Origin: Cirrosporium novae-zelandiae
Lineage: Eukaryota
Assembly: GCA_026023565.1 (NCBI GenBank)
Contig: JAPETS010000003.1
Span: forward strand, 62,001 to 126,000
DNA length: 64,000 nucleotides
Direction of reading: 5' to 3'
Position numbers and translations under genes: made by a program. The notes under the pieces are model-generated. The model had not been told where the DNA came from and made no database searches. It was given only the letters and a program-made list of their open reading frames with translations. How positions within the stretch are numbered: position 1 is the first letter of the stretch; each line of letters starts with the position of its first letter. Positions 1 to 64,000 of the stretch are shown here, piece after piece.

Positions 1-512
1 ATAGTACTATCGGCTCCAGCTTTCATGAGATCCTTATTGTCCTCGAGGGCAAGTGCTGCGACTAATTTATAGACCGAAAGGTCTTGGATACCATTCGTCT
101 TGATGTAACCGACCATGGCGTGAATGAAGGTTGGGTCGTGCTCGTCATTACTCTGTAAACAATCGTTGATTCTTTCCAGATTCTCTCTCTGTTCGTAGGT
201 TTCTTTTGTGATTTTTCCGGCATTTATATCCTCCAGAATCTTTCGGCGCTTAGCCGATACATCATCACCATCATCACTGTCATCACTGTCATCTTCACCT
301 TCGGAACTGCTATCCGAATTATCCTTTTGGTTTTCATGATCATCATTGTTCAGCCTATCGCTTGCCTTTATCTCACTCTTCTTCTCGTGATTAATGGATT
401 TCATTTTAGCTGTTAGATTCTCATTGCCAATTTCACACCGCGAGGTGAGCTGGCGCTGGGTGGATAGCTGTTGAGGTTCGTCTGATCTCATGGTGCTCGG
501 TTTGTAGGTCAT
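1..512 (-). CDS. 5' part of an uncharacterised gene running off the window edge (acidic N-terminus followed by a possible ankyrin-like helix)
   Basis: Open frame from ATG 512 (alternative ATG 404) to the edge: MTYKPSTMRS...MKSINHEKK...SSSEGEDDSDDSDDGDDVSAKRRKILEDINAGKITKE...DPTFIHAMVGYIKTNG...; absent from the ORF track because its stop lies outside the window. The product cannot be identified from this fragment. Confidence 0.6.
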   Translation of the reverse strand, partial: MTYKPSTMRSDEPQQLSTQRQLTSRCEIGNENLTAKMKSINHEKKSEIKASDRLNNDDHENQKDNSDSSSEGEDDSDDSDDGDDVSAKRRKILEDINAGKITKETYEQRENLERINDCLQSNDEHDPTFIHAMVGYIKTNGIQDLSVYKLVAALALEDNKDLMKAGADST

Positions 513-1059
513 GTAAAGATCTAAGTAGTTGAACCTCATGAAATACATATATTCCATCATTCCAAAACAAGGCTGAACAGGTGCAAGGCTGACCTTACCG
601 AGAGAAATTGGAGCCTACCGAACGACAAGCCAGCCACAACACCGTAGCGTCTTACATGCATACTGTGATGGTGTTATTGCATGACCTGTATGCAAAGAAC
701 ATCACATGATGCTCATATACTGCAGTACATTAATGGAACTGCATTATTATCTCGGCCTCGCATTTGCAGGTCCGCTTTTGTTCCCGTGCATGTCCCCCCT
801 GTTCGTTACACATGCGGTGATTATCCAAGGAATCTCATCCCAGCTAATCTTATGCAATAGTTGTTGCTCCGTAATGTCGTGTTGGGGGCCTAATAGGGAC
901 ATGTTGCCGCTTCGGGGGTCCTTGGAAGTTCGCTTCACTGTTCTTGCTTTCTTCAAGTGACTCATCGCAAGAGCGTGCGATTGAAACGAAAAAGAAAGTC
1001 CTACACGTCAACGGAGTTGCTATAGTTTCTTGATATTTTCAGGAAGGTATACTGATCTT

Positions 1060-2024
1060 ATGGATATAGATATGCCTACCGATGAATACACAAATGACAC
1101 AAGAGAAATTTATCTTGAGGAGGAAGGTGACCCGGGCGCAGAATATCATATCAAAAATCAACCGGGTCAACTACAGCGAGAATATGTCACAGACCGCGAC
1201 AACAAGATGCTAATCCAATGCACACTTTCTGCGGTTATACACGGAAATCTTGATTCAAAGTCCGAGGCCCCTGGAACACTCATAGTGTTTGATTTTCGGT
1301 TTTTCCCTAGGGTTCACGGACAGCGGTTCACTCGAGTCGACATCTCAGTTCTTTTCGAAGATGAAAAACGGAGTGAGCGATACTGCCCGGAGGTCAAAGC
1401 TATCGCACCGGATGACTATTTCATTATGCAGGCAACAACAAAGAAGCAAGAGATAAAGCGTCTGGCAGAGGCTGGCATCGATGGCGGGTCTACTGCACCT
1501 GTACATGCAGGCTTCTCATATGAAATCACAGAGTCGATTGAGAAACCCTATTCTATCAAGGTCATTGGCGCTATTAGGTTTTGGAAAGGAAATGGACGGA
1601 ATAAGGTGGAATGGACACTCCTGGAAAACACGTCGCAGCAGAGTGGTGTTCCGACATTTCTCCGCGCAGCAATTCTACTAAGCCGCAAGCACAATTCTAG
1701 CAGACGATTTATTGCTACTGTAGAAATCAAAGCCCAAAGTAACCGACTTTTAGGTATTGGAAACAAGCTTCGAGGGCTAACAGGAAGGATACCAAAGGAT
1801 GATCCCATCATCTTCAGTTCATCGGAGCCGCCTACAACGAATATCTTCGATGCTACAAACCTGGCATCACAATCTCTCAAAGATATCATGGTTGTTCAGT
1901 CATCCAAAGCCATGCCAGATGCGATTGATGGTAAGTCTCCGTCAACATTTCCCATGTAGTTAATGACTTCTTATTAGCCAATGGAAATACTAGCATCCAA
2001 CTGGATAAGGTGGCAGAAACCTAA
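1060..2024 (+). CDS. Uncharacterised beta-rich protein (~305 aa), candidate pore-forming effector
   Basis: ORF 1030..1959 with first ATG at 1060. GTAAGT...TTATTAG intron 1931-1977 gives a last exon ANGNTSIQLDKVAET* (TAA 2022-2024). Strand-like motifs IQCTLSAVIHG, GTLIVFDFRF, RFTRVDISVLFED, VEWTLLEN, GVPTFLRAAILL and DDPIIF. Confidence 0.8.
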
Positions 2025-2168
2025 AGAAATTAGGATTTCTGTAGTGTTTTAGTTAAAAACGATTTGCTAGAAACGCTTTCTCAAAGATTGAAATACACGC
2101 TTGCTTCAACCGTCCATGGGAGAATCAGCTGATGGGTCTGCTTAAATTGTAACTCCTTGCTATGAATC

Positions 2169-5100
2169 CTATATAGATCTCTCCAAGACTACCTCCGAAA
2201 ATAGATGAGCCTGGTGCGTTTCTTTGACAGTATAGAAACACTTGAAGCAATAGTCAAAATTAACACATTCTTCACAACTATACCTGATACCAAAGATTTC
2301 CTGATTCGAATTAGAAAAATGCTCTGGGTGTCATGAAACGGGACTTACACAATAACAACCATCGCAAGAGAATCCATCGTGTATTGATGCCTTCTCAGAA
2401 GGAAGGCTATCGGAGAATTTATCGTCATCTGATTTTCTCTGTAAGAAATTGGCTTTGTTCTGATAAGATAGCCCGGCTATATGCGATTCAAGAAGGCCTT
2501 GAATGGTAGGTTTTCCATGAAAAATGGCAACATGTACTGGTGTCCACCCACGCCGCGTCATATGTCGAGGGTCCGCTCCGTATTTTAACAGGCATTTGAC
2601 GACTTCCTCTGAGTTTTGTCTACACGCCCAATGCAATGGTGTCCAGCCGTCCCCATCTTCGACATCAAGGTCTGTCCTAGTCTCGTGGAGCCGCTTAATT
2701 ACTTCATGTTTACCGCCAGCTGCTGCGAAATGCATGCCTGTCCGACCCTGCTTATCCCTAGATTCGAGGAGGAGTACTGGGTCTTCTTCGCCAGCTATCA
2801 TTTTTATAATGTCCCAGCCACCACTCCATGCAGCCATATGTATGGCAAGACGCCCCTGGAGATCCTTCTGGTCTCTCTGTGGTCCTTTCTCCAATATCAT
2901 TTCCACAATGAGTGAAGACGATCTTGCAGCGGCAGCATGCAAGGCAGTTCCAAACATTCCACCTACAAGATCGAGTTCTGCTTCATCTTCCAGCAATAAT
3001 TTTACCACTTGACCGTTCGAAGACCTGAGTGCCGCCGCCTGTAGTGCCGTAAAGTAACTGCCTCCAGTCTTATTCACATCCGCCAAGTGATCTTTAAGAA
3101 GTAGCTCAACCATCTCTTCCTTGTCACTATATGCCGCCGCCTGCAAGGCTGTTCCATAATTCCCAGCCTCCCAGTTCACATCAACCTTATTACTCAGGAT
3201 AATTTTGACTAGGTCCATATCTCCATCATAAGCTGCTTTGTGAAGGAGAGTGCCATACCATAACGGATCAAAATGAATGCTAGCGCCGGCACCAAGAAGC
3301 AATGTCAGAATCTCTATATGATTATAACGAATTGCTATAATCACTGGAGTTGCCTCACTATTATCAGTAGCGTTTAAGTTAGCATTTCTGTGAATAAGAA
3401 ACTTCACAGCTTCCTTATGACCTCTAGAAACAGCTAGCATAAGGGGCGTCTGGTTTTCCCCATTTTGAACTTCGATATCAGCCCCAGCATCAAGAAGAAG
3501 TGCCATGATGTCCATATAATCTTTTGAAACAGCCTTAGTAAGCGCTGTTTCCCCCTTCTTATTATAAATATCTAGATTAGCCCCACTGTTGATCAGAATT
3601 TGTACAATCTCAAAATGCCCCTTGGATACAGCTCTCATTATTGGAGTACTTCCTTTGTTGTTTGTGGTGTCTTTATTCGCCCCGGCGGTTAATAGCATTT
3701 CCAGAGCTTCTATGCTATTTCGATACGCGGCGTCTGAGAGAGCACTACTATCGGAAGAGTCTCGGAGCTCCATGTCTGCCCTATGTAGTAGCAGTAGTCG
3801 CACAATATTTGTGTTGGAGTTAAACGCTGCCAATTGTAATGGCGTATTTCCATCAACATCCCCATAATTTACATCAGCTCCGACTTTAAGTAGAAATTCA
3901 GCCACTTTTTCGCGATCCCAAATAGCGGCTTTCATCAATGCTCTGTTGAGATATGCGGTAAATGACTCTGGTAGTTCGCGAGATGCAAATTGGACTAGAA
4001 GCTCTACAATTCCTAGGTGTCCATGTTTAGAAGCCACCATTAGCCCTGTTTTGTCTTCAAAATCATCTTTTGCTCCACTTTTAAGAAGAATTTCGATGAT
4101 TCTATAATCGTCGTTTTTCGCAGCAATAGTTAGCGGCGATCGATTACCTGGGAAAGTATTTGGATCCATCCCAGATTTCAGCAGAGCGTGTACAATATCC
4201 GTATATTTCTTTCTTGAAGCAGTTATTAAGATTCCTTCATCGTGGGAGCCGCTTAGCATTAAATATCCCTCACTGCTGAGAATCTCAGAAGCAATGGCTG
4301 GCATGCCATTCTCAACAGCGATCGTGAATGCTGTTTGGTTGGTGTTATCGACCGTGCCGAGATATTCTTGGGTGTTTGGGCGCTCAATTGATCTGTGGAC
4401 TCCTGAGTTTTTCGTATGTTGACCTTCCTGCGCTTCTTGCTCAGGGAACGGCGCTACCAGAAGCTGAGCAGCGTCCTCGCATTTATTTCTAAGTGCAGTT
4501 AATAATGCCGTTTCCTCTCTTGCATTTCTCAACCAGAACTGGGCGTGATTATTAATCAATAATTGTACGAGCCTGGTGTGGCCATTCTTAGCTGCGTAGT
4601 GAAGTGGGGTATATCTTTCTTCATCTTGTGTGTTAATGTCGATATTTTTTTGAATTAGAGTTCTGGAAATCTCATACCATCCATTCATGCAAGCTAGATG
4701 TAGAGGCGAACGACCTTTTAAGTCAACAGCACTAGGAAATCCCCCTGACTCAATGAGAAAGTCCACTACTCCGAGAAATCCGTTTTTGGATGCCATATGG
4801 AGAGGAGTCTCGTTGAATTTGTTGGGGTTGTTTACGGATGCATGGTAAGATATTAGATGTTTTGTTACGGCCAGGTGTCCACGTTCTGATGCAAGGTGCA
4901 AGGGAGTATTATCTTCATTATCTTTCACAGAGGTGGCAGGAGGTCCCATTTTGGTGAAGATGCTCACAATAGATAGATGTCCATACGCAGCAGCGGTCAG
5001 CAGTTCCGTATAGCTATCTTGTGTGTAGCCAGGCTCTTCTCTCCATTGTAGAATAATTCTCTCCACTAGCTTAGCACTTCCATTTACCGTAGCAAAATGA

Positions 5101-8100
5101 ATTAATGAAGGTGCACTTTCGAGTATGAAGTCTCTAGTTGATGCCTCTATCAGCTCCATTGCCACGTCTTCATTGCAAAATTCTGTAGCCTGCAATAGTG
5201 CCGCCCCAATTCCTGCAGAAGTAACTATTTTGCACTTTAAAAGTATGGTTACAGCTTCGATGTGCCCATTCCGCGCTGCCAGCTCTAATGATTGATCGTG
5301 ATCTTTTATCGTGAATTCAAAAGAAGAACATAGCAGTAGTTCCAGGAGTCTAGTCACACCTAGCAGACATGAGATTTGAAGCGGCGATACGGTTGTTACA
5401 CCACATCTTATTTTGCGAATGGGAATGTTTTCTAGCCAGTATTCATCGCTCCATGCTTTCAATAGATCCGCGTTTCTTAGGAATTCCAAAACAGAAAGGT
5501 CATCTTCTAGCGAGTCGTGAGCGAGCATGTAGTGTGCGGGCCAGTTGCGAACAGCATATTGATGCAAAGAGGAGGTAATCAGTCCACAAATTTGACGATC
5601 CCCTTTAGGAATTTCATGTTGATTCACCCCTTTAACAAGCTGCGACTTCTCATTTGATAATGATGCTAAGCAAAATCGAAGGAAAATAGAATAATTCTTT
5701 CCTGGATTCCAATCGAACCCAGAAAAGGCATGGCTTGCGATAAGATTCTTCAGTCGGTCATCGACGAAACTAACTTTTCTGTCCTTGATCTGTAAGACTC
5801 CTGGAAGCGCCTGTCGGATATCCTCTTCGATATCTCTCGGTATGTCATCAGTGGCTAGATCCACGAACTTCTCATTATCTATAGCTGCGGACATGATTGC
5901 AAGCTCGTCGAGCGTTAATAGACGCAGGGCAAAATAGACACATTTTAACACTTTGCAAGTCCAGTCAACTTTACTTTCCAGAAGCTTTTTTAGAACCGCG
6001 GCAGATACATTTTCTGTGTTAGCCATAAGTAAGGAGATTAACTCGGCACGGGTCGCACTAGGGTTGGATCGAACGCTAACAACTTCGAGGTATTTCATGA
6101 GGCACATCGTGCTCACGTAATCTTTAGCGGCTCTGTGAAGCAACCCCTGGAATGGTTCCTGTTGTAATTCATCCAGAGCGGGTTTTGACTTAATGAGACG
6201 GCCTGCATGGGACATGATGACGTTTTGCGCGCAAATCTCTGACTCCGGGCTATCTAAATCGATACAGAGGCATGGTACAACAGCTTTTTTAACTGCATCC
6301 ACATGCTCTTGAAAAGTGATCAGAATTTTGAAAGAAGCCTCACTCGTATCTCTTAAAACTGCTAAGCTCTGCAGGAGCCTATGGTGTGACATGTCGGAAG
6401 CTTGGATACAGCTTATGATACATGTGATGTAAATACCGCTAGGGGAACAAAGTAATGATCGGAGAAGAGTCCATAATTCGAACTCCGTCCAAGTTCCTGT
6501 TTTCTTCATTTGCTGATACAAGTCTCGGACGTGATTGAAAAGGCTTGGCCGTAAGTGCAGTAACTGTCCGGATAACGATGCCAATAAATGCGATACTGTG
6601 TGTCGGATGCCACCCTTTTTATCAAGTGTGGACGATACAACGACATCGTGTGAACTACACTTATTTTCCCGTACCGAGCTCACCAAGAATTGGGAGAGCG
6701 CGGCCGAATCATAAGGCCTCGAACTGCTGAGAAGCAATATATTTGGCAGTACGGCTTCAATCCATGAATTATACGTAGGGTGATCAAGTATCCAGCAAAA
6801 TAGCCCTTCCTGGTCTTTGGGAATGTGTCGAGACACACTAGACTCTGGGTTTCGGTGACATAAAGTCACAACACAATCAACCAGAACCTTATCTGGCCCC
6901 TCCTGAGACATGGTAGAGACGCCATGGAATGCATCAAGTAGGATATCTACTTGCTTAGAGCTGGTGAACTTGGGCATTCCATCGTAACTAGTCTGTAAAC
7001 TAATCCGTTCTTCCAATGAAGCATCGAGAGTAACTGAGTATTTATTGATGACCTACATTGTACAATGTTTAGCAGAGTAAACTATATACAATAGCTCCGA
7101 CCGTAAATAGATAGTGTGACTCCAAGGGACACGAAAAATAATAAAATTTCATATATTAAGGAGAGTTGACTGGTACGTACAACAGGGTAGGCATCATCTA
7201 GGCCTGGTTTTTGGTAGAAATCAATAATTCTGTGATTCTGTGCAACATACTCAAATTCGTCGCAGACTTGAGAAAGATATAGTGAACAGCGCTTGACCGA
7301 GTCGGGGAGCCATCCATCATAAGGACCTGGAACATTCGCTAGTATCAGATTTAATACTATTTTGTCCCAGTCATCGAGTCCACGAGCTCGATGAGGGGTT
7401 CCAAAGAAGACCTAGGTATTAATAATTAACAAAGTTGAATCTAAGTCATTGCAACATCTGTGGGAAATATACCAATAGCCAAATTTTGCTAGCGATTTCT
7501 CGATATTCTGAATCATGTGTAGCGAACAATAGAGCCTGGGCAGAGGTGGAATTAGCAACAGGGCTTTAAAATAAAAATCAAGTTATTACATCGCAAGTAT
7601 TAGTATAAGTACCTGCTGAAGAATGATGCCGCCCACAAAATCTCCAATGAGTATTATGGGACAAATATTTCCATCCTAATTGAAAAAATTCAGTTATCGG
7701 CCCACTAACTCAGATGGTGGGCGTACTGACTATACTAGTGGAAGGATTGTCAATAATCCTTTGAAGTAGCTTAGTTGCAAGTTCTTGAATCATTAGTGCA
7801 GGTGATGGTGATTTCACAATATCGCCGAGTTCATATTTTTCACGGATCATATCTTTATCATTCACCCAGCTAAGCAAATTTGTGTTTTTTGGGTTTATAT
7901 GTGAGGCTCCAGTCACCAGCTGCATTCACAGCAACAACGCTGTTAAGATTAACAGTTGCCTCTAATGAGGTGATCGAGCTGCAGTCTTACCAAGCTTTTG
8001 AAACGATGTTGTCACTGGCTGCACTATCTTTATTATCAGACATTGCCAATTCCTCATCAGCTTCAAGAGCAGATTCTTGCCCGTAATCGTTTTCACTTTC

Positions 8101-8172
8101 AGCAACACTGCTATCTACTTCATCTTCATCACTACTTTCAGCAGAGCTAGCTATGCTTGAACTTGAAGACAT
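2169..8172 (-). CDS. NLR-like protein: degenerate SesB-like alpha/beta-hydrolase, degenerate NACHT, >20 ankyrin repeats, C-terminal ZZ zinc finger (apparent frameshift in exon 2)
   Basis: Reconstructed exons 8172-7991, 7939-7731, 7675-7613, 7535-7473, 7411-7181, 7052-2349 and 2300-2169, all with GT..AG introns. Motifs VVAVNA, PIILIGDFVGGIILQQ, VFFGTPHR, WILDHPTYNSW, YAVRNWPAH, many TPLHxA/YGTALQAAA ankyrins, and CDGC...YSCEECVNFDYCFKC...H..H. Confidence 0.9.
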
Positions 8173-9263
8173 CGGGCTAGAGTCTGCAGTGCAAAAGACA
8201 CTAGAATCGTTCGATACGTCAAAATTGGCAAAGAAATCAGATTTCTGGGGGAAAAAAGCAGATTGAGTATTGCCAGAGCATAGGGATATGCTATATACAT
8301 TATAGGCGTTCTCTTGCACTTTTTCTCTCTAGTTTTGATGGTAAGGCTGGAGTTGAGAACGCTATATGCATGTGCATGTCAGCACAACTCTTGCATTTCA
8401 GCTCATGTATAACTTTTGGCTGTCACGAAAGTAGTTAGTAGTTGGGGCTTCGCAAAAAAATCTGACTGTTAACGTAACTGACCTGGGGTTGGACAACGAC
8501 CGAGAGCTAGTTATTTCACCAAAATTTGATTCTTGGAATAAGGGGTCTGAGCTGACCAACTCCCAGTGGTTGTCCCATTCTAGGCCAGTTACATTAAGCA
8601 TTTTGGGGGGATAGGATAGCTAGGATCCCCTAGTTAAAAGAGGAAACAACATTGCAGATAATGTGGCTTCATGCGTTTGGAACTGCAGCGTACCTCCGTA
8701 CTTGCATTTGAATTTCATCCACTAGTGAGTTGGTTATAACAGTCTATTATGGTAGACTAAATTCACAAAATAAATCAGTGGTGTAGGTTGAACCAACAGG
8801 TTAAGCCAACGTGACTAGTCTAGTACTGTAGACTAGCTACGCAGTGTAGACCAGTCTGACAAAATGAATCACTTTGATGTTGTCGACTGGTCACGTAACA
8901 CTAAGGCACCTACTCTAAGTGGCTCGTGCTTTATACCTTCTAGATAAGAGACCTCTACTGAGCTCTCAGGTCAGCAAGCATCCATAGAAATTACATGACA
9001 TCACCCCTCAGTGAGATGAGCCTTTATAGTTATTTGAAAAAGCTTCTTTAATAGTCATTAGTGCTTTTTCATAATTATTATCATTACCCTAGAAAAGTAC
9101 TGTACTGCAGGGTAATATAAGTATAGAAAATTTTCACCACTTATCGATACTACGGCCACCCTAAGAGTAACTCAGAGTCTTGGACAATAACAATTGATTT
9201 GCAACGCAGGAACTAGAGAGTATTCAAATTCAAGAAGAATTAAAGTACAGGCACTACACATCC

Positions 9264-10072
9264 TCACCAGGGATACACACCATCCTTATGAACAAATTTA
9301 CCCGCATCCGCATCCCGCTTCCCCTGTATGATACTCAGAAGCGTCTCTCCAGAAATCTTTGGATCCCCCGCGTGGCCCCATCCGCTCCTTGATTCCTCGT
9401 CGTGACCACGAAGATTCGATCGTACGAATCCTGGGCACATGGCGAATACCTTCAGAGGTGTTGAATCGTACACAATTGATTCCTGTAAGGCGATCATGTT
9501 GAGGGCCGCCTTACTTGCACGATAGGCTTCTCCGTTCGCAAGGCTGCGGTATTGTGATGACGTTGGATCGGATGCTCTGGAGAGCGATCCAACACCGCTA
9601 CTCACGTAGATGGAGTATGGCTTTGGGGACTTGAGTAGTAATGGTCTGAAAGCTGCGGAAACCACCGCTGGTCCAACGACGTTGGTGTCCATGGATAGCT
9701 GAAAGCGAGTCTTGACGTTTGGATCTCTGTTGCCGACTGCGGCGTTGTTCACCAGCACGTCCAGCCGTCCAAATTTTTGCTCGACAAGTGCCGCGGCTTG
9801 TTCGACCGAGTTTTCGTCGGTGACATCGAGCTGCACGGGCGACAGATGGCCTTTTATACCAGCGGCCTCGATCTCTGAAATTGCATTTTTTGCTTTTTCG
9901 AGAGTCCGGCTGGCCATGATGACGTGAAAGCTCTCCGATGCGCAGGCTATCACCTTTGCTGCTGCGAACCCCACTCCGGAATTGGCTCCTGTGTTGCTCA
10001 TATTAGCAGATGATTATTTCCAAGTTTATATCTCATATTCTCACCGGTAATGAGGACAATTGTTGAAGACAT
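9264..10072 (-). CDS. Short-chain dehydrogenase/reductase (SDR)
   Basis: Exon 1 MSSTIVLIT (ATG 10072) and intron 9989-10044 give TGANSGVG (TGxxxGxG); LDVLVNNAA; catalytic YRASK; CPGFVRSNL. Confidence 0.95.
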
Positions 10073-10455
10073 ATTCAAGATGTTAAGGGACAAAGGTTTA
10101 GAAAGATGCTGTAGGTGAGTTGATTGAAGTGCTGGCTACATACCTATGAAAGAACTCATCAATTTATAGACAGAATAGTACCACACTATGGAGTAACATT
10201 CGTCCCGCGCCGAAAACCTACCAAGCGGCGATCGATTCCTATGCATTCATAATCATCAATGTGATTGGACGTGACTTTCTCGCGGAGAAATTCATATCAA
10301 AACCATTGAAGCTGGCGTTCCATAACAGATGGATTGGTAAGTCGAAGGAAGCTATTCCCTCTCGGGGGGAACCCACAAAGAACCAACACTGGGGTTAAGC
10401 TTAAGAGACGGAATTAAGATCTTTCCTTAACAATTTATTTAGGCGTCAGTTATTC

Positions 10456-11243
10456 TTGAGAAAACCCTACGAAGACTCAATACCAGAGTTCAACCTAACG
10501 AGCGGAGTTAAGATCTTCCCCGAAATACCGGAAAACATTCATCACGAATATATATATGAGCATTTGTTAAGCACAAAGGGGCTAATCCCTTTGGGGAGAA
10601 ACCATCGAGGATTCGACATCAGAGTGGAGCTAAAAAAGAACGGAGATAAGGCTTTCCTTAAGCCCGAGGATACATGTATATTTTTAAAAACAAACGTTCG
10701 GTGGCTGAGGGTCTAGTTGGATCCTAAACTGGATTTCCGGGAACACTATATGAAACACTTAGCTAAGGCGAAGCACGCAAGAAAAGCAACCAAGCATATG
10801 TCATCGAAACGAGCCATCTACCAGGCTAGCCCGTCAGATAGCAAGCAAGCACGGCGGACTCGACATACGCGTACGATATGAAATTCGGTGGCTTGTAAGG
10901 CTGTTGTGTCAATCTAGGAGTGTACAATATAACATATGGGATATAGGACAAGTAACCTGACTGAGGATACGGTTATGTGGAGCATTAGTCTGTGGTATAG
11001 AATAAGAGCAAGAATAGAAAATAAAGGGGATAAAAATGAGGAAAATGGGGGAAATGGAAAAGAGGAGGACCAGAGATAGCTTTTATTGCCTATAGGATTA
11101 ATTGTCGTTACTTGGTAGGGTCAGATTGGTTATGGTGCAACTTGTATGATGTTTCGAAGTTCTAACCTGGTGGGGTAATAGATAATTAGGGTTCTAGTGT
11201 GCAAACCATGCAAATATATAAACCATACAAATACAACTACAAC
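10456..11243 (+). mobile_element. Degenerate 3' relic of a non-LTR (LINE, Tad1-like) retrotransposon
   Basis: The ORF 10456 frame continues through its stop as NVRWLRV*LDPKLDFREHYMKHLAKAK, matching the VRWLGVWLDxKLxFxxH signature of the LINE RT thumb. The region ends in a short-repeat tail ATATATAAACCATACAAATACAACTACAAC (~11214-11243). Boundaries approximate. Confidence 0.55.
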
Positions 11244-11373
11244 CCGTTACGCTGCTATAACCAGTATACTCTACCGTACTATATTACATATATACAGCCA
11301 GATTGATGTCGCTGTCGAACCCCGCAAGTTAGATTAAAGAATACTGCAAGTTAGACTTTTCAATTGGACTTGT

Positions 11374-11459
11374 CAGCGAAAGGAATGGATCAGACCAAAT
11401 AAACAAATGGTTTGACCCCAACCGACCGGATTGATCGGTCTGGTCCATTCATTTCACCG
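11374..11459. repeat. Degenerate inverted-repeat element of the GACCA family
   Basis: Left CAGCGAAAGGAATGGATCAGACCA; right end reverse-complements to CGGTGAAATGAATGGACCAGACCGA; both resemble the TIR at 43371. Confidence 0.6.
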
Positions 11460-11762
11460 AGCTCATATTCTCGATCTGTATAAATAGTTAGAATGTTCTT
11501 AGGAAACAGTATTGGGTCCACAGATATTTTACCTATTTAAGTAGGTTGTATCCGAATTCTAACAGGAAGTATTAGAAGGAATGAAGTGTAATAGTCGAAG
11601 AACTGAAAATAAATTAGGTTAACAGAAACCAGCGTACCCCAAAGTTAGAATATACGCACGGCTTTCCAACTCCCTCGATATCGAATTGTGCCTAGGCATT
11701 GGTACGATATTAGACCCTCAATATGGGGTCTCTATCTAGCGATATTCTATGGCTGTTATCCA

Positions 11763-12995
11763 TTAGCAACCATGAATATGCGCACAAACAGCAAACATCA
11801 TCATCCCAAATTCATCCACCGACTGTACCCATCGATCAATCCTCTTCCGTCGTTCAGGAGAACCAGTCTCTGGTGATCTCCACAACTCCGAGATATAAAG
11901 CTCCTCTCCTTCCCATATTGAGAGATGGTGGTCATATTCTCGTTCCCAGATGCTCCTTGTACAAGCTTCCCATAATACCTTGCTTGCTGGGGCAGGAAGA
12001 CCCCTCAATTCTTCTGCAATATACACAGGGACTGAGTTAACTGTATTGAATATACTGTTGAATAGGTACATAGTATATATAGCACGTCTCTTTGTAGATG
12101 CTACAATCCAGGACTCCCATTGTGGTCGGGAGCGGGAAAGCTCTGCTGCACAGACAAGTCCTGTTGTGGAAACTCGGGAAGCAAGCTCCTGGAGGTGTGC
12201 CATTGTTGTTTGATTGACCAGACCTATTCCTTCTGCGGGTGAGAAAAATGCCATGATGGCATAAATAATAAAAGCTTGAAAGGCGGCCAGAAGTTCCATT
12301 TGGCCGTAAGTTTGATGCTACTAAGGTCAGCTGGGCTCGGAATTCCCGGAGAACTATGAACAGTATACCTCCTCAAGAAGTCTCGCCATCTCTCGCTGTA
12401 CTGTCGCAGTAACTATAGCCTCGCTCCCGGTTTCCCGCCCTTCCCACATCCGAATTAGACTGTAGCAGTTGGCTAGAGGTAGTGGCATCTGTTGACCTTT
12501 GATTTGCAAAGGATGGATTATGGGAGGTAAGCCTCCAGGGCGAAGCATGCATTTCGGATATGTTCTCAAGACACAGGAAAGATATTGTATAGTGTATGGC
12601 TGAAGTGCCTTGGGTCTCTGGTTAGATGAAGGGATAAAGTATTCTAGCCATCGGCTACCGATTTGGGTGCTGTCAGTATTAGAGACTAGATCAATTTTCG
12701 AGAAGTCTGGTCTGATCAATCTGGAATCGGTCTCTTCATTCTGTATACGTGGAGAATTTTGGCTAACAACAGCGTTATTCTGATCAGGTGGACTGGCCAG
12801 CGACGATGGTGACGGTATTCCAAGTTCATTTGTCGGTTGAGGGCTAAAGTTGAAGGTACTCCCTCCAAGGGTAGTGTAACGGCAGTAAAGGTTTCTGAAG
12901 GCGCATCTTGAGCAGGTCGGTCTCTCAAGGTCACACCTAGCCTTTGAATCCGTACATTGTTTGCAGGCTTTCTTTCTAGACGAGGTTCTTTTCAT
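11763..12995 (-). CDS. Zn(II)2Cys6 fungal transcription factor
   Basis: SRKKACKQCTDSKARCDLERPTCSRCAFRNLYCRY binuclear cluster; intron 12318-12368 joins ORFs 12354..12995 and 11763..12299 in frame; C-terminal WESWIVASTKRR region. Confidence 0.92.
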
Positions 12996-13600
12996 TCTGA
13001 ATGTTTTCTCCCGTTCTTCAGTAACGACAGAGTTTATTCCATGAGATGGGGGTTATACGATCATCCGTGATTGAGGCCCAAAGTAAACTTTGGTAAGGCG
13101 AGTGAAGAAGATAATAAATAAACACAAGGTCAATATTCTACAACACCAGTTCTTGTTTATCGTAGTTTATCTTGGTGATAAAATAATTCTGATACTGAAG
13201 TTGAAGCCAACTAGAAAGGCTGGATCTACCCGATGCTCTCTACTACCTAGGTAGGTACTCTACGAGCTTCTTACACTCAAGATGTGGTCCGTGCGGATCA
13301 GGGTTTATACCCTAAAAGATACGCCAATAACCTATTGGGGTATAGCCTGGATACACAACAAATCTACCAAGATATAACGACAACCAGCCAGCCTATACAA
13401 TACACCAGCTCGTTTGATTGAAAATCTATAGCAACAAGTTTGGCCATGTTCTGCATTTAACTTCTACTTCTACTTTCGCTTGATTTTAACCCCAGTTATT
13501 GCATAGCTGTAGCTATGAAGTGGAACAGGGGAAATACAAAAGGGGACTTTTGTGGGCTGATTCAAGGATTGCAAGAGCTAAGACGACTGTACTGAATTTG

Positions 13601-13720
13601 TACGCAACCTATACGCAGCCTTCATGCAGTCCATATGCAGTATGTCGATGATGCTAGACAAATCGTTCCGGAGTTCCAAGGCGGTAAGTCCGGAGTTCCG
13701 TTACCGACTCCGTACTGCCG
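13601..13720. promoter_or_regulatory. Candidate Zn2Cys6 binding region in the divergent TF/MFS promoter
   Basis: TCCGGAGTTCC occurs twice (13667-13677 and 13689-13699) among further CGG/CCG triplets, preceded by four imperfect 11-bp repeats (13601-13643). Confidence 0.35.
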
Positions 13721-13843
13721 TCATAAAGTCCCTGAGATATAATCAATGAATAGCAAGTATGCCCTTCAGCAATAGATTATAAAAAAATAAAGAATTTCAT
13801 GCTCATTGAAATAATGAATTAATATCTACACTTCATTTTCAAA

Positions 13844-15373
13844 ATGGCTGGGAACGATGTCAAGCAGGAAGGCTCAAATCAGCATGAGTGCTCAACCATC
13901 GACCCAGTTCAACTTCCATACAGCATCTTCACCTCTCGCCAAAAAGCCCTTATTGTTGCGATTATTTCTACCGCCGCAATGTTTTCTGGCTTCGCATCCA
14001 ACATTTACTTCCCTGCCATCCCAACAATTGCATCCGATCTTTCAGTGTCAACCGAGCTTATCAACCTTACCGTTACGTCGTACATGATCTTTCAGGGCCT
14101 CTCCCCCACTCTCTGGGGCGCCCTTGCAGACTTCCAGGGTCGTAGGATCACATATATTTGTACTCTTCTCATCTTTTTTGGTGCCTGTGTTGGTCTAGCA
14201 GAGACAAAATATTTTTATCAGCTCTTGATATTAAGATGTCTGCAGAGCACAGGAAGCGCCAGCACGATTGCCATTGGTGCAGGTGTGATGGGAGACATTA
14301 CCACACGCGACGAGAGAGGTGGATATATGGGGGTATTCGGGGCTGGATTGTTAGTACCCTTAGCCGTTGGACCGGTTCTCGGAGGGGTTTTTGCAGGAAC
14401 AATTGGGTGGAGGGCCATCTTCTGGTTCCTAGCGATTTTCAGTGGGGCATTTCTTATCATCCTCATTATATTCCTACCAGAAACACTGCGCTCTCATGTC
14501 GGTAACGGCTCTCTCCCTGCCAAGGGGCTTGCAAAATCCCCTCTAGCCTATATCCAACGACGCCGCCATCATTCCAAAACCAGCATTGCACCACCCTCCT
14601 TACCCCTCTACAGCAAAAAACCGAAACCCAAACTCGATTTTTTAGCCCCCCTCCGGGTCCTAACCGGCAAATCAGTCATCAGCGCCATTCTATTCCTCTC
14701 TATCTATTACGCTGTCTGGCAAATGACCGTCACGGCCCTCTCCACCCTCTTCAAGCGCACCTACCACCTCACAGAAATCCAAATCGGACTCACTTTCATT
14801 GCCAACGGCGTCGGCTGCATAATCGGTACTCTCACCAACGGCAGATTCCTAGATATTTCTTACCGCCGCCTCAAGCGCCAGTGGGAATCCGAACTTACGG
14901 GTCAGGAAGACCCCTTGTCATCATCTTCTTCTTCTTTCCCTCTTGAGCGCGCCCGCCTAGGCACCCTCTGGTATTGGAGTGCCCTCCAGTGCATCGCCGT
15001 CTTAATTTTTGGCTGGACCCTCGATCAGCGAGTTCACATCGCAGTCCCCATCATCTGTACCTTCGTACTCGGATGGACAGCCATTTCGCTCCAAAACGCC
15101 GTCACGACTTATCTGGTAGACGTCTTCCCCACTCGTGGCGCGAGTGCCAGTGCAGCGTTGAATCTAGCTCGATGTCTGATGGGGGCTGGTGGCACCGCAG
15201 CAATTATGCCGATTACAAATGCGTTAGGCGTGGGGTGGTGCTTTACAATGTGGACGGGGGTCATGTTGTTAGCGTTAGGGTTGCTGAAGGTTCAGATGAG
15301 ATGGGGTCCTAGGTGGAGGAGGGAAATAGAGGAGAAGGAAAAGGGGGGCCGTACAAATGATGGTGGGGATTGA
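13844..15373 (+). CDS. MFS drug:H+ antiporter (DHA1 family, QDR-like)
   Basis: 509-aa intronless ORF with ~12 hydrophobic segments; PYSIFT, SNIYFPAIP, WGALADFQGRR, ERGGYMG, GWRAIFWFL, FLPETLR and PLERARL motifs. Confidence 0.95.
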   Translation: MAGNDVKQEGSNQHECSTIDPVQLPYSIFTSRQKALIVAIISTAAMFSGFASNIYFPAIPTIASDLSVSTELINLTVTSYMIFQGLSPTLWGALADFQGRRITYICTLLIFFGACVGLAETKYFYQLLILRCLQSTGSASTIAIGAGVMGDITTRDERGGYMGVFGAGLLVPLAVGPVLGGVFAGTIGWRAIFWFLAIFSGAFLIILIIFLPETLRSHVGNGSLPAKGLAKSPLAYIQRRRHHSKTSIAPPSLPLYSKKPKPKLDFLAPLRVLTGKSVISAILFLSIYYAVWQMTVTALSTLFKRTYHLTEIQIGLTFIANGVGCIIGTLTNGRFLDISYRRLKRQWESELTGQEDPLSSSSSSFPLERARLGTLWYWSALQCIAVLIFGWTLDQRVHIAVPIICTFVLGWTAISLQNAVTTYLVDVFPTRGASASAALNLARCLMGAGGTAAIMPITNALGVGWCFTMWTGVMLLALGLLKVQMRWGPRWRREIEEKEKGGRTNDGGD

Positions 15374-15601
15374 GGTGTTTTTTGTCTTTGGTCTTGATAC
15401 GCACTGTACACTTCGTTATGTAACTAGTAGTATCAGCTATGTGAATCCGACAAGATATTTATCACTTATCATGCGAATACACAACACCTACCACAAGTAT
15501 TAAAACCCCTTTCATCTTCCCATAATCCACCTTCAACCCATCCGACCAGCCTTCCATTAACCCGAACATAACAATGCACCCTTCACCCCTTTTCAGTACC
15601 A

Positions 15602-15661
15602 GTGTTGTCAATAGACTAGACCGACCAGATCAAGGGGGTCGGTCTGGTCTATTGACGACAC
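15602..15661. repeat. Hairpin with 25-bp arms, GACCA family
   Basis: Left arm GTGTTGTCAATAGACTAGACCGACC (15602-15626); right arm 15637-15661 reverse-complements to GTGTCGTCAATAGACCAGACCGACC (2 mismatches, 10-nt spacer). Confidence 0.75.
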
Positions 15662-17814
15662 CCCTCTTCACCACCACAACAATCTCCATCCTAACCCTCC
15701 TCCTCACCCACGCCCACGTCCACCCAACGCCCACCAAACACCCACAGACAACATCAAAAACCCTCATCCCCTAGCCACAGCTCCTACTTCCAAGAAGCCA
15801 ACTGCTGCTGCTGCTGCATCAATAGGAACAGAAGCATTGAAATCATCAGCATCAATACCACTCCTCTCCTCCCATCCTTAAACCTCAGAAACCAGACATC
15901 AACCCCCCCCCCTCTCCTCTTCACAAACCATACCCCCTCAAACCCATTCCCCAACCCCATACATCCAACCCACATACATATATACCAACCCCCCCGGCCA
16001 AAAAAAAAAACCAAAACCACATTCAACTCTATCCCACAAGAATAAAAACAAGAAAGCCATGAATCTACAAAATATTTTGATAACAATTTGGAGCTTGCGG
16101 CAGAAGTGCATGAATTCGTTCATTTATCTATTCATTGAAATGTATTTCATGTTTTGAACATAACCAGAACTTTTCCTCAGTGAGAGAGGTGAGAGAGGTG
16201 AGAGAGAGAGGGGGGGGGGGGGTTGTTGTTGTAGTCATCATTATATAAATAGATATATCGTCACCTGGACAGATACCACATGGATATAAACAACTCAACT
16301 TAAAAATATTCCCTACTACTACTACTAACTGCTATTACTCCAAAATTCATCCCTAACATACATAAATGCCAATATCATAAAAAAACCCCCAAATTTATTT
16401 ATTCATTCATTTATTTATTTAGAAAAAAAAAATGCAAATGTGTCAAGGTGCCCTTTTTTTTCCTTTCTCCCTTTTATCCCTGTCTCCTTAAAATAGAAGC
16501 AAGGACCAAGGAATAATGGAGGGGGGGGCTTAAAAAAAGATAGATAGATAGGGATAAAGATGAAGATAAATTTGATTGATTTTGATTTTGATTCTATAAG
16601 TAAGTAAGTAAAGTGCGAATAGTAAAGGGTAAAGAAAAGGGCGAGTGAGTTCTAGATATATGATATTCTACATGGGACGGGACTGTTAGTAGAAGCTTCG
16701 GGAGTGAGGAGGGGAGGTGGTTCAATTATTTCATTGTTCAATCGCAAAATTTACGATTACAATTTCATCTAACCCAGTACCTATATACCTATACACCTAT
16801 TTATTTATTTACTGCTTAGATATAAGTAGAAAGTAGAAAAGAAAATAAAAAGTATACATACATATATACATATATCTATCTTCAATTATAAAAACCCGAA
16901 CCCCCTCCCTCCCTCCCCACCACATACCTTTCCCATCCCATAACCATCCAATCAACAATCCAAAACCCCCCCTTATCCATCTATCCATCCATCCACCTAA
17001 CAATTTATTCATTTTCACATATCAATGATTAAACTAGCCAAATAGCCTTTTTTTTTTTTTTATCCGATTACGGGTATTGTATCCAGGATATTACTAATTA
17101 TAGTCTAGGGAGCTAAGGGAAACTATCTATGGGAACTAAATTATGTATGTAAACTATTTATTTATTAATCAACTGATTTGATTTGATTTGATTTGATTGG
17201 TGCTGGCGGTAGAAGGTTGGAGATGGAAGGTGGGGGGTATTCTAATTATCGTTTTGTTTCCCGTTTCTCGTTTCCCGTTTCCCGTTTCCCGTTCGCATAC
17301 TTCTTACATGTGCATGCGTGTGCAATGTGAGGGAAAGAAAAAAAGGACGCGGGAGAGACATACAGTACTTACTCGAGTACATGATTATTAGTTCCCAGAC
17401 CTAATTTTTTTTTTTTTATACTTATTGTGGTAGTGATTAAATTACTTGATTGATTCTGGTGTACAGTAGATATTTCCGGCTAATTATGGGTTATCTGTAT
17501 GTTGGTTTGGGGGGCGGAGGGGAGGGGGGGTTCATGGACTTGATTAAGGTGAAGTGGGGTGAGGGATGGTTCGTTCGTGAGTTATCCTATCTAGGTATCT
17601 ATCTAGACTATCTAGACTATCTATTATATTTATTACTATTCCTCAATTGAGCGGTTACATATATATCTATATCTATATATTCTTTGCTTCCCTTTCTTCT
17701 TCATATATTTTATTAATAGACTCGACAACCCATTGATCGAATCTTTATTTATTTTTTTATTATTTTTATTTATTTATTACATCACCCCCCCCCCCCACAC
17801 CCATCATCATAACC

Positions 17815-18976
17815 ATGGCAGCAGCACCAAACACCCTCCACTACGTACGTACAATCCCTTCCCCCCCCCCTCCCTCCTCATTCACCCCCTCATTCACTCC
17901 CCCATTGACATTCCCAAAAGACCCTCATCGACGCCATGACCTCAACCCCCTTCACCGGAAACCCCACTCCCGTATTTATTCTCGACGATGGTGAAAATAC
18001 ATGTGAAAATTGGTTAGGAAGTGATGTTATGCAAAAGCTTGCTGGGTATGCAACCACCACCATATTTTTTGTAATTCTGTTTTTTTGTTTTGTTTTTTGG
18101 TGAGAGGAGAGGGGGCAGAATGGAAGCTAAAAAAAAAGGGGAAATTTTTTTTAAAGGGAAATGAATCATTCTGAAACGGCTTTTGTGCGACGACGACAAC
18201 GAGCGGGGGGAGATGATGATGGAAATGTGGTATATGATATTCGATGGTACACCCCCACGGCTGAGGAGCCGTTCTGCGGACATGGGATCCTAGCAGCAAC
18301 GATCGCATTGCACGAGCGGTATGGAGAGAAGAAAAATTATAGATTTGAAACAGTTAAGGGGGCTTTGGTTGATGCTCATGTCGTTTCTTCCTCTTCTTCT
18401 TCTTCTCCCAACCCCACCACCACCTACACAATCCAAATGACATTCCCCTCATTCCCCATCACAACTCCCCTATCCTCCCCCTCCACAAAAACGAAATTCG
18501 CAACCGCCCTAAACATCAAACCCTCGGCGATCGTAGCAATCGGGAAAAACGAATTGCAGGATTTAATTATCGAGCTGGATAAGGGGGTTGATTTTTCGGA
18601 TGGGAGGATGCGGATTGATGCGGGGAAATTGCTGGAGGCGAGTCCGAAAGAAGTGAGGAGTCAGGTTGTTACGAGGGCTGTTACTGGAAAGGGGTTTGAG
18701 AAGAGGGTTTTTGCGTATGGGAGTGAGGATCAGGCTACTGGGTCGACGTATTGTGCGTTGGGTCCGTATTGGGGGGATAGGCTTGGGAGGAGAGAGGCGT
18801 TGAGGGCGGTGCAGGTTTCTAGGAGGGGTGGGGGGGCGGAGGTGGAGTGTTATGGTGTGGGTGGTGATGGTGGGGGGGAGGTTATTGGGGTAAAGGCGGA
18901 TGGGGTTGTGGTTGGTTTCGGGGATATTGTTTTACCGGTTGGTGAGGGAGAGAGGAAGCTGTTGGCGAAGCTTTAG
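17815..18976 (+). CDS. PhzF/PhzC-like (diaminopimelate epimerase fold) isomerase
   Basis: Introns 17845-17920 and 18046-18156 give MAAAPNTLHY-TLIDAMTSTPFTGNPTPVF...MQKLAGEMNHSETAFV...IRWYTPTAEEPFCGHGILAA...EDQATGS. Confidence 0.88.
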
Positions 18977-19355
18977 GAATGAGGTTTGTGTTTTTGAGGA
19001 GGTTGCTGGTTCCAGGGCGGGGGGGTGTTGGTGGATGGGTTGTTGGTACCGGTTTTATGCTTTTTTGTTTATTGATTTAGTGGACGGTTTATGGGTAGAG
19101 TAGTTGGGATGCTAGGTATCTCCAGATAGGGTGATTAGTTTGTTTGAACACTTAAAGTAATAGTAAACCAATCAAGCAACTGATTGATTATTCATTTAAT
19201 TTTCCTCGCATCTAATTCTTGCGTTGTAGCATCTTCATCGCAACCACAGCACAACACTGCGGTCACTATACCTGTGGGAGTGTATTGCTGCATGCTCATA
19301 GGAGTCTGTAGATGTCGAGGAATGGGGGTAGCCTGAATTAACAAGGGCATCTAGA

Positions 19356-19892
19356 TTATAGTATAGAGCCATAATCCACTTCGTTCCAATCAGCAGCCCA
19401 GTATTTTTTATACATATTCCCCTTTTTAACATGGATCTTAAATGGGTTCAGATGCAGTGGATGTTCGACGAAGCTATCTTGCGTTGATCGAAAGGTAATT
19501 GTAGTCAATCCCTTTCTTTCTAGTTGATACCATATACGAAGGTCATGCCCAAATCCAAAAGGTTTATCTAACTTTAAGTTCTACCCAAAAGGGGTACGAT
19601 ATACCTTCCTCTTTCTTCCTTTTATCACTCCCACAATTGCTGTTTTGATGGTAAGATTTAATCTTTCATCATCATTAGCTGCTGTTCTAGTCCCCGACAA
19701 AAACTCGTCGCTAATATCATCTTCCTTTTTGTCTGATAGTGGTGCTTCAGATCCTCCTGGCATCTCTCCAGATCTTACTTGACATATACAAGTCCTTTCC
19801 AGATCCAGGAATGTTGCACCAGATGCTCCATCGGCCGCGACATACAACTGTGTTTGGCACCCAATACCCTCAGTTTGATTGCACCTGTACAA
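19356..19892 (-). pseudogene. Possible decayed gene of unknown family
   Basis: ORF 19581..19892 reads on past its TAG for about 74 more codons in the same frame (NLKLDKPFGFGHDLRIWYQLERK...KKYWAADWNEVDYGSIL*). No motif recognised. Confidence 0.3.
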
Positions 19893-21014
19893 ACTTTAGG
19901 TTCGCAGAAAGAACGCTCCAGATTCCCATTAACGTTGGCCCAATAGAGGGTTTGGTGTAATGGAATTGATTGAGAAGAAGCCATGACTTTAGAGCAGGCA
20001 GTCCGTGCTCGACCACAACCTCAGATGGCCAATTAAGAGCCTCCTTCATTCGAGCGGTAATGTGAATCTTTTTCTTGTGCTAACGTGAGTTAACCATTGG
20101 GGATTCTCTTGCCTATGGGGAGCTTTAGAAATGATCTTAGATTCTGCTACCCGGGGGGTTGCCTTGAAGTAGAGAAGCAGAACACCGTCCCGTATTGATC
20201 GGTGCAATTCCTACTAAAATGCGACTTCAAAGAGAGCAGTTGGCATTTTGGACGACTTTTGATTGATGTGTTTGCTGAAGCAGACTTTTGTTTGGAAATA
20301 TTGTGGGATCGTTAATTGCTCATCGGGTTTATAGCTGTCTTTCATTGAAAGAATTCCTGTACGGTTAGATACCAAAGCTAATTATCCCCGATGAATCTGA
20401 GTTTATTCCAAACGAAACCACAAAAGAAATGAGCATATGAACTATGTACGCATCAAACATACGTAAGATCATTTCACGAAAAGTAGAAGAGATGAGCACG
20501 ACTCGTCTCTTTAGCCATGTGCAAGTATTATTATCCTTCTACTCGTATTTTCTGCAGAGGAAACATGAAGATGAGAATTTCGTAGCCCCTAGGATAAGGG
20601 TTTAAAAGGCCCAAATCAAGCGATTTTGTTGGAAAGGCCATCCAAGGTCATCCTTTGGCTCCGCTTTTGAGCCCAGTCGCTTTTATTTCCATCTATGACC
20701 CATCGAAAGTAACTGCTGTGGATATGGTGGGAGCTGGGTGTCGATATGGAACGTCATTATGTGATATTGTGTGGTAATATATGGGACTTTGGTAACCTAA
20801 TCCGCCGTTAACAAGAAAGACCTAGAATATACGTATATCAACCACCAAAAGCAAATTAAGCAATCATCAGTCCCAAAACCAATCGTTTCTCTATCTTTTT
20901 CTTTCTCTTCAGCAGACCATAACTCACTACCGGGGAGCTATGAAATTATTCTCAGCCAAATACGTCGACACCGTGGCTTTAGAGTTCCGGTGTCTGTACG
21001 CAATCTAGAACCAG

Positions 21015-21264
21015 TTCGTTCAAACCATGACTTCGCACTCCGGTATGGCTATGCTGACAATAAACAGAAGCTCGCCTCAACTATACTTCGTTACAGGAGA
21101 AGATATGAGGTAATTGTCATCAAATCACACTAATAACTTCGTAGTGGTACTGTGGAAGGTTTTCGAGGCCATCTCAGCCCATCTCCAATGAATTCGTTCA
21201 AAGCCATGGTTTGGCAGCTCCTCATATGGTTATGCCAATTAAGGAAACAGAAGGAAACCTCAGC
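21015..21264. repeat. Diverged ~70-bp direct repeat (2 copies)
   Basis: 21015-21081 (TTCGTTCAAACCATGACTTCGCACTCC..TATGGCTATGC..AAACAGAAG..CCTCAAC) aligns with 21193-21264 (TTCGTTCAAAGCCATGGTTTGGCAGCTCC..TATGGTTATGC..AAACAGAAG..CCTCAGC). Confidence 0.55.
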
Positions 21265-22651
21265 AGCCGGTTTACAAGCTCCCCTAGAGGTCTTTGGAAC
21301 CTGCTGCGGGTGGTTCTGTGGGGATTCCCCGGCCTTATGTCGTAAGTACAATCTATTGCGGTTGTAATTGATGTCACTGATTCGTTCCCGCTCCTGTTTC
21401 AGGGCTGCAACCGAGATGGCCTTTTCGGTGGCTAGCCAACGCTTGGTTCGGAATTCAACAGACTGACGACGGCAGTACCGCCGGTTTCCCTTGTGCGGTT
21501 AAGCTAGCACCAAAGATTCATTCATTAGGCCCTCCTGGTTCAACTAGGAACGGACAACCCCCACCAACGACAGCTGTACCGGATATCTTTCTGCAAGCCA
21601 GCTAGTGCCAATCCATCTATTTGGTTACTTTGTCTCACTGCAGTCCTGAAATCAATTCCAATCTAATCATACAGGTTCGACTTCACCTCCAAATATCGCA
21701 CAACAAAGTGGCTAGACCAGGGTCTCCAGATCTTACAACCTGATACCTGCATGACTAGGTAGACGTGTTTATATTCCTATCCATGTCATTTCTCGGGTGG
21801 ATAGGATCAATCAGCAGCGAGAGCTATGAAGAGCGACAGTGAATAAAAAAGAAGTATCAGCAATAGTACAGTTAGCTATCAATAACTTCCTCCATTGCTG
21901 TGCTAATCAGTAATAGAAGGATCGACATATCATCACCATCAGCTTAAATTTCAGGGTCAAGACTTGTGAGGATCAGATTGTAGTGATTGGTTAATGGTTG
22001 ATGGGTTGATGCTTGGAGTAAAAAGTGGAGTTACATTTGAAAAGAACAGAAGTTGCTAAAGAGTTAATGTTCAAGCTAGAAGCACAAGGGTTTTACAGGC
22101 CTAGATGGATAGATGGAAAAATCAATATTGTCCATGTCCATTAATAGGTGGTTGTTGTTTTAAACGTAATTACGCAAGCGATTAAATAGGTTGGTAGTTG
22201 GTTTATGTTACAGGTCCCTGGCCGTTATAACGCTAAGCTCAAAAAGGCTTTAGATATTTACTTCCCTTCGTAAAGTAGTCTAAGTGATAGTCTAATCGAT
22301 AGACTAATCGATAAGTAGCACACCCTAGACTAGTCGAATAAATACTCGGGTTAATGGCCCACAGTACCACTGAGGTACTTGGCGCATACAACAAAAAACA
22401 AATTATAATATTCAAATTTTTATTTCTCAGTTCATTCAATGTGTATGTATATAAATATATCTCCTACATTGGTATCTTCATCATCATGCGCTTCTCTGAA
22501 TGATAGTAGTGTCAATAAAAATCAGGGTTGTCCAGCCCAATAAATCAGTATCCAGCCTCCGGGGGTACTATTGCACCTTTGTACGTACCTACCTTGTCCG
22601 CGAAACACCCAACACCCATCGCATACATAATTCGTAAATCTCTGGTCGGTA

Positions 22652-25600
22652 TTATCTCCCAGATAATCCATCTAAACTCCTCATACCCTTCCACCCTGGC
22701 GTTTCCATCCCTGGTTCCCTGACTCCGACTTCCATTCCACACTTAGCGCATACCAGCCTCAACCCCCCAACCGCTACACTAGCTCTTTTATCCGCACTAG
22801 GTCTCCAATTCTTCCCCTGTTGTTGTGCTCTAAACTTTTTGCTTCCACAACGCCGACATCGTTCACCGTCTTGGTCATCTGGATCCACATCCCCGTCTAT
22901 GCTCCCGCCTTGAGGAGTCATGGCTAATGGTGTGGCAATGTCTGTCCCCTGGCTCCTGTCGTCGCTGTCTCTCCTTTCCATTCGCCATCTGCGTTCATCT
23001 TCATACTCTTCCTCAGATGTAAGGCGAGAAACATATGACTCGTTCCTTTGGTTAAGCCATCGATTGTGGGAGTCCGATGCTATGGTACTGTTCGATAGGA
23101 TAGAGATAATAGAGGGTCGTGATTGAAGAGTGTGTACCTGTTGTTCTTGTTGTAAGTTTGTTATAGGGCTCTCGCCGCCATCAGCCTGATTGTTTGGTAG
23201 ACTGTTGGATGAATTCGTGCGCATGAGGGCCGATGCTTGATTAGCGTAGGCAGCGCGGTTCCAGAATAGGTTTGATTGATCGCCGGAGAGCATTAGGGGA
23301 TTAGAAGGGTCTGCTGATGTCAAGACAGACTTGGGAGGGGACTGGGGGCTGTTAGTTGACGGTACAGTCGGGGGTATTATAGCTGCTAGAGGAAGTGATG
23401 GAGGGGGCCCTGTTGGGGTTGAATCAGGTGGACTTGGAGAGGGATCGTGAATTCGTATGTCAGGTTTTACGAGGGAAGTATTAATGGCGGTGTTGACTCG
23501 CCTTGGAGACCGATTTGGTCGTGTAGGTAGTGTGGGAGAAAGAGGTGAAAACGGCCCTATTGAAAGGCCGGGACTTTGCGGAAAGGTTTGTACGCGGGAA
23601 GACCTCCCGAGGGAGCTGGAATTTGAGCGGGATGGCAGTTGGGACATCGATTTGCTGGGTGAGACACTTCGGTAACGGGGGTGCGATGTGGAGGTTCTTC
23701 CATCTAAACTATTGACTGGGCTCGAAATATGAATGGAATTTCGCCACGAGAGAACACGTTCCGGTCCTTTATTAGAGATGGAATCTCGGCTCCGACGTGT
23801 CGACACCGAACCTGTTCTACCAAGAATTTTTCTCGAAAAACTGGAATGAGTATCCCACGATTCATGACGACGTTTCGCATATGCACAGTCCTGCCGGAAG
23901 ACTTTGATTTTGCCAGTATAGTCTGCTGTGACAACAATGTTCCCAGATTTGTGAGCGGAACGGGCGATGTAGGCCGGAGTTTTTGTGGGTTCGCCCGACT
24001 TGAACTCTGGAAATGGAGAGGGCAAATCGCTATCATTATCCATGGCTAGATTTTCATTTATTGGTTTTTCGCTCATCGGCGTAGAGGAAGCTTGAGAACT
24101 ACGGTCACTTCGGCTCACCAGAGTTACCGGGGGAGGGTTGCAAAGGTCAAATATAGGATCGCCAGAAGCTCCGAGGAGTCGCTTGGTCGCAGTCGGGGCA
24201 AGAACAGCCGTTGTGACGATGTCGGAATGAGCCTCAAACATTTCGTGGGATCTCTTGTCTTTATCTTGATTTACCTTGGTCTCCACTGGCCAGATGTAAA
24301 CTTTTCGATCTTCACTTCCGCAGATAACATATCGAGCATCATCGCTGAAGCTAGCATGTATCTGGCTGCAATTGTTTTCATGTCCTTTGAACTTAATATC
24401 GAGGGTCCGGCTGTTGAAGTCGTACATGCGTATTCGCGAATCGTTACTGGTGATAAGAAGCTTGATATCCCCATTCGGATTGTCGGGGGGGAAATTTATA
24501 GCTTCAATTCCTGTAATCTTGCTACCCTTGGAATTTTTCCCATAAGCAGATCGAACTTGAAGGACAGCTTGCTGTTTCAATCCTTGAGTTTCATAAAAGA
24601 TACATTGTCCACTATAGGTCCCAGCGATGGCAGTTTTTCCATCTGGAGTCAAGGCAACAGCGGTAATCATATTACCAGGTATGTGTGTCCAAAAAGAAAC
24701 CTCTTTATCGACAATGCTCCAGAACCGCAACTTTGAATCAAGAGACCCAGCCAAGAAAAACCGATCATCAAGAGGATGAAATTGAACTGATGGCACAAAA
24801 TCACTATGCTTGAAGACACAAAGACATTCCAACCGGCTGACATGCCATAAGCGAACAGTTTTGTCCATTGACGAAGATAGGAGAAAATTATTTTTGCTCC
24901 AGCTAAGGTCAAGTATGCTAGCCGTATGAGCAATGTACTCCCTTACCGGTGCCTTTTTGAATACAGGCGCACTAAGTCGCTCACCTTCTCGATCCGAGGC
25001 ATCTTCTTGGCTTTCGTGTACATGGCGGTCCTCTGACGTTGCAAGGACTGCCCAGACTCGGACAAACCTGTCTTGGCCTCCAGCGGCCAAATATTTTCCG
25101 TCAACGGAGAACTTGAGGGCCCATATTGCGTGTGCCTTCTTTGAATGGATCTTGTTGGCACCGGCATGGCCATCATGCGATGTATTCGGTAACCCAGTCT
25201 TAGTATTAGGTTTCCCGTCTAGTTCCTGCGCCAAAAAAAGTCGATTGAAATCTTTCTCTTTCTTGTTGTGAGAATTAACTTTGACATATTTTGGCGGAGA
25301 AGGGAATTGTGGAATAAATCCTATCGGTTGTGAAAAAACATCTGCGTTCATTCCTTCAATCCTCTTCTCGCCCAACTCGGAATCATCATCATTGAATTCG
25401 ACAACATCCTTCTTCTTGCTGGGTTTCAATCGCCCTAATATGGAGACACGTTTCCTATAACCAGATGGTCGTCAGCTTCCGATCCACTAGAGCATACATA
25501 GACGTAGCGCGTCCGTAATTGGTTTGGATACATGAACCCCAGGGATTATGCGCCCCACCAATAAACTTGTCCGCATTTGAAGATTCCCGGATATAAGAAA

Positions 25601-26267
25601 ACAAACGAAATAGACATCTCAGACGCTTGTAAATATGCTCACTTTTTATCTTTTGAGGTATGACTATTTTCTCTTATTATTGGTTCCAGCCGCGAAGATG
25701 TAACCAAGGCGGCAGCGGTGTCAGGGTTTTGTGGCTCTGCGCCGGGGGTGGTATTCGTTCGAAGCTTTGGATTCATTATATTTCGAGGATGCGTACGTGC
25801 AAAAATGTCCTATCCAAGCATTGAATTATTAGTTGGCGCATCTTCAAGAAACGACTCGAGATTCGGCATGGAGAGTGGGTAGGCGCACTTGGGAAACGGG
25901 ATCAAGTACATCCTGGTTGTCATCGTCGCCACTTCCTTTCGTGCGCGGTTGAGGCTCTGGAATTAAGATTTGAGGATTGACTTGGATATTGCGTATGAAT
26001 TTATTAGGAAGAGTTGATCTTGTCGTTGTCGGTGGACTGCCAACTACGCGGGAAGTAAGTCTCTTTCAAGCAAAGATCCACAGGGACTTGGATGTCCGGA
26101 TGAGATGCTCTCCTACTATTTGTGGTGCCACCAGTGCCTGGGCCTCCAGGCCTCGCATCCATTGTTGTGGTTCGTCCATTCGTCCAAGCTGCACCACTTT
26201 GTGGCTGCGGCTTGCCAGCAGCCGTCGTTGGAACATACCCTTTATTTGTAGCCGTCTGGTCCGTCAT
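22652..26267 (-). CDS. WD40-repeat protein of the WDR44 / yeast DGR2-YMR102C type
   Basis: 925-aa ORF with FNRLFLAQEL, IWALKFSVDGKYLAAGG, HTASILDLSWSKNNFLLSSSMDKTVRLWH, FHPLDDRFFLAGSLDSKLR and LLITSNDSRIR. Upstream exons read DVLDPVSQ/DIFARTH.../KRVSILGRL. The first exon and start (ATG 26267) are uncertain. Confidence 0.9.
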
Positions 26268-26450
26268 GGTTCGATGATGAATATGGCTCGCCAAGGATGG
26301 AAATCATTCCTTTTAATGAAAGAAATTGGAGATATTTGAGCTTTCCGGAAGCTATAGAATTAAATAATAATAGGATAGGCTTAAGAGTCTCCACGAGGAA
26401 GCTCCTTTCAAAGGGCAGGGAGCTGCCAGGTGGTCAAGGCTATGTAGTTT

Positions 26451-26487
26451 GGGGGGGGGGGGGGGGGGGGGGGGGGGCTGGGGGGGG
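26451..26487. repeat. G27-CT-G8 homopolymer tract
   Basis: Directly visible run of 27 G, then CT, then 8 G. Confidence 0.9.
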
Positions 26488-27837
26488 CGTTTCCTAGCTA
26501 GAGATTTTGTCCTAAGGCTGACAGAAGGAGTATGACGAGTTAGAAATGAGGGGGAGTAACTTCTTCATAGCTAATAGATGCGATGCAAAGGATTATATAA
26601 AAGATTGCAGGTTCACAGGTTCAAAGTTGATTGCTGTCATCCTACTGGAAGACTCGTACCATTTAGACTGCCTTGGTATTTGTGGCTCTGCTTTTTTCTT
26701 TGCTGCCTCGTAGGACTACTCGCAGCTGATACTGTTTCTGGTTTAAAGCTTTATTACCTCGACTTGGTAAAACCGACGTAACCGTCACTAAAAACATCCC
26801 TTGTTAGGCCTCCCGGGTGTCTTTATTCCCCGAATTTCCGACCCCCCGACATACGATTACGATATACGAGACTGCTTATACGACAAGATCCCAGGCATCG
26901 ATGATAAATCTGATGAATGATATGAACGATATGAATCAGACTTTAGCATCCGTTTACAATGCATTATTATACAATGTTTATTGGATAATACTCAATACAT
27001 ATATTACATGAAACCTTGAATCAATTACCGTCCGAAAACATCCTCTACAGTTTAAATTACACTACCGCATTACCACCCTAACACACCTGAGTATGCCTGA
27101 CACGCCTGGCAAAATACCTCCAATCTTTCATTTCCCTTTCGTACCTTCCCCTTTGTTTTTCCTGGTATCAGATGAAACCAAATAAAAAATGCCCTCTTTC
27201 TCCCCCACTACTTTCCTACTTTGTGCTGGTTGTTGGTCTTGTCAAGTTGGATAGTCAATTATTATTTTATTATTTCATCTGACCGCTTCATACAATATTT
27301 TGACTGGTGGGTCTTTCGTTTGGGTATAATACTGTACATTACAACTTTACCTTTTTCATAAACACCATTTTACGACATAATTGATTATGTACGGTTGTGG
27401 CTAGCACCGAATTACACCAGAGGAAAATATTCCGATGTCCGATCTTTATGCAATTAATTAATTGTTCCTGTGCAATCGGCCTCCGTTCACGGCCTTAAGA
27501 AACCTTCAAAATGTCCTCCCGGTGGGGCCGGAGCTCGAAAATATAACCATCCGAGCAGAAAAAGTATCCCATCAGCCATCGGATCCTTATGGGAATTTTT
27601 TCTTCTTGTTTTCACATTCTAGATTATTCGAGTTGACAAATAACATCTTCCATGTGGCTTTTCATCTCTTCTTCTTTCACACGTGCCCATCTTCAAGGAT
27701 CTAGCGGCAGATGACCACTACAATGGGTAAAGTACAAGATATTGATACCGCCAGTGATACATCGCCACACCGGTGTTTCGAAACATTGACCTTGTCACCA
27801 AACTCACATGCCATGCAATAAACACACAGCCTTTCTC

Positions 27838-28617
27838 TTAATATCCAAGATATACAAAAGATATTTCCTTTTGTCTTTCTTGCTCTAGTTTAATCTCCGT
27901 TGCCTTTTCTTCTAATGCAGGTACCGTCACTTGGCGACTAGCAAATCCATCCACACCTCCTAACAAATCCTCCTCTGCTATCTCCGGTTCTGTGGGTTCT
28001 AAAATATTAAAATCGCTATATATCAGATATCCATCGTCATCAGGCTCGGTATCGCAAAAGTCTTCCTGGTCAAAAACATCATAATCTGACAATCCAAAGG
28101 GGGACGGAGGGAGTGGAATCTCAGGTCGTGGTGTTTCTACGACGGGCGGTTGTCTCTGAGCCTCAGCGAATGCTTCGAAACTTGAAAAGTGCATGGGGCT
28201 ATACATCGACTGGTCGCGTAGAATATCAGAATGTGATTGTCGATCCTCGCTAAAGCAAACCGTCCTTCGGATGCGATTGAGAATGGCTGCTTTTCTGAGT
28301 AGGCTCCTCCCAGGAACCTTTTGTTTAGCCCATGCGGCAATTTTGGATGGTCCACGACCGACAATGTATGTTGAGGGTATCGCATATGGTTTGCTAAGTC
28401 TAGACGTGACTAGATCGAGCCGAAGTCTCCTTTTCTTTCTCCCAACATCTCCTGAGTCTTCTCCTTCCACATCTGTTCGGGCTCGTGGTCGCTTGTTTAC
28501 TTTCTGGAACGTGCTGTTGCTCGTTCCACTGGAATAGAAGTGCTCTTTCAAAGGTTCAACGTCAGTAAAGGTATATTTGAAGGCTTCGACACGAGAGCCT
28601 CCCGAAAGTCGTTCCAT
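27838..28617 (-). CDS. Conserved-looking fungal hypothetical protein (basic NLS-like segment, acidic C-terminus)
   Basis: ~259-aa ORF from ATG 28617 with GRKKRRLRLDLVTSRLSKPYAIPSTYI, LLRKAAILN, PSPFGLSDYDVFD and IYSDFNIL blocks. Confidence 0.75.
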   Translation of the reverse strand: MERLSGGSRVEAFKYTFTDVEPLKEHFYSSGTSNSTFQKVNKRPRARTDVEGEDSGDVGRKKRRLRLDLVTSRLSKPYAIPSTYIVGRGPSKIAAWAKQKVPGRSLLRKAAILNRIRRTVCFSEDRQSHSDILRDQSMYSPMHFSSFEAFAEAQRQPPVVETPRPEIPLPPSPFGLSDYDVFDQEDFCDTEPDDDGYLIYSDFNILEPTEPEIAEEDLLGGVDGFASRQVTVPALEEKATEIKLEQERQKEISFVYLGY

Positions 28618-29795
28618 TGGCACAGACTACATGGTGTCTAGGTTACTCCTTCAACCAGGGAGATGATTTGATGTGAGAGGACGTGCCCATGGCGACCGCT
28701 AACAGGTTAACCAAGATGATAGATATAATAATCTACCAAAGGAACAAGAAAAGGTAGGGTAAGTGAAAGAGAGAAGAGAGCTTTTAGTTCTAGTGTAGTG
28801 TGAGAGTCAAGGGCGTTACCTTACATGTCCGTATATAAGGGTAGCTCATCACGTACATTCATCTCTATGGTGCGGGAATAACAAGGATGAAAATGCGGAG
28901 ACCCCAGTGTGCCAGCAAACAAGTGAAATGGCCAAATCCTTCGGGAATATCAAAATTTTTAATATATTATTTCATGGAGTTATTGCCCACTCAAGCAACA
29001 CGAGACGGAAGCCGAATCGAAGATTGTGGGCAACTTCCCGATGTGGTTTTTCCTTCTCTAACCGATTGACTGAGAATGTTCGAAGATACGCAAAAGAACC
29101 CCAAAAGGGTTTGACAGATCTTCACCGTCATTTTTTTAGGTGAGATCTGACTCCATCAAGGCCAGTTCTAATGCGAAAACTGTAAATCCTTCATCCACCA
29201 AGGCTTAATATACCATGTCAAGTTGCTTGTGGGCTTGGGCATCGAAGCTTACCCCGGATTTCTAGAACGAAAAATATATTCCCTGCTATATGTGGCACGC
29301 CGTTATAACCCACCTGGGAAAAACGACAACCTGGATAAAAAATTCCCTGCATATATTTGAGGATATTATTGGGTCGGTACCTTGGGCGGATATCGCCTCG
29401 ATTCCTTGTTGAATATTATTTGTTCTCCGCCAACGAGAAAGATTTTGACAACCACGAGTTCGTTTGAAGTTGCGTGTTCCATTCGTAATTGTCTAACTTT
29501 TGTAGAGAAATATCCAATACCACGCAAAGCATCCGACTGCAATTCCCGTCAGAGGCCGATAATCTATGTAGCCCGGAGATCTCGGTTTCTCTCATGTTGT
29601 GTAACTGTTGCATTTCACTTATGCGATGGCCACATAAGAAACGGGATGATGTCTCGTTGTCGGCGTCAGGTGCTACTGGAGTTGTACAAAATTGGGAAAA
29701 GAGCAATAATATTACACAGTAATCGAGTACTCTAGGATACCGTGGCCTGTAGTAGATGACAACAGTTCGGCTATTAAATGGGGCAGTCTCCCATG

Positions 29796-30341
29796 TCAAG
29801 ATAAAAGCTTCCTCGTACGGTCTGCAGCAATATCACACATGGCCTTGATAGCTTCCGCTCTCTCAAGCATAATGTCGCCACGAGCGATCCTAGCACGCAT
29901 GTTCTGCATTATCTCTGGTCTGCCTCTACCATTCACAAAGACAACATAACGAAGCCCAGGAAAGGCCTGCTCGTAGTCGGCATTCAATTGAGCTAGCTGC
30001 GCAGCTTCCTCTTCTCCACCCGTATTAAGCCGCGCCTGTTCCTGTCTACTCTGAGAACTTTCGACTTTCTTTTGTCCTAGCCTCGGATGTGCGCCCAGGA
30101 TTTTATCTAACCATTCGGTGTCGCTGGTGGAAGGAGATTCAGATAGTCCAGTCAGCTGCAGGCCAACGGAAGCGATGAGGTCATGATAAGAAGTAAAAGT
30201 CTTTTCTTGCAGTAAGCTCACGGAGAGCGTATGTAATGGCACGCATGGTTCGAAGAGGAGGTCCAGTACGGCAGCTCGGTCGAGAGTAGAAAGCTGAGAA
30301 AGAGAGGAAATATCCGGCAGAGAGGGATTGACCATGGCCAT
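29796..30341 (-). CDS. OHCU decarboxylase (purine/urate catabolism)
   Basis: 181 aa; LDLLFEP, ILGAHPRLG, SSQSRQEQA, LNADYEQAFPGLRYVVFVNGR and AMCDIAADR motifs. Confidence 0.92.
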   Translation of the reverse strand: MAMVNPSLPDISSLSQLSTLDRAAVLDLLFEPCVPLHTLSVSLLQEKTFTSYHDLIASVGLQLTGLSESPSTSDTEWLDKILGAHPRLGQKKVESSQSRQEQARLNTGGEEEAAQLAQLNADYEQAFPGLRYVVFVNGRGRPEIMQNMRARIARGDIMLERAEAIKAMCDIAADRTRKLLS

Positions 30342-31104
30342 ATTGCTTGTGATTGTTTTCAGCGAATAATCAGATATCGGCTATACGTCCACGATAATAG
30401 ACGGGCATAAAGTATAGTTACTCACCGAAGTTAGAAATAGGTCATAGATGTCATGATAAAGTGTATAAATTGTACTTTATACAGTAGAAGCTTATATTAT
30501 GAGACATCCTGGAGTTGTTCGACTCTTTTACTTAGGCCTGACCAATTTCGTACTGCGGCCCCGGATCTGACCCTAAGTTTGAACCGAAGTCGAGGGCGAT
30601 TGTGTTGATTGAAGCTTAGTACCCAACAAACGGGGAAACATGGCCAGTTTATCCTTGCAGACAAAGTCCAACTCTTTCTACTTTCTACACTTAATTGTCC
30701 AACTGTCTAACTAAAAAGTAATGGGCTCTAGATCGACATTAAATACAAGACACCTCCCGAAACAGTTACGCCAGAGCCTAAAACTAAAGTCCTTCAAGGG
30801 TCAAACTCCCTTTCTAACTAACTGGCACCACAGGCAATTATTGTTCATACCAAATATTACCTTCTTTGACCTTTGTTTACCACACAAACTTATTGGACCA
30901 GTTCCACCTTTGCACATGGGCTGCCATGCTGCAACACCATGTCCAGTTCTTGTTGACGGCCATTCACCGTTATCGCAAACGCCTTGAACTCACCTTTTAC
31001 CCCTGAAGTCCCGCGCTTATTCGCCCAGGCTGACCAGGGGTCTTTATCTCATCCCCCCCTCATCCTTCTGAGAGAAGAAGGATTTTGGGAAGAATTCAAA
31101 GGCA

Positions 31105-33120
31105 ATGTCTCTAAATGGTCTGGATGGGGAAAGGATCACTGAGGCCTATAAGGCAAGCATTGCAGAACCAGGAGGATGGTAAGCTTGAACTGCCGATCCA
31201 TGAATTGGGATTGCGCTGATGTATAATACCTTAGGTTTCTCGTCAAATACATATCAAGGGACGAGGTAGATTTATTCGAGCGTGGGAGTGGAGGTGTTGT
31301 TGAGGTGAGGAATGCAATTGAACAATACACAGACAAGTCGCCATTGTATGGATTGGTGCAATATCGTCGACGGAAAGTATTGTTGAAATACATTCCTGAT
31401 GGTACCTCTCGACTCCTTCAAGGTATGCAAGGGCGAGTCGAATTGAAATTGACTATACATGACTAACATATTTTATCTAGCACGAGTCTCTGTACATTTT
31501 CAAACAATCTGCGACCGATTCATGCCGCATGACACCGTCTTCTCTTTGACCGTTTCCTCCGACCTTTCTGATACAGCATTATCCTCCGCATGCCTTCTTC
31601 ACGCTGCTTCCGGGTCTATAACATCTTCTAATAGCTCCCTCCGCCGAAGAGTACTGCAGGAAATCGCTGAAGATGCAGAAGAGGTACCAGAAATGTCTTC
31701 ACAGCCTTCGTATGTCCAGACCTCAGAACACGTGGAATCGCGAACGAGCTCTGGTCAAGCTACATTCAGCATACCCCCGGAAGGCCTAAAGGAGAATCTA
31801 CCACCTTCTAGAACGGATAATGAATCAGAGGGTGATGATGTGTCAGCAAGACTACGTCGAGCTGAGCAGATACGTCAAAGGATTTCATTGCAGGCAGGTC
31901 CATCAGCGGAGTCTATTAAAGAGCACTCTTTAAAGCCGCTGCCAGAGGCTCCTAAACGTCACGACGATAATCCAGAGATTGACTATGACCTCCTTCGGAG
32001 CTTTTCCCAGCCACCCGAGCGCAAGTCTTCTCAGTCAACGCGACCAGCTTTACATGATTTGAATTCTACATATTCATTCAAACCCAAAATAAAACTTGGG
32101 CCAAGGCCGTCTATAGAAGTCAATAAACGCCCATTTTCATCGTCATCTCGAAAAGGTGAATCTAGGCCTGTTGCAGGCTTGCCTGCTGGGTTGAAAATGC
32201 AGCCTCGTAAACTTTCCACATCGTCTACCCGGTCCGCACGGCCCAAGAGCCGCCAATCACTAGCAGAGACTAGATCTCTCCGTAATGTGGATCCTCCATC
32301 ATTTTCAGCGGTGAGCCTGCAACCTTCCAGTGCATCTGTGCGGTCGTTCTATGCCCCTGTCTCCGTCATGCACTCTTCAAAGCCGCCCCCAGTACCGAAG
32401 TCTCCTGGAATTCCTCCAGAGAAGCTGAGGTTAATGAAGGCCCTTGAGATGAGGAAAAAGCAGCAGGCTGCTGCCAAGGTGGAGAAGGAAAAACACACAC
32501 AAGAAACAATTGAAGAACAGGAAACACCATCGGTCACGCACACAGGCGAAAAGCATAATGGCAAAAATTCTACACGCGTCACGGACAAAGACAAGGAAGA
32601 TACACATACCGATTCCCACCTAATATCCGCCGACTCCGAATCAACAGCGCTGGCTTCATCGCCTACTTCTGCACCTGAACCATCCGAAGGCCCTTCCACT
32701 CAAGCTTCCTCCTTTACCGACGAACATTTCCATGAACATGCCCCGAAAGACGCGGAGAAAGATGCTTTACATAAGGACGCTAACGAGGAACGTGAAGATA
32801 GTGGATCCGATACTGCTCCCGACATGAATGTTAGAAAGTTGGAATCTACCACGCTAGATTCGGATGACCAGTCGCCCAGGCATAAAAATGAACACGCTGA
32901 AATAGACCTCGAAGACCACCCAGACGATAATAATGCGGATGTTGCAATTCCTAGAGTGCATGATAATCATGTCGCGTCCCAAGAGGACGATGTTGAAGGG
33001 CTTGCTGCATCAAGAAACACGCTGGATATAAGCGAGAACAATAATGAACACAAGGGAGGCGCGCGCTGCATGCTGGTTAGACCTCAAATAATTGAACCTG
33101 AAGATGAAGATGATGAAGAA

Positions 33121-33155
<35 letters not shown>

Positions 33156-35023
33156 AGAGGAAGAAGAAGAAGAAGAAGAAGAAGAAGCGGCGTCTAGGTC
33201 ACCGTCTCTAGGATCACCTGATGAGCGGTCAGAAAAGCGAACGGCAAAAAGACGTTCCTTAGTTTCCCCAATCAAGATTTCTGAGACTAGTACTAGCTTT
33301 GATGACAACTTACCTTCAGACGATTCATTTTTTGAGGAACTACAATGTGCAACAGTCCAAGAAGCCAAGCCGATTTCCGTTACAAAATCTCCTATGACTC
33401 CCGTCTTTCCAAGACAGTACAGCGACAATCCAAATGGCAACTCCAGGGCCTCTTTAAATCCTCTCGGTATTATTACAAATGGCCAGGCATTCCCCGTCTA
33501 CGCAAACCATGACAGCCGTTCCTTTTCGTCGCCTCTCCCTCAGCCGCTTGTCGCAAAGAAGATCAATGTTTCTTCTGGAATTTCAAGTCGAATCAAGGCG
33601 TTGGAGAAGTTTTCGAGCAGAGAATCAACTCCATCAACAACTCCCGGTGCATCTCCTGCCCCCAACAATACCGTTCGGAGATCCTCTTTCTTGCAAGGGA
33701 AATTCTCAAGGTCCTCATCTAGTGAAAGATCCGAACCGTACAATAGCCCACCGATTCCTTCAAGGGCAACCGCAGAGAGCCTTGCCTCCCAAAGATATTC
33801 CCCCCGACCAGAAAGCGTGAAGGCACACACTGTAACTGTACCAGCTAAGATTGTCAGGAAGCATTCCAATAATCATCTCGAACCTCCAGTTACCTCTCCG
33901 GAACAGCCCCCGCCAGATTCACAGCATAGTTCTCTTACTGTGGGACACAAAACGCCAGACTCACAACACAACTCTTTTACTGTAGAACACAAAACACCAG
34001 AGAAACCACATGAAGTCCCTGAAAAGCCACTCGAACCCCCGCACTCGCCAGCTGCATCAATTCCAGAATCAAAAGAATCAAAGGTGCCCAGGAAATCGAT
34101 CACAAAGAGCGAGTCAGGCGGCAGTGGATTATCGGTGTCCAGTCGCAGCAAGACGGAACCGCCATTGCCTAGGTCTCCCAGATCACCTCGGTCACAAAGC
34201 GATGGTTCCCTTAGTATGGCTAGTGATGACGGAACTGAGTCAAAGAAGTCCAAGAAAGGCCGTAACTTATTGAAGAGGATGTCTTCGAATCTTTCCTTGT
34301 CTCGCAGGAGTATTATCCAAGCTCTCAGTCCTCTTAGTCCATCGATGAAATCAAGCGTTAAAGAAGAAACGATTGAGGAGGGTGTTGCACCACCAGAGCA
34401 TGAACCTCCTCAAATTGTCGATGTTGGCGACGTTAATGTACAGTTTCCTGATACTCTGGTATGTCTCAACAATGTCTGGTACAAGAGATATCTATGCTAA
34501 TTCGATATCAGCTTTGGAAAAGAAGATTTCTTCGGATCGATGATCAAGGTTATCTCATTTTGACTCCGTCCAGAGTAGACGACGTAAGTTAACTCGTATT
34601 TATTGTTCACATCACTTTTAATGAAATCCACTCGAGAATTCTTGAGCTACCTTGATTCTGAATTGGTGTTGGTATTTCAATCTGAACCTAGCTAATGATA
34701 ATAGCATCATGGACGAAATATTGTCAAGAGATATCATCTCTCCGAATTCGACGCTCCCTGTCTGCCCGATTTGGATAGGCAAGAGTTACCACATAGTGAG
34801 TCCTGTCGCATCTCTTGCTGTACATCCATTAACCTCTATATAGGCGTTCTGCTCGATTTCCGTGACGGGAGCACTCTGCAATGTGCCTGCGAGTCCAAAC
34901 AAGGACAAATGAACGTTCTCAAGAGTATGTCAAAAATGCCCATCTTAACTAAACGTTGGTCCACTAATACTCCCCTTAGCTCTTAGAGATGCATATCACG
35001 CCTACCATCAGCTTTATGGGTAA
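31105..35023 (+). CDS. Large protein with N-terminal ADF-H (cofilin-like) domain, disordered S/P/E-rich middle and C-terminal PH-like domain
   Basis: Exon 1 MSLNGLDGERITEAYKASIAEPGGW (ATG 31105); exon 2 FLVKYISRDEV...PLYGLVQYRRRKVLLKYIPDGTSRLLQ; large exon in ORF 31459..34500 ending VNVQFPDTL; small exons LWKRRFLRIDDQGYLIL...VLLDFRDGSTLQCACES; stop TAA 35021-35023. Confidence 0.85.
33100..33186 (+). repeat. Coding (GAA/GAG)n microsatellite encoding poly-Glu
   Basis: EDEDDEEEE... tract inside the ADF-H/PH gene. Confidence 0.9.
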
Positions 35024-37341
35024 CAATTAAAGTCACCGCGGTGTTGATTGAATCTCTACCGCGTAATCATTGATGTCAAATATTTCATTGGAAGCCATTA
35101 CACCACACCACATACACCACACCACATACATACTCTTGTACAGCCGAGATACCCAACCACCGGAAATCCTCTTTGTTTTGTTTAGTCCTTTGATAATTTC
35201 ATTTCTTTTTGACTCCTTCGGGTTTAGGCTAGCATGCCATCCAGTACCATTAAATCTCTCATACACATCACACATCACACATCATGATCTCGACGACCCG
35301 ATGATTTCTTTTTCCTTTCTCGAAATTTCGATTCGAACCTTAGTCAGACTTCGATTTCGATTATAATTGCTGCCATTTTCCGTGCCGTTTTTAAAGGCCT
35401 TGTGTAAAAGACAGTGGGTGTTGAATGCTTCGGTCCACGGGCGACACTTTTTTCGGAGGCGAACTTCTTCTTTTGCCGGTTTTATACAAACCCGCAGTTT
35501 TTTATTGTAGTGTTGATTCTTATTCGATCACAAATTTATTTGTCAGGTGGAGGGGGGGGGAGACACACTGACGTCGGGGGATGGAGAGAAAAGGGAAATG
35601 GAAAGGAACAAAGAAGCAAGCACAGGATACTATAGAGAGAGAGAGAGAGAGAGAGAATGAAATATGGACACACTAAAAGAAACAGAAGAAAATCTTTTCT
35701 GACTTGACTAAACTAAAAACAATTCTTGGATCTCTTTTTTTTGTAAATTAAATTCGATCCTAGGGCTGGATTTCTTTTTAGTAGACTTGAGATGGGATTA
35801 CCCTTGGGGGAAATTTTTATAAAGTTTTATCTAAAGTTTTTTTTTTCTTTAAGATTCAGAAAGGTGGGTGGTCATGATGGGGTAGACGAACTTGCTACTT
35901 ACTCAGCCTCCCTTTTTTTGAGAGAGACATGTCTTCTTGTTGTTTGATGCAGTAGTCATGATACTGCTGTAGACAGTCTGCTTGCTATTTACCCTCCCCT
36001 CCCCTTTTCGTTTTTTTTTCTTTCTTTCAAAGGCTGTGTTGTTCTCATAGTCATGATAACTACTACTTACCTAGGTCCCCTCCCATCCCCCCTCCGTTTC
36101 TTTCTTTCTTCTGAAAGGTGTGTTGTTCTTGTTCTTGTTGCTGAATAAATGGCATCCTGTAGCCTGTTTACATACATGACGATTCACGACTATAACACTA
36201 CAACAGTCTTCCCTTTCTTATTCTCATCCCCCCCCCCCTCCTCCTTTTTTTTTTAAAAAAAAAAAAAAAAAATGTAAGTGTCTATATATGAAGAATGGAT
36301 AAGGTGATGTAGTTATATTAGGTCAGGGTTATGGTAGTTGAGATAGTAGATATAAATAGATAAATAAATGGGTGGATGAAGGAAACTGGGTAAGTGGGTA
36401 AGTGTGTAGAGTGGGAAGTTTTTATATCAAAAACAAGAGGAGGAGGAGGAAAGGGAAGGGGAAAGTGGTATTGTTTTTTGATATATCTATTTGTTGTCTA
36501 GGGAGGTTTTAGAGAAGTTCACTTGTTCATACTTATTTGCTTCCTTGCTTCCTTACCTTCTTGCATCTTTGCATCTTTGCTTAATCAATTAATTAATCAG
36601 CTTGGGTTTTATATAGACTAATAGTGGTCTAGTGTAATATATTTTCTTTCCTTTTCTCTTTTCCATTTTTTTTCCTTCTTCGATGGGATCTTTTCTCTCC
36701 TTTGTTTCATTCCGTAACTAAAAATCTTTTATATTTTATATCCTAATTTTTAAAGCAGTTACTACTTTTGTATGTTTTTTTACTGTATTTTTTTTGTTAG
36801 TTGTGGGAGTGAGGGGTTTTTGATTTGGAGTTTGGAGAATGTAGTTTGTATAGGGTATTTATTTATTTATGTATAGTTAAGGGGGTATCATAACTTGGTT
36901 CTCTCCTTGTTTATTTTCTTTCTTCCTTCTTTCCCGATTTTCTCCCTCAGACCCATATTCCCATTCTCTCCCACCCAGATACTCAGACACTATTCCTTTT
37001 TTTGTAGTAGGTGCGTGAATGATGATATCAACTCCCATCCTTCCATTGGTCCATCCATCCATCCATTCTCGTTTGATAAGTACCCCATGGACTTCAGAAA
37101 AAAAAAGAGAAGCCTGTAGCCTGTTGCCCATAGTATGTAGTATGTAGTAACGCCTTAAGTCCAGTCCTTGTTCAATATCTGACATACTTGTCCATAGACT
37201 TTATTGTATGAATGCCAGTTTTCTTCCGTGCATACTTCACCCGCTCCACACAACCACCACGAAATATTAGATTCATCTTTGCGAGTAGGTATTATTGTAT
37301 TGTCTATTCTTTCACGATCCCCTTTTAGTTTTATAATTCTA

Positions 37342-38613
37342 CTACTCTCGTCTTGCGGTTTCCTCGTCGGCGCCCCAGAATACCACATCGCGTTCTGCTG
37401 TCGCAATGAGGTGCCACCGGGGATTGCACGCCACGAGATCCACCCGTCCTGCCTGTCCATGTCCAGCCAAAACATGTGTTGGCATTATGAGTTGGTTGGG
37501 GGTGGTGAGAACACTGGGGTCGGTGTCGTAGATGGCGAGGCCAGAGTTTGGGTCCTCAGAGCCGGTGCTGCTGACGACGAAGCGGCCGTCAGATGTAAAA
37601 CAGGCGTCTGTTTGACCCAACGGGCGAGATGTGTCTGAGACGTACCCCGGTGGATTGCGACGGGTTGCCGAGAGGGAAGCTTTTGCAGGATGGGGGTAGT
37701 TGGGGCGGGAGAGAAAGCCTTTTAATTCTCCATCAAAGGCATCGAGAAGGTAGTGGCCTGTTCCTGTTGTGGAAAGTAAGATTGATTTGCCGTCGTTGGC
37801 GAATTCTAGACCGCTCCAATTGAGATGTGTGTTGTCGTGTGGGATATGTTGAGCTTCAATTGGTGCAAGGTCAAAGGCATGGAAGGGAATTTGGTCTAGG
37901 TAACGGCTGTCGTAGAGGATGATGGAGGAGGTCGAGGGTGATGCGATGGCTACTACGAAGCCTGTTGGGTCGTATGCACATAGATAGGGTGTCTCCATTT
38001 GTAGTTGGAATCTGGCATGTGGAGTATGCAAGTCCCAATATCGAACCGTGTTATCTTCTCCACAGCTTACGAAGGCGTCGCTTCTTGGGCTCAATGCAAT
38101 ATCCGTGACCTGACCTGTGTGACCTGCAAAGTAATTGATGTATGCATTATCATGAGTGGAAAGATGACGGATGGCATGATCGTTCTTGGTGGAAGCGTAA
38201 ATGCAGGTCGTAGGTGTATGGGTGAAACGGGCAAGATGGCAGCCATATTTTTGTGAGAAGAGCGTGTTTGTATGTTTGCCACTAGTTGCAGAGTAGATCT
38301 GGAGCGTGGAGTCGGAACGGGAGGTGAGGAGAAATTCACCCGAGTCGTCAAAATCAAGGGAGAGAGTATGATGGGATGGGGAGGACGAGGAAGAAGGCTT
38401 TTCGGTATCGTTGGTTGTTGCGTCTCGAAACCGCTAGATGTGAATGTGTTATTTGAGCATACTATTTCTTTTCTTCTTGGGAGGAGCTTTAGAAACTACC
38501 TTTGTTGCAGTATATGAATATATCAACTCGGACGTTTTCCTTGCTAGTGGTTCACGAGGAGGTTTGTGTTCCTCGGAGGAGGGAATGACTGGGTTTTCGG
38601 CTGGTACAGCCAT
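37342..38613 (-). CDS. SWD2: WD40 subunit of COMPASS/CPF (Swd2/WDR82)
   Basis: Exon 1 from ATG 38613 and one intron, then SLDFDDSGEFL...LFSQKYGCHLARFTH...IYASTKNDHAIRHLSTHDNAYINYFAGHTGQV...SPRSDAFVSCGEDNTVRYWDL...FANDGKSILL...LLDAFDG. Confidence 0.88.
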
Positions 38614-39170
38614 ATTGTTGATTGAGAGTTATGGTAAATACCTACTCGAGTAGGTAATGATGCGGGGAGAAAGGGTTGAAGGTACTAAAGTAAGCTAATC
38701 TCTAAATCGTATAGCGCACTTTATATTGCCGAGATCAGGTAAACGCACCCGAGATTGACGAGCTAGACGCTCCCGGTAGCCGGTAACAAGCAGAGGAGCC
38801 GAGAGACCCGAAAACGGCAAGTTTACTCCTCCAGCCAAACTCCGCCGATAAATGACGGAGGAGTACCAAAGTACTCAGCACTCAGCACTCAGCTTGTCTC
38901 CCGTAAGCTGAGAGGCAAGCTGCCCTGAAATTCAAATCCAAAAATATCATCCACTCCGCTCTAACTAACTATTCCTTTACAGCCAATCTCCTCTCCTTTT
39001 TTATTCTTTCTTCGTTCCGTTATCAGTTTAAATTAATTAATTGCGATAGCTACTCATGCCACCGTTCTTTCTGCTCCGACATCGGCAGTACAGCTCCAAC
39101 TATTCACGCATTTCGTATTAAAGAAAAACGGAATAAGGAATAAGATCAGCGCAATTAGACACGGCCAAGA

Positions 39171-40408
39171 ATGGCGACGACTACAGGGTAAATATTTAAT
39201 TTCTGAGTATTCAACTTGTATGAAAAGTTGATGGCTAATCTCATGTTTCCAGTGCCTTCGTTGCGGGTGGTATCGCAGCTTGTGGTGCCGTGACAGCAAC
39301 CCATCCTTTTGAGACGGTAAAGATTCGGTGTGTCTACCTGTTTCACAGAAGCCCTTGGGGTGAATTCTCTAACAATATTTTTCTATCCGTAGTCTTCAAC
39401 TCCAAGGTGAACTTCAAGCGAAATCTCAAGCCCCTAAGCTTTATCGCGGTGTTATCCATGGTGTAACTACCATCATCCAGCATGAAGGTCTTCGGGGAAT
39501 TTATCGCGGTCTCGGTACAGCCTATATTTATCAAGTCCTCCTCAACGGCTGTCGACTAGGGTTTTACGAACCACTGCGCGGCTTTCTCACCACGTCAATA
39601 TATAAGGATGCAAAAGTTCAGAGTCTGGGAATAAATGTGTTTAGCGGAGCTGCAAGTGGGATCCTGGGTGCTATGGCGGGCTCACCGTTTTTCCTCGTGA
39701 AGACGAGACTACAATCATTCTCTCCTTTTGCGCCCGTGGGGACGCAGCATAAGTACCGCAACGCGTTCGACGGTCTTCGAGACATTTACCGCAAGGAGGG
39801 CCCGAAAGGGTGGTATAGAGGTGTCAGTGCTGCTATGGTGCGAACAGGATTTGGAAGCTCGGTACAATTACCAACATATTTCTTTGCGAAGAGGAGGCTC
39901 GTCAGACATTTGGGAATGGACGAGGGCCCAGCGTTGCATCTAGCAAGTAGTACGGCTAGTGGATTTGTTGTTTGCTGCATTATGCATCCTCCTGGTAAGC
40001 ATTAATCCTTGTTCCTAACTTGGTCTCCCTAGAGAATGCCCACTAACTTTGAATCTTTGCTTAGACACAATCATGTCACGAATGTATAACCAAACTGGAA
40101 ATCTCTATAAAGGAATCTGGGACTGTTTCTATAAAACGATTACAAGAGAAGGAGTGCTCGCTCTTTATAAGGGATACTTTGCCCATCTGGCAAGGATTCT
40201 ACCACATACGGTATGGCCCCTTTGTATCCGCTCTTCCCCATTGCTCTCAAGAGCGAAGAAAGATGTTTCAATAAGATCAAGAAACAAAAACTAACCTCGA
40301 CTTGCGAAAATATAGATCCTCACCCTAAGTTTAGCCGAGCAGACGAACAAGTTAATGCGCAAATTTGAAGATCGCGTCTTACCAGACACCTTCAAAGCCA
40401 AAATATAG
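39171..40408 (+). CDS. OAC1: Mitochondrial oxaloacetate/sulfate carrier
   Basis: Five exons: MATTT/GAFVAGGIAACGAVTATHPFETVKIR/LQLQGEL...YQVLLNGCRLGFYEP...GSPFFLVKTRLQS...RTGFGSSVQLPTY...MHPP/DTIMSRMYNQ...ARILPHT/ILTLSLAEQ; Px[DE]xx[KR] carrier signatures. Confidence 0.93.
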
Positions 40409-41630
40409 AAGGAACATGAATGCAAATAAAAGAAGGGAGCCAGAAGGGGATTTAACAACTTTATCCCTCAAACAACCCCCCCCCCCCGTATCCCATTTCT
40501 GGATATCTAATCTCATAGGATATCGAGGGGGATCAACAAATATATATACATAGACATAGAAAGGATATCACAGATGAAATGAAGAAACAGACACAACACC
40601 CCACAAACCTCAAAAGTGTTCTGTGGGTCGGTAATCATAACGAAGGATATCGGAAAGTCGGGCTTTAGAAAGAAAGAACGGAAAAGGAAAGTTTGAACAA
40701 CAACGAAGAATGATGAAAGCGTTCCTGAATACTTAGGTATCCATTTCTCCGGAAGGCGGACGGAGTGGAGGGTGGGGGCGGTCCTCTACTACTGCTATTA
40801 TTATGATGCTGCGTTCAAGAAGCACCTTATTATTATTATTATTATCTATGCCTTTCTCGGGCCTTTTTCACATTCTTCTTTTTCTTCTATTAAATCTAAT
40901 TATCCAATCCATCTATTCAATCCATAAGTAGTAGTTATCTATATCTATTACATCATTTCTTTAAAAAGGAATTCTTAACACTTATTTAATCCCATACATA
41001 TCCTTGTACAGTACGAAACCCCCACCTCATCAAAAAAAAAAAAATAGGAAACTCCGCGTTTGGCAAAGAAGTAAGTAAAGGGTATTGTAAGCACTTAGTT
41101 TTACCATACCACATATGCATATCTCCCTATTACCCCAAGAGGGAAACTACCGTGATAAGTTCTAGATAAGCTCTAGTGCTCTAGTGCTCTAGATATAGAT
41201 GTAGAGATGGAAAGTATATCATCATCATCGTCATGATTACTTGATTAGAGGAGTGGGGGCGATGTGCATGTGCATGTGGGGTGGGATAAGATGGGGTGGG
41301 GAGGTGTCTTGTCTTTCTTGTGGGTTTAGGGGTTTGATGTTTTTGTTTGTGAGTGAGAGAGTGATGGGGGTTTTTTGGTTTGAATTAGGTTGGGGCATTT
41401 GGGGGATGATGGGGGATGGATATAGGTACAGGTATGGGTATAGGTATAGGTATAGATATAGGTCTAGGGTGATGGGGGGGAATAGGAGGAATAGGAGGGG
41501 TAGGAGGAGTAGAGTTATATATGTATATGTATTAGATATCTAGGTAAATAAATACATCCTTCTTCGTCCCTTTTATTTGATCCACCTCCCATACCACTAC
41601 CTCATCTACATATACCTCTACATTTAAAAC

Positions 41631-42110
41631 ATGTCTCCAATCCAACAACAACCACCTCAACCCCCAACCAACCACTGGGTCAAGACCTTCCAATTCACAA
41701 AAACAAATTACCGAGACTTGTATCCGGCGATTGACCCTAGAAATCTGAGGTTAAAGTAGGGGGGGAGGGTTGTTGTTGTTACGGGGGCGAGGGGGGGGAT
41801 TGGGGAGGTGAGTTTGGTTTGTGTGTGCTTTGGGGGATATATGGTTTTTTTGTGTACATACTCACACACATACAGATCTTCTAATGTTGAGGACTGAATA
41901 AGAGAGAACAAATTAGGGCATCGCACTCGCATTCGCGCAAGCAAATGCAAAAAGGTATAATCCTCGTCGTGCCCGCGGACATCAGCTCCCCCGCAGATGT
42001 CGCCCTCCTGGAAGAAAAAAAATCAAAACCGAGTTCGGTAAAGCAGATGTTCTGGTGAATTGTGCTGGTGGTCTGGGATGGTCGGGCGCTGATATCTGAG
42101 AGAGAGTGAG
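41631..42110 (+). pseudogene. SDR pseudogene (5' remnant)
   Basis: FQFTKTNYRDLYPAIDP..LK*GGRVVVVTGARGGIG (TAG 41757-41759), intron, then GIALAFAQANAKGIILV fused directly to VPADISS, a frameshift in an A8 run before IKTEFGKADVLVNCAG, and decay beyond. Confidence 0.8.
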
Positions 42111-43370
42111 CCCGAGAAATGGATGAATGAGATGATAACAACGGTGATGGATGAGTATTATATGTCCTTGCGAGCTTTCCGAGTTACAGGTTTCCCTTGT
42201 CGTACTTGTGGTCCTTTCTGCGGCCCTTGGAAGGGTTGTTATGATGTGTATGGTCAGAGCTATCTGTATAATGTAAAGCCCAACTCATGGACCTCTGTGA
42301 CCTGTTAGCGGTTAAAGGGTGAAAGGGAGGTCACCCCCACACTGTACTAATTCAGCAGAGCTAGAAGGCAGCTGGATATAGCTTATTCTAGGTAGGCCTG
42401 CTCGCCACCAAAGCATTGTAATTATTATGTCCGTTTAGACCATAATCACTGTTATAAGCTTCTGCTTTGTCTAGTAACATTGCTATGGCCTTGTTACATT
42501 GACAAGCTTCTGTCAAGCTAGTGAATGTGGGCCACGGATCGCTTCTTTGGGGGAAGGGATGATATCGGTGCTATGACGGGTATAATATTTTGCCACCAAC
42601 TTTTGTGCACTTTTAATACACCACTCCTTAAATAACTTAGGGATACAGTACTAAAGCAAAGAATCCATCAAATGCGCACTGGGTCTGGATGTGTTCTCCT
42701 TCTCATGGGCAATATGAACTGTTGCGTTGATTAGCCGCCTAAGCAACTGTTGCTTCGTACAAATGATGGTAGAAATCTTGAACGCTATATTATCGCTGCC
42801 TTTTCATATAGGTCCCAAGTTGGAATATAGGATTTTGCTAAAGGTATACAGTCACATACGACCACAGGCTCAAGAGAACTGGGCATCCCGTCCGCTCTGC
42901 CATACATAAACTTGAGACCGGCCGGTTAGTAGTTGGGTCGGTGACGACCAGCGAATACCGGCTGTTGTATGTTTTTGTTTTTGGTTTTGTTTTCCCTTTT
43001 CCAAAGGGTATTTTATTAATTGACCGGAGTTGTACTCGAGTAGGAGACAATTAACCAGAAATTTGTAGGGATTCAAGAGAATTTCACGGAAATAAATCCC
43101 TAACCACCCTATAACTAAAGGAAAACTCAACCTTAACTTCTTCACTATCCGAGATTTCAAAGAACAGCTGCTGTAGGCTATGGAACCGCCGCAATAATTC
43201 GATTTTTGGATTTTGCAACTTGTTCTTGTACCACAGTAGAGCTTTCGCTTTCAGCACACCCTTACAAAATGTCTCTTGCTAGCTTCTTGGACGTGCTACT
43301 TCATAAATTGATTTCGCAAAGCCTTCTAGATATTGGCTCCTGGCTCTGAAGTTATCAAAGCCTTGGACTG

Positions 43371-43542
43371 CAGTGAAGGGAATAGACCAGACCAGACCGG
43401 TCTGACATGGTCAAAATAACCTCATGTTAGGATGGCACGGATCAGCAGTAAGGACGCTCACGACTGTTGCTGTAGTAATAATCAAGTTACCGCAGCAATA
43501 ATCACCTTCAGACCGGTCTGGTCTGGTCTATTCCCTTCACTG
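43371..43542. mobile_element. MITE-like element, 172 bp, perfect 35-bp terminal inverted repeats
   Basis: CAGTGAAGGGAATAGACCAGACCAGACCGGTCTGA (43371-43405) is the exact reverse complement of 43508-43542; non-coding interior; no target-site duplication seen. Confidence 0.85.
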
Positions 43543-46250
43543 AGAAATACCTCAGGTGGGCTAACCCCTTCAGGAACGAGCAAGAAGGAGGCTGACCCAT
43601 GGTATCAGGGGATTGGTAGACCATTTCCATACCGAAGGCACCAACTAAGAGACTAACAGGCTCATGATTTTGGTCGTTCGACCTGGGATAAGAATTTCAT
43701 TGAGATCCTAGCTGAAGTTAAGGGAAATGTACAAACTGCTTTATCCAAGTCCACTGCCTTTAGAAATTGTTGCAGAGGCATAATGTTCATTCTTGTGGTC
43801 TAAAAATCTAATATAAAATTTGTGGGCCACCTAACCAAGGCCATCACTATGGGGGACCAACATTACCCAACAGAAATTGGGGGTTCGAAGCAGTATGCGA
43901 GACAACTTGAAGGGGATTTGTATTCCAGTTAAGCAAAGCTCTCAGAGACTCTATCCTATAACCTTATCCCTGGATTTTTCTATGTTGGTTACGAGTATGT
44001 CGTGGAGGCTTTCAACATCCAATAATACCCCTTTGGTTATTGTTCACGAAAGGAAATATGTGCAAGATGCCATGAAAGTGGCACCGATCGCTATTTGCAT
44101 GCCGTAGAAATGCAGGAGAGAGGGCAGTGAATATTTTGATGCTTAGACAGTTTAGGATTCGATCTCTCCTGTGGGTCTCGATATCAACATCTCTTGTCTC
44201 TTAGCTGCTTAAGGGTCAGCTATAGATCGGTGCATCCAATCTCCCCACTCAACCCCACACCACCTTCACCTTCAGCTTCAACACACAAAAAGTTTCAAAT
44301 AACCAAACCCCAGCCCGAGCAATCCAAATATCTCCTCTCATTCTTTCCCATTACTCGGATACCACAAGGATCCCAAGATCTGAGGCCTCCTCCTACCCCT
44401 TATATCACCCCTACCCCCCTTTTCAGTCTCAGGAGCTACTGTAGCTCAGGGATACTTGCTCATTATTCTCTATTTCGTATGACGAGATTACGAGATTCCG
44501 AAACTATGAGGATTGGTAGGAAAAGGGAGGATAAAGTGAAACACAACGAAGCAGAACATGGAACGGAATGAAAAGAAAGAGAGAAAGAGAAAGGGAAAAG
44601 GAATATTTCATATCTACACCTCTATACCCAATACCCCATGTCATATCCACCATCCATCGTCCACCATCCAACTCCTTCAAAAAAAGTCCACACCTCCATC
44701 TATTCACCCCCCCCTTAAAAAAAAGAGTAATTACCGCTAGCGGTCTGTTTGTCCGTTGACTTGAATTTTTTTTTCGGAACTTGGATATAGGGATAGGATA
44801 AGATAGGGGGTGGATTAAATGGATGGAGGGAGAGATAGACGGATAGATAGCTCTGAGGGAAGAAACGGACTAAACGTTGAACGGTGAAGGGGGAGTTGGA
44901 GGGTTGATTAAGTGGTTGAGTGGTTGGTTTTTTTTTTGGTTGACATTTTTATCTGTTGTGCATGTGTATGGATTGGAGGGATGGATAGGACGTGTATTAA
45001 GGAATTCTAGGTTTGGAGTTTAGGGGTTTAGGGACTAGGACTGTAATATCAAGCATTTAGCATCCACCAACCATCAACCATCTTACAAACATCAAATATC
45101 CCCCACCCAAACCCACCCAATCCCAGATTCATTCTATTCCATTAATCCAGTATATACATACAAACACCAAACACCATCCATACCCATCCACACCCACCCA
45201 CCTACAATCATGCATGCATACACATACGCATATCCCCAATTCTGTAAACCCAGAATAAATAACCTACCTATACTATAATACTTACTTTCTCCAAGTAAAT
45301 TCGAACAAAGCGACCTTAGGGAAGGGACTCAGGGGAGGTCCTTTCAAACAAAAACCCAACTTTTTGTATTTATCCTTATCTATATTTATAATTAACTTTT
45401 GTACTTACGGCTTTGGAGAAAGTATTCACCTTATATCTATATCTACATCTCTATCCCTGTCCCTACCACCGGGTCCTAGGTAACAGGTCCTAAGCATCCC
45501 ATCCCATCCCATCCATCTATCCGCTCAAGTACTCAAGTAATTAAACTCAAGCAATTAAATAGCAGATTATGATAGATATCCCACGTCGTGTCGTCGTCGT
45601 CGTCGTCGTCGTCTGTCTCCCTTTTGGGATTTGTTGGTTGGTTAGTTAGGTAGGTAAGCAGTGTTGTTGGTTTGCTTTCCTTCCAATAGGGGGGAGTGGG
45701 AAGTGGGGGAGGAGAGAAGCTCTTTAAATTCAATCGAAATTGTTTATTTTGTTTAAAAGGCCCTCTCTCCCTTACCCTAAAATCACAATTTCTTTTGGTT
45801 TTTAGTTTTGGGTTAGGCTGGTCTGGTTGGTTCGCTTTTATGGTTTTTACATTACACTACACACTCACACTGCTGTTCAAAGAAAAGTATCATACAATAG
45901 TAGCAGTAAGTAGCAAGTGAGTAGGTTAGAAGGGTTATACTCTCTCAACGGTATAAACGAACCCCGAGAGAGAGGAGAGAGAGAGGGGTTTCCCCTTCTC
46001 TTCCCCCATATACTTTCGAAAGTAAATATATATAAGAAACCCATTCTGCTCTATTTTAACCTACCTACTCTAGATAGAGATAGCGAGGAGTTTTTTTTTT
46101 CATTTCAATTTTTTCTTTTCTAGGATAGATTTGTTTTTGCTTTTTTAGAAGGATATAGAAATAGAAATAGAAATAGACATACGGAAGTCTTGAGCATCTT
46201 TTCGTTGTTTTTTAGGTAAGCACTCCCTCCCTCTAGGACGCTTGCTTGCT

Positions 46251-46306
46251 CAGGGAAAGGAATAGTCTAGACCAAATAGCACGATCTGGTCTTATTCCTT
46301 TCACTG
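46251..46306. repeat. Short degenerate copy of the GACCA inverted-repeat family
   Basis: CAGGGAAAGGAATAGTCTAGACCA...TCTGGTCTTATTCCTTTCACTG; both ends match the 43371 TIR. Confidence 0.6.
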
Positions 46307-46543
46307 CCGCGTGGTTATATTCTTTCTACTAAACACAACGAATCAACTCGACTACAGTTCATAAATTTATGTATATATATACATATAATTTATTTTGTAC
46401 ATGTGCAAACGGCGGGCTAACTAGCTAGATATATATTAAACCTTTTTAGCATATGCATGTGCGGTAGGCAGGCGGGCTGAATAATTAATTCCGTCGTTGG
46501 ATTCATTTCATTTGGTTTGGCTTGGTCTTATTGGTTGGATATC

Positions 46544-48296
46544 TCATGGGGGTGGTGTCTGGGATTTATTCCCTTCGAGTTCTGGGAGGATTACAGCATC
46601 CCCCGGTAATTCGAATCTGTAGACCTCTTCTCCTCCGATCTCGGCAGCAGCAGCGGTAGTGTGGTTTTGATTCTCGGCTAGTTCGGCCCTAAATGCCTGG
46701 TCCCCCTCAAGCTCACCGCCTCCGTTATTGTTCGGATGTTCGGATGTCATGTTTACGGGCGGGCTGTCTCGGTATTCGTTTCCAGGGAGTTCTGGTTTTC
46801 GGTACTCGGCCTCATCCATGTCTTTGGCTTCGAGTTGGAGGGCCAGTTGCGTCTTCTTTCGATGACGACGGCGATAGAGGATCGCGATACCGATAGGGAA
46901 GACGAGGATTGCGATTATGCCGGCTACGATTATTCCTACTAGAGTCCCGGTGCCTAGTTTTCCGTCGCTGCTGGATGAGGATTGGCTTTTATCTTCTGGG
47001 GGTGGGGTTATAGAAACTAGTTTCTCGGCGACGGAAGCGTTTGGAAATAGCGTTTGAGAGATGGAAAAGTTGCCGCGGTCGTAATCGGCTATCATGTATG
47101 CGTTTTGGAGAAAGGCGCGGCCGAGGGTATACTCGGTGTCGTTGTCGGCTCGTCGCAATGGGAAGTATCTCGTTGTGTTGCTCACTAGTGGGTCGGAAGC
47201 GATGAGGTCGAAGCTACTATAAGGGAAGACAATGTCCACGGTTTCGGTGCTTGATAGGTAGGCGCCGAGGGTGAATGTTATGGTTGGGTTGGAGCTTAGT
47301 AACTTAGCATGAGTGTAGTTGTCAACCAAATATAAATCGGTTGTGTTGTCGTAGACTAACCCGAACGTAGACTCAAAAGCCTCACAGACCGAAATTGGTA
47401 GCCAGATGTGGTTCACGGTTGTATCAATATAGGCATATATGCTATCGAGGAGCGAGAGTAGAGAGGAAGAAGTTGCATTTGATGTGATGGACTCAATGGC
47501 AATTACGTGGTCCCGAGATGAATCGCCGCTAAACGGAATAGATAGATTGTTCGGCGTGAATCTGGTGGCATCGTATCCTCCTAGTATCAAACTTCCGTAT
47601 GCTCCTTCATTATAAGCTCCAGCTGTATATCCCCATGAAACACTTGGAATCATTTGATTGTCCCTCAAAGTTTGAAGCATACTCGTTTGCGGGTCATCGA
47701 AGTTTGTGAAATTTACTGCACGAGGATTGAGAGGCAGAGTCCCAATATAAAAATCATCGGTAGCAATCCCGGCTATGACCTGATGAGTGAGGTTGAGTGT
47801 GTTCGAATTATCGTCTTGCCATCCTAAGCTTAGGTTATCAAACCCGTATAAGCCGTTTCCACTATATCCTAGGAGCTTCTCCTCAGATATTTCGAGGTCA
47901 AAGAGGCCCTTTTGCTGCCAGGTTGATGATTCATTTGTGAAGAACTCATTTCCGCGAAGGTTTGAACAGTTGACATCGGAATAGTAGCAGCCCTCAGGTA
48001 GAATCACCCAAATAGAAGACTCGCCCGAGGAAGGCAATAATCGAACGCTTTGAAGAGGGTTGCCAACTGCTGCAGCAAACGAGGACCATGGGCCATCATC
48101 TCCATCCCTAAATGTATTAAGTGAGCTGTGATAGCCTTGTTTGTTGGAGTCACACATACCATTGTCCAGTTACCGGAACACTAAACGGTTGAATGGACGT
48201 TATATTCTCCACAGAAAGTGCAGTCTGGATAAGGGCAAACAGAAATAGTGCACATGTATTTTTAAGTGGCAAAGGCTTTCTTGATGGACTTTCCAT
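46544..48296 (-). CDS. Pepsin-like (A1) aspartic protease homologue with signal peptide and one transmembrane helix; probably inactive
   Basis: Exon 1 from ATG 48296 (signal-like), one intron, then WDGDDGPWSSF, GSLILGGYD, AYIDTTVNHIWLP, LGRAFLQNAY and TM LVGIIVAGIIAILVFPIGIAILY followed by RRRHRKK. The first catalytic motif reads LPSSGESS. Confidence 0.9.
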
Positions 48297-49252
48297 GTCT
48301 CTTCAGCTGAATATCAAGTGCAGCTTGCTTGGTTCATGTTCTAAGATGAAAGATGGGAGGCACCCCAAATGGGTTGAAGCATAACACGGCAAAACTCTAA
48401 CATGAAGATCAAAGGAACATGATTAATTTGTTGGTCAATGGAAGGAGTGGACATGGGTATGTTCCATTAACCAGCTGCCTTGAAACAGAAGAAATGATTA
48501 AATCATCCATATCCTCGAGCATGGATTAGAACCAATTATTCATGCATGAATGCCATTTTCGTGGAAGGATCAAGCAGCCATCCTTCAATTCGATAGTAAC
48601 GGCAATCTTCAGCCATAGATAGAAGGGATCGCAGATGCAGATAGCAGTGTGTTGCACGGCTGTGAAATCCTTCAGGGATAGTGGTTGTATAATTTGTATG
48701 GACCGTACCAGGTACCTGTATATATTACCCGACTAGCTTATGATAGGCAATGACGGATCGGAGAATTACAGTACTAATTATCTGGGGTTTATCACTATCA
48801 AGCTTTCGGGAATTCTAAGCGCCCGAGCTTAACTTAACAACAAAACTAGCCCCCAAATGTCTCACTGGTTCTGCTAGGTCATGATCCTTCCATGTTGAAA
48901 TGTAGTAGTCATTTACACTGTCCCACCACTAAGCTGCCGCTCTTGGCCAATTGAGCTCCTACCCCACTGTCTACTGTACAGCCTCGTTCTGAGAAGGCTC
49001 GGTCCTTTTACGCCGTTATTGTTTCAATGTTAGGATGCAAATCCTTTCGGCTTATCTACTGTATCAATGCCTGTTTACTATGAGATGCCATGTCTCCTTT
49101 CTTTGGTCATATACTCTGCTGTATCTCGTCTCGTGAGCCATTCCTCTAGGACATTTCTCCCTTGCATTAGTATTAGAGCGTTAAGCTCTCCTGTCGATTC
49201 TGCCCAGACTCTGATGAATTTGATACGGTTTTATCATAGTCAAGCGTTAGTC

Positions 49253-51472
49253 ATGCGGTTGATATTTGTTTTTCTTAATCTCCTACCCATATGCTTATGC
49301 TTGCTTTACCAAGACACGAGGAGACATGTGAGAGATATTGGTAAAGGCGAGTGAAGATGGCCTGAATCTAATTAAATATCGCTTAGACTCTTAACCTCCT
49401 CTGCAGCTCAATATAATATTGCCTTGAGAAACCATACCGTTAAAATTGGAGCGATCGGAAACACAACCGTCAATACTACACGTACATATCGTGGAAGAAA
49501 TTCGAGCAAGTTGGTTCTATTCATGTTTTTGAGGCATGTTCTAACAATGCTACTTTAGCCGAATATAATGTGGTCTATGCTCGGGAACCTGGACGTAAGG
49601 AAGTCGATTGTCCTCTTAATGCGGTTTCAAAGACTGACAAGGCTCCTAGGTGTATATAATTTTGCTGCCGGAAACTCTACAGAAGGGGGTGAAACCATAA
49701 CCGCCGCGTCCATCGCTACGCCTACGGAGTCACAGGGAGAGGTTATATCTAGCGAACTTTCACTTATTGTACCGGCGAAGACCTCCAAGAAGAAATCGAA
49801 GAAAACCACAACCAAACGGAGTACGACCGAGGAAAGTATAGCTGAGAAGACTACACCAAAGGCATCTACAGAAGCAACCACTACTGCCCAGCATGCTTCT
49901 ACTGCCAAAACTACCCGGAAAGCCAAAACATCCCAGAAGCCAGCTACCCCAGCTAAGACCAAAGGTATATCTAATTATTCTACGGCCAAGGCATCAACTG
50001 CTGTCCAATCACCTGGGATCACGGCGTCTACAGACATTTTTGCTGGTTCCACAGCAGAAATAGAAACGAGTACTGCACCAGAGAAGCCACAGTCGATTAC
50101 ATTGGGATCACAGATCATTGCGTATAGCACTTTAATAATTCCGACAACGATATCCAGTGTTGCAACAAGCATCCCAGTTGTAGTGATTGGGACCCAGACT
50201 GCTCCAATTGGTCAAACAATAACCATCAACAGCATCCCCATAGGTATTCAAACTTCTAATGGGCAAACGCAAGCAGTTGTTGGAGCTTCTAGCATTCAAA
50301 CCATTGTATTATCTGCCACTCCAACCGGAACAGAGAAAACGCCTATACCTATTGTCATTGGCAGTCAGACTTATACACAAAACTCGGCATCACAATACAT
50401 TGTTTCTGGTCAGACTCTCGTCCCAGGCACCGGTATCACTCTTGGCACAGGCATTTCTACGACAGTTATCTCATTAACAACGAATAGCGCTGGAGCTCCA
50501 GCAATGGTTATTGGCAGCAGTACCTCTCTCCTTTCAGCAGCCCCATCCCAAGTCGTTATTTCCGGACAGACACTAGCAGCTGGTGAAACCATTACAGTTG
50601 GTAGTGGTACTTCCAAAAATGTCTACGAACTCACAACTGATGTGAGGGGTTCCAGTCTTCTAGTCATAGGAGGAACCAAGACGGAGCCACTAACTAGTGC
50701 AATGGCTACGTCTGGAGGAATAGGAGGATACATCATGAGCGGATTAGGTGGAGGACCATCAGTGACATCTAGTGATATTGTCCTTTTCGATCAAACATTG
50801 TCAGAAGGGGGCAGCATCACCGTTGGTACCGGCACTTCAGCTCTCATTTATGTACTGACAACAAACGATGCCGGTTCATCTATAATAGTTATGGGAGGAA
50901 CTAAAACAGAGCCTTTAGCAAGCTTCACAGTAATGGCAACAGCAACCGAGTCCCCTCTCATAATCTCCGATCAAACACTCCTCCCAGGTCACAGCATCAC
51001 TATTGGCTCCGGTACCAAAACCACAATCTACGAGCTCACAACCAACAGCGCCGGCTCCAGCGCCATAATTATCGGAGGCACAAAAACAGAACCCCTATCA
51101 GCTTTCACAGCCACAGCATCCAACTCACCTCTGGTGATTTCTGGACAAACTCTTTACCCAGGTCAAAGTATCACCGTAGGCACCGGAACCGAAACTACTG
51201 TTCTAGCACTGACGACAAATCGTGCCGGACAAACCGTAGAGATTATCGGAGGAACAAGAACGGAAACCCTTAAGACCTCGACAAAGACTTCAAAAATAGG
51301 GACGAAATCTACGGGGACCAAAACTACCAAAATTACCAAAACTAGTACCACCAGTACCGACACCGGCGCAACCCCAACCACAACAACATCAAAAGATTCA
51401 ATTGCCAAAGTAACAAGAAGTCCCGGGGGGGTAGCCGTAGCTGTTTTGATAGGCGCGGTTTTCGTTTTATAG
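49253..51472 (+). CDS. Secreted, probably GPI-anchored Thr/Ser-rich repeat protein
   Basis: Signal-like MRLIFVFLNLLPICLC (ATG 49253); three phase-1 introns lead into ORF 49568..51472; about five ISGQTLxxGxSITVGxGT...LTTNxAG...IGGTKTEPL repeats; hydrophobic C-terminus VAVAVLIGAVFVL. Confidence 0.8.
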
Positions 51473-53283
51473 AATACTTGGGGAGGATGGGAGGGGAGGA
51501 ATAATGAAATAGCTTATCCATTACTCGAACCGTATAATATTATTATCAAATATTACTTGATCAATAATTAGTGTTCTTCTTCTTTATCCAATTATTAGTC
51601 TTTATGTGGATTCGAAAAGAAAGGGCAATAGGGATGATTGGAATGCGCGTATGGAATAAGAGGGGTGTTAGTTAGAAATCTGGTACACTTATATAGGAAT
51701 CATGATTTCGTTTTAAACCCCATCCCCATCCATCCCCATATCTATTGCTTGTCATCTTAGCTTGCTTAAGAGGCATAAATAAACTTACACATCCGAGCGT
51801 CTAACTAGTATAGATTGCTATACATGTACAAACCAGGGTCACGGTTGCTGTAAGGTTAGGGTTTAAGGTTATGCTTGCATGGTTAGAGTTAAACTTATAA
51901 TCAACGACAGAAGCATATACTTATAACTTAAAGTATACCACTAACATTCATATTCAGTACAGCAGGTAGCTTCTTTTTCTTCTTCTTCTTCCACCACTAA
52001 ATATACCTCATCACACCAATCACACCAATCACTAAACATCAAACTGCACAGGCACAGGATCACAATATCTACATCCCAATTTCCATTTCCTTTTTCCAGT
52101 ATTGCTCCAGCAGAGAAGAAATAAAAAACCACCCCCCCTCTCTCCACTTTCTCCCTAAGATTATCCACTCACTCACTCACCCACTCACTTTTCTGGGAGC
52201 TTCCATTCTCCTCCTCCCCTACTACTGGTACCTAGCTAGCTAGCCCTCCACACCTAGCATACATACATACAAAACCTGCCGTATTAGTAATTTCTTCTTG
52301 TTGGTGTGGTGTATTTGTTAGTATTTGGATATTTATGAGGGTTTCGAGGAAGGTTTGTTGCTATGAGGCTGGTATGAAGCTGCTTGGTTGAGGGAGAGAG
52401 GGAGAGATGGAAGGAGGGTGGGGATGTGGGCTGGGGAGAATGAGTGGAGGGTAGGTGGTTATATTGGTATGGATATGGATATGGATGATGGAAGAAAATT
52501 AGGGAGGATAGGTTGGGTGTGGGATGGGTAGGGCGTGGTTAATGTTGTGGTTACAAGAAACAGAATGAGGTTACATGTTACACCATAGTCTATGGAAGAA
52601 TAACTATGATATCATTCTAACAATAAATATAAAAATGAATAGTAGTATAAACTGATTGATATTCTACCTCCATCAAAAAAACAAAGCTGCCGTAATTTAG
52701 ACTAAACAGGGTTTCGCGAGTGACACAGGTCTAACTTAAACTGAAATTTTAGGCTGGGCTTTGTTTATAAAAAGGGGTTTCCCCATGACCTTAAGCATAA
52801 CTTCTTTATCTCAAATTCTCTATATAAGTTTAATGGAAGGTCTCATAAGTAAATGTCATTTCTCGATTTATGATGTTGATGTCGATGTTGAGGTGTTTGT
52901 CTGAGGGCCAATAGAGGAAGAGGGTTCCCATTTTGATAGATCGAATAGGTATGCGATAGGATGAAGGCTCAGTAGGCCAGTGAGTGAGAAGACTCATGAT
53001 CACTTCAAAGAGTATGGATAATCAAGAGGTCTCGGTTGTAAGGTTGTTATATACTAAGCTTTCTCGGCTAGCATAATTAGAGAATAGTGTTGATGTCGAG
53101 AGTTAGGTTTCCTTACTAGTAATAAGCATTTTCATCTTTATAGTTACACCACTTCACAGCAATGCCATGGCAAAAATTCAAACATCCGGCTTTGGATTGT
53201 GGAGGCCTTCATGAGAACTAAGGTCCAAAAACATGTTGTCGTCGCTTTTGACTTCCACCCTTGGGCGCGGCAAATTAGAGTTT

Positions 53284-54384
53284 CTACGTTTTCGCTGGTG
53301 TGTTGCTAACGAACACTACCAGTACAGCAGCATATCTGTTTGATCATCGGCCACCCCGAGTTCAATATTATTATGTAGGTTCAGAGGCAATAAAAAAAAT
53401 GGGGTCGATACGCAGCGGTGGACCCAAATATCTCGGCCCTCCTTGCATTAGTGAGCAATCCCACAACCACCGCAAATAAACATATGAAGAGGACAATCAT
53501 CCCAACACATAGCCCGCGGCTACGATCCGATATCTGAAGGAGACACACTATGGCACCGATGAGTAGGATAGCACTCGGAAATATCGAAATGATAGCGCCT
53601 ACACGACGAACGCGGCGGGCGGGGAAATAGAAAAGGTCGTCGTTGGAAGGGATATCCGTACGTTTTTCCTATATAAAAAATGGCTTTGTGTTAGGTCTGT
53701 ACACCTCTGCGAGAGTATAGTCTCATAGCTCACCTTAAGGAACCATCCAAGATATCTTTCTATGAAGATGTTGAGTCGATCGGAATCAGCGGCAGCAAGA
53801 GTGACAAGGTCATTCTCATCATCAAAAAGAACTCTATCTCGATTTCACAGGACAGGCACGCCTTTTGAAGTGTACCACTTTCTAAATGCTCTCAATTTCC
53901 GGGAAGTTGGGTTTTTAAGAGCAAGCACTTGACTCTCGAGCACTAATGCCTCATCTAGAGAAGTCTAGTCAACAGCATTGTCCATGTGCAAAGTCCCATG
54001 CTCCCCTAGAATGAGAAACGAACGGTATTCCTTGAGTTTGACCCTAATTTCCCCCTGAAGCTCTCTGTGTCTGTTGGCCGTCTTGTTTGAGTTATCGCAA
54101 TAATCTCGCCAGCATCTTGCTACCTTCTGCACCTCTTCATTACCCCTATTCTTCGCATCTTCTTGGTCAAGGGTTTGCAGTTGGGCTTCGAGTTTGTGGA
54201 TCTCGCTTTGTAGGTAAAGTAGGTTTCTGGCACTTAAATTCTCGAATTTGCGATATATTGCTGCATCGGCATCCCTTGCGATAAAATCCGATAATGACGG
54301 GTACCCATCAACCGCGGTTGGGGGAGAGGGGCTACCGTTGGTTGTGGCAGACAGCTCAATGTCTGTATCTCCAGAAGTTGACAT
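53284..54384 (-). pseudogene. DUF6594-family membrane protein gene with one in-frame TGA
   Basis: Four exons: DGYPSLSDFIARD..IYRKFENLSARNLLYLQSEI / EALVLE...PVL*NRD..FDDENDLVTL / three TM segments ending TNARRAEIFGSTA / AYAAVLVVFVS. Premature TGA at 53845-53847. Confidence 0.85.
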
Positions 54385-54910
54385 AGAAATCGGTAACGAA
54401 TTAATACTAATCTGTGAGAGAAACAATGAGAGTGTCTTCCGTTAAAGATTGCGGGAAGCGTTTTACAAGATTCAGGCTTGACAGAATAATCATCAGCCTT
54501 GGATGCTAATCCGCCTTATGCCCAAGGGTGACAACCTAACCACTGTCACGTTGCCGTCACCAATCACCATAACCACAAAATTTCGAATATCCTACATAGT
54601 AACTCTCTTAAATTCTGCTTCTACCATCTTCTTTCCCTTTGTCATATCCACAACCTCTCAACAGTGCTTAGCAGAAAGCTAAGCAAAGCTCTATCGAACC
54701 TCTGGATACCACATATTTCCCTTACCCGTTCGACCAAGGTACTTATCTTCACTGCGGAGCTATAGCACCGTGAGGTCTTCCGGTATGAATCCTACTGACA
54801 CTAGTGAAATTATCTATGAATGTATGACTAACAAACATTACGCTTAGAAATACTTGTGACTGCAGTAGAAGGTAGCAAATTCGCCCTTTTGCTAGTGGCT
54901 GAATAAGATA

Positions 54911-56700
54911 ATGACCCAGGAGCAACTTTTGTGGGATGCCCGACGGTTTCTATCAGAGATCCCAGAGCGACAACGACTGGAAATACATAATCCTCAAGAG
55001 GCCATCTTCCTAACCTCAAATTTCATGGGGTGGCTGATAGACAACTTAAGGAAATGGCTATTTGATGTCGAGAAATTGCAATCACCATCCGGGCGGCTTT
55101 TATTGCGCGTCCGATATTTTCTATCAAAAAGCTGTGATCTTCTATGCGGGGGTTTTGCGGGTTTTTTAGAAAAAAGTTTTCATCTGCTATCTAAAAACTG
55201 TGATCCTCTATCCATGAAGTTTCGGTATCGGGATTTGTATCCAGATTTCTGGTTCAACTCAGGAATAAGGCCAAATGCCCGCGAGTTTCTATCAAAAGCC
55301 TATCATCTTCTATTCATTCACCCGGATAGAACAGTAATCTGTCACTGTGATCACTTTGGATCATCGACTTGGATGATAAGCGATCCTTGGGAATGGATTT
55401 TTCAAGGAGAACCAAAGATTTTGATGAGGAGACCTAGGAGCGCCTATGACCAGAGTCATATCGGTAATACTGCCCTACAGAAGACCCCTAAAGCCAAACC
55501 CGGCTTACAGGGATTTATAAAGGGGTCTAAGGTCTGTGCTCTTCCTGATACAGGGTCGGCTGTAAATATCATCTCTATGGCTTATGCTCGTCGAATGGGT
55601 TTACACATCGTTCCAAAAGCCTAATCTTTCCAACTTAGAAATTCCAAGAAAGTTAAATCGTGTAGTAAGCAGATATTCCTTTAATGAAAACCGTGCTAAG
55701 AAATTTAGTTTCAAGTATCTTGCTAAATCAAACAATTTGCTATAGGTGTCGTCACTACAGACTGGTCATTCTCCAATAGACCCGAAGAGACGTATCCCAT
55801 TGATTGCTATGTGCTCCCGATACGCAATTATGAACTTATTCTGGGTCGGGTCTTTCTGGCGGAAACAAGGACAATGTCTGAACACCAAGAACGGTTAACC
55901 GCTTGCGCCTTTTCAGCGGGCGATGCTTTAGGGTTCAATCTTCTAGGCACCAAATTCTAATACGTAGATGGATTTATCGCGAGCACTATTCCTGTAAAAG
56001 CTGTCCCTGATTCAGGAGTCGAGCGAAATGTCATGGATAAAAAGTACGTCAGCTCAAATCTTTACTTAATGCTGAGTTAAATTCAATCATATTTTGAATT
56101 TTAATAATGTCTAGTTACGCGACGATGAACGGCTTCAAGATCAAAAGCGGACGACGGTGCTGCAATCAATTTCAATTTGCAGACGGCAGTATCCAAGAGA
56201 CAGTGGGCCAAGTATACACGTCCTGGACCTTCTCAGACGGCAAACGCATCCCGATAACATTTGAGGTCCTGGAAAATTGTGCTTCAGATGTTATCATTGG
56301 CAGTGAAATAATTTTCGAACACAATATTTTCCAGAAGTATGCATCTTCAATTACGACAGAGGTGTCAAAAAGAAACTTCCATGAGTTAGCCCCCTTTGAC
56401 TTTATTAAGCCCTGGCAGCGGTCATTGGAGAGGACAAAGAGGATATTGAAACTAAAGATGGATACAGGCAATACAATAAATACTGATGATTTCAATGCAG
56501 CTGAAAAGCGAAGGCGTGAGGAATGGGATTGTGAGTACGACTTTGGGCGCCGTGCAAGCACTTCCGAACAGGATGCCGAAAATCGTCGGAGGGAACAATA
56601 CAAAGCGAAGAAATCCCAAAGCCAGACAACATCGACAGGGCATTCCAGTATACCACAAATCCCTAGCATCCCAACGAGCAATGCTAGTCGCCATTCATAG
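54911..56700 (+). pseudogene. Intron-containing gene with two tandem retropepsin-like (clan AA) aspartic protease domains; two premature TAA codons
   Basis: ALPDTGSAVNIIS..YARRMGL, ELILGRVFL, AVPDSGVERNVM, FQFADGS, SDVIIG; two GT-AG introns; in-frame TAA at 55622-55624 and 55958-55960. Confidence 0.75.
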
Positions 56701-56935
56701 ATGGTTTGGCTTTGTACGATATCAGGATATTTGGTACCGATATTTTGGATACAATGTTGCTATCAACTATTATATCAAATCACAGTCATCCCATCTGACC
56801 ACTTCTGCTATACTTTTCGGTTTTGGAAACTTTTGGCGTTATCTTTGAAGAGCAAGAAAGTTGATTCGGGAGATATTCATCCAGGTTTCTAGATGGACTA
56901 CTTGGTCAATCCTAGAATGATTTGTTGACACCCCC

Positions 56936-56992
56936 TAGGGAAGGGAATAAACCAGACCGTCCTATTTAGTCTGTCCTATATTCCCTTTGCTG
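56936..56992. repeat. Degenerate GACCA-family inverted repeat
   Basis: TAGGGAAGGGAATAAACCAGACC...TAGTCTGTCCTATATTCCCTTTGCTG; ends resemble the 43371 TIR. Confidence 0.5.
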
Positions 56993-57883
56993 CCCCAATT
57001 TTCCACAGAGGTCTTAGCTATCTCTATACTTTAACCTATACTTTCTATTTTCGTTTATTTTTATTTATATCGCTATCAAACACATTCTCATTAAGTTAGT
57101 AAAATATTTGAAATATAAATACGGAAGTTAACCGTTTACAAAAAAAAACTAGAGAGAGGGCACACATATCCTAAAATAAGGGAAGCGTGCTAACAATTCT
57201 TCTAGATTACTACAGCGAGAGGGGGGCGGGAATTGTTAGGTCCTATACAACTCTCTACTAATTATCTTAAGTAAAGTACACCTTTGCGTTAATAAGGGCG
57301 GTCACTCCGTTTCCATCCCCCCCCCCCCCCAAAAAAAAGAAATCATAGACTACAAAAGAGAAACATCGAATAATTAATCTCTCCAAGTAACCCGGGTACG
57401 GGGGGGGGGGGGGAAGGCCTAGAGGAGTTCATGGGGTCGGTTAAAAAGCGAGGTGAGCGCAATGCGATACGCACAAAGAATCCAAAAGCTGAGAAAGAAG
57501 GTATGCACTGAGGCCTATTTATATAGGGCCTTAAGACACCTAAAATAGGCGCTTAAGAACTACCTGGATATAGGTAGGTGGGTACTGTATGTATGTAGTT
57601 CAAAGTGATTCGATAAAAACTTTAAATTAGGGAGGGATAAGCCCTAGGTTTACCCAGGGGGGGGCGCGCCGAAGAGCCCAAAGCCTAGGGCTGCAAGCCC
57701 CTTGTCCACCATAGCTTATAATTAAGTGACATGCTGATATAAAACAATGAGTTATTATTATCATCATCATCATCATCATCATCATTAATCAATCTCTCCG
57801 AGTAGGAAATTCTTCTAGGCCATTCACTCTTGCTAGAATCATAGCTCTGAGACTTGACCCTACTAAGGGCTTAAGGGTGGTGA

Positions 57884-57917
57884 TCTGGTCTAGTTGGTCT
57901 GGTCCATATTCCCTTTT
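57884..57917. repeat. Solo right-arm-like copy of the GACCA TIR
   Basis: TCTGGTCTAGTTGGTCTGGTCCATATTCCCTTTT resembles 43517-43540. Confidence 0.35.
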
Positions 57918-58761
57918 CTTCCCATTCCCTTCTCTTCTCATTCCCCTTTCCTTAACCATGTGAAAAGGAAAGAAATTTTCGTACATGTATATATATACCT
58001 GAATAAAAAAAAGAAAAAGGGGGATAGATATCTAACCCCCCTCCCTTCCACCAAAAAACTAAAAGCAGTTTGAACTTTAAAGGAATGAAGAATCTGTTCT
58101 TTTTTTTTTGCTATATAATGTGTTTATTTGCTTATTCGTTTGTATAATAGAAGACTTTGCGTCGTTGCGTCGTTGCCTTCAAGTTGTCTTCATTTATCCC
58201 TATCTATTTCTATACCCGCAACAAGCCTACTTAGCTAAATTAGAAAAACCTTACAACTCCTTTTTTACACAAATAGGTTAAGAGAGAGAGAGAGGACTTA
58301 TCCATCCTCCTACAACTCTCCCGGTGTTAAAAAAGAAGTACCCCTTTAGGGGAGCGAGCGTCCTCTCCCTCGAGCGAGTGATATATGTCCGCTCGAGCTT
58401 AAGAACAATAAAAGGATTATATATAATATTATTCATCAGTCAATCAAGTAAATTACAATACATTAATGCCATTTCATTTACTTTTCTTGGCTGGAATAAC
58501 CAACCGTTCACAACGTGCATATTAGGTTGATTGGTTGGTTAATGGTGTAGCATATATAATAAGATGGTCGCGAGTGTACTGTACACTTTAGGGATCAAAA
58601 ATTAAATGCCTATTTAAAGAGGATCCTAATAAATAGTGTATCGGTATACTGTGGTCCGTGTAGGGGGTATGGTATATACAGACAGTAGTGTTAAAAAATC
58701 CTAACACTCTGCTCTGATTTGCGGCCACGCTACACAACGAGGCCCTTCAATTCCATCACCA

Positions 58762-61458
58762 TCATCCAATACACCATTCCCTCACCCTCAACTTCCTACA
58801 ATTAATCCTCAACGCATCCCTCGGAGGTTTCAACTTCTCACGAATTCTACCGCGAATCGTATTTCGTCTCAGACAATCCTCCACATTCGCTTCAAACCTT
58901 GCATGGATGATGCCATTATTTCTCTCTCCTATTTTTGAGATCGATACTAATATGGGACTCATGGTTTCGGAATTCTCTAATAGGATTGCTAGCTGTCGTT
59001 TGGAGCGTGAAGGAGAGTTATTGCTGTCGGAAGGGAAATAATTGTACCAGGAAATTCGTTGTGGTGGTTGAGAGCTGGAGCTTGAGCTAGAGCTAGGGGA
59101 GAATAAATGCAAACTCCCCCAGTATTCTGGCATGTCATTTTCATAGCTGGCGAACACAGCTAGAAGGCTATCATCGACTCGGCCACCTGTGGCTACATTT
59201 ATCGGCTGCAAATTATGCTCCAGCAGGAGTCCATTCAGCACGACCGTAAGGCCGTTCTCGGAGACTTTTCCAAGCTGAGCCCCCGGAGCCATTCGCGGGA
59301 TTTTCTGAGGTTGACGCAGAAACGTTCTGGGAGCCCATCTCCATCCGTCGTATGGCATTCTCGGAAGTCTGTAGAATATAATGTTTGAAGGTATCTCGCC
59401 AAGCCCCTGCCAGAATTTCTTCATCCGAGCTTCTAGATCTGCGGTTTCGAAAAGGGGGGAGACGTTCAGGCCGATTAAGGAGCTGATACAGATGGTCTCG
59501 TCTTCGATATGGCTGGTTGTTCTTCTGGGAAGAGCACGCGCAACAACTTCTAAAATCCGAGCAGGAGTATGGAATTGTGATAGGGCAGCTCGCTGTCCCG
59601 ACTGATGGTAATTATCACTACTGGAGGATCGGTTGAAATAGTCACCACGGATTTCATGGAATATCTCGGTTTCAAGGGTGACTAGTGAGTTCCATAGTTG
59701 TTCTCCCAGGCGGCTATGCAGCATGCCATCGCATTCTGAAGGATATCCGGAATCGTGAAAACTTTGAGCTATTGGTTCCCAGACTGCATGAAGGGTATCG
59801 ATATGTGCAAGGCTTTTGTTCAGTTTCTGAGCATCTTGTCGTATCTCTTCCATATCTGGGTCTTCTTGGGGTGGGAGGTTAGCGTAAAGCTGACGAGATT
59901 TGAAAGATTCTGGATCTCGATATGCTAATGCTCGTACAAGTAATTTGTCACACGAAGAAAGTTCCTTTTGAGGTGCCAGATATGTCGAAAGCTCTTTGAA
60001 ACTTCCACCAGTGAATGGCAGGAGTGAGTCGATACTTATGGCAGCCTCTTTCATTTGGATATATACTTCCGCTGCCAAGATCCCTTCTTGTAATGTCCAT
60101 AGCCTTGAAACCCATGGCGAATACCGGATGCGAACTAAAGTTTCACTATTCGAAATATGCCGACTACATTGCTGGAGAGAAGAATCAAGTACCAGAACCT
60201 TGTCAGCTTGAATATAAGTATCAGCCATCCGAAGGATCGCTTTCTTCCTCGCGTTTCTCTCCAATGGCACACACATCGTGTCGATCCAAAATGGGACAGG
60301 GTCATCCATCTCATCGTATAGCGCGTTAACAAGAGCTTGCACTCTCCAAAGCTGACACCTCGGCAAAGAATTTTGGTGCGGATTACCCATCCCATCCGAC
60401 CACACATGGGAAATAGCCACATAGCGTTTGAGATTCCCTGAGGCGGTTTCGGAGGCCTCTACTACCAATTTCCCATTGGAGCCGCTTTCTATAACCATTT
60501 TAATTAATAAAATACCGCTCTGTAGTACGATATCTGCCGCAGAGTCCGGAACGAGAAGTTGTTCACACCCTAGGCAATCATCCGTATGCTTCGTCTGGTA
60601 GCTGCTTTCGTCAATGTCGTCAGCTCTGCATCCATAGTCTGATAGACCAGTGCATTTGGAGTGGTCTTTCCCCAATCCCGATCTGCCCATTGAAGCCAAG
60701 AAGACTCTCGAAGTGACGTCGGCCTCCTTTTCGATTCGTTCGATCTCTCCAATACACCATTTCGCTTTGATCAGCCATTGTCGAACAATAGGAGGCGCGC
60801 GCCATTGAAGTGCAAGCGCTGCAGCGCGTTTTGAGCGAAGGTAGATATCTTCTGTTCGGACACCACCTACTGCCTCACTCAGGATCACGATGGATAGCAG
60901 CACGAGTTCTCCAAGGGAAGGCCCCTCGGAAAGAAGATTAGCATGGTTCTCAGCTGAGTTCGAGAGATGAGAGCTGGATAGCAGGTTCTTATCAATAAGC
61001 GCATTCACAACCATATTAGCCAATTCGATGATTGAATTGATATCCTCCTCCTGTTCCTGGTCGTCTGCGGGGTCATTGTGTACCTGCCTTGCCTGCCAAT
61101 ACCGTATATAGAGTGACAATTTCGCTGTTGAGATGAGCCACGGTCTTTCCGTCATAGCCCCTTTCTTCAAAAAGTCTTCTACATTAAACGGTACCCTCAC
61201 AGTCGTGAAAACTGCCCGCAAAAGACCGAAAAATAACCATCCCTGGAGGAATGCTGCAACTTTCAACCCCAAACCTCTCCCCGCAAGCTCACCTCGTTTG
61301 AGCGCTTCGAGATCAAATCCATGTCGCGCTGGGAACTCGATAAAACTCGCTTTACCGCTTTCCCCAGATCCACCCAGGTCTTCAATCTCGCGAGAACAGA
61401 TAAATGGGATTTGGAAAGACGAGCGAGCCTTCTCACTCACCTGCTGGAGGTGTTCCAT
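58762..61458 (-). CDS. HET-domain (heterokaryon incompatibility) protein, 898 aa
   Basis: FLQGWLFFGLL, YVAISHVWSDGMGNPHQNSLPRCQ, FWIDTMCVP, MADTYIQADKVLVLD, WVSRLWTLQEG, RTTSHIEDETIC and GWRWAPRTFL; single intact ORF. Confidence 0.92.
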   Translation of the reverse strand: MEHLQQVSEKARSSFQIPFICSREIEDLGGSGESGKASFIEFPARHGFDLEALKRGELAGRGLGLKVAAFLQGWLFFGLLRAVFTTVRVPFNVEDFLKKGAMTERPWLISTAKLSLYIRYWQARQVHNDPADDQEQEEDINSIIELANMVVNALIDKNLLSSSHLSNSAENHANLLSEGPSLGELVLLSIVILSEAVGGVRTEDIYLRSKRAAALALQWRAPPIVRQWLIKAKWCIGEIERIEKEADVTSRVFLASMGRSGLGKDHSKCTGLSDYGCRADDIDESSYQTKHTDDCLGCEQLLVPDSAADIVLQSGILLIKMVIESGSNGKLVVEASETASGNLKRYVAISHVWSDGMGNPHQNSLPRCQLWRVQALVNALYDEMDDPVPFWIDTMCVPLERNARKKAILRMADTYIQADKVLVLDSSLQQCSRHISNSETLVRIRYSPWVSRLWTLQEGILAAEVYIQMKEAAISIDSLLPFTGGSFKELSTYLAPQKELSSCDKLLVRALAYRDPESFKSRQLYANLPPQEDPDMEEIRQDAQKLNKSLAHIDTLHAVWEPIAQSFHDSGYPSECDGMLHSRLGEQLWNSLVTLETEIFHEIRGDYFNRSSSSDNYHQSGQRAALSQFHTPARILEVVARALPRRTTSHIEDETICISSLIGLNVSPLFETADLEARMKKFWQGLGEIPSNIIFYRLPRMPYDGWRWAPRTFLRQPQKIPRMAPGAQLGKVSENGLTVVLNGLLLEHNLQPINVATGGRVDDSLLAVFASYENDMPEYWGSLHLFSPSSSSSSSSQPPQRISWYNYFPSDSNNSPSRSKRQLAILLENSETMSPILVSISKIGERNNGIIHARFEANVEDCLRRNTIRGRIREKLKPPRDALRINCRKLRVREWCIG

Positions 61459-62236
61459 GTTGGAATTCCAGGCCAGGCACTTACTAGTGTGTGGTTGGTG
61501 AAGGTAGCTAGGATTTAACTGTAACCAGCCCCTCCCACCTTCTCCTACTTAGAATAAAAAATCAATGAAGCGCACATATATAGCCACATTTTCAACATCC
61601 CATACTCCAAAAGGCAAAGGTATTTCTATAAGATTGATTGCTGGAGTTCACAAAATAGCCTAGGAATAATTTAGGCAACAACTTAGCGAATAGTCTAATT
61701 GAACGTACTTACTACAGTATCGAGGTCCATTCCCATCTACCCCCCTCCAAAACTCCCCACATTAACAAATTCTACAATCTTAAATCTTAACTAATTTAAA
61801 AAAAAACCCTTACGAAAAAAACCTTCGAATCCCTCTCTCCTCATCCCGAATTTCCCTTTACGATTTCTATCCCTAGTTAGAATAGAATGAGTGATGCAAA
61901 AGCGCGAGGCATGTCATAGCTTCACGTAGAAGGGGATTGGAGGGTGAAGTACTCAAAAGAATATGAAGATAACGGTCATGTTATGGCTTGAGGTTGGCTT
62001 AGGGTTTATGTGATGTCATTCCCCAGCATCATGTGGCTGAAGCTTCCAGCCCCATGCCTTAGTGCTTCAGGTGTCCTCGGCGCCTGAGGCCTTGTGTCCT
62101 GAAATTATCATCCATCAACCATGAACTTAGAGAATCCCACGCCTTCCCCAAAACTGACATTTATTTCTATTTCTCTAATCAATTACATTCCTTCTCCTTT
62201 TCTATCCAGGTATGCTGAAATTTCTTTCTATGCGGA

Positions 62237-63690
62237 ATGAAGAAAACACTCCTTCTGTGCTTTATCCACGGCTTCAAAGTATGTCCTCAATCCCGCCACT
62301 TGGTTCTTTTTGAGAAACACCATGCAGTACCTGTGCAGCTGCATTTTTACGTCTACAAGCCTAAATCTAACACGTTTTACTTCTTCAGGGGGGCGATGAT
62401 ACATTTGGGGGATTTCCAAAACACCTTCGCAATCTCATCAGTCAAGAGCTTCCTCATCTAGATGTCCAAGCCGTGACATATCCCAAATTCGAGACTCGAG
62501 GAGACCTCAATGACTGCGTGGCTAAGTTTCGAGAATGGTATGAGAAAAAAGACGATATGCAATTGGCTTCGTCGAAGCTTTGGAATCCAGAATTGCCCAA
62601 CGAACATTGACAAGCTAACGTCCACCGTGTCCACAGGCTCCAAAACCGAGTTATCGATATCGAGGTCGCCCACTCGACCCCCAGCCCTACAGTCGATCCC
62701 TCGGTTCGAGTAATCCTGATAGGCCATTCCATGGGCGGCATCGTAGCCGCAGAGACCATTCTTTCAATCATCTCGGAACAGCCTATATACAGCAGTCCCC
62801 CGGCCCCAATGAATTCGACCGAAATGAGCGACGCTGAGTCAGACGACACCCCGCCGCTTCTCATGTTCCCCTACATCCAAGGTCTGCTCGCATTCGACAC
62901 ACCCTACCTTGGCATAAACCCGGGCATGGTCGCACAAGGCGCAGAGGGCCACTACAGAACCGCCTCAACGGCGTACAACGCTTTCACAGAAGCGGCCTCT
63001 TTCTTTGGCGGCTGGGGCGCTAGCAAAGCTACGACCAACACCGAAATAAAATCTGCCGGCGCCTTACCCGCACCCCCCTCCTCATCCTCCCCCACCAATG
63101 GAAAATCCTCAAAAAGACCCTGGAGCACCTACGGCAAATTCGCCCTCGTCGCAGGAGCCGCCTCTGCCGCCGCAGGCGCCCTCTACACCCAACGCACCCA
63201 CCTAACTGCTGGCTGGAGCTTTGTAACCTCGCACCTAGAATTCGTCGGCTGCCTCGCCCGTGGCGAAGAACTCCGCCAACGCCTCACCCGCATCCTCAAC
63301 TTCTCCCGAACATCGGGCCTCGGCTTCGCTGAACTCTACACCTGTCTCTCGGACGAGAAACCCCAACACAAACACAACGAATACTCAGATGCGGCCTTTG
63401 GGAAGGAGAGGACGTTCTGCTCGGTCCCAAAGGAGGGCAGCGAGATGAGGAAGGGGATTTGGTGGAAGGAGGTTAATGAGAAAGCGAAAGATGAGACCAT
63501 AGCACATATGAGCATGTTTTTTCCAGAGGATAATCCTAGATATTTTGGAATGTGTGAAAGGGCAAGGGGGTTGGTTGTTGGGTGGGTTAAGGAGGGCTGG
63601 GTTGGTGCTGTGGTTGATGCTGAGGTTGATGCTAAGGTTGATGTTGAGGAGGATCAGAGGTCCGACATCGCCACCGTTGGTGCTCCTTGA
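62237..63690 (+). CDS. DUF676-type alpha/beta-hydrolase (putative lipase/serine esterase)
   Basis: Exons MKKTLLLCFIHGFK / GGDDTFGGFP...YPKFETRGDL..FREW / LQNRVID...VILIGHSMGGIVAAE...LLAFDTPYLG; intact GxSxG nucleophile elbow. Confidence 0.88.
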
Positions 63691-64000
63691 GGGGGCTCCA
63701 ACCAAATCCAATCCAGCTAATCGGTAGACTACGAAATCACAACTACAAACACACAAACCCCGAATTTATATGAGCACATCATACCCCCCGACAGAAGAAG
63801 CCAGAATGAAAGAGCAAAAAAACAAACACAAGATCCCAGAAACATCATGGCATGAATGATTGAATGACGGGCGGACGAACGGGCGCACAGACGCGTGGGT
63901 GGATGATATGACATGGGCGAATACACAGAACGAAAGGAAGGGAAGAGAGGGAGGAAGCACGGTACCCCTTATTCATTCCCTAGATTCCCTATAAACCTAA

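Follow-up and report, generated by a model that had tools for sequence, protein, structure and literature searches.

A cluster of three genes in a 64,000-nucleotide stretch of Cirrosporium novae-zelandiae DNA (contig JAPETS010000003.1, positions 62,001 to 126,000; hereafter the window) raises the question of which of these genes belong together and what they may do. A sequence-only reading had proposed a three-gene module for cell death or immunity, in which an unknown partner (gene 1) would activate a pore-former-like effector (gene 2), with an NLR-like gene (gene 3) as sensor or scaffold. The evidence obtained here supports a two-gene pair and not a demonstrated triad; on balance we lean towards the view that genes 2 and 3 form a cell-death/immunity pair, the split form of an architecture that is annotated as a single protein in other filamentous ascomycetes.

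Organization of the locus

The open reading frames of genes 1, 2 and 3 are all present in the window. Genes 1 and 2 are divergent, with 547-568 bp from start to start depending on the choice of the gene 1 ATG, in agreement with the ~550 bp read earlier. Genes 2 and 3 are convergent, and the distance of ~145 bp between their stops that had been claimed was recovered with spliced gene 2 (144 bp) but not with unspliced gene 2 (209 bp). The features, in the coordinates of the window, are as follows.

3..491, minus strand: gene 1, N-terminal 163 codons only; open frame that continues beyond the left window end
492..1059, no strand: divergent intergenic region between genes 1 and 2; presumably a shared promoter region
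1060..1959, plus strand: gene 2, 299 aa, predicted alpha-hemolysin-like beta fold; alternatively exon 1060-1930, 47-nt intron, exon 1978-2024
1414..1578, plus strand: gene 2 residues 119-173, long beta-hairpin with predicted strands 119-139 and 151-173
1783..1914, plus strand: gene 2 residues 242-285, conserved C-terminal tail (from conserved columns and pLDDT)
2169..7925, minus strand: gene 3, frameshift-free model, 1795 aa; six exons, GT..AG introns, no internal stop
7181..7925, minus strand: putative DUF676/sesB-like alpha/beta-hydrolase-like domain of gene 3, degenerate (flanking motifs; Atlas match of the relative P0014)
6315..6797, minus strand: NACHT-like (NPHP3_N) domain of gene 3, match over ORF residues 86-246; no Walker A, Walker B weakened
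2523..5315, minus strand: ankyrin-repeat region of gene 3, Ank_2 E 2.3e-142, 14 stretches
2169..2366, minus strand: ZZ zinc finger of gene 3, interrupted by a 48-nt intron (2348-2301); ZZ E 2.1e-7, last exon
7926..8172, minus strand: upstream remnant of gene 3, ATG 8172; out of frame with the rest from ~7880

Gene 2 belongs to a large fungal family

Gene 2 starts with the ATG at 1060 and, if unspliced, ends with the stop at 1957-1959; removal of a 47-nt GTAAGT..TTAG intron (1931-1977) moves the stop to 2022-2024, and this spliced model is the basis of the database protein P0002. Direct reading of the sequence gave an acidic N-terminus with neither a hydrophobic stretch nor a signal peptide, and the protein is therefore probably intracellular; in relatives, the gene 2 domain precedes cytosolic NLR-like domains. 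The family comprises at least 619 clusters at 50% identity. Its named members are all labelled hypothetical, uncharacterized or unnamed, and no published description of it was found in the literature.

No Pfam family matched gene 2 at E up to 0.01, and 111 of the 113 aligned members likewise gave no Pfam match, the other two having single, unrelated matches. The profile built from these 113 sequences had no match with E up to 1 among PDB sequences, and the family likewise gave none in PADLOC or NCBIfam. At the sequence level, these searches linked the family in no way to the alpha-hemolysin/leukocidin beta-pore-forming toxins (Pfam family Leukocidin).

The predicted gene 2 structure resembles alpha-hemolysins

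When the predicted structure of gene 2 was searched with Foldseek, all the matches listed belonged to the alpha-hemolysin family and gasdermins were absent among them, which is in line with the earlier description of gene 2 as pore-former-like but not a gasdermin. In each of three separate structure searches every top match was a member of this toxin family, and the matches that included the stem covered 178-194 residues. The model combines the cap beta-sandwich and the stem hairpin that mark the alpha-hemolysin/leukocidin fold, an arrangement shared with bacterial Hla, gamma-hemolysin, NetB/NetF, CytK and the core of Vibrio cholerae cytolysin. It differs from these toxins in its smaller core (~220 residues aligned), in having a conserved C-terminal tail of its own and neither a signal peptide nor detectable sequence similarity to them, and in belonging to a fungal family tied to NLR-like or S8 genes.

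The tip of the hairpin (residues ~135-153) stands out across the 113 sequences, with 25% glycine versus 6% elsewhere and 10% charged residues versus 26-27% elsewhere. Hydrophobic and small residues alternate family-wide over residues 136-154, position 154 being mostly Trp. The period-2 hydrophobic alternation amounts to 1.4-2.1 in the hairpin and is stronger in the core strands, where it reaches 2.8. Within the predicted fold, this glycine-rich and charge-poor tip is a candidate membrane-spanning stem. The tail carries the motif G-R-I-P-K-D-D-P..F-D-P .. N-L-G .. L, with G242, D248, P249, F252, L268 and L273 as conserved columns; it is modelled as packed on the body (pLDDT 97-98 for residues 250-280) after a low-confidence loop at residues 234-241 (pLDDT below 50).

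A predicted complex of three gene 2 copies scored 0.52, compared with 0.32 for the best of three controls. This score is barely at the mark for self-association (+0.20). The mark derives from two-copy rather than three-copy runs; 21 of 30 proteins solved as one-chain pairs attained it, and none of 23 solved as single chains did. The score may also stem from solved hemolysin rings that the model remembers. Between runs at least 86% of the contacts agreed, with a partner pLDDT of at least 75. The predicted self-interface is head-to-tail and includes residues 278-289, and the third copy engages both faces.

The same data could be read in another way, namely that gene 2 is a beta-sandwich binding or adaptor domain (a bait, a decoy or a ligand-binding module) which serves the NLR-like scaffold, the likeness to hemolysins being a mere shared arrangement. 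Generic beta-sandwich proteins such as adhesins, cohesins and pilins indeed lay only ~2 Z units below the toxins, the sequence resembles no toxin, the hairpin alternation is moderate, and the extended hairpin drawn by AlphaFold may be an artefact. We nevertheless judge an adaptor role unlikely, as the toxin family supplied every top match including matches over the stem, glycine is four times as frequent in the tip as in the rest of the protein and charge is scarce there throughout the aligned family, and the predicted interface has the head-to-tail geometry that a ring needs. Moreover, in fungal NLRs the N-terminal domain is as a rule an effector, according to the available part of a review (PMC9815663). 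Together with its place next to, or in one annotated protein with, NLR-like proteins devoid of enzyme motifs in several fungal classes, the modelled fold suggests that the gene 2 family is a so far undescribed cell-death executioner.

Gene 3 is NLR-like without its catalytic motifs

Gene 3 can be read without frameshift from the ATG at 7925 to the stop at 2171-2169, in exons 7925-7731, 7675-7613, 7535-7473, 7411-7181, 7052-2349 and 2300-2169, separated by introns of 55, 77, 61, 128 and 48 nt that are all GT..AG. Its NPHP3_N match in Pfam (E 4.3e-9, 37.2 bits, cut-off 24.8), together with the ankyrin and ZZ matches given above, upholds the earlier view of an NLR-like protein with ankyrin and ZZ parts, and the Cys/His pattern of the ZZ finger is complete in the spliced product. 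Of the hallmarks of an NLR, the NACHT-type domain and the C-terminal repeats are present and Walker A is absent: neither G-x4-G-K-[ST] nor a relaxed form of it occurs in the 1795-aa product, which lacks even a bare GK[ST].

The product also contains no G-x-S-x-G, and the nucleophile serine is absent. The elbow position, at which G-H-S-L-G-G is presumably the canonical hydrolase motif to be expected, reads G-D-F-V-G-G (~7660), and a V-F-F-G-T-P-H-R motif lies at 7411. The domain was assigned as DUF676/sesB-like by its flanking motifs and by an Atlas lead from P0014: the equivalent segment of that relative scored 0.96, its ten best matches all being DUF676, and gave nothing in Pfam or PDB sequence searches.

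The gene 2 domain is repeatedly linked to NLR-like proteins

Among 150 listed relatives of gene 2, four exceed 700 aa; three of these carry ankyrin repeats (two of them together with NPHP3_N) and one carries Peptidase_S8. P0162 is a fifth long relative, with NPHP3_N and ankyrin. Fusions in which the gene 2 domain stands N-terminal to an NLR-like architecture with dead motifs are annotated in four other fungi, from the genera Glutinoglossum, Talaromyces, Botrytis and Trichoderma. Gene 3 and P0014 share 30% identity in an alignment of 1440 residues (E 3e-143) that extends up to the start of the ZZ finger. A strict Walker A is absent from P0014, P0136, P0143 and P0162, and the elbows of the four fused relatives read G-V-D-I-G, G-H-G-F-G, G-R-G-I-G and A-H-N-T-G, with no nucleophile serine. 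The label 'pseudo-enzymatic' given to the NLR earlier therefore applies to gene 3 and to its fused relatives alike, and the losses of Walker A and nucleophile are probably old and maintained because they are common to relatives in four other genera.

Three metagenome loci of the gene 2 family were found, of which only two, both unannotated, were long enough to show a neighbour. In one of them (L002) the neighbour is a convergent ankyrin/ZZ C-terminus that shares 38% identity (E 4e-32) with the last part of gene 3. The proposed link between gene 2 and an ankyrin/ZZ NLR-like gene is thus seen in four annotated fusions and one independent convergent contig, and the six NLR-linked members are scattered across the family tree. 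The annotated fusions may be merged gene models; for both P0162 and P0014, a near relative is annotated as a separate protein of ~290 aa. The fusions establish that the two parts are adjacent, but not that they make up a single polypeptide. There is good support for gene 2 being paired with gene 3.

A frame break at the 5' end of gene 3

The cluster had earlier been taken to end at 8172. An ATG is present there and opens an acidic, serine-rich exon (8172-7991), followed by a 51-nt intron and then V-V-A-V-N-A-A-G-D-W; this exon joins the next piece in frame but is one base off everything downstream of ~7880, and the frameshift-free start is the ATG at 7925. The break falls on six consecutive A. 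The probable source run, assembled independently at ~360x depth, is identical at this position, with no indel, and the break is therefore real in the DNA and not an assembly slip. The hydrolase-like domain is also more eroded than those of the relatives, and by reading of the sequences the Walker B aspartate, kept in P0014, is lost in gene 3. Because of this erosion and the frame break, gene 3 may be decaying in this genome.

Taken further, gene 3 would be a pseudogene and the pair no longer functional in this genome, whatever its ancestors did; the out-of-frame upstream exon, the lost aspartate and a first half of the hydrolase-like domain that is barely recognisable against P0014 all fit such a relic. 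We consider it improbable, as 1795 stop-free codons and five clean introns from ATG 7925 are not to be expected in decaying DNA, the Walker A and nucleophile losses recur in the relatives from the four other genera, and gene 2 is intact.

Proposed mechanism and comparison with known systems

Starting from the predicted fold, the family with its fusions and gene neighbourhoods, and the lost motifs, we infer how a functional pair would work. The ankyrin/ZZ part of gene 3 would sense a cue, upon which the gene 3 scaffold would gather or release gene 2 protomers. Lined up next to each other, these would form a ring, and their glycine-rich hairpins would enter a membrane of the fungus's own cell and kill that cell, in the manner of gasdermin or HeLo proteins. 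Elsewhere in the family a subtilisin would take the controlling role and might cut the loop before the conserved C-terminal tail.

The NLR- or protease-linked executioners of fungal cell death in the available portions of reviews are HeLo-type helical proteins and gasdermins (PMC9815663, PMC12881547, PMC12258605). As far as the accessible text of two papers goes (PMC8851545, PMC12881547), the locus resembles HET-Q1/HET-Q2 and the het-Q2-like clusters in placing a small cytosolic candidate pore former beside, or fused to, a multidomain sensor; some gene 2 relatives likewise have an S8 protease as sensor, and some sensors are NLR-like. It differs from HET-Q1/HET-Q2 in that gene 2 has no gasdermin match in Pfam or among the Foldseek matches listed, and that its in-window partner, besides lacking a working NTPase motif, is not a protease. 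As in NWD2/HET-S and in pairs of an NLR with a HeLo or HeLo-like protein, the executioner gene (here a candidate) adjoins an NLR gene, and as with HeLo-type effectors the gene 2 domain also serves as the N-terminal domain of NLR-like proteins. In contrast to the HeLo/MLKL-like helical bundle, gene 2 is predicted to be all-beta, and its NLR has no P-loop; by eye, no obvious amyloid motif was common to the tail of gene 2 and the N-terminus of gene 3.

The sesB-like, T-NACHT and ankyrin domains are among the most frequent in Sordariales NLRs, according to the part of PMC12258605 that was available. Gene 3 has the domain order, the F-F-G-T-P-H-R motif and the NPHP3_N and ankyrin matches of such NLRs, and its relatives have the V-H-G-L-x-G motif beside the active site. 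Unlike these NLRs, gene 3 and the four fused relatives have neither nucleophile serine nor Walker A, and a C-terminal ZZ finger and a hemolysin-like domain, in front or next door, have been added. To judge from its sequence, gene 3 descends from the common sesB-like/NACHT/ankyrin type of fungal NLR, with the lipase nucleophile and the P-loop lost.

It is conceivable, though we stop short of calling it probable, that a third class of self-directed pore-forming executioner exists in filamentous ascomycetes next to the HeLo/MLKL-like and gasdermin proteins, with an intracellular beta-barrel fold of the alpha-hemolysin type, controlled either by a catalytically dead NLR-derived scaffold, fused to it or next door, or by subtilisins. 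In that case, a hemolysin-fold family under NLR- and protease-type controllers would be a new effector class, and a classic secreted bacterial toxin fold would have a further role in the regulated death of eukaryotic cells from within. An NLR derivative devoid of P-loop and serine, if conserved across several fungal classes, would raise the question of how the scaffold switches without nucleotide exchange.

Gene 1 and subtilisins

The minus-strand frame of gene 1 is open over 3..614, has in-frame ATGs at 560, 512 and 491, and runs off the left window end; a contig of the source run reaches 1901 bases further left. An acidic, serine-rich low-complexity stretch is followed by a region with no family assignment. 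According to the triad, gene 1 would encode an ankyrin and subtilisin protease, with its catalytic part to the left of the window, that cleaves gene 2, gene 3 being the sensor or scaffold. The divergent position of gene 1 next to gene 2 agrees with this, as do two S8-tied relatives of gene 2: P0140, annotated as a fusion of the gene 2 domain with Peptidase_S8 (E 2e-18), and the metagenome locus L003, with a convergent S8 gene (E 1.1e-11). The conserved, well-packed tail of gene 2, which follows the low-confidence loop, could also act as a cleavable inhibitor, in parallel with fungal gasdermins, which the available part of PMC8851545 describes as controlled by protease cleavage.

The earlier proposal that gene 2 homologues sit head-to-head with ankyrin-subtilisin genes found partial support in these two S8 cases, but neither case is head-to-head and neither protease has ankyrin repeats. 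The 163 in-window residues of gene 1 gave no Pfam match, no Atlas match and no homologue in one search of proteins of 287-2000 aa; BLASTP against P0140 (best E 1.1) and against the L003 protease (best E 0.069, in a low-complexity stretch) was not significant. The role of activator assigned to gene 1 thus found no support, and we regard the triad as quite improbable. Elsewhere in the window, no S8 or CHAT domain was detected by Pfam in any of the 23 frames scanned, out of 30 listed (at least 130 codons, 9.2-63.7 kb); the sole protease in these scanned frames was an aspartyl protease at 46.5 kb.

Arrangement and gene models of the locus

The open reading frames and their coordinates bore out the arrangement claimed in the sequence-only reading, in which gene 1 diverges from gene 2 and gene 2 converges on an NLR-like gene, gene 3.

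ATG at 491, 512 or 560, then leftward beyond the window, minus strand: gene 1 (open frame)
Start 1060, end 1959, or end 2024 with the intron 1931-1977 removed, plus strand: gene 2 (open frame, splice model)
Leftward, end at 2169, minus strand: gene 3 (open frame and exon model)

The distance between start codons was 547-568 bp for genes 1 and 2, and that between stop codons 144 or 209 bp for genes 2 and 3. The window is of fungal origin. The gene 2 product was 97% identical to P0002, a protein from the annotation of a Cirrosporium novae-zelandiae metagenome-assembled genome, and the two differed only in gene model, namely a second-Met start and a 47-nt intron close to the 3' end of the gene; the window thus belongs to that genome or to one nearly identical to it. 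On another contig, named as belonging to the same Cirrosporium assembly, gene 2 had a paralogue (P0004; 277 aa, 45% identity). No RNA run carrying the locus was listed in the sequencing-run search, whose sole match was the probable source sample.

Family and predicted fold of gene 2

Gene 2 was assigned to no family by Pfam, NCBIfam or PADLOC, and when 113 aligned relatives were run against Pfam one by one, 111 gave no match and the remaining two a single stray match each. When 1.84 billion cluster representatives were searched exhaustively with HMMER, 619 relatives were retrieved at E<=0.001 (320 at 1e-10 and 22 at 1e-30), and 130 of the 158 relatives examined were 250-349 aa long. All members with an organism name came from filamentous ascomycetes (Cirrosporium, Glutinoglossum, Trichoglossum, Melanomma, Alternaria, Hypoxylon, Hypomontagnella, Diaporthe, Sporothrix, Colletotrichum, Trichoderma, Talaromyces and Botrytis). 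Two peptide patterns retrieved no prokaryote relative, a weak test that does not imply absence from bacteria. The proteins were mostly named 'hypothetical', 'uncharacterized' or 'unnamed', and the long fusion proteins carried automatic names (Protein SSH4, Ankyrin-3, Peptidase S8/S53 domain-containing protein).

Five members of 411-459 aa (P0035, P0047, P0131, P0025 and P0075) shared the C-terminal motif E-T-x-R-L-L-L-H-A-V-R-K-G-V-E-V; five others, including P0103, P0104, P0106 and P0159, carried alanine-rich helical repeats (A-A-E-A-A-x-K-A-A) beyond the conserved tail, and a similar alanine-rich stretch linked the hemolysin-like and hydrolase-like domains of P0136, one of the long relatives. 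Such extensions may be subfamily-specific signalling or anchoring elements.

With the 113-sequence alignment, AlphaFold gave a confident all-beta model of gene 2 (pLDDT 85.2, pTM 0.79), containing a long hairpin formed by strands 119-139 and 151-173 and a low-confidence loop (234-241) followed by a well-packed C-terminal tail. When this model was compared with the PDB by Foldseek, all matches listed were pore toxins of the alpha-hemolysin/leukocidin family (best E 6.3e-6, probability 1.00); TM-scores were low (0.2-0.3), owing to differences in the position of the stem. The match to the toxins is thus consistent, but its lead over generic beta-sandwich proteins is about 2 Z units; at the sequence level, the family profile gave no support for hemolysin likeness against PDB sequences. 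Across the family the hairpin tip was rich in glycine (25% vs 6% elsewhere) and poor in charged residues (10% vs 26-27%), and hydrophobic and small residues alternated over positions 136-154, position 154 being mostly tryptophan. This alternation was weaker than that of the core strands, a point that would suit a non-lytic adaptor; beside the modelled toxin fold and the composition of the hairpin tip, we consider that role for gene 2 unlikely. The N-terminus was acidic, and no signal peptide was seen by eye.

Self-association was examined by co-folding three gene 2 copies without an alignment. The three copies scored 0.52 and the best of three controls 0.32. This was a marginal pass on a mark calibrated on two copies, and one that solved hemolysin rings may have informed; in the calibration, 21 of 30 proteins solved as one-chain pairs attained the mark and none of 23 solved single chains did. 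Contact agreement in the three-copy runs was at least 86% and partner pLDDT at least 75. The predicted contacts ran head-to-tail, so that one copy would engage by both of its faces, as a ring needs.

Gene 3 as an NLR-like protein without catalytic motifs

The large exon of gene 3 matched NPHP3_N above the Pfam cut-off (E 4.3e-9) together with a long ankyrin array, and the last exon encoded a ZZ finger (Pfam, E 2.1e-7). From the ATG at 7925, the gene was modelled as six exons with five GT..AG introns and 1795 stop-free codons. A further ATG at 8172 opened an acidic serine-rich exon, in frame through a 51-nt intron into V-V-A-V-N-A-A-G-D-W, which by its sequence resembles the opening strand and H-G motif of a sesB-like hydrolase. 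This frame ended past a six-A run near 7880, the remainder of gene 3 lying in a different frame. Independent contigs of the probable source run were identical at the break at ~360x depth and showed no indel, indicating that the frame break is real in the DNA.

In the gene 3 product, Walker A, the P-loop of the NTPase, was absent in any form, as was G-x-S-x-G. The elbow, where the nucleophile serine of sesB-like/DUF676 hydrolases is sited, read G-D-F-V-G-G and was followed by V-F-F-G-T-P-H-R; both were read against what we take to be the canonical forms of these motifs. The independent contigs broke off at 7081-7110 with a 30-base overlap, one contig start bearing a 19-base loose end that resembles library adaptor; this contig break is an assembly detail and not biology.

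Linkage of gene 2 and gene 3 types in other fungi

Four of the 150 relatives of gene 2 listed exceeded 700 aa, and a fifth long relative, P0162, was the only one retrieved by a profile search for longer proteins, which missed P0140 and is not usable as a fusion count.

Long relatives of gene 2 and their further domains
P0014, Glutinoglossum americanum, 2023 aa: NPHP3_N and ankyrin (Pfam)
P0143, Talaromyces marneffei, 2243 aa: NPHP3_N, ankyrin and SPRY (Pfam)
P0136, Trichoderma sp., 2102 aa: ankyrin (Pfam)
P0140, Colletotrichum spinosum, 792 aa: Peptidase_S8 (Pfam, E 2e-18)
P0162, Botrytis sinoallii, 1376 aa: NPHP3_N and ankyrin

The gene 2 domain was N-terminal in all five. The alignment of gene 3 to P0014 spanned 1440 residues (30% identity, E 3e-143) and extended from the NACHT-like region up to the first ZZ-finger cysteines; between its gene-2-like and NACHT-like domains P0014 carried the same hydrolase-like domain as gene 3, with the motifs I-V-A-V-H-G-L and V-F-F-G-T-P-H-R and the elbow G-V-D-I-G-G. 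This segment had no Pfam match and no PDB sequence match; the language-model Atlas placed it among DUF676 clusters (score 0.96, the ten best matches all DUF676). Walker A was missing from all four of the long ankyrin proteins, each of which had a non-serine residue at the elbow. Since both catalytic motifs are missing across these relatives, their loss is shared and old, and this speaks for a scaffold that has been maintained and against recent decay. Decay of the locus in this genome, to which the frame break in gene 3 could also belong, is therefore set beside a motif loss that other genomes share, and we hold it to be distinctly improbable. In P0143, a terminal SPRY domain (residues 2066-2170, E 5.4e-22) stood where the ZZ finger is otherwise expected, and the end of the scaffold presumed to sense thus varies from lineage to lineage.

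Three metagenome loci were obtained from a 6-sequence alignment, and a neighbour was visible in two. One (L002) repeated the layout of the window, the gene 2 homologue being convergent with an ankyrin/ZZ C-terminus 38% identical to the extreme end of gene 3 (E 4e-32); in the other (L003), the neighbour convergent with the gene 2 homologue encoded an S8 protease (Peptidase_S8, E 1.1e-11). In a rapid maximum-likelihood tree of 119 sequences, the six NLR-linked and the two S8-linked members were scattered, with NLR-linked and S8-linked members on either side of the deepest split. The tree neighbours of P0162 and P0014 were each a stand-alone protein of ~290 aa, and some 'fusions' may thus be merged models of adjacent genes. 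By fusion or adjacency alike, five fungal classes show a physical link between genes of the gene 2 and gene 3 types.

Gene 1 and the search for a protease

The 163 residues of gene 1 in the window comprised an acidic serine-rich stretch followed by ~85 residues without any match. They gave no Pfam match, no homologue in a search of longer proteins (287-2000 aa), no usable match in the language-model Atlas and no significant similarity to the two S8-linked proteins (P0140 and the L003 protease). Pfam also revealed no S8 or CHAT protease in 23 of the 30 frames of at least 130 codons between 9.2 and 63.7 kb. An independent contig of the probable source run extended at least 1.9 kb past the left edge of the window; gene 1 may also be just a short protein. 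The proposed triad, with gene 1 as protease activator, gene 2 as executioner and gene 3 as sensor or scaffold, has a parallel in the S8-linked relatives, and with these searches of gene 1 we regard it as very unlikely.

A proposed two-gene pair and its known counterparts

We favour, with modest confidence, a two-gene pair of a cytosolic hemolysin-fold candidate pore former and a motif-dead, NLR-derived ankyrin/ZZ scaffold. The scaffold would control the candidate pore former, and a subtilisin would be the alternative controller of the gene 2 family in other lineages. We infer that its action would comprise membrane insertion, cell death and a sensing step, and possibly a cut in the loop that precedes the conserved tail.

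The pair follows the same logic as the NWD2/HET-S and gasdermin/HET-Q2-like clusters, as set out in sections of PMC8851545, PMC12881547 and PMC9815663, but differs in effector fold and in its dead scaffold. The common sesB-like/NACHT/ankyrin type, in a section of PMC12258605, can be taken as the ancestor of the gene 3 scaffold. Full-text literature searches brought up no account of hemolysin- or leukocidin-like domains in connection with fungal NLRs or cell death; the gene 2 family might figure under a cluster number in the supplements of PMC8851545 and PMC9815663, which list neighbours and unannotated N-terminal clusters. The one fungal paper found to name leukocidins, PMC7414189, does so in the relevant section as an analogy for gasdermin heteromers and nothing more.

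Other genes in the window

Seven frames were ordinary neighbours.

9267-10013, minus: short-chain dehydrogenase
12357-13052, minus: Zn2Cys6 regulator
13823-15370, plus: MFS transporter
18155-18973, plus: PhzF-like protein
29799-30380, minus: OHCU decarboxylase
39373-40002, plus: mitochondrial carrier
46547-48169, minus: aspartyl protease

Four further frames are of kinds seen in fungal non-self recognition.

58765-61548, minus: HET domain (Pfam, E 3.2e-8)
22655-25471, minus: WD40 repeats
37345-38433, minus: WD40 repeats
53968-54441, minus: DUF6594 (Pfam, E 5.9e-22)

Weak DUF6594-like C-termini, below the cut-off, were also seen in two gene 2 relatives (P0116 and P0118).
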